Positions 1 to 64,000 are shown, counted from the first letter of the stretch. The stretch: DNA of 64,000 nucleotides from Patellaria atrata CBS 101060 (GCA_010093705.1 MU006098.1:417981-481980), one strand, 5' to 3'. The notes: generated by a model not told the origin, from the letters alone. Program-made: numbers and translations.

Positions 1-3000
1 AAATCGCGGGACATGAAGGCAACGCTGGAAGAGACCTTCTTGACCCTTTCTCCAAGAATGTTGATGTTTTCATCCGAAGGTCACAGGAAAACCCAGATCA
101 TCGATTGATATTGGTACAGAGTCTCTGGAAAAACTTCGAATCTGTTTTGAACCATTTATCTACCCAGATGCTTCATGCTATAGAAGCCGATAAAGCTCGA
201 CGTAGTATACTTCAAAACCTAGCATCTCTTGCACAGTCTGCCTCAAAGATCGAGGATGCTTTGAACTGGGCCGAATTATCTGTTCCAGAAAGGGTAGCGA
301 CCAAATCCGAAATAAGAACAGCTAGCGTTGCTGTTCGTAAAGCTACCGTAGGCTTGAAGTCCATGGAATCACCCACTAGAGGCTGCAATGTGGAAGCTCT
401 TGTGGTTACTGCTCAAGAATCGCTGGATTGTCGGTTGAGGGGAGATGCTGCAGATCTGGATGTCCTTCTCGGTGATATCAGTGATCTGAGAAGAGCCGCT
501 ACGAAGTTACTCATGTCGTGCGAACCTGACTCGAAACAAGATGCGGAAGGCTCCATAGAGTCACCTTGGGTCATAGGGGCTTTGTGCATTCACTCATGTG
601 TAAGATTCTTAGCTAGATATGTGGGGAAGAGACGTGATAACTCGGATACAAAAAAGGACACCGACAGGCATGCAGAGAAACTGGCTTTGGCCCGTAGACT
701 GGCCAAAGGTTTTATCGACTCTGCTATTGTCTGCTGTAAAAGCTTAATAGACACGCGGAACGTGAAATGGGAAGAGTTCGACGTTGTACTTCGCGATTGT
801 GAGACTATCATATCAGGAATTCATCAGGACTTCGAGGAAAACGCCATCTCAGAATGGCACAGTTCCGCTCAATACCCTCTTGTTCGGATCTCTAATACAT
901 ATTGGGCCTATTATCTACGTTATGATAAGAAAAACGAGCAATCGGAAAGGGTCAATCTTCTTAACGCGGTTCGACGGTCAGTCGACGTATTATCTGATAG
1001 TGGAACAGCGGAACAAGCGTCTGGATACCTGAGTATCAAGCTTGAGAGGCTTGGATTATTGTATGAAGCAGTTTCTCGCTTTAGTCGTGCACATGCTTCT
1101 TTATACAAAGCTATTCAAGTATCTATCAATTCTGGTTTCCTTCGCGGTATCGCAAAGTTGGCAGAAACAACCAGTCTAAGTGAGATAAGACAAAAGGACC
1201 GCAATGGGCTACTTCTCGACCGTATCATATTATCTTACCAGCGCATAACATTGAAATATGTACCAGAGACATCGGAGGAGGGTATTTTCTCGGGCTTCTT
1301 TGATAACCCAAGTTTGATACCTGATCAGCGTGGTCTCTTACTTGAGTGGCAGCTCGCTCTATTTGCTGAGTCTCAATCCATGTCTCGTAATGAAGACGTG
1401 CGCATATGGGATTCTATTGCGAATTTATCAGAGCTCTTAAAGGTCGTATATTCTTCTTCCGACTTCCCTCTCCGGCGACAAAGAGCAGCAATGATTATTT
1501 TACGCCTCACCCAGAAGCATAAGGACATGCCCGACCCGGGGTGGATTTCCTGGGCTGTCGAGTGTTCTAATAAGTATACGAGCTCTTTAGCCAATGATGC
1601 TGGGTTATCTATGTATCAAGGTGGTATTCGCGCATCGCTAGCTACTTGGATCACGTTTCGGGAGTACCCATCGTCAATTGATGTTCTTCAATCCTCTCTC
1701 CGCACATGGCAAGATATTTTAGACTCTTCAGATTCTTCTAAAGCCTTGAACAGCCAAATCGATGACTTTAACCAATGGATATCCCTGCTTAACCTGATTT
1801 CTGAGTATCTCGATGGTCAAGGTGAAGAGTATCTTCGGATTCCTGCATTAACGTTATTGTCGCGTGCCATGGAACTTCAGTCTCCCCAGGATCCCGGAAT
1901 GAGAGTTTCTTGCTACTCGAGTCTAGGGTTGTGCTTTCTACAACTAGGGTACTCTGGCAAATGCGGTCTCGTTCTGGCGAAAGCTCAATCATTACTAGAT
2001 ACAGTTAACGTGCCTGTAGAACCAAAACTACGGTTGTACATAGCTTACGCTCAATACTCCCTGTCTTTGGGATTATTCCAAGAATGGTATGTTATAGCTG
2101 ATGTTAAATGACCCATGCTAATATCTTCCAGCAAGGACACTCTGACTTCTGCGCAAGACATTGCTTTCAACGATCCAGAGCTTTTAGCTATGAATGGACC
2201 AACATCAACGTTATCAACCCGAATCAAACTGAATCGTCTCCTTGCAGATGCGTACTTTGCTAGTGCAATGTTGTGTCTTCGGGAGGGAAATTCCACTGAA
2301 GCATTAGGACTTGCAAAACAGAGTTTGAAACTGAATCAGCGGGCGTGGGTATCATTAGAAAATAAGGCTTGTGGGCGAAAGAAACAGTCTAAACAGGACA
2401 ACAACGAGTCCGATGTTGGGACTCTCACAGATGATATGAACCGCCTCACAGTAACAGCAAAGGAACAACAATTGGTAATGACAATGACCCACCAGTCACT
2501 CAAAGGTGCCATGTTCTGGTCACTCACACCTGCCTTGTTTCGAAGCTTAACTTACTTATCCCACATTCACATCCACCAAGGATCTTATTCCGAGGCGGTA
2601 TATTTCCTCGAGCATGCCCACAAAGTCGCTGATGCGGTACAATCTACTTCGAACCGACTAGAAGTGTACATTCTGATGGCCGACCTTTATATTCGGAGCG
2701 GGCGTGGGGACCAAGCAGCGGAGTGGTTAACTAAAGCAGAAATATTAAATCCAAACCTAGGCAATTTTAGATTGCTTGCATTGTACCATCGCACAAGAGC
2801 TTCCCTGCAGGGTTACCTGGAAGAGACTGAAGAACAAATCAAATCTTATGATATTGCGGATAAGCTAATTTGTAAGCTGGTATCGCCCGCTTTCAAGAAT
2901 ACACTGGAAAAGATGTCGTCCCCAGAAGATGATTTGGTACAGAAAATGGTTGGTCTTGATGTAACGAAACAGAAAGTTCCAACGAAAGGAGGTCGGTCAG

Positions 3001-5542
3001 CGAAGAGAGGTGGAAGGTCAACTGCGAAGTCAAGCAAGTCTCGAACTCGCAACATCGCAACCAACAAGGAAGAACAGCAACCCACAACAACAATGTCAGG
3101 TTGCGAGTGTCCTGCACTGTGGGATCTTCGAGGCGATATACTGCGTCGGAAAGCCTTAGTACTGCTACTCCGACAGGAAATACCCGACGCGACGGATCTA
3201 CTCCAAGAAGCGGAAGACCTACAAAATTGTGATGATTCAGTATTGTACCACAGCACTGTCACCTTCAGAAGCCTGCATCAACGAGCTCTAGCAGAAATGC
3301 TTAATGACATTACCTTCAATGGTCTCATCGAGTCTACCATATCCTTTCCTTCTCTTGCGGCGAATCGAAGGAGGTCTTCAGGTATTACAACCAAGTCGGA
3401 TCTGGATGGATCTATACAGCATAGAGTGGGTACGAAAAGCTCTCGAGCACGTACTAACACGATAGCACGGGCAGATTCTATGGAAACCTTTTCACAAATT
3501 CTACAAAAAGCTCAGGATACTGTCTATAATGTTCACTCACTAGCACTACGTTCCGGATCAGCCGCTATCGTAAAGAATATTTGCAATGCTCTCAGTCATA
3601 TTACTGTTCTCCTTTCCGCTGCTAACGCTACTCCATCCAAGTGTCATTTGCATCCCCTCTTTGCTGCTCTAATGACCGGTATGATTCCCCTAGCTCTACT
3701 TGACTCAATACGCTAACACAAATAGAACTGCCGAAGACAATAAACACGAGGATGGAGCATGGTGCCATTCAGGTCGATAAGCCTCATCTCCCTAGGGACG
3801 AGCTCATGAAATGGCCAAAACTCCCTGAGCCAATTTCTTCTAAGCATCCGTCCGTGAGCGACTTCCAGAGTGAGTACGTCGATATCATCCCAGAAACTTG
3901 GAGCGTAATATCTATGTCTTTGAATGAAAATCGTGATGAGTTGTATATCACCAGATACCAGGCGCATCAGAGTCCCTTCATCCTCCGATTACCGATGTCA
4001 CGACACAACTCCATCGACAAAGATGAGGACATCTTTGGATTTGATGAGGGCAAAAGGGAGCTTCTAGAGATTATTGGCCTCTCGGATTTTAGTCTGCGGG
4101 ATAAACGTGACTTGAGAGCGAAGGGCGCAAAAACAGCATGGTGGGAGGAACGTCAAGCTCTCGATTCAAGGATGGAGGATTTACTCCTCAATATCCAAAA
4201 CATCTGGCTAGGCGGGTTTCACGGAATCTTCTCGGAGCATAGGCGGCAGCCCGAATTATTGGGGCGCTTTCAAACTTCTTTCCAGAATATCTTAAACCGG
4301 CACCTACCCTCACGGCAAGGAGTGAAAAGGTCCAAACAAAGGTTTTCCTTCGACCCGCGGATTCTGGATCTCTTTATCGGCCTTGGTGACGCGACTGAGG
4401 AGTCCCTCGATCTCGACGAACCCCTGATAGATCTTTTATATTTCGTAGTGGACGTCCTTCAGTTTAATGGTGAGCGCAACGCCTACGATGAAATCGACTT
4501 CGATGCTGTAAGTTCCCTTAACGTCAAGCTAGTTACCTTATTCCGACTCTAGCGAATTACTAACATACATGGACAGCTCACCATCGAAACCCTTGATCTT
4601 CTCCGTACCTATCACTCATCCGCCGCTCATGAAATTCCCGACCCGGTACCGCACCATACCATACTCATACTTGACCCTGAACTCCATGCCTTCCCCTGGG
4701 AATCTCTCCCTGCACTCTCCTCTCTCTCTATCTCCCGCCTTCCCTCACTTGCTGCATTACGCACCCGCATTCTTGCCGCGGGACATACGTATCCCAGCTC
4801 TCTTGGGCCAGACGTCGAAGGCCACTACATCAACCTAGGTGTGGGTGGAACCGCTATTCTGAATCCCGGCGGCGATTTACCGGATACGCAAGCCGTTTTG
4901 GAGCAACCGCTAGCGACATTGCCACAGTCTTGGGAAGTAATAGTAGGAAGAGAACCGAAAGAAAAGGAGATGGAAGAAGCGATAAGGGATAAACAGTGCT
5001 TGTTATATTTTGGACATGGTAGTGGAGCACAATATATTCGATCGAGGACGATAAAGCGGCTCTACTCGCCCTCTTCCCTTGAGGAAAGGGCGGCGAGAGC
5101 TCCCGCAACGACCCTTCTCCTTGGTTGCTCATCAGCGAAAATAGTTACGAATGGCGAGTTCAACCCGACGGGGATATTACTGTCTTATCTGACAGCAGGC
5201 GCTCCGGCGGTGATGGGAGCGCTGTGGGATGTTAGCGATCGTGACATCGACCGATTTTCTGTGGGAGTTGGGGAGAGTTGGGGGCTCTGGGAAAAAGGTG
5301 TTGCAGAGCCTGTAAAAGCTAAAAGTTCGAAACCCAGAGGTAGGGTTAAGAAATGTGAGAGAAAGGACAAAGAGAAAGCAAGAGAAAATGGGAAGGAAGA
5401 TGATGAAATTAGTGAGGAACTAGATGGGGACGGTAAAGTCAGTTTGTCGGAAGCTGTGAGAAGGAGTCGAAGAAGATGTTTCCTAAAGTACCTGAATGGG
5501 GCGGCGCCGGTGGTGTATGGGATTCCGGTGTTTCTGAGGTAA
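1..5542 (+). CDS. ESP1: Separase (peptidase C50), 5'-truncated by window edge; exons <1-2086, 2132-3678, 3726-4507, 4577-5542
   Basis: Frame is open from position 3. Three GT-AG introns (2087-2131, 3679-3725, 4508-4576) join the ORF-track pieces in frame. The C-terminus has separase motifs ILDPELHAFPWESLP, ILNPGGDL, YFGHGSG (catalytic His), LLLGCSS (catalytic Cys), GALWDVSDRDIDRF and YLNGAAPVVYGIP. Confidence 0.95.
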
Positions 5543-6272
5543 GTTATCCGGGTGTAACGGTTTCATGAGCAAGCATGTCATAATTGCCTGTACTAAAATA
5601 TACGTTACTAGCTATGGGAATTAAATGTCTAAATAGCTAGCTAGTATTGAGTAGTAGTACATAGTCCAGTAGTGTGATGGAGTACTTTCATCCCCTTACC
5701 AAAGAAAACTTGTTTGAATAATTTGCGCTTGTTCTAAGATATTGAAGGACGAAGAATATCTCAGCAAACGTATGGAGACCAAGTTATACCAACGATGACT
5801 AAGAACATAATGATATTCCTCACTAACTGTACTCGTACAGCTAACAAATTGCTAATAGTTAGAAGTACAAGAAGGGGTGGTGGTTAATTTATCGTACCTT
5901 TGCCAAGAGCGGAACGCGGCGGAGGCGGAAGTTATGGTGGGTGGAGCCTGAGGTGGCCCGCGGTAGAAGATGCGAGACAGAATCACTACCTGACCCTTCA
6001 AGCAGTATTTTACCTACTCTGCAATTCGGCATGTCCAAACATCTAGCGACGGACTCTGGACTACATCTGATTTGCCAGTTTGTCCATCGCTTCTCGCTGC
6101 AAAACTCACCACCGCATCACCTTCATTGTCCGCCGGATTGAACCACGTAAACCATCATCTACCGACGTCACCTCGAACAACCTCACTGTTTAAAAAGGGA
6201 ACTTGAACCTCTATTTATACTATCATCTCATATAGAGTAGTGTCGCACAAAAACATCAGGGAACTATAAGGC

Positions 6273-9200
6273 ATGAAGTACACGCTACTCGATCGGCTAC
6301 TTAGACGAGAACTGGGTGGCACGTCCAGGTACTCCCACGTTTGTGGCGTATACGGAGATAGAAACTTGATCGATGATTTGGATATTGTGAATGAGCTGAA
6401 AGGGCATACAGGTTGCGTAAATGCATTATGGTATTTATACCTCAAGGTCTCTACCATCTTTTACTTACAACTTTTCATAGCTGGTCCAAATCAGGACGAT
6501 TACTAGCGTCAGGCTCTGATGACCAGAACGTCAATATCCACTCTTATCTTCCAGAATCAAGCACATCACAATTCCAATTGACTACTCAAATTTCAACTGG
6601 CCATGGAGCAAACGTTTTCTCCGTCAAGTTCATGCCATACTCGAACGATCAGACTATTGTTACTGCGGCGGGAGACGGCGAAGTCAGAATCTTCGATTTA
6701 GAATACTCAGGGAGATCCTCCACAAGTAGACAGAATGCTTCGGGTTCTTCAAGACGTGGAAGAGCTTTGAACAATGTGTACAATAGTGTGCAGTACCTGA
6801 CAGAAGGAGACACCAATGCCAAAGTTTTCCGGTCCCACGGCGACAGAGTCAAGAGGATTGTGACGGAATCTTCACCGTACCATTTCTTAACATGTTCAGA
6901 AGACGGTGAGGTTAGACAGTGGGATACCCGACTACCGTCGTCTGCATACCCTAGACCAGGATCAAGGTCCGACTACAGCGTTCCTCCTCCTTTGATATCT
7001 TATAAGAGGTATAGGCTCGATCTCAACACAATTTCCTGCTCTCCAAGCCAACCACATTACATTGCACTCGGAGGAGCACACCTCCACTGTTTCCTTCACG
7101 ATCGTCGCATGCTTGGTAGGGACCGATCGCTTGAAGCCGGACTGCCCACCTCGTATCCTCGGTCTGATTTAAGCGTTGATGATGAGTCGATGGCACAAGC
7201 GACGCAATGCGTCCGTAGGTTTGCTCCGAATGGTGTCCAACGGATGAAGCCAGGGGAACACGGGCATATCACCGCTTGTAAAATTAGCGATTACAACCCA
7301 AACGAATTGATAGTGAGCTGGTCTGGTGACTGGATTTATAGCTTTGATATCCTACGCAGTCCAGATGCTCGCGAGTCTAGAAAAGACAGAACCAAGGCTA
7401 ACGGCGAGGAAACGAAGATTACTCAACTCAAACAATCGAGGCTACGGAAGAGGAAGAGAGATAGGATTCCATCTAGAGAAAGCCTTGAGAGAGCTGGATC
7501 CAGACCTCGAACGGAAAGTATCCCTTCAGCTGACGCAGACGAGGATATATCTTTGATGATACAATACGGAAATGGACAGAGTGAGGAAATTCCTATTGGA
7601 CTACCACGCTCTAGGAGTAGCTCAAACGCCGTCAGTCAAATTGTTATGTCTCAGAGACAAGTGGAAAGTATGAGGATAGCAAAGACTTCTGTGAAGATTC
7701 GACAGCGGATGTTTGCTCTAGAAGCGCGAGGGCCGGTTTCTGCCTCTGATCCGACCGGTTATGGGTCGAATTTTACAGGAGCTCTTGGGTTTTGCGCCTC
7801 AATTCTTCCAGATATGGATGAAATCCATAGGACATGGCCTTATCCTATCAACCCTGAGCCCCTTGATGTCGCCGTCCATAAGAAGCTTCGTATACAACGT
7901 GAATCAAGCAGGCGCTTCGTCCAGGCTGCGGGAACCCTGGCAAGAGCACTTGGTGGGAAGTTAAGAACCGGAGGAAATAGCCAGTCTATCATCTCCGAAT
8001 ATTTTACCCAGATCGTACCAGCACCTAATGAAGGGCTATCGATTCCAAAACATGAACAGTTCGGTTATGACTTCATCAAAGCGATACTACTATGGGTAGA
8101 CAGTGGAGTAGGTTCTATGCTTGAAGGCTTCTCTCGTCCATCCCACATTCCCCTAAGACACCCACGATTTCCTGTCCCAGCAGATGCAAGCTTAGAAGCA
8201 ATTGAGGATTTTCTTATTCCCTATCTTCTCGAACTTGCTACCGACCGTCCGGTGCCTAGAATTGACACATCTCGCTTTGAAGTCGATGAAAACCATGTCC
8301 TTTTTCAAACCGAGAAAGATGCGGTCTTAACCTTCGCTTCTGCAATCAGATTACCGTTCGAAGACCTTTCAGCTCCGCCGGCAGCTGCGCATGATTTACC
8401 TGCATATAGTGAACGTGGCGAAACACACTCAGAGCACAGCATCACAACTCTAAATAGACTCACTACCTTGAAGTTTTGGGGGCTTGAGGTGGCCAGAGGA
8501 CTTCTAATGACTGCAGGAGAAGGCGTCAACTTCTCCTTCATGGATAGCGCTTTTGGTGGGTTAGGCCATGCAGATGAAGCTACACAAGAGATTGAAGATA
8601 GCATAACTTTTACCACGCAAAGGGTAGATCCGGTGGAAGAACCTCAAGTACAGGAAATATCATTTGTTAGGCGACCGCGACGCAATAGTAACGAGATACC
8701 AGTCGCCGAGTCGTCCAACAGCGCAACTCGAGCGTCACCTACATCTGCCCCGCGGCAACCCACTGTAGAGGATGCTGACGAAGATGAAAATGTTTCCTCA
8801 CTGCCACCACCGGGAACTGCATCAACACACGACCCTTTACTCTCAACAGGAGAAGAAAGAGTCGATATTGAGACTGGAGATCCAAATACTAATGAAGCTG
8901 AAGCTGAAGCTGAGGACGATAGTAATGGTAACGAAAATGACAATGACGATGACGACGAGGATGGAGACTATGATTTCTGGTCTCAATCTGAACATGGCAC
9001 TTGGGAGAGTACTCGGGAAGACATTATTGAACGGCAAACACTTCGTTCTATGGTTGACATTGATAAACCATGCGATTCTCACACGAGGGTCTATCGAGGC
9101 CACTGCAATGCGAAAACAGTCAAAGACGTGAATTTTTTCGGCTTGCAAGATGAATACGTAGTCAGCGGGAGCGATTCGGGTCACTTGTTCATTTGGGACA

Positions 9201-9813
9201 AGAAGACCAGCCAAATCGTCAATATCCTGGAAGGAGATGGTGAGGTCGTCAATGTTGTTCAAGGTAAGCACCTGTTTCGAGAGATGTCATTGCAGTTAAC
9301 TAAAGTTCTCTAGGTCATCCTTATGAACCACTCATTGCAGTTTCGGGCATCGATCACACCATAAAGATATTCTCCCCAGATGCCCGTGCGCGCCGCGACG
9401 CTCGCCATGGCATCATCAAATCCGTCGACCCGTCCAATTTTTCGTCACTTGGTACAGGCCGCACTCGCGGTTCAAGCCTACTCCTTAACCGCCGACCTAG
9501 TACCGCCGTCCGCGCTACGGCATCAAACAGTTCCAGGTCAGAGCGTCAGACCAATGCTCTCGATTCCGACCAAGACTCTGATTACGAAAGCAGCGAGGAG
9601 GAGATCAAACCTGGAGGTCTGGAGAGTAGAAAACGTCTCCATCAGGAGTATGAGATAACGAGTCGGAATGATGTCGAGAGGAGAACTGGGGGAGGTGATG
9701 CGTATATAACGAGGAGCATGCTTGCTCAGTTAGCGCAGCATATACAGGCGAGAACGGGGAACCAAGAGGGAGCGCAGATAGTGCTGGAACAGCAGGATTG
9801 TTCAGTCATGTAG
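6273..9813 (+). CDS. WD40-repeat protein, DCAF8/DCAF6/WDTC1 (iqw1-like) family, candidate CUL4-DDB1 substrate receptor; exons 6273-6430, 6481-9263, 9314-9813
   Basis: Motifs ELKGHTGCVNALCWS, LASGSDD, TGHGANVFSVKF, YRGHCNAKTVKDVNFFG, VVSGSDSGHLFIWD and QGHPYEPLIAVSGIDHTIKIFSP. Introns at 6431-6480 and 9264-9313. The last exon ends ...QQDCSVM-TAG. Confidence 0.88.
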
Positions 9814-11447
9814 ACTAGATTTCGGGTTCGATCGGTCGGTGGGTTTACGTGACGTTGGCATCTATCATTTACGGGAACAAAAGGTAGGACATGCATGATG
9901 ATGGGATGGGATAGGAAAATGTCAAATTGTTAGGATTAGCACATGATTTATGATTTTAACAATAATCATCAGAGGCACGGCATAGAAGGTTAGCACCCAA
10001 GGGGCATATAGCTATGGACGGTGCAGAAATCCGGCTGGGATGGTAAGGCAGGAGATATGGTAGTTGTGTCTGCCTTATAGAATACTGCGTCTATTTTCTT
10101 CTCAATGTACTGTAAAGCTTCTCTAGGCTATGAACTCAAACTATCGGATTGAAATAATGACAGACGCCTAATATCTACAGCTATGAGGCCAATCTGAAAG
10201 GGCATACCTTACGGTAGAAGGGCACGAAGGGGTACCTTAGAACGGTAGCAGCCCAGGTATCAGAGACGAAGTTCCTCGGTTACCCAATTCTGACCAATCA
10301 GAGATGGAAGACCAGATGCACCGAACTGGAGTTTATCCTTGCTTTTGACTTCTTGTCCACATCTTGATGTAATTTTTAGACAAATATCAAAAGATTTATT
10401 GAAGAATACTTTGAACGGATATTCAGGAAGTTATACTCTAACAGGAATACATGAGGTGGATTCATAGACCGTGCTGATAAAACAATGGTTCCCGTTCATG
10501 GATGAACAGTAGCAGATTTTCTATAAAAGAGAGGTAGTTGATGGATTTGACTGAAATATGTTAGAACTTCACTTGATGGGGACATGAAAAGGGGCCAAGT
10601 TGATGGAAACTCGGCTTCGTTGCTGTTTGTCCCAAACGCGAGGATCAGGCAAACAAAAGCGCAAGGCACAAGGCACAAGGCACGTGCTTTCCCGGACGGC
10701 GATGACGACGGACCCAGATCGCCATTAAGCTTTTTTAAGCCGCAACGCGTTCCTGCATGTACGATCGCCGGGCAGCCAGGTCGAGTGAATCTGTGGGACA
10801 GAGGTATTTTTGAGAGCTCGAGGAAGCGGGTCAGAGGAACGGTTTGGGAAGCTTCAAAAAGTGCTACATAGATCAGAAAAGCGTGCGCGACCATGGATTC
10901 GTAGTTTACAAAAAGTCAAAGGAGCGCTGATTGTTGATATTTGAAGCACCTTCGTTGCCGACTTCGAATGCGTTTTGTCGATAATGAGGGGTGAAGGGGG
11001 AAAAAGCTCAAATGTCAAAATGCATACAGTAGCCATAGGGCTGCTTAGCGTTCCCGTTTAGCTAGCGCGAAATGACTAAGCGAGACGCCTACGCGAAAAG
11101 GCAGAAACTTGGAGAGTCAACCCCAACCACACTCAGCACCTACCAACATCCACCCTTCATCCACATGTACTATTCCTTCATACCAATCTCTCGGGAGTAA
11201 ATTTGGATTCCCTTTGAATACATTCTATTCTATTGACACCTTGCTATTAACCGCTACTCTTTTCCTTATCACCCGCCACCTTCTCATCGTTGCATGCAAC
11301 GCGCCGGATTCACCTGCGCCCGACAGCTGTCTACCTCGACTACATCATTGCGACATTTCGCCAAACCCGACGACAGCAATTCAAAGCAATTACCGCGATT
11401 GCACATATTTAATTCAAACTCTATTTGGTCTTGCGAGTCTCGGCTCG

Positions 11448-11530
11448 GTACGTACCTTGCACATCGCACCGCGCAACGGCTCAAGTGACTTCGCTCCGTC
11501 TGATCATGCTAACATATGCTTGCCTCCCAG
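11448..11530 (+). other. Probable 5'-UTR intron of the Yta7 gene
   Basis: GTACGT donor at 11448, GCTAAC branch at about 11508, CCCAG acceptor ending at 11530, 29 nt before the ATG at 11560. Confidence 0.55.
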
Positions 11531-11559
11531 CTTGACCATCCTCTTTCATTCATTCTCCC

Positions 11560-14500
11560 ATGTCAAGTCGCACGAAACGCAGACTTCAAGACTTCGACCC
11601 GACCGCCTCCGACCCTGAAGATCTTGACTACGGCGCTGAAGAACCTACACGACCACAACGTCGGTCTAAGAAGAAGCCAAAGGGCGCTCGCAAGCCACCC
11701 CTAAAGAAGGTTCGAAGAGGTTATGCCGATACTGATGACGACGAAGACGACTCCGAAATAAGCCAAGAGTCATACGTCTCAAGCATCGAGACTGAAGAAG
11801 ACACCGAGGTCAATCCACGCACCGGCCGAAAAGTCAGAAACGCTGCGAAGAAACCGGTCAAATACGAAGAGAGTGACGAGGAAGAGGGATTCCTCGCAGA
11901 GATCGCGTCCGATAGAGACGAGATTCAACCGACTCCGCGCAAACGAGGAGGCAAACAACAGTCTTTGATCGTGAAACTGAAGGTGCCTTCTATGGTTCGC
12001 AATCTACGCTCCCGGAGTGGTAGTAAGACCGTCCAGAGAGGCAAGACACCTGAAGTGACTGGCACAAGAAGGAGCAGTCGATTATCCCATGATGAGACTT
12101 CGCCAATCGTGGAGCTTAGCAACTCTGGTAGACATGAAGTCGTCATTCGGCAAGGGACGCAAACCCCGGAGCCTCCCACTCGACGTCAGCGTGGCGGCAA
12201 AGGCCTCAAGAGTGTACCCAGAGTGCCTAGCATGATCTTTGAAGCCACCGAAGAACAGTCTGGAGAATCGGCTCAGAACATCGTGGATGAGCTTCAGGAA
12301 GCAGCAGGCATGGAAGTGAGCGGGGCTGAAGAGCATGCTAGCGAAGGTGGCTCACCTGCTGCATCCGATACACAAGCGGATGCTGAGCACGAAGAAATCA
12401 AGATGATTGAAGAAGCCGTTGCAGAGTCTATCCAGGGTGATAACGAAGAAGATGAAGAAGGTCCCATCATCAGTAGGCGCAATTTGCGATCTCGTGGATC
12501 GATGTCTGTCGCTAGGTCATCTCAACGTCGCAAAGCAGTGGAAGAAAGTAGTGATTTCGAGCCAGCTGCCGAAGAAGAAGCCGCGGATGAGAACATCTCT
12601 GAGTCAGACGTAGCCCCTACGTCACGCAAGAAGCGTCCTCGTAATGGCTCCGGTTCTAGCAGCGGAGCTAGAAAGTCACGTCGCCTAACAGGCAAGTCAA
12701 GAACTTCTCGAAGCCGCAACAGTCCTGCTTCTGAGCATGACAGCGAGCTCGATCATGAAGAACTTGCAGAAGAAGCCGAGGAACTCGCGGAGCTCAATGC
12801 TAAAAACAGGCGTAGTAGACGCACCAGACGCAACAGCATCGTCTATGATGATCAACCCAAACTCCGAAACCGCAGTACTAAACCAGATTATCGCATTTTC
12901 CGACCTGAACTGGCACTTACCAACGACGATGACGAAGCTTTGCAGGCCGCGACTCCCTCCCGCAATAGGCGAGGAGGTGCCAGTGTTTATCGTAGTCTCT
13001 TCTCCATCCAAGGACCTTTCGGAGGCGCTGGAGGACCTCCACCGTTATTCGGAGGAGCCCAAGGTGCTGCAGCTGCTGGTGGCGTCGATTCAGATAGTAG
13101 TGATGACGACATGGCTTCTCGTGCTCCTCGTGGACTTACAGGCGGCGTTGGCATGACACCTACGACAGCCGGTGCTACAGGTCTATATGCTCAGGCACAC
13201 AATGCTGATCCACTGCAAACCGGGTCTGGGGGAGGCCCGGCAAACTTTGGCAAGATCACCAAGGATAAGAAGGCTCTTGCTGACGTTGATCCACTTGGTG
13301 TTGAGCAAAGCGTCAACTTTGAAGCCGTCGGTGGCCTAGATGATCACATAAACCGTCTAAAGGAAATGGTAGCCCTCCCATTGCTTTATCCTGAAGTCTT
13401 TCAACAACTCAATGTTACTCCTCCTCGTGGTGTTCTATTTCACGGCCCTCCTGGAACAGGTAAAACTTTACTTGCTCGTGCATTAGCCTCCAGTGTCTCA
13501 TCACAGGGCAGGAAAGTCACATTTTACATGCGCAAGGGTGCAGATGCTCTCAGCAAATGGGTTGGTGAGGCTGAACGACAACTCAGGCTTCTCTTTGAAG
13601 AAGCGAGAAAGAATCAGCCTAGCATCATATTCTTTGATGAGATCGATGGCTTAGCTCCAGTTCGTTCCAGCAAGCAGGAGCAAATTCATGCTTCGATTGT
13701 TGCTACGCTTCTTGCGCTCATGGATGGCATGGATGGGCGTGGTCAAGTTATCGTTATTGGTGCCACTAATCGTCCTGACTCTGTGGATCCAGCGCTGCGA
13801 CGACCAGGCCGGTTTGATCGAGAATTTTACTTTCCTCTTCCTACTCTTCAAGCAAGGCGTGCAATCATTGACATTCATACGAAAGGATGGAATCCGCCAC
13901 TCAAGGCCGGATTCAAAGACCAGTTGGCGGAACTTACTAAGGGCTACGGCGGCGCTGATCTTCGTGCTTTGTGCACTGAAGCCGCACTCAACGCTGTTCA
14001 AGGCACCTATCCGGAAATCTACAAATCTAATCAGAAGCTCATCATTGACCCGACCACAATTAAGGTTCAACCAAAGGACTTTATGATATCAATCAACAAG
14101 ATGATTCCATCCTCCGAACGATCCGGCTCTTCCTCTGCATCAGCATTGCCGAAGGATATCGAACCACTACTCCGCCATAATTTAAAAGCGATTTGCCAGC
14201 ATATCGACGAGATTTTGCCGCAAAAGAAGAAGCTCACTGCTCTTGAAGAAGCACAGTATGATGATAGAGAAGATGAACATGGCCTCGAGCGTGAGACGAT
14301 GAATCGCGAATTTGATCGAGCTAGGATCTTTAGACCTAGACTTTTGCTCGCAGGTCCTCATGGCATGGGCCAACAATACCTTGGTGCTGCGATTTTGCAC
14401 AAATTTGAAACTTTACATGTACAGTCCTTTGACCTACCAGCTCTTCTCGAAGATTCATCTAGGGTAAGCAATACGATATACTAAGAGAAATATGTAAGCT

Positions 14501-16495
14501 AACACAATTTCACAGTCAAACGAAGCAGCAATAGTGCAATTATTCAAGGAGGTGCGCAGGCACAAGCCTAGTGTTATCTGTATTCCGAATGTCAACATTT
14601 GGTACGACACCGTTAGCCCAGCTGCTATTAAGACCTTTGTCTCGCAGTTGCGCTCCCTTCCTCCTAACGATCAACTCTTGGTTCTTGGTTTCCTTGAGTT
14701 GGACAAGGATGAGAAACCAGATCAGGACATGCTGCGAGACTTGTTCGGATATTCTAAGAAAAATGTCTATGATATCAAGAGGCCAGATAATGTAGCTCGT
14801 CAAGAATTCTTCGCCAACATTTTCAATTATATTCGTATGCAACCCACGGACTTCCCACACCCGGAAAGCAGAAAGCTTCGAGAACCACGCACACTTGAAA
14901 TTGCACCGGCAGTCAAAGGACCAGAAGGACCGACCAAGGAAGAGCTCAAGGCTCAGAAGAAGCAGGACAGGCATACGCTTAACCTGCTCAAATTGCAGAT
15001 TCAACCTGTGATGGATCAAATCAAGAACAAATATAAGAAGTTCAGGAATCCACCCATCGATGACGGCCAGATTCAATATCTCTATGATGAGCAAGATCCG
15101 GAAAAGCTTACCACCGACTTGAGCGAGGCTGAACGACAAGCACAGCAGATGCATCGACCGTTCGAAATGGCCCATGATAAGAATGGCGTACCTGGTCTTC
15201 GGGATACCATCAACAACAAATTCTTCTACAATCTAGAAATAGTCATGATTGAGAAACGACTCTCTAATGGTTACTATAAGCGTCCTAAAGACTTTTTGGC
15301 GGACATCAAGCGTCTAGCCAAGGATGCTAAAGCGCTTGGAGATCCGGAACGGACCTTGAAAGCGAATGAAATGGTTGCGAACGTCGAGGTTGATATGCAA
15401 TTTATTGAAGCAGGAAACCCTGCTCTTGTGGTTGAATGCGAGGCTGTATACGCACGAGAAAAGGCTCGAGAGAAAGAGCTCGCAGAGAAAGCGAAGAAAT
15501 CGGTTGAGCTCGGTACAGTCGCCCCGACTATTCAGCCCAATGTCCCTCCTTCTGTATCAGCTACTGCGACGGAAACTACTGGACCCGTTGTGCTCGGCGA
15601 GCATGTACCTGGACCTGCTACACTTCCGCCTGTGACGCCGATTCGTCATCTGGCACCAAGCATTATATCGAACGGCTTCTCTAGTAGAGCCGAGGATAGC
15701 AATCATGCCATCACAAATGGTTCTACCGTTCCCTCTCGACAAGAGGAAGATGTGCGTATGGAAGATAGTCAGGAACGACGTGAACAGCCAGCTGGAAACA
15801 CACAATCACAGCTACATCACTTCATGAACGTTAGTCAGGCAAATACGCAGACCCAAAGGTCTCAGAAATCAGCTCTCACCCAAGTGTTTCCCGGTTCGCA
15901 AATCAACGAATATCATAATAGTGCATCAACAACAACGTCCGGACAAAAGACATCGGACCGATCTAATCGCTCTTCTGGGCCATATACTCAGAGCACAAAC
16001 GGGCAGCATCCGGATTTTTACTCGATGCGACCAGCCTCCGGAGGGTTTTCACTTCCGGATACACAGTGTACGTTTGGATATGATGAACACGCATGTCAAG
16101 ATACTGACGATGTAGCGAAATCAGTAGATAGCAGCCAACAGACGAACTCACAGTCGTCTCAACAACAATCTCAATTTACCATGCCAGCCCCACCGCGAGG
16201 TGGCACATCGATCAACTCCGTGTTGAATCCTCAGCAAAGCACTGTCATTGTCGATGAACAGTTGCTCGCGAAGCTCCACAGAGAGCTTGTTGAAAAGAGC
16301 TCTGGATTGTCCGTAGAACAGCTTGAGCAGGTTAATTCGGTCCTTATGGATGCGATTTGGAAGATGCGTGGACAGTGGAATAGGAATGTGCTCATCCAGC
16401 AGGTGACGCATGCATTCAATGATATTATCAAGGATATTGAAGAGATGCAGGAGATCTTGAGCCCTAGCCAAGAGAACAACAAAGATAAAGAATAG
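11560..16495 (+). CDS. YTA7: Yta7/ATAD2 (abo1)-type AAA+ ATPase with degenerate bromodomain; intron 14464-14515, probable in-frame intron from 16068
   Basis: Acidic/basic N-terminus, Walker A GPPGTGKT, MRKGADALSKWVGEAERQLRLLF, Walker B IIFFDEIDG, DPALRRPGRFDREF. A degenerate second AAA domain (GPHGMGQQY) and a bromo-like segment (IEKRLSNGYYKRPKDFLADIK) follow. Confidence 0.93.
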
Positions 16496-17490
16496 GGTGT
16501 TTGAACAAAAGGTTTTGGGTACTACTGGATATGATAATTGGTGTTCTTGGGTGGAATAATGATGATTCTGTTGCATATCTCACATGCTGAGAGCTCCTGG
16601 GCGGCGTTCTTTTTTCCTCTTCTCTTCGAACGGTTACGCCATGGTTCCCCAGTGCGGGATTTTGTTATTGCAACTGCTTTCATGTACATACGGGCGGATT
16701 TCTTGCACGTTATTTCTGTTAGGGATGGATATGGATCCCCTCTGCTGATTCATGGACGATCGTCAATTGCGGCCTCAAGGGCAAGTACTTATGGTACATA
16801 GTTGTTGTATAGCATATCAAAATTCAAGTTTCAAGCAGTTTCCGTTAGTCTGGTTGACGTTCTTAACATCGCTGTCCATGTTTGTGTCAAGGCCAAGGTA
16901 ACGGGTGCGGCAGATTGATGTGTACAAGGTTGATAAATAAAGTTGTCCGCGGGATTTGGGGACGTAATTTATATCATCTGGCATAAGCGATTACGGATGT
17001 CACAGGTGAAAGGAAAAAAAAAAAGTTGCAGCTGCATGCGAAGAGCTCTACCTAGCAGAGGCGTGGCGGCGAGAAGAAGAAAACATCGGATTTTGCAATT
17101 GAACACGAAAACTTTTCCATAACACCCTCTTAAACCTCGAGCCTTCTATTACTTGGTCCCTAATTGTATATCCTCCAGATTTACCCCGTCTACTATCCAT
17201 TTGTTGCCGGTCTGACGATAAAAAGTACTGTAGTGCATCCGGGGACATCAAGCGTCAAAGCTCACACCGTCCTTACGCTTTCCCCATACTTAGCTTCTAG
17301 CTCCCTACCCTAATTCTTCAACTATTTCTTTGCGCGTCTCCTTTTGAAGGGGATTTCGTTCTGCTTGACTCCTATCACTCGTAGAGCATTCATTCGTTCC
17401 TTTCACTCGCTTTTCTGTTCTTCTCGTGCGTCTCTCCCATCTTTTGATTCCTCAAGTAGAGCGGGTTCGGAGGAGCGGTGAGCATCCATC

Positions 17491-19790
17491 ATGAACGCCG
17501 TCAAAGAACAGGTATCCGAAGTGCTCCTGGGGACGGAGGAGCAGCCGGGTCTTTCCAAATCGGCCTTGGACACATTCGAGAAGTTTGCAACGAAGGATGA
17601 GAAGACTGGTGATCTTTACCTGGGAGAGAACGAGTTCATCGACGCGGTTGCCCCAGAGAGTGAGGACTATGTGAGCGCATATCGTACCGTATAGGGTCTA
17701 CTTTAATTGCTAATGGTTTCTATTATAGCATAAGATAAAACGGTCGCAGTATGCCATTCTCTTCCGTGTTGCAGACCGGCAGCGCAAGGGGAGGGTGACT
17801 CTCCAAGACTGGACCAACTTCAACAACCTCCTCGCAAAGCCGGACGCAGAATATGAAATTGCCTTCAGACTCTTTGATGTTCAAGGAACTGGTTTCGTCA
17901 GGTTCGATGACTTCTACGAAGTCTACAACCAGAATAAGAGCGAAAACAGCCTACCTTTTGACTGGGAGTCGGAATGGGCGTCTCTTTACATAGGCGGAAA
18001 GAAGAAGAGGCATAACATGACATACCCACAATTCTCGCAGATGTTGAGAGGCTTGCAAGGAGAAAGAGTCAGGCAGGCTTTTCTACACTTCGACAAGAAT
18101 GGTGATGGTTACATTGAACCGCAAGACTTTCAACGCATCATCTTAGAAACCGCCGCACATAAGCTATCAGACCATCTCCTGGATAACCTTCACACTCTCT
18201 GTAATATTTCGTCCGGAAGTAAGATCTCGTACGCCAACGTACGAGCTTTCCAAAACATGATTCGTGAAATGGATTTAGTGGAGCTCATCATCCGGAATGC
18301 GACAGCCAAGAGCAATGACGGGAAGATCTCGAGGACAGATTTCTTGAACGAAGCTGCGCGCATAACCCGTTTTTCTCTCTTCACACCTATGGAGGCCGAC
18401 ATCCTCTTCCATTTCGCGGGATTAGACGAACCAACCGGTCGCCTCGGTCTTACCGACTTCGCAAAGGTGCTAGATGCATCATGGCACTCGGCATATCATT
18501 TGGGTAGTGATGCTGCCGGTGCCGTGTATGATGCTGGATCTCGTGCAATGGCAAGGTCGCGAACCTTTTTTCAGGATGTTTTGGAATCTGCGCATCATTT
18601 CGCCCTTGGTAGTATTGCTGGTGCGTTTGGTGCCTTTATGGTTTACCCTATCGATCTCGTCAAGACACGCATGCAAAATCAACGTAGCGCACGCGTTGGG
18701 CAGCTTCTTTACAAAAATTCCATTGATTGTGCGCGGAAGGTGATCAAGAATGAGGGTATCAGGGGTCTTTACTCTGGTGTCTTTCCACAACTCGTTGGTG
18801 TCGCTCCGGAGAAGGCGATCAAGTTGACAGTTAACGATCTCGTGAGAGGGAAGTTCACAGATAAGAAGACTGGAGCTATTTGGTGGCCGTGGGAGTTGTT
18901 AGCCGGTGGTTCGGCTGGTGCATGTCAAGTGGTGGGCATTACTTCTTGTGATTGCATTTACGAGCTTCCACTAACTATATTAGATCTTCACCAACCCTCT
19001 TGAGATTGTCAAGATTAGACTACAGGTCCAGGGTGAAGTCGCCAAAACCGTAGAAGGCGCACAGAAACGGTCGGCTATGTGGATCGTGCGCAACTTGGGT
19101 CTCGTAGGTCTCTATAAAGGCGCGAGCGCTTGCTTGCTACGTGACGGTGAGAGAGTCCTACACGCAGATCATTTTTGCCTTTAGATAAGATATAATGAGG
19201 GCTATTTGGGTCTCAGGACGACCACGGCTAACATTTTCCCCATAGTCCCCTTCTCAGCAATCTACTTCCCAACCTACAACCATCTAAAGCGCGACTTCTT
19301 CGGCGAGTCCCCGACCAAGAAACTCGGCGTCGTACAACTCCTAACCGCCGGCGCGATCGCTGGCATGCCCGCCGCCTATCTCACTACCCCCTTCGACGTC
19401 ATAAAAACCCGTCTGCAAGTCGAGGCTCGAAAGGGGGAAACACAATACACCACTCTACGACACTGCGCCAAGACCGTCTGGCGTGAGGAAGGCTTCCGAG
19501 CCTTTTTCAAGGGCGGCCCCGCGCGTATCCTTAGAAGTTCCCCGCAATTCGGTTTCACGTTGGCCGGGTATGAGTTCTTGCAACACCTGTTGCCGATGCC
19601 TGGGAGCGATGTACACGGGGAAGGTGTCGGTGGGCACGTCGAGCCGAAGGTGGGTTTGAGCGAAGCGAAAGCTCCGCTGCCGTATTTGAGGTCTAGGAAC
19701 GCGTTGAAGATTATCCTGGATCTGGATGAGGATTTCGGGAAGCCGAGGGTGCCGAAGGGGTTTCAGGGGGTTAAGGGGTTTGGTGGGTAA
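17491..19790 (+). CDS. AGC1: Mitochondrial aspartate/glutamate carrier (aralar/citrin type) with EF-hand N-terminus; exons 17491-17670, 17729-18931, 18984-19146, 19246-19790
   Basis: EF-hand loops [13 protein letters not shown] and [13 protein letters not shown]. Three carrier signatures [20 protein letters not shown] and [10 protein letters not shown], plus [14 protein letters not shown]. Introns restore the frame. Confidence 0.95.
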
Positions 19791-20410
19791 GTGGGTAGGC
19801 TCTCTTGTTGTTTATCCTTTTGTGCGCTCTGCTTCGGAGCTATCCATTCGAAGGCTTAAAGCGAGGGCACGTCGTTCGGGGTCTTCGGGGCCTCACTGTT
19901 TTGCTGCTTGTCGAAGCGACTGGTGGACGGAATAGCGCGGTTGTTCATTGTTTGTTCAGCGAGCATGTCCTTGGTCTATAGAACTACCGGTGATGCTAGA
20001 CTCTGAGCAGAGCGAGCAGAGATAGGGGGTGTATAAATAGCAACGGGGAAGGAAGACATATAGTAGAGGTATACATACGCAATCAAATATTCATATTTTC
20101 AAACGATGTCGGGTTCAATGGCTCGTTATGCGCAGTCGGAACCTCCAGTTTGAACCTGAGATCTTTACCCCCTTCTTCGCCGGCACGGTTTATAGTCGGC
20201 AGAGTAGTAGTTAAGGTTAGATTTGTGACATCTCAAACTGGAGACGCGTGTCATTCGGAAGGAGTTTGTACGGCGCGTTGGCCGATTCTTTGGGAAGTGA
20301 CTGTATCGTACAGTCAGTTCTACTCGGGGGATAAAGGTAAGAAGATATGTACGCATGGACTTTTGTACCGCGAGATCGGTTTGTACTGAGGGCATAGAGG
20401 CTCGGAGCTT

Positions 20411-20437
20411 GGTACGGTACGGTACGGTACGGTACGG
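20411..20437. repeat. (GGTAC)5 microsatellite
   Basis: Five perfect GGTAC copies plus GG. Confidence 0.9.
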
Positions 20438-21910
20438 CGTGCATACATTACATGCAATGCTATGTTACAACATGACCTAGCAGTTCGACTTGTATTGTAC
20501 GGTATATGTGGGTAAAGGAGGAGTGAGGAAAGTGTTCATTCCGTACGCCGTGGCATTTTGGAACGGTCTTGCGGTCTCTACCGTAGCCATTTCGTACAGA
20601 TCCCTTGTTCGTTGCCACCGTTGCCTTTTAGGGTTGGCTATCGATCCGTACGGTGCTCCCGTTTCGTACACTCATGCAGACTTTTCCGGGGATCATAGAG
20701 GTATCTGGATGCTTGAGAACTCGCCTGTTCCCGGGAGTCCTGAGGACTGCCCGGATGCTTCTGGGTGAGGAGTGCGAGATTTGAAATTTGAGCGTGCTGG
20801 GTTGGGATGCTCGTGGTGTCGGTATCTAGAGCGTAAATTTGGATATGGTGAGTCGGGAGGGTAATGAGAGGGGATGCTATATGGTCTTTAGGGCCCGGTG
20901 TAATTTTATGGATGGTCTTTGGATAGACTGGACTCTTGTTTTGGGGAAGGGAATGTATAGATACTGAGGGATTTATATTGATAGGATCTATATGCTTTAT
21001 CACGGAGGAATATAAAAGTTGTATGGGAAATTAGGGTTTTAATAGGTGAAGTGACGGTTCAGTGCCTGCTAAAGGAGGTAATAGCAGGAATGGAAGGGAT
21101 AACTGTTTAAGATTTCCTATAATTCTAGAATGATGATGTGTAATACTCGTAGCTCTGGGCTAACACTTCTGGACTACCTTAGAACTATTGTATTTCTGAA
21201 AGTCCGAATATTTATTTGGACTTTTTTCGACAACGTTAGTATCCATTCTTGGCAAGCGGTTTGTGGTATTTGAGATGCGTTAGAGCAAGATATTTGATCA
21301 AGTATGACATTGTAAGAGGAACTTAGCTTAGCTACATAGGACTACGGTTTTAACACGAGGTGTTTACCATGCTCACCGTATCGGTATTCCATCCAGCTCC
21401 CCACAGTCTCTTTCTCAGCTTGTACTGTACCTTACACCACCACGGGGCTTGCTGATGCGGGTCTTCCCGTTCCGATGCTGTGCTTACAGGTACATACCCT
21501 CAAGGGAAGGTAAAGGTAGTCGAGGTCTGTACTGTATTTTGTACAAAGCTGGCTGAGGTAGATAGATCCCTTATGGTGGATGTTGATATACTGTAATCAG
21601 GAAGGATAGCTCCGGTCCTAAGTGTGCTGTAGCATGCTCCCTCTCACTTCGATCATATTCCAGAGGGGTATCGTAATTACTGTATGAAGGGTGTGCTGTA
21701 TGAGTGAGTTAGTTGTGAGGCGAAAAAACAGCTCAAACCCTATAAGGCTTCCCCCCCGCCGGCCGATACGGGAGACTCTGGATGGTGGTTGGTGGATATG
21801 GTTAGTAAGGATACTTACCTGCTCGAAAGGGAGGGGGGATGCCTGGATCGGGGATAACGTGGGGCGGGGCGGGGGCTGAGCCGCAATTGGGACGCAGGGG
21901 GGGGAGGGGT

Positions 21911-21978
21911 TTACCTTACCTTACCTTACCTTACCTTACCTTACCTTACCTTACCTTACCTTACCTTACCTTACCTTA
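21911..21978. repeat. (TTACC)13 microsatellite
   Basis: Thirteen perfect TTACC copies plus TTA, directly after a run of G-tracts. Confidence 0.97.
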
Positions 21979-23917
21979 GGGCTCTTGATGATGAGTTTCG
22001 TTGGAGGGGAAATCGTGGCGGGAGAGGGGTCTTTCTGTTCTGCTGAAGTAGTGAGGCGAGCTGGGACGGAGACTGGTGGGGGCTGCTTACTGTACGTAAA
22101 TCAAAGTGGATGGATGGTTTGTGAGAAGGAAATACCTTACGTACCGGAAGGCATGTGCCCCGGCTGGCATAATGCTAACGGACTCTGTACGTACGGTATG
22201 ATGTGATGGGTTGAATGCGGGTGGTGTCACCGGCGCACAGTACCTTGGACCTTTCTCTGCGGAGGGAGAGTCGCCGCGTGCTGGCTTTGATGGAGAGGGA
22301 AGGGAGAGGGGGAGGGGTTAGGTTCCACGGAACCTACAAAGTAAGCTTACGGTACTGTATCTTTACCCTTACTTACGTTTGATGTCCCTTTTGTCTGGTA
22401 CGGTCATTTACCGTAAGTTACAGGGAGTACTGGATGGTTGCTTTGAGCGATGGATAACTCGGATGACGCCTTTTTGTTGGCTTCGTTGCTGTACTCTGTA
22501 CAGCTCAGTACAAAAGAACTTCAGGTTCCTGTCCGGAGGAAAGACGTACTTGTAACCAGCTGAAAGTACTTGTACGAGCTTCGATGTCCCAAACGGAAGG
22601 TTCAGCGGCCTAAAAGCAGCCTTGCAGAGATATCCAATCCAACGTCGAGGGGCATCGACGAACTCAACAACAAATACTTGCATAGTCTTGCATCGCTCCA
22701 TGGCTTGCTTTCCCACTTGTACTCCCTGCATACCGCATCTTTACCTATTTCACCGTCTAGAATCGATAGAGGTAAGTAAGCAACAAGGTCGATTATCCAT
22801 GGCAAATAGCATAGACTTGCCTGCGGTGTCTACCGACCTTACCTGTACAACACCAGTCCTATTTGTAACTAGATCCTTCTCCAAGACTCAGCCTCAAAGC
22901 GCAATCTTTTTGGGGGGGAAATAAGAATTGGTGAGGGATGAGGGAGACGACAAAAGAACGGTCTTGGGCCTCAGCCTCTTAGGTAGGTCCGCCTTTGCCC
23001 TCCGCAACCCGTAGCCCTTCTCTCCCACCAGCACCAGGCCACACCAACAACACACCCTACACACCTCTGGGGACTTTTCCTTCCCCTTCAAACTGAGCGG
23101 TCACAAATCGACGGCGAGCCTTCATCGCCCCTAACTTCTCCTGCAAATCCGACTTTCCGTGACGACATTCGAACGGCGAGTGATAGCTAAAAGTGCCCGT
23201 GGATGAGGGAGCGCTCCGTGCTTTGCGCGAGGTTGGAAAAGCGAGATCGACAACCTGGGCACCTTAAGTCCCGAGGCCTCCGCTTTGAGCCTCATCCTGA
23301 GCGAGCGTCGCACTCGGGTATGTCGCTTCTCAAAGTTTTACGTGTTGCGCTTCAATTATAATAAGAATCAAGATAATTTTCTCGATTGTTTCAATCCACT
23401 GAAGTCTCTCTCCTGTTGCTTGAATTCTTTGCGTTATCTTTGATCTTATCTCTGCTACAATATGCCCTGCAGGCTGCATCGCGAGCTTCTCGCCATGGCC
23501 AAAGTCTATCTTAGTAATTAGTTGCTGTTATTTCTTCATTTACTCGATGTGATATGGCATATATGACTTTTCTATCGTTTCTACTCTCGTTGGTTTCCCA
23601 AAAGCCATGAGAGTGTGCTGTGAACCTGAACATTTCCCCTGAACGGCAGTATGCTCTACGTCACAACTAAGTGTACAACATGATTTAAATACTTTCCTTT
23701 CAAGTCAATTGATTAGCAAATCATAATGCTTTCTATCAATCCTAACGCGAAGTACACCATTAGATAGCTTAATAGGTATCTGGGTCTGGGTCACTAATAT
23801 TGCTAGATCCACCCACCCAGTATTTGCGAACCCTAAAAACAGCTTAACTGGGCCAACTCTCAAATTCATTGCATCTGGTTATAAACACTTGCTTTCCTCC
23901 TCGCGGAGGCCCATGGA

Positions 23918-25894
23918 ATGTCAGTATACGGCTCGGACGACGGTCTTCCTAATTCCCCCGGACTCGTGGCCGTCACTGTGAAGTCGAAACCATCTCCCTC
24001 GCCTCCCCCTCCCTTCTTACCTAGAAAACCTTCCCCCCCACGAGTCAGTAGATTTCCTCCCAGTCAAGGCAAACGCTCTAACCGAGTGCATAAGACGAAG
24101 CCAAGCCCCGGCGATATCGTCCTCGTTGGTCTTCTTGATCCCAACCGTCCAGACATCGCGAGAATAGCGGGTGAAGAAGCGCTGAATTCACAGTCAGAAC
24201 ACAGCGATTCCGACGAAGATATGGACAGAAGTGGCGATGAACCTGACCCCGAAACCCACCCTAATCACGAACTCATAGCCATTGCTCGATTAGCGGCAAA
24301 CGCAGCAACTCGATTGGGGAACTCAAGATCGGAACGTACAATAATAACAAACTATGAATCAGGAGTTTATCCTTTAAAGGATATTAAGCTTTTTCAAACT
24401 CCAAGGAGTCCTCGAAGCTCCGAAATCGCACCAATACCCACCCCGATCTCACCTTCACGCCCACATACAAACGGCTTATCTTCTTTGAGCCCGAAGACAG
24501 ATTCAGAACGAAGACCAGAACCCATCAAACCAGACTTTCCAACTCCGCGAAGATCAAGCGAAGGCCAACGATCTATCAACGGCTTCCAAGAAGGTTCCGT
24601 CACCACCTCACCAAATCTCCGTGTCTTCGGCTCCCCCGACCAAAAACTTCCGGAAATTAGGGATCCAACATCTCCATTGAAAGAGCGCTCGAACGGATCA
24701 CCAGACCCCGACCGCACCCTTCCCGGATTTCGGCAACTAAGTGAACTTGCCGCTGCCGCGTCTACGGAACAGGAAGCTCGGGTTAACGGTGCGCACCGCC
24801 ATTCGATATCCTCACTTAGCGGTCATTCACCTACACTGATCACGCGACTACCTGCGAATGGGCAGGCTCGATCACCTACGGTGATTTTCCCGTCACTAAA
24901 TCAGACAAGCCCTATCAGCATGTCTAGCGAAATGTCCCCCCACGGCTTGGGGTTATCGCCTCCAAACGCTCAGAGTCTAGGTTCTCACCCTTTTTTTGCC
25001 AGTTCGTATAGGAGACAGAGTGCGGCGAGCGAAACGACAGCGCAGGTACCCCCGACACTTACACCCGCGTCAACGGAGAGTTTTAGTGGAACAGAGGGAT
25101 ATGGGTCAAGCAATCATGTCACGCCCGTGGAGCATCGGATGAGTCTGGACGGAGCGACGCAGCAGAGTGTAGGCCCGGCACAACTGGGAAGCTTCAAGTG
25201 TGAGCATGCTGGTTGTATTGCTCCGCCCTTCCAAACTCAATATCTATTGAAGTAAGTTCAAGAGTTTTCAAGGTCGCTTTTTGACCAATTTTCTACCCCT
25301 CCCATCTGTTAGTCCATCTCCACCGTACGTAAAGGACGCCAAGTCACTTTGCCAGGTCCGCCCCTTCCATTTCAGGGCGAGACACCCCACTTTCCTCTTT
25401 CCTCAGGACGGATTCCTGTCTGCTCTTCTTCCCTCCATCCCCTCCACTTCCTCGTCTTTCCCCTTCACCTCTCTAAGGTAGTAGCTGCTAAATCGTACCT
25501 CTGCTGTAGTTCCCATGCAAATGTTCACTCGCAAAATCGACCGCACTATTGTCCGGTACCCAATTGTCCCCGAGGCGAAGGCGGTAAGGGCTTCAAGCGC
25601 AAAAATGAGATGATAAGACATGGTCTAGTCCACGACAGTCCAGGTTATGTTTGTCCCTTTTGTCCCGATCGAGAGCACAAGTATCCTAGGCCCGACAATT
25701 TGCAAAGGTTCGTCAGCTTAGCCATTAACAAGACCGCGATCACATCACTAATGCCGTTTCCTTCGGGGTACAGACACGTGCGCGTCCACCACGTTGATAA
25801 AGATAAAGATGACCCTGCACTCCGCGAGGTTCTAGCCCAGAGACCTGAAGGAGGGAATAGAGGACGGCGGAGAAGAGCAGGTGCGCCACAGTGA
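23918..25894 (+). CDS. C2H2 zinc-finger transcription factor with three C-terminal fingers; exons 23918-25251, 25510-25707, 25774-25894
   Basis: Long Ser/Pro-rich N-terminus. After splicing: CEHAGC...FQTQYLLNSHANVH, CPVPNC...GFKRKNEMIRHGLVH and CPFC...YPRPDNLQRHVRVHH. The start codon is less certain than the finger region. Confidence 0.88.
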
Positions 25895-26942
25895 TTCTGC
25901 GCGTGATGCTATGTGCTGCTGTCTTATATCCTTTTTCAACCCGGTTTCAGTGTGGGATCTGGGGTCGTAGAAAAGACTGAGCGATACCTAAGGCATCATC
26001 TCACTCTTCCAGGGCAGGTACGGCCGAGTGAAGCTGGTGCACGTCTATCACATCCACCCTCCCCTTCTCATTTCCCGACTCGTCTCTCCATATTCCACCA
26101 CGTCTTCTTGCATTTTCCCCTTATATACCATCCACGCAATCCACATTTACTCTTTGATCTTCGATATCCCCCTTTTTCTATTTCTCGAGGAGGTCTTTGT
26201 TTTTGGAAGCGTCAATACCTCAGTTGAATTTTCTTATTTCGTTTTTATCTTATTATTCACTATTCCATCCACTTGTGTATTTCAACCATCATACACCACT
26301 TCCCTTCCCCTCCCTCTTCAGAGATTTCTCCTTTTTCTAGGTCTTGGCGCGCAGGGTTGTGATGGGTGCGCAGGAAGCGATCTCGGTGCTTGGAGTACGT
26401 TGGGTTTCTGGATTCGGATATAGTGGCTGTTCGTCGGTAGGGGGTCTTGGGAAGTTCTAGTTGGGAACTCGAGGGAAGAGGTGGTGTTTGCTCTCTATTT
26501 TTCCTTGCGTGTGGCTTGGATGGCCCCGCTCGATTGCTTCTGGATGAGAATTGGTCATTACCAAACTTGGAGGAGTTTGTGCAGTTGGGACGTGGGAGGG
26601 TGGACAGGCAGGGCGAGGGGGAGAACATATAGCGCGGTTGAATTGCGTATATAGCTGAACAATAGAGGAAGATGTTTTGTTTTATTTCACGTTCTTGTGG
26701 ATGTTCTGTCGTACGCATATGATACGGAAGCGAGCACTCACTTCTTTCAAATTTCTATACAGCTCGTCTAGTCTAGTCGATTTTGTCCATGGAGAGGTTT
26801 GGTGGATACGTGGTGAGAGGCTTTGTGCAGCTGGTGGAGTGTACGAAGGACTAGAGGTTGGCAATACTTTACGGTTGTGGTGTACTGTACTGTACCGTAC
26901 TGGGCGAATAGTTGCTTCGGTATGATATAGTACAGTACAAGG

Positions 26943-27453
26943 CCAGACGTCCTATATAGTCCAGATATTCTGTATAGTTCAGATATCTATTACAGTCGGG
27001 AGATTCTGTACGATTTGGATATTGTACAGTTCAGATATCCAGTATGGTATACCTATCTAGTGGTGTACGCCCATCGAGCGCGGTGCAGACATTCTGTACA
27101 GGTTAGACGTTCTGTACGGTTTGGATGTCCAGTATGGTCATCCAATCTGCACAGGTCAGACATGCGGTACAGGTTAGCCGATCTATACAGTGTAAATACC
27201 TAGTACGGTTTATCTAGTACGGTTTGTCTAGTACGGTTTGTCTAGTACGGTTTGTCTAGTACAGTACACCCGTCGGCTCTAGTACAGTCTAGACATTCTA
27301 ATAGGTTATAACGTTTTGTACATTTCAGACAATCTCTACAGTTCCAGCATTCCGCACAGTTTAGGTATCTAGTATAATTCAGATATTCAAGATATTTCAG
27401 AAATTCCGCACGGTTCTGGGCATTCAGCACACTTTAGACGTTCTGTACGGTTT
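26943..27453. repeat. Degenerate ~18-bp minisatellite (consensus about TCAGACATTCTGTACAGT) with an embedded near-perfect 14-bp tandem array (CTAGTACGGTTTGT x4.5, 27200-27265)
   Basis: Units read by eye include ccagatattctgtatagt, tcagatatctattacagt, gcagacattctgtacagg, ttagacgttctgtacggt and tcagacaatctctacagt. The 20-mer TTAGACGTTCTGTACGGTTT is identical at 27103 and 27434. Confidence 0.8.
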
Positions 27454-30400
27454 ATACACCATCACCTGTAGCAAAGTACGCTACGAGAACGACTCCACCC
27501 CAATAGCCTTAAAAAAGCGGAAGGAGCGTACATTTTCTTAATAGTATTTTGTCAAACTTATCACTGATGCTATCTGAATTAGTTACACACCCAATGTCAG
27601 ATATACCTCCACCGCTGGGAATGTTGTACTGCACAAAGCCCCAGGCCAGGCTATCTTCACTAATCCACGTGCGTGTAGAACCGAGAATCCCATACCGAGT
27701 GGGCGTGTCTCGGGTATATATTCTATAGGAACAGTAGCACTCCCTACGCATCTTAGCTGATGAGAGGAGACCGTTGTGGGATTTGTGGGAGTTAGAATGC
27801 CAGGTAACTTAAGCCACGGAAGAGGCGAAGGAGTATATGCGGGGTACGGTTACGTGCCTCCTGACGTGCATGATAAGTAGGTTTAGAGGTAGAGGGCTGG
27901 TGTACTCACGGGATCTGATATTTGCCACTGAGGCGATGTGGTGGAAGGGAAATTTGGTGACGAGATCTGGGGTGCAAAGGGATCAGGTCAATATAATGCT
28001 GTTGTGAGCTCGAAATAGATAAGATGAATGAGAAATGAGTGTATGAAATGGGTTTGAAAGATTTTGTAGCTTTGTGTATTGGTATTACTGCAGAATATCG
28101 GAGGTCCCGCTGTCATCATTCTCTTTCCACATGTGAAGTAAATCCAGGTCGGAAAGCAGGGGTTCTAGAAGTACTACCTATGATCGCTACCACGATCTAA
28201 ACCAACGACAGGGAGAGACGTGTCGAGCAAGATATGGCGACCATTGCCGCTATCAACCGGTAGACATACTCTTTATATTGAGTGTACCGTACTTCGAGAA
28301 AGTCAGGAGCTCGGACTGACCGATGGTTACACAAGTCTCATATGTTTCAAAAACATTTCGCGGTGATTATGCTCCAAGTTATCAATATGCATGATAGTTC
28401 GCAGGTCTCGAGGCTGACGATCGTGCCATATCTGATATCTGATCCGACCATGTCGTCGCTTTGTGGGGGATCGTAGCTGGGTATGCGATAGGCCGTGTTA
28501 TCGTGCATGAAAGGGAATTACGGTAGAGCCGAATGTTGAAGTGCTGGAGAAAGATGTGTACTGATGATTAATTGTGCTGAAACGCTTTGAGGTGGACATA
28601 AAATCGCATTAAAGGCCCAGTCATGCTGGAATAGGAAGCTCGGATGTTGGGGGCGCGGCGTCAGCGAGGTGTCACAGACCAGATATGCACGTCAGAATGT
28701 AATGACCAACAGAAATAATTCTTTGAAGGAAGAGAGGGGAGAGACCCAATGATGTGAAATAGATTTCATGCGATGCTTGGTTCTACCCTCACAGTCCTCT
28801 CGTAGTTAAAGCAGTACAGATGTCATAAGGAAGCACGTAGGAAGCACGTGATTAAGTTGCAAGGAACTATATTGACTGCAGATTCCAGACTAATAGTTGA
28901 GAAAAATTGAGACATTACAAGGTGTTGTATTAATCTTTGAACAATAGTTTTTGGAGGAAAGTTTATGAGATTCAAAGTTCGCCTGATAAAGCTTCGACGG
29001 ATGTATTGATATCGAGCGATATTACTTACATTTTTCTTCTAAAATATTGAACTTTTATCATTGAATTGATAATAGGAAATGAGAGTTCAAACATTTTTCT
29101 TTTTACTGGGGAGAGATGATCATAAGAAGGTCCAAGTCCCGAATGTGCTAGCAAGTTGTAGACTTGTAGGAGTCTTTAGCTTACGCTTCAGTGTTTCTGA
29201 AGTTGACTGAAAACCACGCGTCATATGATAATATTGGATGCAAGAGGGTACGACACCTTGTAATTCGCCTCGAGGACTTTAAGAGCAGCATAAACCGACA
29301 ATGAGGCGTTGTGTTGATCGTTATGGCTTTGCTTCTATCCCTAGAAGAGCAGGTTATTGGGTATTGGCCGCGGAGGCTTTTATTCGATAGTGCTTGGAAT
29401 TCCTTGATTGGGGTGTGATGAGCAGTGAAAGGGTGACAGATGTGTCTCGTGCTCACTTTCGCGAGGTAGATGGGACTCTAATAGTATTGTTCGAGAAGCA
29501 ATCCCACGTAGAGCAAAGGTGGAGAGGTCAAAGGGTCGGGAGAAGAGAGTGAAGCCGCCGAAGTTTGCTTCAAGGTCGGCCCGGCTTGGGTTGCCCCTGA
29601 ACATCAGCCTGAATAGCCGACGTTGCACACAATGTCGCCTCTTCAACGTCCTCTCTACTTTCTCCATGCAACCTTATAATGCCATTGACCTTCTATACTC
29701 AAACCACCCAAAAATCCTGTCGAACACTGAATTGACTTGCGTAATCTGGATCTACCGATCCTCCCGCGATCTGATCTTGCTACCTAGAAGTCTTGATCCT
29801 TAGGTTGTTGCATCCTCGGTAGGACTAAGAGACAGTAGGTAAAGTACAAAGACCGAATTTGCATGTGCAGATCACGAAACATCGTTACTCCACCAAAGAA
29901 CGCCTTCCGGCGGCCAATGAGTTCTAGCATACTATAGATTCGGCGTACTACCTGCATCAGGAAATTATATCGTATAGATCCAAAGTACCCCTGGCTGTTA
30001 TGGAGAATCCCTACCATAATCCCCGAGAGACTCCCGTCAACATCAATACTGTTTTCTCTTTTCATGCTTTCCCTGAAAGTCATCAGCAAAAGTAAACTTC
30101 ATGTTCAGGCGAATTCCACCCCGTTTCATTGGTTCATTAAGCTCGGGTTCAACGTTCAGCGCTCTTAGACGCGAGGTCCAAGGGAGGCAGAATATCAATG
30201 GCATCGATGGAACGTGTATACATCGGTGCCCTATACCTAACACGTATAATTCTCCTACCATGCATCTGTTAAACCATTTCCTTCCCACCCCAAGAATGAT
30301 ACAGAAAAATGCCTAGTTCTATATCCAGGAACCATATACTTCCCACGCCGCGGGCTGTCAAGCCATGAGACTCGTGGCAATTAGTTCAAGATGGCGTTAA

Positions 30401-30609
30401 ATTCTCATACAACGCCCAGGTTCAAGTACTTCTGGTGATCAAGTTGACAGCATGATCCTTGGTATTCACGGTTCTGCTGTTTATATCTGTTACGACCCAC
30501 TTGTGCGGGTCCTTGTAAGATCCTTTGCATTTCGTCCCGTTTAACTGAGGGCTCTTTCCTTCACTTTAGTACATTTCTGTTTCTCAATTTCTGACGCTCT
30601 GAAGTTACC

Positions 30610-32084
30610 ATGCCTGGTGGCCTTCATCCACCAGCAGAGGTCGTTACCTCCTGGCCGAAGCTAAATGCCATTGATCCTGAGAGAAAGAATTGGTCTTTAG
30701 TGATACATACAATAGTTCTTTTCACTATCACCCTGTTCGTGGTCTGCGCTCGGTTTTGGGCAAGGTGCAAAGTACAACGCAATGCCGGACTTGACGATGC
30801 CCTGATAGCAGTGGCCATGGTAAGCACTGAATTGGTCTCTGTACATTCGAAAGAAACTCACCGGACAGGTACCTTTATTAGGACTCGCTATATCTACTTG
30901 TCTCAGTGAGTAGATGCCCCTGATTGAGCTATAAGCATCTAACCGCTGCTTAGGTTCCCGCTACTATGGCTTCGATAGACATATATGGGATCTCACAGTT
31001 TCGCAAGCTAGCGAGAGTCGTCGGGTAAATGACAATTGACTCTAGCACGATATACTGTACTAACTAATTACAGGCTGTCATGGCCATGGAAGTCTTCTAC
31101 ATACTGACTACTGGCCCAATTAAAATATCTATTCTGTGCTTCTATCGCCGCCTATCCACAGGAACTATCTCAACGAAATTCATTTGGACTGTTTGGCTTA
31201 GTATAGCGTCTGTCATTGGCTACATGGTTGCTTTCATGATCGCGTTATTCGCGACCTGCAGACCGATCGATGCTTACTGGAACTTTATGGATCCAGCCTG
31301 GACCAGCAAGCACGAATATACCTGTGCGGACGAAGCAGCCATACTCTTCAGCGCCGTCATCATCAGCATGATACAGGACATCATCACCTGCGTCCTCCCG
31401 ATCTGGTTTGTCTGGAATCTCCAACTAGCGAAACGACAAAAGATCGCCGTCGCAGGTATATTCCTAGTTGGGTTCCTGTAAGTCAAACTATCTCAACTCA
31501 ACCTATCCACACCCATTCATCCTAACTCTCACAGAACTTGCATCGCCGGCGCACTCCGCATGTACTACATTCACCGCGTCTACTACGAAACCTACGACAT
31601 CACCTGGGCGGCCGAGGAAGGCTGGCTCTGGACGATGATCGAGTCCCACCTCGGCATCATCTGCGCCTCGGCGCCCGCGCTGAAGATCTTCTTCGCCCGC
31701 GTCCTCAAAGTCGCTTCCAACGGCAGCAGTTTCGGCACCCGCTACATGCGCTCCTTCAACGACCGCGACCGCGACCGCAACCCGGAACGGGGAACTTACA
31801 CCGCCGAGATCAGTCGCGCGTGCAGCGACGCTGGAGTCAAGCGCTCGCGGTCGCGACTACGGTCGAAACCGAAGGCGGACGAGGAGAACCAGGTCGGGAT
31901 TAAGGTATCCCGCGGACTGGAGATCAGGGTCGAAAGCGGCGATGGGTATTCGGAACAGACGAGCACTTCTAGGAGTAGTATCGAGTTCATCACCGTTCCA
32001 CTGGATCAGGACCAACCGCCCCTTCCCTGCCGCTCTCAGTACTACGTCCCCTTGAAAATAAAGGAACGGGAGGGTTGGCGTTGA
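30610..32084 (+). CDS. PTH11-like (fungal rhodopsin-domain) integral membrane protein; exons 30610-30819, 30869-30905, 30954-31024, 31074-31477, 31535-32084
   Basis: Family motifs MPGGLHPP..V..SWP, VCARFWAR...GLDDALI, YGFDRHIWD, PIKISILCFYRRL, CRPIDAYW, QDIITCVLP...LQLAKRQKIAV and WTMIESHLGIICASAPALK. All four introns keep the frame. Confidence 0.9.
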
Positions 32085-32460
32085 GTTTGCGGGTGCGGTT
32101 TTCCTTTACTTTTCTAAGATACCCCCTTTCCATTGTCCTTTCGAGAGAACATTATACACCACTCCGTAAAGGCGGAGTTGACTCCAAGGCCTGGACATCC
32201 AAATAGGGAAGGCTCAAGGCAGCAGCGCCGCGCAAAGAGGCATCGCACGCTCCTTTACCTTCCCAACTCTCCCAGTTTGGCTGAGGAGACGGGATGCTAA
32301 TGAGATACTGAGGCGCAAGCGGAGTTCTATGCATCTCAATTAGAGTAAGGGGGTGCCGTGATAATTCGATTACAGGTATAGCACTAGCATACTGAATATC
32401 GCATCAATCTTTTCCCCTTTCTAATAATATCCCACCGCTACTTCTTCGCGAACACTCTAC

Positions 32461-34394
32461 TTACTTCCCCCTCGTACTCTCAACAACCCACCCCTCCGCC
32501 TTCTCAAAGCCCTTCAACGCCTCCCCGTACCTCTCGAAAACGCCCTCCCTATATCCATCTGTAATCCTCTTCACAAAAGCACTCTCATCCCACCTCTCAC
32601 TGATAAAGTCCTCAAATCCCTTCCCCTCTCTCTCAACGCCCCAAACAGCCTTATACGCCGCGCCCAACGCACACGCATTCCCTCCTATATCTAACTTGAA
32701 GACTCCTTCAGCACCACCTAGTACTTGCCCGCAAAGGTCCGCAATGGCGTGGTTCGCGGACCCGCCCCCCACGAGGTAAATACGGCGTGGTTGAGCAGGG
32801 ATGGATTTTCCGGCCGCCGTAACCTGCGGACTCACGAGGGCGAGAGCCCGCAGACGGAGAGAGAGGAACTGGGACTCGAGGATCGCACGAGCGTCCGTTT
32901 CGGGCAGTGGCCAGGATGCAGAGTTGTCGTCTGTGATCGGGGTGAGAGCGTTCTTGGAAGCATCGTAGAGGAAGCGCCATGTGCCTGACGGGACGTTCGG
33001 GACGATCTCTGGGCGGGGAAAGAAGAGGCCGAGGCGCATTGGGTCGGTTTCGAAAGATTGTGCGAGAGGTGGTGTGCTCAGTGCTGTTTCGTTGAATTTG
33101 TCCCAGGAGCCGGAGGGGCCTTTGAGCGCGTCTCGGATGTGCTCGCGGGCTAGACCGCCGTTTTTGTAGCAGAGCATGAACATGTAGAGGTCGGAGTGGG
33201 CGGGGTGATTCATGAAGTGGTATGCGGGATCGGGTTTGTACTGGGGTGTGGACATGAGGAAGGTCGTTGAGGTTCCGAGGGAGACGATAGCATCGGAAGC
33301 ACGGAGAGGAAGAGCTAGGATTGTGGAGGGATTGTCGCCCGTCATGGGTATCACTTCACATTGGGTTGAAAAATTATACTTCTTCACGAAGTAGGAACAC
33401 ACTGTTCCAAAGCTTGCACCACCATCTTGAGCGACTGGCCCCAGCTTGGTCTTGAGTTCTTCAGCTCCCCCTTCGCCAGCCGCGAGGGAAATGAGAGCTT
33501 CATTCCAACAGCATTTCTTGGTGTCCCACAAGTTCATACCACCAACATCAGAGATATCAATGGATGCTACCCGACCAAGGAAAATAGATGCTAGGAATGA
33601 TGAGACGAGGGATATCCGTGAAGTAGCTTTATACGCATCGGGATGATTTTGGCGAAAGCGGAAAATTTGGGGGCCACTGAATCTCTATCATAGTAATAAG
33701 TGGTCAACGCCTTGTTTTATATGATATACTTCGTTGTGGAGGTATGCTTACATGATGTGCACTGCTTCCCGTAGCATCTGCTAAAGCTTGAGGGCCACCC
33801 AGCTTAGAATCAAACTCATCACACTGAGTTTGGGTGCTGTGATCCTGCCAATTGGGACTAAAAGGATGACTGAACGCTCCTCCAGCACCCTCTGCTCCTT
33901 GAGGTGCTAGTTGAGCGAGCAGTGTCTGATCCTCCTTCAGATTTCCTAGGAGATCGTCCGCCTCTCGACTCCAGAAAACTGTCCCATGCTGCATGCCTGC
34001 ACCACTTACGCCCTTTACCCGCGAGAAGTCAAGTCCATTCTCTTTTAGTCTCTGAAGTACAAGATCGATCGCCTCAAGCCATAAAGCAACGGGGGCAAAA
34101 ATCTCGCCCTCGGATGGGTTGGTGAGGACTCCTTTGTGGATACCATACTTGGAGAAATCAGCATCGAAGTCGACTTTGGCTTCGTGAGCCAGTTTAAGGT
34201 TGGAAAGGACAGCAATTCCTATGAGATAATTAGCACCATCACTTGCTAAGAGCCTAATAAAAAAAATAAACAGCATACCTTTCAGTTGCTGTGTGGATAA
34301 ACTCGGTGAAGGTTAGCGATGTCTTCCAACTGGCATCCTCAAAGTAATGGGTTTCTTACTCAAAACCGAGATATATAGGACCCGAGTCAGCCAT
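32461..34394 (-). CDS. XKS1: D-xylulose kinase (FGGY family); exons 34394-34360, 34301-34279, 34218-33752, 33684-32461
   Basis: Spliced N-terminus [76 protein letters not shown] and [10 protein letters not shown]. Confidence 0.95.
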
Positions 34395-35142
34395 GGTCTT
34401 GATGCAGTGGGTGGAATATCCAGTTGAATATGTGAATGGAATTCTTAGAATGCAAAGATCGTGACATGAAGAAATACTGAGAATAAGAAAATGAGTTTTT
34501 GCTATTGGCGGGGCTTTCGATGGTATAGCTCTACATCGTACAGTACAACGAGGGGTAAAGTTAGGAGTTTAACTTAGCAGTGATGATGACGATGTAGCCG
34601 CCCCGGTTAAACTTGTACTCCTTTTCACACATTTAACCGGACAATTTTTATGAGAATATATCGCTCCTCGTCCCAATCATTCCCTTTTTGGAAGGAGATA
34701 ACCGAAGGAAAAGATGATAGAAAAGTGGGATTCTAGACTGTATGTGAAGGTTATTGCAGAGGACGCGGGAGCAAAGTTCGATAGCCTTAGTTTGATGGGT
34801 TCAAGGTGATGTTGTGGTACACGGATTCACGACGAGTTAACGTGAAATGAGCTGGGAAGAAATTGTGCGTGTCCAATGAAAAATATGTACTTGATGATAA
34901 ACGGTCCCCCTATATGTTAGGCCTAAAGGACGCCAGTGCATCAAAAGAGTACATATACAGCAAGTACATGTCTCCAGCCGAACGAATAATTGGTACAAGT
35001 ATGGATATAAAATCATCCAAACCTAAAAAAGGTGTCCAGATGCGCCGGTTATCGAGAAACGCCGCCAACCACCGTGAAAAAAAAGAATCTCTGATAACAC
35101 CGGTGGAATGCTCTTTAACCATACAATATTCTTCCTTACCGT

Positions 35143-36728
35143 CTATCTCCTTTTGGTGACACCATTGGAAATGGGACTATGCGCATGATTATGGTCATGG
35201 CCGTTTCTATGATCTTGTTCATGCTCGTGTTCGTCTTCGGGCTCGGGACTTGACCTCGGACTCACATCAGGACCAATGAATTCATCGTTAAAGTCGCTGT
35301 CGGTTTCCCGAGGGACGAAGCGTACGCGAACTCGTTTGACACCGCGGACTTTAGTTCCCAAGTTTTCTCGAAGAAGTTCTTCCACTTCCCGGGTTTGGTC
35401 TAGGTTCCAGTTGTGCGGTACGGCGACTTCAAGATCCATAAGATAGTTTTGCCCGGATTTTACACCCTGAACGCGTCGTATTTCAATCAATTCAGGCAGG
35501 CTGGATCCTCTCAGAGCTTTGTTCGCAGTACGAGTAACATTTTGCCTCATCTCTTCATCGACGCCAACGTCAGCTAGCTCTAGTAACGCAGCTTTGGTAT
35601 TTCCCCATCCAGCTTGTATAACCATCAGAGAGATGACAAGGCCTCCGACGGGATCGAGCCATGCCGCGTTTGACAGATAATTCGAACCACCAATCATGAG
35701 CAAAGCGACGAAAGCAGTGAGAGAATCGACACGATGGTGATACGCGTTTGAGGCAAGAACAGAAGATTTGCGTTCCTTAGCAACTTTCAAGGCTGCATGA
35801 TGATTAGCCGCCGTCACTAGGAGTCGGAGAATGTCCACATACTTGCTCTATAAAGCCATTCCTTGATGATGATACTCCCACCAGCGAGCCAAGCGGCATT
35901 AATATTGGGCCCTAGCTCAATGTGACTATGACTGTGACTGTGCCCATGGCCATGATCATGAACAAGACCCCACTGCGCCGCTGCTTCGACCCAATCAGGA
36001 AAGAATTGTTGCGCAATTGCTGCTAGCGCCGTCCATCCCATCATGAACCCTCCCGTGAGAAGTAGTCCACTGACACCTAACGAGCCGAGAGATTCGACTT
36101 TACCATAACCGCTTGGAAACCTGGATGTAGGACCCTTAAGTGACCAAGAGACCGTAGCTAGAGTCATGATGTCGGAAACAAGGTCGGTTAGGGAGTGAAT
36201 CGCATCCGCAGTAAGCGCTGATTGATGTCAGTTAGCATTCACGAAGAGCCTTTCCAGAGCTTTAGGGTTCGTGCGACCTTTGCTGTTGAAGACGTATCCG
36301 CCGAAACCTTTCCCAATGGCCATACCCAGGTTGACGTACAAGCCAATTCTAGTAATCCTGACCCCGGCATCATTCTTGTTCTTCGAAACTAAGTAGGTAT
36401 TGTCGTGGTTATGGTGGTGATGATGGCCTGCATGACCCCTTTTCTGCGTCGTGGAAGTCATTATGGCTGGAACAGAAGAGCGAGATCGAGAAATAAACGA
36501 GGTCCAGTTAATTGGTATTATGGAAGGCGCAACTGTTACGGTGTGTAGTTTTGCGCTAGTAAGGAGCACACGACATTGATGTTTAAGTCGCGAGGAAGTG
36601 AGGACACGGTAGGGCGGAGAGCAAGAAGTTGGGGCGGTCGTTTGTGGACAGATTGTAATCAACCAGGGGGATGGTTTGGAACATATGGATGCGATAGAGT
36701 GCAAGCCATTGTGACTTTGCCGTATCAT
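35143..36728 (-). CDS. Mitochondrial cation diffusion facilitator (MMT1/MMT2-like metal transporter); exons 36728-36278, 36217-35843, 35792-35143
   Basis: Presequence-like N-terminus and His-rich tracts. Motifs RITRIGLYVNLGMAIGK, ALTADAIHSLTDLVSD, FPSGYGKVESLGSLGVS, NAYHHRVDSLT and WLDPVGGL. Confidence 0.9.
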
Positions 36729-37429
36729 GAAGATTCACTTTGGAAAAATTCAGTTTTGATTTCCTCGAAATTGGAGATGATGCAGTTATAGAAAATGATG
36801 CACTGATGCCATGCCGAGCTTCTTTTTCTTCCTACACATGCGACTTCCTGAACAGTCATGGCGGCATTAACGTACGAAAGAGGTAGGTTCCGCTCCGATT
36901 ACCTTAGCGAAGCTAGGGGATCACGGGGGTTACGGTTTGGTGTTAGTTCGCATTTACAAACTTCTTAAGCCGTATATTTTAAAAAGTTCCTTTATTTTAT
37001 TGGGTATAAGTAGGTATAGTTTATGATTAATAAATATTACACTGCTACCTACAACCGAGGATATTTTATAGGCAGTATCGATACCTCCCGTTTTCATTTG
37101 GGATGCTTCCCCGTAAAGTATTGTATAGTAAAGAGTCTAATGGAAGGTAGTAGACACTAGGTACGTCGAAACTCTAAAAGTATGGGCGAAATACTTTAGT
37201 TCTAATGTAACTCTTCGGACTGCAAAAGGTGTTCGCTCTATCATATCTTGTCAATGTCTCATACCCTCGGGCTTTTCCGTATACTATCTCGCGCTCCGAT
37301 ATCAAATTATTATGCGGGTATGGAAGAGGTAGAAATAAACAGACATTCCTCATATTATGCCTAATATTACAGCCAGTCCTTGGTCCACAGGTTCTCCCAT
37401 GCAGCTCCTGACGCCATGCACAATGTGAT

Positions 37430-37823
37430 TTATGATATTTTCTTCGCCTTAGCCTTCAAAGCCTTCTTCCGATTACTCCTGATCATCACAACGCTCAAGA
37501 AGCTTCCCACGACTGCTGAACCGAGAAGGATGAGGATGACGGGGATACGTATCGCCCAAACGCGAGGTAGAAACAAGGATTGGAGGGGATGGTCTTCATC
37601 CACAAATGGCTACATGTTGCGTAAGCATTGCTCGCAAAATTATCACGACAATTGAGGGATTTGCCGATGGTCTCTAAAATACGTACCATGAGGAGTGTCC
37701 ATATAGTATAGTAAAGAAAGACCACGCTCGCTACTACGAGCATTGCGAGCCCGACGAGCTGATCGAGCTGAGGAAATCATTAGCATGTATATACACTCAT
37801 ATGGAATAAAATCATCTAACCAT
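37430..37823 (-). CDS. DPM2: Dolichol-phosphate mannosyltransferase regulatory subunit DPM2; coding exons 37823-37821 (ATG only), 37767-37687, 37609-37430
   Basis: Spliced product MLDQLVGLAMLVVASVVFLYYTIWTLLMPFVDEDHPLQSLFLPRVWAIRIPVILILLGSAVVGSFLSVVMIRSNRKKALKAKAKKIS matches the two-TM DPM2 pattern. Confidence 0.9.
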
Positions 37824-38133
37824 GATGTTTTATCTGCTAAAGGAATGTCTTCAAAAATCACTTGAGAGGATTCACTCCTGTTCAGTCGGGAGACCAAAAG
37901 TTCTAGTATAGGAGGTAGTGCGGATCAAAGTTTTGCCGAGTACTTTCAACTTCCTTTCGAGCTTCTTGACATGTGCATTCCCTACTAAACACTTTTTTAT
38001 ATCATCTTGCATCCACACATCAACCAAAGTGGACAAATCGCCCACAAAGTTGTGGTTTCGATATTTGTTGAAGACGTCTTGCAGCAGAGGCGCGAGCATC
38101 TCCTATCCAACGACTAGCCAGACCTTCAACACG
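37824..38133. promoter_or_regulatory. Probable compact bidirectional promoter shared by DPM2 and CWC22
   Basis: The divergent start codons are only about 310 bp apart (37823 on minus, 38134 on plus). Confidence 0.5.
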
Positions 38134-40834
38134 ATGGAAGTCATGCAGTCGGCTGTGAGGCTTCCCACCCCAGACCCCGAATATATTGCTCCACCATCTA
38201 GTACAAAGCGCAAGCGCTCACCACCATCTCGATCACCGTCCCCACGCCGTCGTCGCTCTCCACCTCGCCGAGAGTCACTGTCTGCGAGCCCGGAGCGCCA
38301 CCATCCCGTTCCAAACAATGACCACCGCGAACATATAGATGTGCGCCAGCACCAGCTTGACCTTAGATTCAAACAGTTGGAGCAGCAGAATAAGAAGACG
38401 GTAGAGTCGAAACCATTGACAGCGGAAGAGAAGCAAGCAGCTGCGAAAGCTGAATACGAAAAACTGCTGAATATGAGGTCTGGTGGAACCTACATTCCTC
38501 CGGCAAAGCTAAGAGCGCTCCAAGCGGAAATCACGGATAAAACTAGCAAGGAGTACCAAAGAATGGCTTGGGAGGCTTTGAAGAAAAGTATCAATGGTTT
38601 GATCAACAAAGTCAACACGAGCAATATCAAACATGTACGTAGTTTGATCATAGTATCATTTGAAAAGCATACTGATTTTGCCACAGATTGTCCCTGAACT
38701 ATTCGGTGAGAATCTCGTCCGTGGACGAGGCTTATTCTGCCGCAGTATCATGAAAGCTCAAGCAGCGAGTTTGCCGTTCACTCCAATATACGCAGCTATG
38801 GCCGCGATCGTGAATACAAAGCTTCCACAAGTTGGAGAGCTGTTGGTTAACCGACTTATTATTCAATTCCTTAAAGCTTTTAAGCGCAATGATAAGGCCG
38901 TTTGTCTCTCTAGCACCAATTTTATTGCCCAGCTCGTGAACCAGCAGGTCGCGCATGAGATGCTTGCAGCGGAGATATTATTGCTCTTACTCCACAAACC
39001 TACGGATGATAGCGTCGAGATTGCCGTGGGGCTCACACGGGAGGTAGGGCAACATCTAGAAGAGATGAACGGTCCAATTGCGCTTTTGGTGTTCGACCAG
39101 TTTCGGGGAATTCTACATGAAGCTAAGATCGATAAACGCACACAATACATGATTGAAGTTCTGTTTCAGGTCCGAAAAGATCGATATAAGGATAACCCCG
39201 CTATCAAGGATGAGCTAGATTTGGTTGAGGAGGAAGATCAAATTACTCATCGTCCATCTCTACAGGACGACAGTATTACAACGGAAGATGGGCTCAACAT
39301 TTTCAAGTTCGATCCTGATTGGCAAGAGAACGAAGATGCATATAAGAAGCTCAAGGCCGAAATCTTAGGAGAAGCAGATGATAGTGATGATGGTGAAGAG
39401 TATGAGACAGATGAAAGCGAAGAGGACGAAGAAGCGAAAGAAGAGAAAGCACTGGAGATAAAAGATCAGAGCAACACGAACCTTGTCAATCTACGGAGAA
39501 CCATATACTTGACTATCAAGTCTAGCGGGTCTTTTGAGGAAGCTTGTCATAAGCTCATGAAGATCCATCTACCTGGTGGTCAAGAGCCCGAACTTCCATC
39601 GATGATTATCGAATGTGCCTCACAGGAACGCACCTACGACAAGTTCTACGGTCTTATTGGAGAACGATTTTGCAAACTCAATCGATTGTGGTCAGATCTC
39701 TTCGAGAATGCATTTGCAACTTATTACGACACAATTCATAGATACGAGACCAATCGTCTTCGTATTATCGCGCAGTTCTTCGGTCACCTACTTAGTTCCG
39801 ATGCCATCGGTTGGCATGTCATGTCCGTCATTCGTATGAACCAAAACGACACCACATCTTCTTCTCGTATCTTTATCAAAATACTCTTCGAAGAACTAGC
39901 ACAGGCTATGAGCATGAAGAATTTGACAGAGCGTATGAGAGATGAGACACTGCAGACCAGTTTCGAGGGCATCTTCCCCAAGGACGATACGCAAAAAACT
40001 CGTTTCTCGATCAATTTTTTCACAGCCATCGGTATGGGAGCTATTACCGAGGATATGCGTGAATATCTGAAAAACATACCCAAACCAGAACCCTCTGCCC
40101 TTCCCACTTTGCCGGAGTCCGACTCCGAAAGCGTTTCGAGTTACTCGAGTTACAGTAGCGATAGCTCGCGCTCGCGCTCACCATTACGATCCATGTCTCG
40201 AGATGCGCCGCGCCGACGAGACCGCAAAGCTAGTCTCTCCAAATCTCCTTCTCGTAGCCCGCCGCGTCGTCGGGGACGCTCCCCCACTCGCTCATTTTCT
40301 CGCTCCGTCACCCCTCCTCGCCGAAAGGGTGCCCAACGCAGGTCAAACTATTCATCTTCACGTTCGAAATCTCGTAGGCGAAGCGCCTCTCGAACCCCGC
40401 CCCCTCGCCGCTCACGCCAGTATTCTCTCTCCCGGTCGCCAACACCCCGCAGATCTCGATCGCGAAGTCCATACCGAGCCCGCAACACACAAAACGGGCG
40501 GAGACCCCCGCCCGATTCTCGATCTCCATCCCGATCTCCCGTCCGGAAACGTCACAGTAATGGTAAACACCCCGACCGACGACCTTCGCCGCCACCACGA
40601 TTTAAGGAGCGCAGTCTCTCGCCTTATAGCAAGCGAGTTCTGCTCACCCGCGGCGGTCCACCACCAAGACCCGCCGTTCCACCCCCTCGACAAGCGGCTA
40701 GACAAGAGGACAGAAGGAGGTACTCGACATCGCGCAGTAGGTCGCCTAAACCGAGGAGGTCGAGAGGGTCTCCGTCTTTTTCGCGGGACTCGGTTGGACC
40801 GGGAAGGAGGAAGAATAGCGGTGGTTATAGGTGA
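38134..40834 (+). CDS. CWC22: Pre-mRNA splicing factor CWC22 (MIF4G + MI domains, RS-rich tail); intron 38635-38686
   Basis: [84 protein letters not shown] and [12 protein letters not shown]. Confidence 0.95.
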
Positions 40835-41246
40835 ATTGTACATTCAGATTTAGCGATTGCATATTTTATTTTGCGGATATGGGGCAGAAACATCATGTCT
40901 AACTGAAGAATGTCATTGAAGTGAAGTCAAGGCCGTTACATACTTTTGGGTCGAGAGAAGCAGATAGGCTATACTGTAGCTTTTAATTTAGAAACTCTTA
41001 TCAATTCTCATCTATCCAAAGATTGACCTGATTCACGCTAAGATATTTTAAAAAGAATGATTTCCAATACTTCTACAACCCGAGTGTACTCATACATGAA
41101 ATCTGGACCTTCTAGATAGGCAACGCTAACCACCATAAAAAGCCGCCGTTACTAGCCACGCATCTCAGTGTTAAACACAACCCACTGAACGCCAAGCACA
41201 GATCCTAACATAGCCCCCTGAAGCAAGTGGAACTAAATCGCGCACT

Positions 41247-42900
41247 CTACTTAACATCCACAACAACCATGATACCCAAAGCGTCCATTCTCCTATCGCC
41301 CTCTATCTCCTCCCTTGCCCTCTCCCATTCCTCTTCTTTCTCCACAGCGATAAAGCCATTGGGAGTGAGGACGTTGAGAGAGAACTCGGGGACCATGACA
41401 TCTGATTCGCGCAGGCGTGTTGACACTTCACGCTGGATGTCCTCGAAAAGGGACGAGGAATGGGGTGAGGTGACTGGATCAGGTTGGGATAAAACGGGAG
41501 GGGGTGCAACTTCGAATGGAACGAGACTCTGTGGGGAAGGAGGTGCAGTATGATCGGGGGAAACGGTGAATGTGATACGAATGGTGGAGGGCTTAAGAGG
41601 TACGAAGGATGTTTGCAGAGCGGGATCAAGGGGCGTTAATGACGACTGGAGGGTTCAAGTATTAGTATGTGGGTTTGATCCAAGTTTGTACGCTTGATAT
41701 TTGCTTTGTGGAAGCAAACATGGGAAAACACACCTCGTGCTGTTGCTGAGCAGCATCAATCGAACCGACGGAGCCACTTCTGATGTTCTCCTCTTGTGGA
41801 AACGACGTGGTTTCCTTGCCTTTTTTCGAGGGCCCACCGCCTTTCCTCGTAACCACGGCATATTGTCTCTGACGTTCATTTGTGACCATTCTTCTTAACA
41901 GTGGCGTGACCAGAGTAACGATTTTAGTCCCATCTCTGGGCCATACCCACTTCCTTGGAGGCCGCTCGCCATCAGGATACGGCTTGCCCGTTTCATCTAT
42001 TTCCGGAGCAGGTGCGCTTTCACTAAAGTACTTATCGCCAACGCCAGTGGTAAGGAAGTCACGAACGCAATTGAACAGCTTGAGCTTCACCATGTCAGTG
42101 TCGCCCTTTCCACGACTTCCTACACACTCCTGACGCTCCGGATTCTCTGGGTCGAGCATATAAGCCTTTGCCTCACCTTGCAGGTGAATGAAATTCTCCG
42201 GTGAGAGCTGAAGTGAGGCGTAGAGCTTCGACATTGGCGGTCGAGTGTATTTTTTGGCACCAGCCGCAGTGGGTTCACGAAACAGGGCAGCAGCTGAAGC
42301 CATGCCGGGAAAGCGCATCTCGGTTCGTTGAGACGAGGAAGTATTTTTATTTGAAGGCGAGGAATTGTTGTTCGTACTCTCTACTTGCGCCTCATCATTT
42401 GTTGAAACTAGAACGTCGTTCTGCTTCTGTCGCTTGGCGTCGGGTGTAGTTGGATCAGCAGCTATAGCTGGATCGAGGTTGACTTGTAGGTCTTGTTCGA
42501 GAGAACTATTATTGGCATCGTCCAAGGAGCGTTTTCTCTTGCCAAGCTGAGAAGTATGAGGGCTCTGTCGTAGCTCATCAACGGTTCGCGAGGGCTGTAA
42601 TATCCTCCCTGCTTGGTCTCTTGACTCGCTAGAACCGTTCTGTACTGTAGCAGCTTCTAACAACTCAGCTATCCCGTTTGACTCCAATCGTTGATGTTCT
42701 TCAAGGGCCTGTTGCGCTTGGTGATTGAAGGTCTCCAGCATATTGGGTGTTCGCGGAGCATCCGGATATGGAGCTGCCAATGACGCGACACCTTGAGTGA
42801 CTGCATATTCTTCTTCGTTGGCTTGATAGCCATTGGGATGTCCAGCGTGGGATCCCCCTTGAAAAGAGAGTTGGTGGTAGTATGGCGCCGAAGTAGACAT
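41247..42900 (-). CDS. Conserved fungal hypothetical protein, probably nuclear; exons 42900-41734, 41645-41247
   Basis: Long ORF with a basic KRKRS patch and a globular-looking core (YTRPPMSKLYASLQLSPENF...LLRRMVTNERQRQYA). The GTGTGT...ACTAAT...CAG intron (41733-41646) links to a 133-codon open exon ending ...VVVDVK-TAG. Confidence 0.75.
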
Positions 42901-45900
42901 AATCAGTTTGAATACGTTAAAGGACACGATGAGCTGGCGATAGACGAACCAGACCACACCGTCCCGCGGGTCAAAGTTAGTGTATTTGAAAATCCAGTAT
43001 GCCTCTACGAAACGAGTGAAAGCAGGAAGCTATATGATGGTTAGCGATGGAAAGAAAGTTCTTCAGGTAAGCAAGCCAGCAAGCGACCTAGAAGGCCTCT
43101 AAATAAAAGCATGGTGATTTGTATGTTACAGTCAGTAAGCCCTCGGGAGTCGCTTGCGGAGAACTGGATAATGGAAAATGGGAACGGGTGTACGTGAGGA
43201 GAAAGAGAACATACCAAGCAGAAACGATATGAGTACCGCAGTAAATTGAGGGAGGTTTCGCTTTTTTGTTATGTTTGCGAATAAGCTTGGCATTAAGTGC
43301 ACTAGGACTGATTTGGCGAGCTGAATTTCTACAAAGTATCTCCCACCACATATAACTTCAACTTCTCACTTTATTATATTTCGCTTCTGCTTATATGCAC
43401 GATTCCTCCAATGCTAATGATGCTCGATCAAACATGTGCGCTTGACGGCCTAAAGTAGCAATCACTCTAAAGTCACTTGTCCTTCTTTCGATACCCTTGC
43501 CTCTCTTACACGTTCATAACAGCCGTCAATTATGCGCTATGCGATCCCTAGATCTTTAACTCTCTCCTCTCAGTCGTCTGTGCAAGTGAAACTCTTACGC
43601 TTATAAGATATCACCTTCTCTTAATTTCCCACTTCGCCGTTTCTTTTTATCACCTTTTGACTATAATGCAATTGAATATGGCCGTATTAGGCCAGTCTTC
43701 CTGCGTTCTAGGCCAGGACGGCCTATGTCATTGACGATACACGAAAGGGCTCGCTCGTCTACGCATAATAGCATTACTATAGTCTACAACTTCATATAAA
43801 CATGTCAAGAAAACCTTGTACTTGCAGTCATCGCGACGATAGAGAGATGACAGTGCAATCTGATGGTACGGCATCCATTTCAGACTCCTACCCGATTCTC
43901 TTCGCGTCTCGTAAACTGCACGTTAGTGTTATTTCATCACTGGAAGATCGTGATATCTTGGACCCTATGTGCAGAGATTTTATCAAGGACCAGTCCCTTC
44001 AATTTCGTCTTATTATCCGTACAGTCTTGCATCGTTTGTGACACTCAAAATCAGACAGTCAATTATTAGTGTTATCAGCATTATCGCGAGAGTGTACAGA
44101 GTTACCTGTTTAAATCAAAGTTTTAGTTCCTTCTCCCATGCACGCTCTTTCCGTATCATGGCATGCGTGGGATATGAATCCGTTACATTCAAAAGGACTT
44201 GCCTCGATTTTGTAGAACATTCACAGAGCATAATTCAACCGGACTGTATAGAATGAGTAAATTATACGGACAGACTAACTGGCAATAGTAAATTGTATTT
44301 GTTTGTACACGGTTCCCCTCCTATTGTAACCAAAGGGTCCTAGAATGAGCAATATCTAAGAGAATGATGAAGACAAGAAATAACGTGATGAAACTGAACG
44401 GACGTATTGGCCTTGTATATTCAAATTCTGAAGACTAGTCCCACCAAGAGTGCGGTGAATACTGATATAGAAACAGTGCGTATAGAACAAAGGTACTCTC
44501 GCTTCTGAATCTGCTCCAAAGTACTAACTATAACTAATGCAAATTGCAAACGGGATGAGTTGTCCTCTTATAAGACCAACAGAAATCCTCCCCTTTCATA
44601 AGACATTCCTCTTCTCAGAACGTAATCGTTACAATCGGAAGGAACCGCAAGGAGAAAAAGTGAATGCTGGACCACGGAAAAATCGTTTGCTCGAAAAGTA
44701 GAGTGAAGTCAAATTTTTTAAGGGATATCTCGACATGAGGCCCTAAGATGTATCATAACTTGGGTGGGCACCTAGAATCGTTGAAAGGAGGTGTAAACTC
44801 TTATACTCTCATTGTTGGCGCTGAACGTTTGTCAAAGAAGCATATAAGGAAGAATAATGATTATAAGAGGAGATATAACAGCTAACTTGGTTGGAGCTCT
44901 CGAGAGACTCAGTGTTGGATAGCAGAATCCAGCGATCGGCTGGTAGGAGCGTGGTTTATGAGGAGGTCCAATTAGTAAAGTGCATAGACAGGACGCCTAC
45001 AGTTCTTCAAGGCCATATTCTCTTCCCCACTTGGTCCGGGGAAACTTCAACAAAGTGATAGGGAAGGTTTGACTATCCGAGGGTCTCCATGGTATTTTGA
45101 TTCTGCATCTCCATATGTAATTACGCTTTAATGCTAATGATAGCAAGCGACGTCATTGAAAACTGGAACTCACCGAGATGATGTTCATTATGTTCGAATC
45201 ACCACAAACCTAAGCTTGCTAATGGCAAGTCGCACGGTAATATCAATATTGTACGTCAGCAAATTATTGCATGGAGTAAGGTCCACTCGAAGCGTCGTCA
45301 CGCGGTGCTTGGTACAATCTTTATCGGCTCATAAAGGTTGTATTTTACAACTACACCAAATATGTTCTTAACAGCTGCTCTCCATCGTAAAAGCGGTAGG
45401 ACATAACCTACTTGGTGGACATCGGTAACGTTTCGCGATTACGTTGGCCCCGCGTATTCTAACTGTGAGGATTGTGAGCTACTCATGACTCCCAACTAAG
45501 TCACTATTACCGCCATAGTATATTACGTTCTATGTACTGCATGATACAGTTCTACGAAGTTGCCCTTGTAGCTTTATGGGTCCGATACTCTGACTATAAC
45601 AACACCACATTGTCGATATATACAGTACAAGTACCACAATCGACTCATTCGTTGTACTGACACGAGTTTTCTGGATTTTAACCAGTTATTAATGTCCTCA
45701 CAAGGTCTATAACCTGTAAGACATGGGTAGGGAACGGTTCGTTATATGTTCTAAGCGCTATGAACGCTAGCTATACGGCATGTGTTGCTTTTGTGAGTCC
45801 TAATGAAGTCGATCAGTCGATAATGAGGGCAACTGGCGGAAGTCCCCTTGTATGAATCAGAGACGAAATGAACGCAGATCAGAATGGAGGTAAGGATTCT

Positions 45901-46552
45901 ATTAAGCTTAGATGTCCATAGCAGTCTCAATAGCGTAATCTGCGGGTGATTGTTATCGCTACGAAGAGTCATTTACCTTTATATGTCCGTTCTACCTGTC
46001 GCCCTTCCGATCTCTACAGTAGATGATTATTTCTAGCTTTTCTCATCAGCGATACAGCATGTGCAGTGCAATCCGAGGTAAACCTCATATCTGCACAGTT
46101 TTACGAAATACGATCTATCAGGACACCCCACAATGCACAAGACGCTGTCTGGACATGTTAACGATTACCTTACTCTGTACCCGGAAGTGCTTAGAGTAAG
46201 AGTATTCCATACTTATCTAGCCCAAATCCGGGCGATTTTCTATCGATTATATCATCAAGATGCCCCGGCTCCTTGCGTTATTCGTTCCACGACGGTAATG
46301 CAGACTCCGCGTCGTGATACGCCGGGATCCTATCAGCGCCAGTGATACATCTTACACTGCCATACTTTCACAGATAGTTCGTTGACAGTCTTACTGTCGA
46401 GGATGTTTTTATTCGTGCATCAGGGGGAGGACGTCTTCGCGTTGTAAAAAGCGAGCGGTTTGCTGAACTGAGAAAATGCGAATCGTCGGAATATTTAGGC
46501 TTGTTCGGATTTCTATTTCTTCGCCATCCGTTCAGTTGCATATTCTACCAAG

Positions 46553-47077
46553 ATGCGTGCGCCGTTGTCCTTCGCTTTTTATTCAACCTTAGTCTCCTGG
46601 GCTATATGCATGCCTCCCCCGTTGAAGGAAGAGCGTCAAGGTCTCCCTGGAGTATAGTATCCCCTTTCTTGTCATTCTTGGACTGTCTTCATATTGACTC
46701 TCTTTCAGGTCTACATATGCGAAGACATTTACTGGCAAGGGAACTGCATATGGTTGAGCCGTCCGCTTGCCACTTGTTATGATATTGAACCCACGGTCTC
46801 TTCTATCGGACCAGATCCTGGGATTGTATGCGTATTCTTTGAGTAAGGTCCCTCAGATTCGATCTCTGATTTAGGTTCTTCAGCATTCATATTCCGTCGA
46901 TTGACATTGGTCCTAATGTTTGACGTTTGTAGGAACGGCTTCTGCAGCACGGTTACCACATGGCACAGATTTGAGTATCCGGGAGTAGATAATCTTGTGT
47001 CTATTGGGCTCAATGATCGATTCAGAAGTTACTCTTGTTATAATTCAAGGGAGGAGGCCCAAGTTGCACTCGATTGA
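46553..47077 (+). CDS. Small secreted cysteine-rich protein (125 aa), beta/gamma-crystallin-like; exons 46553-46651, 46709-46842, 46933-47077 (not in ORF track)
   Basis: Spliced product MRAPLSFAFYSTLVSWAICMPPPLKEERQGLPG|VYICEDIYWQGNCIWLSRPLATCYDIEPTVSSIGPDPGIVCVFFE|NGFCSTVTTWHRFEYPGVDNLVSIGLNDRFRSYSCYNSREEAQVALD. Hydrophobic N-terminus, six Cys in the mature part, introns GTATAG..TTGAC..CAG and GTAAGG..TTGAC..TAG. Confidence 0.78.
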
Positions 47078-47780
47078 GCGTACAATCAACATACTACTTT
47101 CCATTATAGCTGTTGGACCAATCGGATTAGACGTTAGACGAGCCAAAAAGACTTACATAGTAACTATGAGATGTCTAAGGACCACTTAGTACCCTTAATA
47201 TTGCAGTCATTTTGCCAGCCTTTACTTCAACTGTGTTCCTTCAGACTCCTTAATTTCCTATCATTCAATTTCCTTCAATGTACGTTGAGACGAGATGGAG
47301 CCGAAGAGTGTAGCTTGTCGTGGAGTTGAGTTTGCCGTGCGGTCCCCAGTTCCCCACTAGTGTACTTTCGGAGAACGAAATTCTTCGGTTCCTTTTTGAC
47401 CGTCACATCTAATCACCCAACTGGTCGAGCACCGAGAGATTGTTCTAAGTTACAAGTTTTTAGCAGATCTATGTACAATGGAACCTTAAAATGTATTGTT
47501 TACGGCATACTCCATCCTCCTCAACGTAACCCTCAGCACCGATTTCCGTTCTGATAAGCCTCTATCAGCAACATCACGAGCTGTCTTTTGGCAATTAGGA
47601 GTGGGCTGGTTGAGGGATTGTAATTAAGGTGGATTTGTCCGGTATACACAGCCCCTTTTGTCAAATTCTCCATCCATCAGGTTTCAATCTCATCGTATTA
47701 TGCTAAAATCTATATATATCTGTCATATCAAACACACTGGAATTCTCATTTCAGCTATTAATCCAATCTGACAAGCTACT

Positions 47781-49124
47781 ATGGCTTCGGCGAACCGTTC
47801 CGTTGGCAATATCTATGACAATAGCCTTGTTTTGGAATTCGAAAGGAAACCCGCTGCGAGTACTGAAAGACAACCGTCGTTGAACCACCGGAAAAGCGTT
47901 GATTCTGTTGAGGGAACTGCGAATAGCGCGAGCGAGCTCCTTCAATCCCATATTTCGAACGAGGATATTTGGAAACGCCTAGAATCTCTTCAACCTGTAG
48001 GGAAAGAGAATGGAGGCTATGAAGCCGTAGTTAACCCAAAGTTGCTCACCTTTGCGAAACAGAAACCTATTCAGCCACCACGGCTTCCAAAATCCCTTCC
48101 AGAAAGGCTTGAAATAGAAGAACTTCTTTCAGATGGCTATGCGTCTGTTTCCTCGGACGCTGATGTGCTTCGTCGGGAATTCGAGTTGATTCAAATTCTT
48201 CAAAAGACCCAGAAACCCGATAACCCTGATGATAGAGTGGATCGTAATGAGCTTTCGGGTTATCTCATTCAGCTTGATCGTTTATCAAAAGGGCGCATAG
48301 CGTCTGTCATTTCACCCCAGCCACCTCCCGTTCGCGCTTTGGCCCGAATGATAGAGACGAACGGAAACAAAGGGATTGACCTTATCATTGATGATCTTAC
48401 GCTCACAGCACAATGGCTTGTCTCGGAAGGGGAAGCTGACAACGGTATGTTACGACACACTCTCTTAAAGCGAGTGCATATTCTAGACGCGGCACTTCCA
48501 ACTCACCTCCGGGGCTATGCACAGACAGCTCTTATGCACGTCGAACATGAAATCCTGGAAAGACCCTACGTAAACGATGAAACTATGCTCGGCGATCAGG
48601 TATCGGATATTCCAAGGTCGAACTTCTGGGCCAGCGAGGATGGATATGCATGGGATATGGAAGAACTTGCGGCCGCGCTATCTGCCAACGGTGGGGTCAT
48701 GCGAAATCCTTTGAGCAGAGAGCTGTTTTCACCGGAAGATGTACGTTCTATTGTGCAGCACCCATTAGGCGGCCATCTAGGAGCTCTGCAAGTCCAGCAG
48801 GCTGAGCTTGTGAAAGGGCTACGTCAAAGTACGATTGAGAGATTGAGCCAATTATCCAAGCTCCTGCTAGAGGATCAAAGTCTGGACTCTATCCCCAGCC
48901 GACGGGGAATCGATGAGTTTCTAAATTACCTGGCCTCCCTTCCAGCAAGTGAACAGAAGGCAGTGGATATGCTGCGTGTTCCTGCTCGGGATAGCCATAC
49001 CGGTCAAGCTTACGACTGGTCAATTGGAGATGCACTTAGAGATGGGCAAGCAAATAAAGTATGTTTGCATAAGACTGGTGATTTTATTGGCCAGGCTGCT
49101 ACCCACCTCAAACTTCAAAGGTGA
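47781..49124 (+). CDS. Hypothetical protein (447 aa) with a C-terminal domain containing a U-box/NleG-like motif
   Basis: Intronless 447-codon ORF. Segment NDETMLGDQVSDIP...SEDGYAWDMEELAAALSANGGVMRNPLSRELFSPEDV. The function is inferred from motif resemblance only. Confidence 0.75.
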   Translation: MASANRSVGNIYDNSLVLEFERKPAASTERQPSLNHRKSVDSVEGTANSASELLQSHISNEDIWKRLESLQPVGKENGGYEAVVNPKLLTFAKQKPIQPPRLPKSLPERLEIEELLSDGYASVSSDADVLRREFELIQILQKTQKPDNPDDRVDRNELSGYLIQLDRLSKGRIASVISPQPPPVRALARMIETNGNKGIDLIIDDLTLTAQWLVSEGEADNGMLRHTLLKRVHILDAALPTHLRGYAQTALMHVEHEILERPYVNDETMLGDQVSDIPRSNFWASEDGYAWDMEELAAALSANGGVMRNPLSRELFSPEDVRSIVQHPLGGHLGALQVQQAELVKGLRQSTIERLSQLSKLLLEDQSLDSIPSRRGIDEFLNYLASLPASEQKAVDMLRVPARDSHTGQAYDWSIGDALRDGQANKVCLHKTGDFIGQAATHLKLQR

Positions 49125-49588
49125 TCGCGGATTTGGCAGAGCTCGCTTATCATTGCCATTACAGATTGGTATGGTTGTCAATAGAGAGGTTCTGGTATCT
49201 CAGACACCAATAACACTTACAGTTGTAACGTATCCTAACGATATTGGTCTTCAGCAGATGAAAAACTTTTGAGTTAGATCCATACTTGGTATCCTTTTTC
49301 TCAACCTGAAAATTTCTAAATCAATTTCACAATATTCTTTATGCTTGGTTATGTTCAGTCGGCGGACTTCCTCCCGCGTCACGGACAGCATCAATTAAAG
49401 TTTCACGAGTGCTAAATAAGTACTATCCAAGCTACTCGTCTGAAATATTGACAATACTCGGTTATTTGTACGTACCTTACGGTTCAAGGTATCCAACTGT
49501 TCCTACTTCTGGAACAATATAGTCAGAATCATCTTTAGAAATCGACCGCAGAATTAACGGGCCTTCCCGGCAAAGTGGAAGTAATGAA

Positions 49589-52500
49589 ATGGGGAAATCT
49601 GAAGAACCGTCAAGTATGCGTAAATGGCACTCGGATGTCATCAAAATAGCGGCGAAGCATCAACCGATAAATTCGAAACTTGAAGATTTCCCATTAGAAC
49701 AACTTTGTCTCCTCACTAACTCATACTTGAGGCTACAAGGCGTAGAATGCCAGCTATCTTCAAACACTGGTGATATCATTGCTTCTTTACTGCAAGATCA
49801 TTCAGCAAGGGTGGATGCAAGGAATGACGCTGCTATTGTTGCGACCATACACTTAATGCCTCGCTCTATCGGAAGAGCCTGTCTTCGGAGTGTTTTTGAT
49901 TATAGCAAAACCAACTCTCCAGACGTCTGTCAGTATTTGAGAACAATCGTTCTGGCTCGAATCGCAAATCCAACAGTTGTCGACCAGCCCGAATCAAACT
50001 GTGCTCAAGCTTTACTGGACTTATTCCGCAAGGAATTCCCTCTTCCTGGACCTCGGATTCAAGACTATTTTAAAAACTTGAGAGAAGTGGAATGTCCTGC
50101 TTTACTGTTGTTCAAAGAAGTTCACTCTATCCCAAGGAAATCTTGTGTTCGTGTGAGAAAATCTTTGTTAAGTTACAAACAGCAACAGAAGTGGCTTCAA
50201 GCATTCATTGAGTCCCGATGGATGACTGAACTCTCTCAAGAATCTCCTGTCATTCATATATTGGATGCGGAGTTCCCAGAGTGGCGTATATGGTCTAAAT
50301 GGCGTCCTAATACAAATCGTATATCCAACTGGGAGGATTTCACCAATGATCAACGCCGGACATTGGTAGACATCATCGCACTAGAAGGACCAGATTATGC
50401 ACACAATACAGAAACTTCGCTACGGCATGGTTTATCACTGGAGTCATCGCCTTCGCAAATGAAGACTCTACTGATTGATTATACCTCAAAGGATTATCTA
50501 TCTATGGCTGATCATATTCTCGCTATCCTCGATCGCGTACAGCAATCTGGGGGTCCTGCTATAAACTTTTTCATCCAAACTTGTGTTGGGAAGCCAGTGA
50601 CATCTTCTACGCTCAGTATATTAGAGCTACTTTGCTCTCAAGGGGAGCCGGAGGTGTTTAATCGATGGAACCAACTTGTCAATGCTAAATCTAATAGTGT
50701 TAAGTTAACAGCATTGTCTCAGGTCCTCCCATTAATTGATTGCAATACCCTATCCGAGATTGAAAATTCCCCTTTATCCTCTAAAGAGTTTCAAGACGTA
50801 ATCACTTACGCTCAGACTGCACTAAGTCGCCAACTTCATGATGGTCGATCTGGCTCGAATCTAGGAATGAAATTATGCGAGCTGGGGCATGCTTTACAGA
50901 ACTCCCCTTCATTCCTATCCTCTCTAGACGAGAAGACTAAGGACTTTGTAGATCTACTACCCGATAAAGATGAAATCAAAACTCTTTTCGACCTCCGTGA
51001 ATCCAATCAGCTTTCTAAACCTAAGAAGGGGAGCTTCTCACTAGAGGACGTCTCTCGTAGATTTCTCCTGTCACGTTTGTGTGGAGTGGGTACTGTCGAC
51101 AGCGGACTGCTTGAGGCTGTTAATGTATTTCTTGCAGTCGAATCACAGAGGCCAGATTCGATTCGAAAGGCCATATCTCTCATGATTGTCCAACGACCGC
51201 ACATTGACAAAGAAATCCGTCAATCATGTCTTGACCAGTTGAAATATCTCAGAGATGGCCTCATAGAGAGAATGACTTGTCTCCTCGATAAGGACACTGA
51301 TATGGCGTGCGTTCATTTTGCATCACTAATCGCAGAAAAACGATCGCTTCGAGAATGTGATTGCTGGAAACGTTGGCTTAGATGTATGATCGAGCAACGA
51401 GGGAGCTTGTTACTGCGAAATCTCTCACGAAACTTACCATTAAAATCTTGGTTCAAGTGGATTGAAAATCTGGAATTAGCTTTTGGGCCTATGCCTCCAC
51501 GCTTTGATGTTATCCCTACTATCAACGAGGGCCTTTTCCAATGGAGCACTTTTCTCTGGGAAACTTATGGAGATGTTTTGGTGCGTCTACAGGCTAGATC
51601 TGGGGCAAGGTCGACACTTGATTGGATCCTCCTTCAGGACTCTGAAATGACTAGGGAGCTGCTAAGCTTAATGGATAGTCCTCCACAAGATAACCGGCGA
51701 CCCATCTATGACACAGTTGTTAAGGGCTTGTTAGCCGATGGAAGGAATGCAGTGACTATTCGAGACAGCTTATCTCAACTGACGAAAGCATCAAAATTGG
51801 GAGTTAATTCCTGCTTACGCCTTGCAAAAAGACACGAGGAAGATTCTGAACCTATTGCAGCCACGACTTTGGCTATCTGGTTACAGTCCGAAGAGTTAAC
51901 TCCTGTTGACCGTGCTCTTCTTCAGAATGTTGCTGCGCTCCTCAACATTAGAAGCCAAGGTACTGAGTCCAGCTCAGCTGCTATCTTTGCAGTTCTAAAG
52001 CGGGATTTTGCTGACATATTGGAGAAGGGAAGACACCTTGAATATCTTCGAAGGGGTCTTACGGCGCATGATGCAGCAAGAACAAATACCTTGATCAAAC
52101 GACTCGAAGGATCATCTCATACTGAGGATGCTTTTATAAATATTCCGTCATCGCACCTCGATGTCATCGAACAAATTGATACGTACGAGTTCGAACTTGT
52201 CTTTCCGCTCTTAAATCTAAAACCTCTCCGGGCAAAAGCCTTAGCTATTGATGAAAATGTACGGATGCTAATTCTTCGCCTTCGTACACCTAGAAAGTTA
52301 GCACCGGTGGAATTTTGCGTTCATTTTCATCCGAGCGATGATGAAGCTGGCGACCAGAGACATCGTCACCGGCGAGTAACAATAATGGGCAAAGAACCAC
52401 AATATCAGAGTTGTAGCGCACGAGACACACGAACCCTATATCAAGTAAACCGCCTTATTGTCCGTCTGTTGTCCACTGGTTTTGAGTCTCTTAAGGATAC

Positions 52501-53407
52501 GTACGAAAAGGTCGCTGCGGGCTTAGACAGTATGAACCGTACCTGTATCATATGCGGGAAAGACCTTGGTGCAAAACTATGGCGATCAACCACCTGTTCG
52601 GTATTGTGCTACCAAATGTTTAACGATTCTCCGATCGAGACCCTTCTGAATGATCTATACATGGACCCTCCCGTGGTAGATTTGCTATTAACGGCTGTTT
52701 TCGCGGCCGCTAAATTGAAACGAACTGATATTGATCTACTTGATGGATGCCCTATTTCCCGGGTTAATCTCCCAATAGTACTGGATGGAATTCCACCCAT
52801 TCATTCCTTTGGCACTGGATATTACAGGAAACTTATTCGTCGGTTGGATCAGGAACAACAAAGGTTGCTTTCCTGGGTCTGTAATAACTATCAGGGGTTC
52901 ATACTGTCTGCTCCATCCTCGATGCGAGTTCCTAGCATGCCTGGGACGCAGTTTATTCTTGCCAATGGAAATCCTGAAAGAGAACGTGCGTTCGCAGCAC
53001 ACGTTGCGGAGCATGGCAGTCAAGTTGTGTTTCACGGTACTTCAATGGATAGGCTCTACAGCATATTGAGACATGGGCTTCTTATCACTACAGACACCCC
53101 TTTAATGGTCCATGGAGCGGTCGCAGGTGTGGGCATTTATTTGGCAGATGAACCTTCCAAATCCTTAGTGTACTCCCCTATCAGTTCTGGATGGAGTCAG
53201 GGCTCATTCTCAAATGTGCTATTGCTGCTCGGCGTCGAGTTAGCTGGACCGGTTTCAGTGAACGAGATGTATGTGATTTCCGATCCAACTAGAATCATGG
53301 TTCGCTATATATTTATGTGTCCGGCTGGATCTCAGATACCGATCGCTGCACACATCACTCCTGCTATGCAAATCACATTCAACATGCTCCGCTCAGGATT
53401 AGCATAG
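49589..53407 (+). CDS. Large (1272 aa) protein with a C-terminal PARP-family (PARP6/8/16-like) ADP-ribosyltransferase domain
   Basis: Intronless ORF. VVFHGTS (H1149), SILRHGL, HGAVAGVGIYLA (Y1184), SLVYS and NEMYVISDPTRIMVRYIF. Upstream are CIIC-x13-CSVLC and DPPVVDLLLTAVFAAA. Confidence 0.85.
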   Translation: MGKSEEPSSMRKWHSDVIKIAAKHQPINSKLEDFPLEQLCLLTNSYLRLQGVECQLSSNTGDIIASLLQDHSARVDARNDAAIVATIHLMPRSIGRACLRSVFDYSKTNSPDVCQYLRTIVLARIANPTVVDQPESNCAQALLDLFRKEFPLPGPRIQDYFKNLREVECPALLLFKEVHSIPRKSCVRVRKSLLSYKQQQKWLQAFIESRWMTELSQESPVIHILDAEFPEWRIWSKWRPNTNRISNWEDFTNDQRRTLVDIIALEGPDYAHNTETSLRHGLSLESSPSQMKTLLIDYTSKDYLSMADHILAILDRVQQSGGPAINFFIQTCVGKPVTSSTLSILELLCSQGEPEVFNRWNQLVNAKSNSVKLTALSQVLPLIDCNTLSEIENSPLSSKEFQDVITYAQTALSRQLHDGRSGSNLGMKLCELGHALQNSPSFLSSLDEKTKDFVDLLPDKDEIKTLFDLRESNQLSKPKKGSFSLEDVSRRFLLSRLCGVGTVDSGLLEAVNVFLAVESQRPDSIRKAISLMIVQRPHIDKEIRQSCLDQLKYLRDGLIERMTCLLDKDTDMACVHFASLIAEKRSLRECDCWKRWLRCMIEQRGSLLLRNLSRNLPLKSWFKWIENLELAFGPMPPRFDVIPTINEGLFQWSTFLWETYGDVLVRLQARSGARSTLDWILLQDSEMTRELLSLMDSPPQDNRRPIYDTVVKGLLADGRNAVTIRDSLSQLTKASKLGVNSCLRLAKRHEEDSEPIAATTLAIWLQSEELTPVDRALLQNVAALLNIRSQGTESSSAAIFAVLKRDFADILEKGRHLEYLRRGLTAHDAARTNTLIKRLEGSSHTEDAFINIPSSHLDVIEQIDTYEFELVFPLLNLKPLRAKALAIDENVRMLILRLRTPRKLAPVEFCVHFHPSDDEAGDQRHRHRRVTIMGKEPQYQSCSARDTRTLYQVNRLIVRLLSTGFESLKDTYEKVAAGLDSMNRTCIICGKDLGAKLWRSTTCSVLCYQMFNDSPIETLLNDLYMDPPVVDLLLTAVFAAAKLKRTDIDLLDGCPISRVNLPIVLDGIPPIHSFGTGYYRKLIRRLDQEQQRLLSWVCNNYQGFILSAPSSMRVPSMPGTQFILANGNPERERAFAAHVAEHGSQVVFHGTSMDRLYSILRHGLLITTDTPLMVHGAVAGVGIYLADEPSKSLVYSPISSGWSQGSFSNVLLLLGVELAGPVSVNEMYVISDPTRIMVRYIFMCPAGSQIPIAAHITPAMQITFNMLRSGLA

Positions 53408-53791
53408 AGAAAGACGCTTTTATCTCAATATCCCCTGTAATGATTACAACAAATCATGTGAAATATAAGGTTCCTTTGATCATTGCATAATATAGGACAT
53501 TACATGGACTTGGGTGCGTTCCAGTTAAGATTCTTCAGCCTTACGAAACCACTGTAACAGGAAAATCCGGGAGCATGCAGCAAGGCTGAATGCCAACACG
53601 CCCAAAAACATTGAATCAATCTATTATTGGCTATCGCCTTCAGCGCAAGACGACGCTTTGCAGCTCGAAGCCTTGACATTAACTACATTGATCCTTGGAT
53701 CATTGCAATGCAGACATCAAATCAATAGCTACGTGGTCCCACATAAAATGAACTTTTTTACGGATGAATGCTCCATGCAGATATTCAAGAT

Positions 53792-55286
53792 CTAGACCGT
53801 TCGAAGATACACAGAAGTAGGCAACAAATCTTGCTGAGGCGGACCCATCTTCCGAAGGCCAGGCGACACTGCCAACTCTATCACATCCTCCGCTGCGATT
53901 CTTCCCCCGCTCTTATTTACGTAAAAACTAGTTGTTGATGATACCATGTCACCGGGCTTAGGGAGTATTAAAGCTAGTCTTGACTGTTGTGCTCCAAGGT
54001 CGAAGGCCAGAGCAGACGCTTTGTCAACAATTCTAGACACCCCATCGGAATCGAGATCAAATGACATTTGCTGGAATGATTGAATGATTGTTCTGCATGC
54101 ATCTAAATGCTGCCGTTCGTGACTTTGGAGGACCTCTGAGCCAGCCTTGTGCTTTCCCGAATCTTGCGAGAGACTTTGTCGAACTACCTCGATAGTCATT
54201 GACCTCCATCGCTCAGTGACGTTATCAGGGCCTGGGTAGCTATATTCTGCATGAGGGGGAGTTGCTATTGAAGATTAGCTTGTTGTTCTATGTTTTACTG
54301 TTTCTAGAGGGGAACACACCGAAAAGTTCACAATATAGGGCCTCGAGCTTCAGACCGTAGCTGCCCATTGCAGCAAATCCAAACGGCGGGGAAAAGAATT
54401 TCTTTATCAGCATGTTCCAGAACTGACTTTCTAGAAAACCTCTTAAATGCATTATTCGGGGTGATCTATCCAGAAATGCCATAAGCTGCTCCGGTCCCAC
54501 TCTGGAGAATCCTATGTCGGTTTCTCGATTGTTTTGAGTTAAGGCCCTGACAGTATCTTTGACATCCTTTATCAGCTCGTTCAACTTGTACTTGATGACA
54601 CTATCTGGTAATGATTGGAATCGATTCGGATTTGAGATGAGGGCAGCTCGAAGGTCTTTCCGCTCGTCCTCTAGAAGTTGGACTTCATTCTTCCGTCTTT
54701 CCATCTCTTTTTTGTGCTGGTCATCCGAATCCGTAAGGTCGAGTGTGTGCAACTCCTCTATCTTTGCAATTTCGCGCGCGTGTGACGCGTTCAACTCTCC
54801 TATTTTGCGAGCATGTGCCTCTTCCGTGCTTGACAATCTCTGCGTATATTTATCTTCGATATACTGCAACGCCTTGTTATGCGCTGTTTCCATTCGGTGC
54901 ATTTCTTCCTCGCAAGAAACCTCCATAGCGCGGATTCGCACCTGAAGGTCGTCTCTTTCCTGGGTAAGCTCAGCGTTTCGCTTCTCCAGATCTCTACTCC
55001 GATTGAGCTGGATGTTCTTCTCATGCTCCCAGTCATTCATTCTTTGTCCAAACGTTGCATCGAGTCTTCTGTATCCTTCTGTAATGTCTGAATGAGCATG
55101 TCTCTCGTTGCGGAGGTCTTCCTGTAACAATAACATCTCTTCTTCAAATCTTGACCGTCTGGATTCACTTGTCTGGAGCTTTTGGGTTTGAATGCCAAGA
55201 TGGTATTTTGTTTCTCTGAGCATCAGTTCCAGCTCTTCTTTTTCCTTTGCCAGCCCTCTGACCTCCTTTGAAATGAGTTTCTGCAT
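53792..55286 (-). CDS. Coiled-coil protein (~479 aa) with a GrpE-like C-terminal alpha/beta region; probable intron 54319-54265
   Basis: About 250 aa of heptad-like E/K/R/L-rich sequence. A GTGTGT..GCTAAT..TAG intron joins it in frame to the 53792-54199 ORF (ERWRSMT...ALAFDLGAQQSR...IELAVSPGLRKMG...LLPTSVYL). An additional upstream exon is possible (GCTAAC...CAG around 55300-55281). Confidence 0.75.
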
Positions 55287-55784
55287 GTCGTGAAGTTAGC
55301 GGTAATGTCGAAGGGATGAAAATGTATTAGGAATATAATTATCAACTCCACGGTAAGTAAGTGAATTCTGAATAGATTGTCAAAGAAAACGCGAGAAGAA
55401 CACTCCCCAAAGAGGTCAACAAGGCTGGCCTAGCTATCCGTCTCCCTGACTGTGGCTTCGTTTCCACACCCCAGGGTATGTCTCTCAATGAACTACTTCC
55501 GAGCGTGGGACCTGATCCGATTAAGACATGGCTACATCCATGGATATGCACTACGATACCGGGATCTTGCGAGTTGAATTCACCTACATATGCATGCATG
55601 GTCTAAAAAGAACTACTTCACGAATCCTCTCTAATGTGTAAAGCTGTTGCAGATCTACGCTAATACCTGCCCACACAGAGCGGAACATTGCCGCCTCCTC
55701 AATTCACACTCCAGACTTTACACGCCGGATTAGGAAATCCAGAATCTCACAATATACCTAAAGAGGGTATCGACCGTAATATAC

Positions 55785-58158
55785 CTACGCTTCTAAGCTC
55801 GTCTCGAATGTCTTCAACTCTGTATTTTTGAAGAAAATTGAAACTTTGACATTAGTATCTATCGTTACTCGAATTTCTAAGTTGGCCGTGTAATATCGTT
55901 GATTTGTGCGACTGTGTTTCTCCTGGGTGAATTGCTCGGGCGGGATACGACTGAGATCATATGGGATAGCTGTTACGACGCTGCGGTCTGTCGAACAAGG
56001 TTAACCAAAGCTCCAATCAAGTGGATCTACTTACTTTGAGGGACCTGGGAATACTGCTCTGGGGCATATTTATCGTCAAGAGCAATAAACGTAGTTTGAA
56101 AGTTGCTGCGATCTTGAAGAGTGAAGGTTCGAGTGAAGTAGCTCGTTATCACCTTCGGCTTATCCGACAATAGAGCATCATCTTTTCGAATTAACCAGGC
56201 AACTTGCTCCTTAGCTTTCCTTCTTCCGTCAACATGGTCGACGATCACGTCTCCCGAAGCGTGACTATACGCTGAATACGCCTGACTGGTGATCACACCG
56301 AAATGACGTGGACATGGACGCACCCAGGTGAGACCTTCGACGCCTCTTCCGAGTGCTTTAGCCACTGCTCCTCGAGCAACAGCTGACCACCTGTAAGTTT
56401 GTGAGGACTGTCTTGCGAAGTTGCGAAACGAAAACGTGGGATTCTCACGAGTGTGGACCTCGGTCAACCTGGATTCTCCTCAGTCGGGTGAACTCTCTAA
56501 CCTCTTTGAGCAAGAAGTCGCTTTCAGCAAAACCCCCTGATAGAAAGATTGTCTAAAAGTGTTACCTCTCTGTTGAGAAAATTCGGTGAGTAGAAATACT
56601 TACCCGGACCATTGATCTCTGAAGGTCAACTTGAGTGATTTGGCCAGCGATAAGATCTATTACTCGATCTACCCATGGTCTGAACAATTGCTTTATTTCC
56701 GCCCTAGGCAATGATGAGTTATAAGACACTGCTGCAATCATGTTACGTACCTAGTTATTAGTAACTCTCCGTCCTGGATGCCCTTCATTTGATCGTCTTC
56801 GAAATTGACGCCTGCGGGTAGCGGAATATATTCAGGATCCTGCAGGTTAGGTTTCCCAAACTGCTTTTTGATAGTTTCGAACCCATTTATGACGGCGCGC
56901 ATATTAGAACTAACAACAGTATGTGCTCCAAATTCGTCTGGGGAGTCTTTTGCTAACTCGGCATAGTATTTAGGACCGAGTTTCTTCTTGAGCCAGTTTT
57001 GGAAGTCGAGATCAATGAAGGATGCTCCGCATCTATCACCTAACCGCTGCGTTAATAAAAAACGAAGAAATCCGACAGTCTATACGATATACCGGTTGCA
57101 GTTCCGATTTGTTCAGTCCTGAAGGTGGGTTCTAACTCCACGATGCGATAAGAGACAAGATCCTTATTGCTCTCGTCAGAGGTAGTGAATAATCATGCCG
57201 TACTTTTGGTGCTTACCACAGTTCCTCCTCCTGCATCGCAAACAACAAAACAGTCCCCCTATTAAGTGATTAAATACCGTTAATTCGCGTGTTGCTTTAA
57301 CTTACCACCATCAACTCCATATCTTCACTTTCGTTCAAATGGTTCAGTATGTAGAAAGCAGTGGCTTCCGCTTCTGACAATATGAAGGTCCTCCTAAGGG
57401 TAGGTAATTGCTTCACATTAAAACCTGCATCATTGATCGCTCTAAAAGTTCTATTTAGGGCTGATTCAGACCAGACCTTTCTTGCGTTAATGTCTGTATC
57501 CATCTTTTCGGCTCTCACTTACTGCAGGTATAGTAACGACTAGATCAATAGGTATCCTGGAAAAAGCGTCCTCGTTGATGTGATCACCTTGTTGTAGTGA
57601 ACGCATAACATGTTTTCGAAATCGAGCTAAATATTCAGTGGCAATCTCCACCGAGTCTTTGGTGGTGCCAGGAGGAATTCCACCCGGCAGCTTCTGTATA
57701 GCTCTAAGGTCGAGGTTTTTCGTACTATCCAACGCTCTCAATATGCTTTTCAACTCTTCAATTTTATCCCTTGGGTCTAATTCCAACTTCGTCCATTTGA
57801 TCGTCTCAGACTTGGGTGATATATCGTTACCCCATTGTGAAGCAGCATCAGGCGCTGGCGAGTAAGAGATCACGCTGGGGACCTTCACCTCATTACTGCT
57901 ACCATCTATGCCCGGCCAGTCTTGGTGGACCTTGATGTCCTCCAACCGGAAAACATCTGTGACCGAGGTTGATTCGCACCAGGCAAACCCTTCAAAGTGG
58001 TGAGCATTTATACTCTATTTGGAAATTATTAGAGACCTGACTGTACCAGTATAAGTAGTCCCATAATCAAGCGCGAACACAAGTCGATTTGCTGGAGTTT
58101 GTGTTGGATCTACCCCGGCTGGAGACCGCATTGAGGGAAATCTTCGAGCTCGATCCAT
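55785..58158 (-). CDS. Atypical Hsp70-family (HSPA12-like) ATPase, 637 aa, 10 exons: 58158-58047, 57989-57523, 57476-57306, 57258-57217, 57162-57093, 57039-56751, 56703-56604, 56552-56449, 56390-56035, 55987-55785
   Basis: Spliced motifs ALDYGTTYTG, WPG...KVPSVISY, LVVTIPAVWS, LSEAEATA, VVCDAGGGTVDLVSY, CGASFID, FETIKKQF, FLSGGFAES and WSAVARGAV. Exon lengths sum to 1914 nt with no stop or frameshift. There is no EEVD tail. Confidence 0.88.
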
Positions 58159-58204
58159 TTGTCTTAACCTGCTTTGCTCAATTACGAGTGCAGAATATAG
58201 TTAG

Positions 58205-58275
58205 TGTAGATAAGACAACAAACTGCATTAAACGAATATAAACTCCAGCTCTCATAAGATGTTGTCTTATTTACA
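58205..58275. repeat. 16-bp inverted repeat (one mismatch, 39-nt spacer) upstream of the Hsp70-like ATG
   Basis: TGTAGATAAGACAACA at 58205-58220 and TGTTGTCTTATTTACA at 58260-58275. Confidence 0.7.
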
Positions 58276-58949
58276 GAAGAGCTGAGCAGCCCGAAATGTC
58301 GCATGAAATGGTCGTAGATCAACTGGCTAGACATGTCGGTATATTATACAAGCATGATGCTGACTGTTTGCTTGGGATGACACCTATAACTAGTTAATGT
58401 AGGTAGGAGCCATCCATGAGTCGAGACCCCTCGAGGGTTCGATAATCCTTCTCGGTAGAGGTGAGTAAAACTTGTGATGTTGATTCTCAGCCTTGTCGCC
58501 CTTCTCGCTAATCCTGTCCAAATCCGGCAAATTTCAAGGAATCGCGGCAGGCACTCAACATGCGCAGGACTGCATGTGCCCCCACTACCAATGGAATACT
58601 GTACTGCTCCGGATTCTGATCTCGCCAGCACATATTGCATGTTCACCCTCCTCATGTGGGATAGAGTGCAGGCAGCAATGACTCCATCGTATCGCAGTCA
58701 GTGTTAGATGTCCTAATCGGGCTTTTGCTAGAAGGTAGCCTCGTGTAATTGATTAACAGACCTGACCATATTTTCTTCTTTTCCGTTAAGCTGGATTGAG
58801 ACATCTCCTTGAGCAAGAAGAGGATTTCGTGAGGCTCTCAACCTGGAACACTGCTCCCGGCACTTTTCATCCATTACACGTTTGCACGAACATATAAGCT
58901 TCCAATAGCTGATAATTTTTGACCTTTGCCATTCCATGTACCTATCAGA

Positions 58950-59741
58950 ATGGACTGGGCTCATCAGACGGGATTCCACTCGTTTTCGCAATATCAGGAT
59001 CAGAACCTAGAGCGGCTGGCTCGGGACTACGAAGAGAATGTTTCGAAAACCCTGAAACCCCTTTCTGTAAAGATCGTTTCTCCCTATGTCACTGGCTTAA
59101 GGGCAAAGATTGTCGATCTGAATTCCAAGATCAGCCAACTGTCAAGCGAAAAAGGGGCTCTGGTAGATGAGCTCCAGAAGCAACGAGATGCCGTGCTATA
59201 TGACCACAATCAAATGGCCATCAAGATCATGCAATCGAGGGCAAAAGTGCAACCCGATGTCAGCCCTCGTCAGAATGGTCAAAGACCCCCTCCTCTAGGG
59301 CAGGCGTTAGCGGAGCTCATATACGGTTACGAAATGCTGCGGAAGGAGCTCGACGCCATGAGGCAGCGAAATCACGAGTTGGAAGAACAATCATTGCAAA
59401 GACAATGGGCGGACCACGCTGATACCATGGTCGCGGCTCCCGGTCAGACCGTCAAGGCGGAAGACCTTTACAGTCTGCGGAACCTCATTCGGAGCAAATA
59501 TGCGTTGGACATTGAGATTTGGAGCTTGCGGGATGTGCATGCTAGAAACCAGTACATAGTGGACGAGAAAAAGATGAAATCAGAAGCGGCGCTGATGGAA
59601 ATACGGCAGGCTTTAGACGTATGGGGGAATGAGGATAGTGGTTGGACGGACGAGGAGTTACCGTTCGTGGAGGAGATTTACCGCAGACTTATGAGCATTC
59701 CTTTGGGACAATACAAGCAACCGGCGAGAAGATCGCGATGA
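58950..59741 (+). CDS. Hypothetical coiled-coil protein (263 aa) with a C-terminal helical domain, divergent from the Hsp70-like gene
   Basis: ATG at 58950 within the 58926-59741 ORF. Heptad-like segments and C-terminal LYSLRNLIRSKYALDIEIWSLR...VW...WTDEE...IYRRL. Confidence 0.72.
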   Translation: MDWAHQTGFHSFSQYQDQNLERLARDYEENVSKTLKPLSVKIVSPYVTGLRAKIVDLNSKISQLSSEKGALVDELQKQRDAVLYDHNQMAIKIMQSRAKVQPDVSPRQNGQRPPPLGQALAELIYGYEMLRKELDAMRQRNHELEEQSLQRQWADHADTMVAAPGQTVKAEDLYSLRNLIRSKYALDIEIWSLRDVHARNQYIVDEKKMKSEAALMEIRQALDVWGNEDSGWTDEELPFVEEIYRRLMSIPLGQYKQPARRSR

Positions 59742-60541
59742 GGTAGTCGACTTTTCCAGTGTTGTACTTGTGATGATTTAGTTAACTTATACCTTGGTAC
59801 CTTGAATTTTCGCTATGAGTACAAGTGGTAATGTTACATTAGAGTAATACCCCGTTACCTACAGAGTACACATTACGTTAGCGTATGCAATTATATGACG
59901 ACAGAATGATCTACAGTAACTCACGGCTCGAAAAATTGGGTATTTCTGATCTCATCGGTCGTCTTATCGTCATTCCACTATTACGGAGGGCTTATAGTAA
60001 TGACATTATCAGACATCACTTGTTAATTTGGTGCATACAGCCAACGGAGTGTTGTTGAACCTATCACCTGGTATCTCTGCCCGCGTATATGTCGCAATAA
60101 TTCCTGGCACCTAGGATACTCTTTTTTCCCCCGAAAATACGTAGAATTGTTGTTAGTATGGGTGTGAAATGGACAATGATATCGACCAATTTGAAGAGGA
60201 GAACGGACCTAGACATAAGAGTGTGATTGCCCTATCCCACTTATCTTCCCGTCATCCCTCTTTCCATTCGCCCCTTCATTAATCCCCATTCAGGAAGACT
60301 GTGCGTACTGTACTGACGGTGGTCATGTAAGGCATTTAATCACTGTGGTCAACGTTATGGCCTCCTGTGTAATGATCTCACATCGTCTTGGACGAGTAAC
60401 AACAAGCCCACTCCAGTGAAGGAAAGTTCATCTGCAACAGAGTTCTTTCAAAAGGTAGAACTAGTAGAGTTCCTTATAGTAAATCGGACTGTTCGTAAGG
60501 GTAATGGAGTGTATCATATAAAGTACATATCCTCAAACCAC

Positions 60542-62582
60542 TCACGTTTCACTACCCGTAGCTATTTCACTAGTATTAGAGACGCTCTCTGCAGTCTCCG
60601 GTCGGTTATCTCCCTCATTCGCAGATGGTGTTGCGACAACGCCAGCGGGCGGATTAGGGTGACCGAACGGAGCCCCGTCTTCCTCAGCATCGATCTGCAT
60701 AAGATACGTTTCCCATATTTCGATCAACTGTGTTGCGTTAGCATGCCGTCGGGCTAGATGACTTAATTTTTGTCACATGCCTCTTTCTGTGCCTCCACAG
60801 CGCTCTCAAGGTACGTCTCAACTCCAGACTTAAAGTCCTCGACCTTCTCCCTCTCGAAACGGTCGAGTTCAGATCGCATCAAACGGCCCATATCTTCGAA
60901 TAAAAGTCTTGCTTGATGTACTCTTCTTTCAGCATCCGACACATCTGCACTGAGCTGGTTTAATCTATCTTGTTGACTTCTACCTTGTCGTAGTAGCTTA
61001 TCTTGCGTAGCTTTCCGCTTCTGTAGTTCCGATTCTGCTGCGTGCCACGAATGGTATGCTTTTTGACGTTGCTGGAAGGCCATCTTCACGCTTCCAATCA
61101 AACGGATATATTCGTCGAGAACGATCCCAAGCGTTAGGACGTCCTGCTGAGCTTGTCTCTCGTAGAGTTCGCGAATCCGCAATTGAACTTCAGAAAGGCC
61201 ATCCAGAGGCCCGGAGAGGGAGGGCGAAAGTTCTACAACAGCGAGAGCGTGCAACGACGCAGAGAAGTCCCCACATGCTTCAGCTAAGCCCTTGCGCTGT
61301 GCGACCACCGTGTCGGTAGCTTTTAGGAGCGCCTTAAGCTGCGTTTCGAGTGCATCCAGGTAGACTTTTCGATCATGAAACCACTGTCATATTTAATCAG
61401 TACAGGGTCGTTAGCGAATAGGGGTAGAACATGGATATACGTCATCATGTTCGATGAATTTTCCACCACTCCCGACGGAAATTCCTATCGAGCCAAACAT
61501 GCCCTTACTTTCAACTAAGCCGGGATCTTTCCGTTCTTTATGTTTAATATCAACTGTGAATGCCTCACTCTCGAGGAATAATTTTAGGTCACCATCATGT
61601 TGTAGGATTGGATGTGCTGCAGCTTTATTCAACATTCTTTCACATGCCTGCCGGCGCGATTCCACGAACTCTGCATCGAACCGACCAACTGCTTGCTTCT
61701 CAGGAGGTGGAGGAACAACTACTCCAGGATTGTTGTTATGCAGTTGATTATAGAGCCATAAAAAATCGCGATAACGGCGCGATACTGTGAATTCGGATTT
61801 ACGGTAAGCTTTTGATGTGGTCTGAAGCAGGATTGTCAGTGTATCTTTTACAAGTCTCAGTATATCTCCACCACTACCTTTGTAGTTACTTGGTACACTG
61901 TGTGTGAGCTTGTCAGGTCGCCAACTTTGTGCGGATCCCCAACAGTAACCTGGAACGTTGGTTTCGCTGCTTGTTCAACGCTCATGCTTGGTTGGGTTTG
62001 CCTTTTCGGAACATCGTTAGACGGTGGTTGGACTGGCGGTGGTATTCTGGGTCCCATAGATCGTTCCGCCTCTTCATCATCGTCTAAGCTGGCCGATTCC
62101 ATCAGTCCTCGTAATGAGGATTGCGATGTCGTCGCGGGAGTTCGGGAGACCTTAACGGGCTCTTTTTGAGGAGGTGCTGGGGGAGCATCGGCTTGAGGAG
62201 GTGTGGAGTCATCCCGTAAAGGATCCAGAGGACCAAGAGAGTCTGATACTGCTTCTAAGCGAGTAGGTTGTGCTCCGTAACGCTTGATGATTCTCGTTCC
62301 TCTTCCGGCGGGGGATTTAGGAGCAGTAGATACCGACGGGGTAGTTGGAGGTTTCGACGAGTCTATACAGTGAGTCAGCTGCAATCGGATACTATGGGCA
62401 TTAAGACGTGATCCTCACCTGAGGTATTCTCAGTTCTTTCTTCAGTGGTTGCCTTGGTCGAAGTCTGATTGGGGCCGGACTGTGAAGGGACATCTATATT
62501 TGGACGGTAAGTGATCTTGCCGAGAAGAAAATAACAGTGACTTACCGCCCCAGGGCGAACTTCCTTCATCCCCAAGATCCAT
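60542..62582 (-). CDS. VPS5: Retromer sorting nexin Vps5 (PX-BAR); exons 62582-62546, 62493-62419, 62362-61878, 61821-61441, 61383-60781, 60727-60542
   Basis: PX domain VGDPHKVGDLTSSHTVYQV, RRYRDFLWLY and PPPPEKQAVGRF. BAR domain LDEYIRLIGSVKMAFQQR, ELDRFEREKVEDFKSGVETYLESAVEAQKE|LIEIWETY. Confidence 0.94.
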
Positions 62583-63837
62583 TGTGATTTGGTTCCAAAG
62601 ATTGAATATAAATACTCCAACGTATAACGGGTTGGAATCGAAGTCGAGCAATGTTTTACCGAATTTTAACCGTGCCACGAACCTTAGGTTGTCCCCTCAG
62701 TCTCTCGATAACTATGTACATCAACCAGTTGAACTAACAGATGGACTTAAATACCTCATCGTCATGCTAGATTCCAGGAGCTCTCTCAAGGATAAATCCA
62801 AGATCGGGGCGCTTACCGACGAATCCCCTCCTCGTCGGATTTGACCACCGAACCGAATGAACGCGCTCAGTCACGACCTTACAAGCCGGTCTCTACGTCG
62901 ACGTAAAAGCGTATCGTAGGTATAGATGGCACAAAACGGCAGGGCAAAGCAGACAGTTACCACGAAGCCTACACGTGCCAGCACGCCACCTTATACTGGC
63001 ACTGTTAGATCCCGGCCGATGGAGAAATGGAGGATGACTAAATCTCCTCTCGGCTTCCGTTTGATAGAGGCTCACCATTAGACACTCTACACTCTTCGGA
63101 TGCTCAAACCCTGGGTCGGCTGGTCGCGAGCTATCTAACATTCAGATAGAATGTATAAGAGTGACCTTCCCTCCAGCTGTTGGGCTAATCGAGCTTTCAA
63201 CAGAGCAAGAGCAGCGATAGAGCATACTGGGACGGAGTTCCCACATGGTGTTGCTTTCTCGCCTCTTCCAGATCGAGAGCACAGGTGGTGAGATAAGAAC
63301 AACTATTACTTAGAACAATCGATTATTATTGCTTGTCACTATGAATGGAACTAAAACATAACCTCTGTTCTGATACCATCCCATTTGATGACCTTTCCCC
63401 TTATTGCTGTCATCTTCATTTTCATCCCCTTCCATAATTCCTCATACCTCATCACGCTTGTCAGCATCTGAACTTCTCTTCCAACCCCTATTCTCCCCTA
63501 CCATATAATCTCATCTAACCTGTTCCGACTGCACTATACAATAAAGACTAAAGCACACAGGGAACAGGAAATCGTACAATTAGTTTCACAGTGCAGACCG
63601 TGAGATCTTCTCTATACTTCGGACCACACATTTCGCAGATTTAGCGAACGACAGAGGCGCAGGATGCAAATTAAGGGAGGTAGTATATGCGTCTGAGAAT
63701 CCACTATTACTATTATCTTTATTCTAGTTTTTCTCAAGGACAAGAACAACCCTCCTGACATTGCCACTACATACACTCACAGAAGACTATTTCCTACGTA
63801 AGGGAATGCCAACATCACGCTTCATATCTAAGATACT

Positions 63838-64000
63838 CTACCCATCAACCTCCTCACAACCTCCACTTCCCAAACAAACAACCCTCAAATCATCCACGGC
63901 CTCTCCCAGCCAAATCCCATACCCACTCTCCCCTGCATCCGTGAAAGCCCTCCAATCTTGCACAGTAGTATCCCAAACACTAACTGCCTTCCTACTCACC
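63838..64000 (-). CDS. Possible 3' end of a gene running off the window
   Basis: Open frame from the window edge, VSRKAVSVWDTTVQDWRAFTDAGESGYGIWLGEAVDDLRVVCLGSGGCEEVDG-TAG. It has the G-rich sense composition seen at other gene ends here; no family recognised. Confidence 0.3.
   Translation of the reverse strand, partial: VSRKAVSVWDTTVQDWRAFTDAGESGYGIWLGEAVDDLRVVCLGSGGCEEVDG

Follow-up and report, generated by a model that had tools for sequence, protein, structure and literature searches.

The six genes that lie at 46553-59741 of a 64-kb stretch of the Patellaria atrata CBS 101060 genome (MU006098.1:417981-481980, the window) raise the question of whether they constitute one co-inherited system or a smaller conserved unit with unrelated neighbours. 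An initial annotation of the window described them as a single cassette.

Layout of the locus

ORFs, exon models and protein records show each of the six genes to be intact in the window, in agreement with the initial annotation. They are surrounded by intron-bearing fungal housekeeping genes, and are preceded, as that annotation had also noted, by about 3.5 kb without a recognizable gene. The ORF scan found no ORF of more than 100 aa in this stretch. In the bin 44001-46000, TpA/ApT was 0.97 and (CpA+TpG)/(ApC+GpT) was 0.98. The features are as follows:

43030-46552, no strand: gene-poor, AT-richer stretch 5' of the six genes (GC 0.41-0.44)
46553-46651, 46709-46842, 46933-47077, plus strand: gene for a small cysteine-bearing protein (three-exon model predicted from the sequence)
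47781-49124, plus strand: U-box-like partner gene, 447-aa ORF (ORF scan; family and predicted fold)
48507-48821, plus strand: cysteine-free RING/U-box-like domain, residues 243-347, the segment folded alone (predicted model)
49589-53407, plus strand: PARP-like gene, 1272-aa ORF (Pfam PARP match; the exact protein is recorded as P0001)
52316-52609, plus strand: two conserved Cys/His clusters (alignment of 17 sequences)
52979-53404, plus strand: PARP-type ART catalytic domain at the extreme C-terminus (PF00644, E 3e-11, residues 1131-1220)
55286-54320 and 54264-53792, minus strand: coiled-coil gene (P0018, 479 aa; the model matches the recorded protein)
58158-55785, minus strand: Hsp70-like (actin-like ATPase) gene with ten exons (introns all GT...AG; recorded start 58131)
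58950-59741, plus strand: gene for a 263-aa helical/coiled-coil protein (P0002; ORF and recorded protein)
60763-61974: VPS5, 3' of the six genes (Pfam Vps5 4.8e-79, PX 5.6e-24)

The domain labels given previously fared unequally. Pfam recovers both the PARP-type ART (43.6 bits, cut-off 26.7) and the atypical Hsp70 (22.7 bits, cut-off 20.6, ATPase part only), while the U-box-like label is supported by the predicted fold and not by Pfam. The GrpE-like label found no support for the coiled-coil protein P0018, which has no Pfam match at E<=5, GrpE (PF01025) included, and whose Atlas structure row to a GrpE cluster (TM 0.25/0.44) lies below its other rows. For the small protein labelled crystallin-like, Pfam was blank on the two exons scanned.

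Linkage of the pair in metagenome loci

We compared the window with 32 metagenome loci that encode relatives of the PARP-like protein, their best segments showing 27-49% identity. Eleven of these retain the 5' side of the gene together with upstream DNA, and are thus testable for the upstream neighbour (L001, L003, L004, L007, L011, L012, L015, L016, L020, L027 and L031). In all 11, sequence of the 447-aa family lies directly upstream of the PARP-like gene on the same strand. According to the family profile, the partner is complete or mostly so in eight loci (one to three ORF pieces, best-piece E 1e-78 to 1e-186) and reduced to short frameshifted remnants in three, which represent two lineages (L004, L016 and L015). 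The PARP-like ORF of these three is intact and keeps the His and Tyr, so the enzyme can persist without an intact adjacent partner. Subtraction of the match coordinates gives a spacing of about 0.3-1.3 kb for ten loci and as much as about 3.4 kb for L031, compared with 465 bp between the two genes in the window.

Grouped by shared flanks, the 11 loci represent eight lineages, and the pair is adjacent and in the same orientation in at least seven different genomic contexts. Three lineages (L001/L003, L020 and L027) have flanking genes in common, a thioesterase among them; therefore, not all contexts are independent. Flanking families, assigned by a Pfam scan of 50 of the 100 non-nested ORFs of at least 140 aa, are ordinary and depend on the lineage (TRAPPC9 and thioesterase; aldo-keto reductase and DUF3425; CSTF2 and AOX; P-type ATPase; RPC82 and eIF2D). 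Further, an N-terminus of the U-box family lies downstream of the PARP 3' end in L030, indicating either a variable gene order or tandem units, and in the predicted protein P0137 a piece of the U-box family is fused to the N-terminus of a PARP-family member.

None of the other ORFs of the window matched the loci, except for a weak match of the 263-aa protein and three short ORFs inside the 447-aa gene. The Hsp70-like, coiled-coil and small-protein queries found nothing in any of the 32 loci at E<=1e-3, including the 16 in which 2 kb or more of sequence follows the PARP gene, and at E<=1 gave only chance-level matches. Pfam HSP70 was likewise absent from the 50 scanned flank ORFs. The single module proposed previously thus stands for two of its members, the U-box-like and PARP-like genes, which are neighbours wherever this could be tested; homologues of the other four were not found as conserved neighbours elsewhere, and "one cassette" does not describe the six. 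We consider it probable that the region consists of one conserved two-gene module and four neighbours without a tie to that module in other fungi. The Hsp70-like, coiled-coil, 263-aa and small cysteine protein genes are lineage-specific neighbours of the pair, and any link among all six would be specific to Patellaria. These data point to the U-box-like and PARP-like genes as an undescribed two-gene module, rather than a six-gene one.

Proteins of the pair and their proposed action

In the 1272-aa protein, the PF00644 match is followed by about 50 residues up to the C-terminus, and the same family was found in six ORFs of the metagenome loci. PDB matches were obtained to PARP2 (E 0.0012) and PARP16 (E 0.0041). 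Across 17 aligned sequences, H1149 and Y1184 do not vary; both align with the PARP2 motif, and the FHGTS and GIY motifs around them are invariant or nearly so. At the position of the catalytic Glu, as placed against the PARP2 alignment, the window has Met and seven relatives have Ile, Thr or Val. Since a hydrophobic residue stands in for the Glu while the His-Tyr NAD dyad is retained, the sequence implies that the protein would be of the mono-ART type at most. Additionally, it carries two Cys/His clusters (C910, H912, H925 and C942; C986, C989, C1003 and C1007), in which H925 is nearly invariant and all other residues are invariant in the 17 sequences. About 120 residues separate the CxxC...CxxxC cluster from the ART domain that follows it.

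In the portions consulted of a 2026 bioRxiv survey, PMC13720257 and PMC2964712, the described fungal PARPs are fPARP1 and fPARP2/PARP-Ubc, the latter with a fused E2 domain and an RWD module. Clade 6 PARPs (PARP6/8/16 and fPARP2) have, according to the part of PMC2964712 consulted, an H-Y-E triad without the Glu, a feature shared by the window protein. The clade is also characterized by a PfamB_2311/4C* zinc finger with a helical extension, directly N-terminal of the ART. The window protein resembles fPARP2 (clade 6A), as far as these excerpts describe it, in being a fungal ART without the catalytic Glu, in its cysteine cluster N-terminal of the ART and in its tie to the ubiquitin system. fPARP2, however, combines RWD and a C-terminal UBCc in one chain, whereas the window protein ends with the ART, has neither UBCc (E2) nor RWD by Pfam, and carries about 900 N-terminal residues that match no family; its ubiquitin-system part is the separate adjoining U-box-like gene. 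With two Cys/His clusters and no E2 domain, it is unlike both types described in these excerpts.

The 447-aa protein has no match in Pfam or NCBIfam. At E<=1e-3 its family numbers 297 representatives (about 300 sequence clusters), and Pfam holds no model for it. Its AlphaFold2 model (mean pLDDT 86.5) shows a poorly conserved, degenerate N-terminus (residues 1-100, pLDDT 43-75), followed by a predicted all-alpha region (100-447) with an embedded RING/U-box-like domain. The strands and helices of the domain core are modelled at residues 282-326, and an additional C-terminal helical bundle at 346-447. Residues 243-347, which contain no Cys and thus no zinc-ligand set, were modelled alone with a pLDDT of 90.0 and a pTM of 0.79. 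By title, 33 of the 42 Foldseek matches listed for this segment are U-box/RING E3 entries, the best being LubX U-box 1 (probability 0.82), E4B, CHIP and Ufd2, and 38 of the 50 matches listed by VIA-align are RING-type, led by PHF7. Individually the fold matches are weak or modest, the best reaching E 0.024 in Foldseek and Z 6.0 in VIA-align. In the family alignment, Y, D, Y, W, E, L, R-N-P, F, D, I and H-P-G are nearly invariant within the domain. The high-confidence model suggests that the conserved core of the protein is a cysteine-free RING/U-box-like fold, and we regard the protein as a putative ligase.

CHIP/STUB1 is built from TPR, long helices and U-box, in this order. Most relatives of the 447-aa protein likewise have an N-terminal TPR-like motif, then long helices and then the U-box-like domain, but with one TPR-like motif compared with the three-repeat domain of CHIP, and a clear TPR-like motif is lost from the window protein. 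Among PDB sequences the family profile found only TPR matches, without a U-box, and among 15 relatives Pfam detected TPR_19 in one (P0020) and a U-box in none. Unlike CHIP/STUB1, Ufd2/E4B, Prp19 and LubX, the window protein has no Pfam U-box match and has the extra C-terminal bundle.

RING-type E3 enzymes work with PARP-family enzymes in DTX3L-PARP9 and RNF146-tankyrase, and the RNF146 RING and Deltex RING-DTC are among the weak fold matches (Z 3.0-3.4). The E3 enzymes of these animal systems are zinc RINGs that also carry a domain binding ADP-ribose, DTC or WWE; no such domain was found in the window pair, and to our knowledge animal E3/PARP partners are not a conserved adjacent gene pair of such a kind. 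In the window, the genes are arranged head-to-tail, the U-box-like gene 5' and the PARP-like gene 3', and we infer that their products cooperate. An E2 charged with ubiquitin would be recruited by the U-box-like protein, and mono-ADP-ribosylation by the PARP-like enzyme would fall on the targets common to both, on one another or on ubiquitin. Such a scheme would have parallels in ART/E3 partnerships already known and in the PARP-E2 fusion of fungi; through fPARP2, a PARP-ubiquitin link has a precedent in fungi. Tentatively, the pair could then be an undescribed third fungal ADP-ribosylation system, in which one inherited unit comprises a mono-ART and its own zinc-free RING/U-box-like ligase, both with common targets, possibly coupling ADP-ribosylation with ubiquitylation. 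In P. atrata, the adjoining atypical Hsp70 ATPase and coiled-coil partner may have been drawn into this system.

The adjacency could also be passive, reflecting inherited synteny or co-transfer without functional coupling. Thioesterase and eIF2D neighbours are common to three lineages, so part of the linkage signal is ordinary synteny, and the decay of the partner in two lineages with the PARP-like ORF still open would fit as well. Gene order in filamentous ascomycetes, however, erodes fast at the divergence seen here, and the pair retains its adjacency and orientation where the PARP-like protein has 27-33% and the partner about 40-48% identity to the window, while all other window genes are unlinked and the flanks differ in at least seven contexts; we therefore judge this reading improbable. 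A somewhat better case, although still an unfavourable one, can be made for the PARP-like protein as a non-catalytic scaffold and the U-box-like domain as a structural module without ligase function. It would agree with the missing Glu and with a U-box-like domain too divergent for Pfam or for a profile search of PDB sequences. Against it, His1149, Tyr1184, FHGTS and GIY are conserved as NAD binding would require, and active mono-ARTs of clades 3 and 6 typically lack the Glu, according to the part of PMC2964712 consulted.

Hsp70-like gene and further neighbours

The Hsp70-like exon model is identical to the recorded protein P0012 (628 aa), except for nine extra N-terminal residues in the model. 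Residues 177-454 correspond to positions 135-371 of Pfam HSP70 (PF00012); the alignment stops at profile position 371 of 599, leaving no match to the substrate-binding domain and lid. The nucleotide-binding motifs DYGTT, DAGGGTVD and GGF are present and conserved in five relatives, the C-terminus reads ...SLEA and is not an EEVD-type tail, and no PDB chain matched P0012 at E<=0.01. The gene encodes a real, divergent Hsp70 ATPase-domain protein. HSPA12 proteins are described in the excerpt of PMC13580251 consulted as having no helical lid and an unknown function, and by this description the neighbour, which matches the Hsp70 ATPase domain only, can be likened to HSPA12A/B. The coiled-coil gene, convergent with the PARP-like gene, has one 55-nt intron (54265-54319). 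As leads only, P0018 has Atlas look-alikes in clusters of Ascomycota hypothetical proteins (scores 0.94-0.95) and resembles MIEAP-type coiled-coil proteins in structure (TM up to 0.5).

A system of all six genes, in which the Hsp70-like ATPase and a coiled-coil cofactor fold or guard an ART/U-box effector and the small and 263-aa proteins are further parts, is highly improbable. The tight packing between housekeeping genes after a gene-poor stretch would suit such a system, as would the CHIP-like order of parts in the 447-aa family, which recalls an Hsp70-binding ligase, and the weak relative of the 263-aa protein that L021 carries 3' of its PARP-like gene (25% over 116 aa; E 2e-7 in a small database). 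The absence of the other neighbours from the loci, the coiled-coil protein without a GrpE match, the SLEA tail and the TPR-like motif lost from the window's U-box-like protein all argue against it. The Hsp70-like and coiled-coil genes could instead make up a separate unit of their own, in which an atypical Hsp70 ATPase has a coiled-coil protein as its dedicated partner; we hold this to be possible but doubtful. A word-based search returned no coiled-coil relative beyond P0018 itself, scans of prokaryotes gave no match and a literature search for HSPA12 with MIEAP retrieved nothing relevant. In favour of the separate unit are the tandem position on the minus strand, 498 bp apart, the conserved ATPase motifs, and the Ascomycota look-alikes and MIEAP-type resemblance as leads.

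Of the two remaining neighbours, the 263-aa gene is divergent from the Hsp70-like gene. The small protein, of which exons 2 and 3 were those scanned with Pfam, is predicted to have about 125 aa, six Cys and a hydrophobic, signal-like N-terminus.

Six gene models and their surroundings

All six genes claimed by the initial annotation at 46553-59741 were found, and all of them are intact in our ORF and exon models. The public record covers four of the six products exactly or nearly (P0001, P0002, P0018, and P0012).

Gene models of the six-gene block (coordinates in the window, strand, description)
46553-47077, + strand: small cysteine protein gene, predicted; our own three-exon model from the sequence
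47781-49124, + strand: U-box-like partner, 447 aa; ORF
49589-53407, + strand: PARP-like gene, 1272 aa; ORF, recorded exactly as P0001
55286-53792, - strand: coiled-coil gene, two exons; P0018 (479 aa) has 100% identity to the first exon
58158-55785, - strand: Hsp70-like gene, ten exons; P0012 (628 aa) equals our own model minus nine N-terminal residues
58950-59741, + strand: 263-aa ORF; recorded exactly as P0002

The window is fungal, because it contains short GT...AG introns and eukaryotic housekeeping neighbors; neighbors with Pfam matches include separase, an AAA ATPase, an EF-hand mitochondrial carrier, an FGGY kinase, a cation-efflux protein, an MIF4G-MA3 protein, and VPS5. Public names of proteins identical to those of the window assign it to Patellaria atrata, a Dothideomycete. 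The six genes are flanked by a 412-aa gene (41662-42900) and VPS5. A gene-poor stretch had been described ahead of the six genes, and 43030-46552 is indeed without any ORF longer than 100 aa and AT-richer. Within it, 44001-46000 has a TpA/ApT ratio of 0.97, a (CpA+TpG)/(ApC+GpT) ratio of 0.98, and a GC content of 0.415. We take these dinucleotide values to be borderline for repeat-induced point mutation; the bins 20001-22000 and 26001-28000 gave similar values. Scanning 28 other ORFs of the window revealed no transposase or Starship-type gene.

Two DNA runs are near-identical to the window and probably represent its own source; no joints were seen. At 48403-48535, within the U-box-like gene, contigs of DNA run X2 break into short alternative pieces (about 20x vs. 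about 350x, 1-3 letters differing), which are a minor variant or sequencing error.

Recurrence of the U-box-like and PARP-like genes

The six genes had been proposed to form one co-inherited cassette. A metagenome scan with an alignment of seven PARP-like relatives yielded 32 loci coding for the PARP-like family, and these loci were searched with every cassette gene and both flanking genes. In 11 of the 32 loci, the sequence covers the start side of the PARP-like gene and DNA upstream of it, and the 447-aa protein had a match upstream, on the same strand, in all 11 of these testable loci. Using the family profile, we detected a full-length or nearly full-length partner in eight of them (L001, L003, L007, L011, L012, L020, L027, and L031). 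In the other three (L004 1-1590, L016 1-1400, and L015 2400-3140), the partner is left only as short pieces in differing frames, while the PARP-like ORFs are intact and longer (1582-1708 aa stop-to-stop). Judging by these reading frames, the partner appears to have decayed into a pseudogene beside an intact PARP-like ORF. A further locus on a short contig, L030, has the 3' end of the PARP-like gene followed by the partner N-terminus on the same strand (167-724 and 1426-2265), which points to a tandem arrangement or a different gene order.

Based on shared flanks, the 11 loci represent eight lineages. The flanks consist of ordinary genes that vary by lineage (50 of 100 selected ORFs scanned); a thioesterase-like neighbor and a few other genes are common to L001/L003, L020, and L027. 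Only L027 also carries a HET-domain ORF (3488-5242, - strand; Pfam HET 2.5e-11) on the upstream side of the partner gene, at a distance of about 2.2 kb and with the thioesterase-like gene in between.

On the downstream side, 16 loci extend at least 2 kb beyond the PARP-like gene, and none of them yielded an Hsp70-like or coiled-coil match. The small protein had no match in any of the 32 loci, and relaxing the search to E<=1 added only chance-level matches. When all window ORFs of at least 60 aa were compared to all locus ORFs, matches were restricted to the 447-aa gene (including three short ORFs lying inside it), the PARP-like gene, and a weak match of the 263-aa protein. In L021, this one weak relative (4231-4974, - strand) lies just downstream of the PARP-like ORF and matches the C-terminal 110 aa (window 59403-59714), with about 25% identity over 116 aa and an E-value of about 2e-7 against a small database. 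It may be left over from an older neighborhood, or be a chance match.

The six-gene unit therefore fails the neighborhood test and a two-gene core passes it, because only the U-box-like/PARP-like pair recurs in the loci. Of the proposed cassette, this core stands, adjacent in 11 of 11 testable loci, and the six-gene unit does not. We correct the initial reading accordingly: four of the six genes are not considered parts of the system unless new evidence is obtained.

Predicted domains of the two proteins

The PARP-like protein matches the Pfam PARP catalytic domain at residues 1131-1220 (43.6 bits vs. a cut-off of 26.7), in agreement with its earlier label as a PARP-type ART. The ART domain forms the C-terminal end of the protein. 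Among solved structures, PARP2 (E 0.0012) and PARP16 (E 0.0041) come closest in sequence. An alignment of 17 family members shows no variation at H1149 and Y1184, nor at seven Cys/His residues in two clusters (C910, H912, and C942; C986, C989, C1003, and C1007). At the site of the catalytic Glu of PARP1/2, as placed by alignment, the window protein has Met and its relatives have Ile, Thr, or Val, which is, at the level of the alignment, a mono-ADP-ribosyltransferase pattern. Pfam identified no E2 (UBCc) or RWD domain in the PARP-like protein.

The 447-aa partner belongs to a family of about 300 sequence clusters without a Pfam model. Searched against 1.84 billion representatives, its family profile retrieved 297 proteins at E<=1e-3, mostly 400-500 aa in length, and 132 when the limit was set to E<=1e-30. 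Pfam was blank for 14 of 15 members, with a borderline TPR match in P0020 alone. Profile positions 28-82 match designed and consensus TPR proteins among PDB sequences, and the profile matched nothing else in PDB by sequence. The AlphaFold2 model of the 447-aa protein (85 sequences) has a mean pLDDT of 86.5, with values of 85-98 from residue 100 onward. When the whole model served as the fold-search query, generic helical matches prevailed; Foldseek returned nothing at E<=0.001, and VIA gave Z-scores of at most 7.4, with a RING match (PHF7) not before rank 30. The domain was therefore folded alone.

Residues 243-347 folded alone with a pLDDT of 90.0. Among the Foldseek matches listed, 33 of 42 have titles that name a U-box or RING E3, including LubX, E4B, CHIP, Ufd2, AO7, TRAF6, RNF4, RNF8, and AvrPtoB; LubX U-box 1 ranks first (E 0.024, probability 0.82). 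The remaining nine rows are spliceosome chains, which we take to be the U-box protein Prp19, and the chain in two APC/C rows is presumably the RING subunit. VIA-align listed 50 matches, 38 of which are RING-type domains by title, led by PHF7 (Z 6.0, rmsd 6.0, 91 residues aligned) and APC/C (Z 5.0). The single fold scores are modest, and the call gains its weight because the two match lists agree. Since both search methods converge on one fold, residues 243-347 are predicted to adopt a RING/U-box-like, E3-ligase-type fold. The segment is free of cysteines, as in a U-box and unlike a zinc RING.

In P0167, a 648-aa protein from the profile search, the U-box-like core is C-terminal (residues 459-640), and the N-terminus matches an Arabidopsis chain in PDB 4e8u (E 8e-5). 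The composition of P0167 seems non-fungal; no relative was detected when prokaryote genomes were scanned with it.

Possible joint action and relation to fungal PARPs

The observations comprise two intact genes, their domains, and a conserved adjacency and orientation. We infer that the two products act together: the U-box-like protein would bring a charged E2, and the PARP-like enzyme would mono-ADP-ribosylate shared targets, each other, or ubiquitin. The apparent decay of the partner in two lineages speaks against strict dependence. A complex prediction with PARP-like residues 1-640 and partner residues 100-447 scored 0.00, which is no evidence either way. In animals, DTX3L-PARP9 and RNF146-tankyrase are precedents for an ART/E3 partnership.

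Recent surveys of fungal ADP-ribosylation distinguish two fungal PARP types, fPARP1 and fPARP2/PARP-Ubc, and describe clade 6 enzymes as functionally uncharacterized (bioRxiv 10.64898/2026.07.25.740670; PMC13720257). Clade 6A fPARP2/PARP-Ubc combines a PARP6-like ART, an RWD module, and an E2 in a single chain (bioRxiv 10.64898/2026.07.25.740670; PMC13720257; PMC2964712). It thereby provides a fungal precedent for PARP-ubiquitin coupling, there inside one chain. In contrast to fPARP2, the window family has its ART domain at the very C-terminus, lacks UBCc, and has an unrelated N-terminal region. The family looks like a further fungal PARP type. Such proteins may be among the "PARP only" cases in Table S2 of the 2026 bioRxiv survey. 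The U-box-like/PARP-like pair was not described in the literature searched, most papers being covered at outline level.

Few gene pairs in fungi are conserved with a shared orientation, and the pair is therefore a concrete, testable handle, here on the coupling of mono-ADP-ribosylation and ubiquitylation outside animals.

The remaining four genes

P0012 matches Pfam HSP70 in the ATPase part only (22.7 bits vs. 20.6, profile positions 135-371 of 599), which upholds its Hsp70-like label, and it retains the DYGTT, DAGGGTVD, and GGF motifs. A scan of prokaryote genomes with the Hsp70-like alignment found nothing. For the small, putatively crystallin-like secreted protein, Pfam was blank on the two exons scanned. 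No informative relative of the 263-aa coiled-coil protein turned up in Pfam or Atlas; the Atlas look-ups scored 0.88 or below and gave no family.

For P0018, the designation as GrpE-like is unsupported, with no GrpE match in Pfam and a TM of only 0.25/0.44 to the Atlas GrpE cluster. A word-based search with P0018 matched only itself, and the literature searched, mostly at outline level, did not describe a link between Hsp70 and the "mitochondria-eating protein" (MIEAP). Atlas look-alikes of P0018 are Ascomycota hypothetical-protein clusters (0.94-0.95). Its structural neighbors in Atlas are MIEAP and the plant DUF641/GIL1 coiled-coil families (TM 0.33-0.50), a resemblance that we treat as a lead only.
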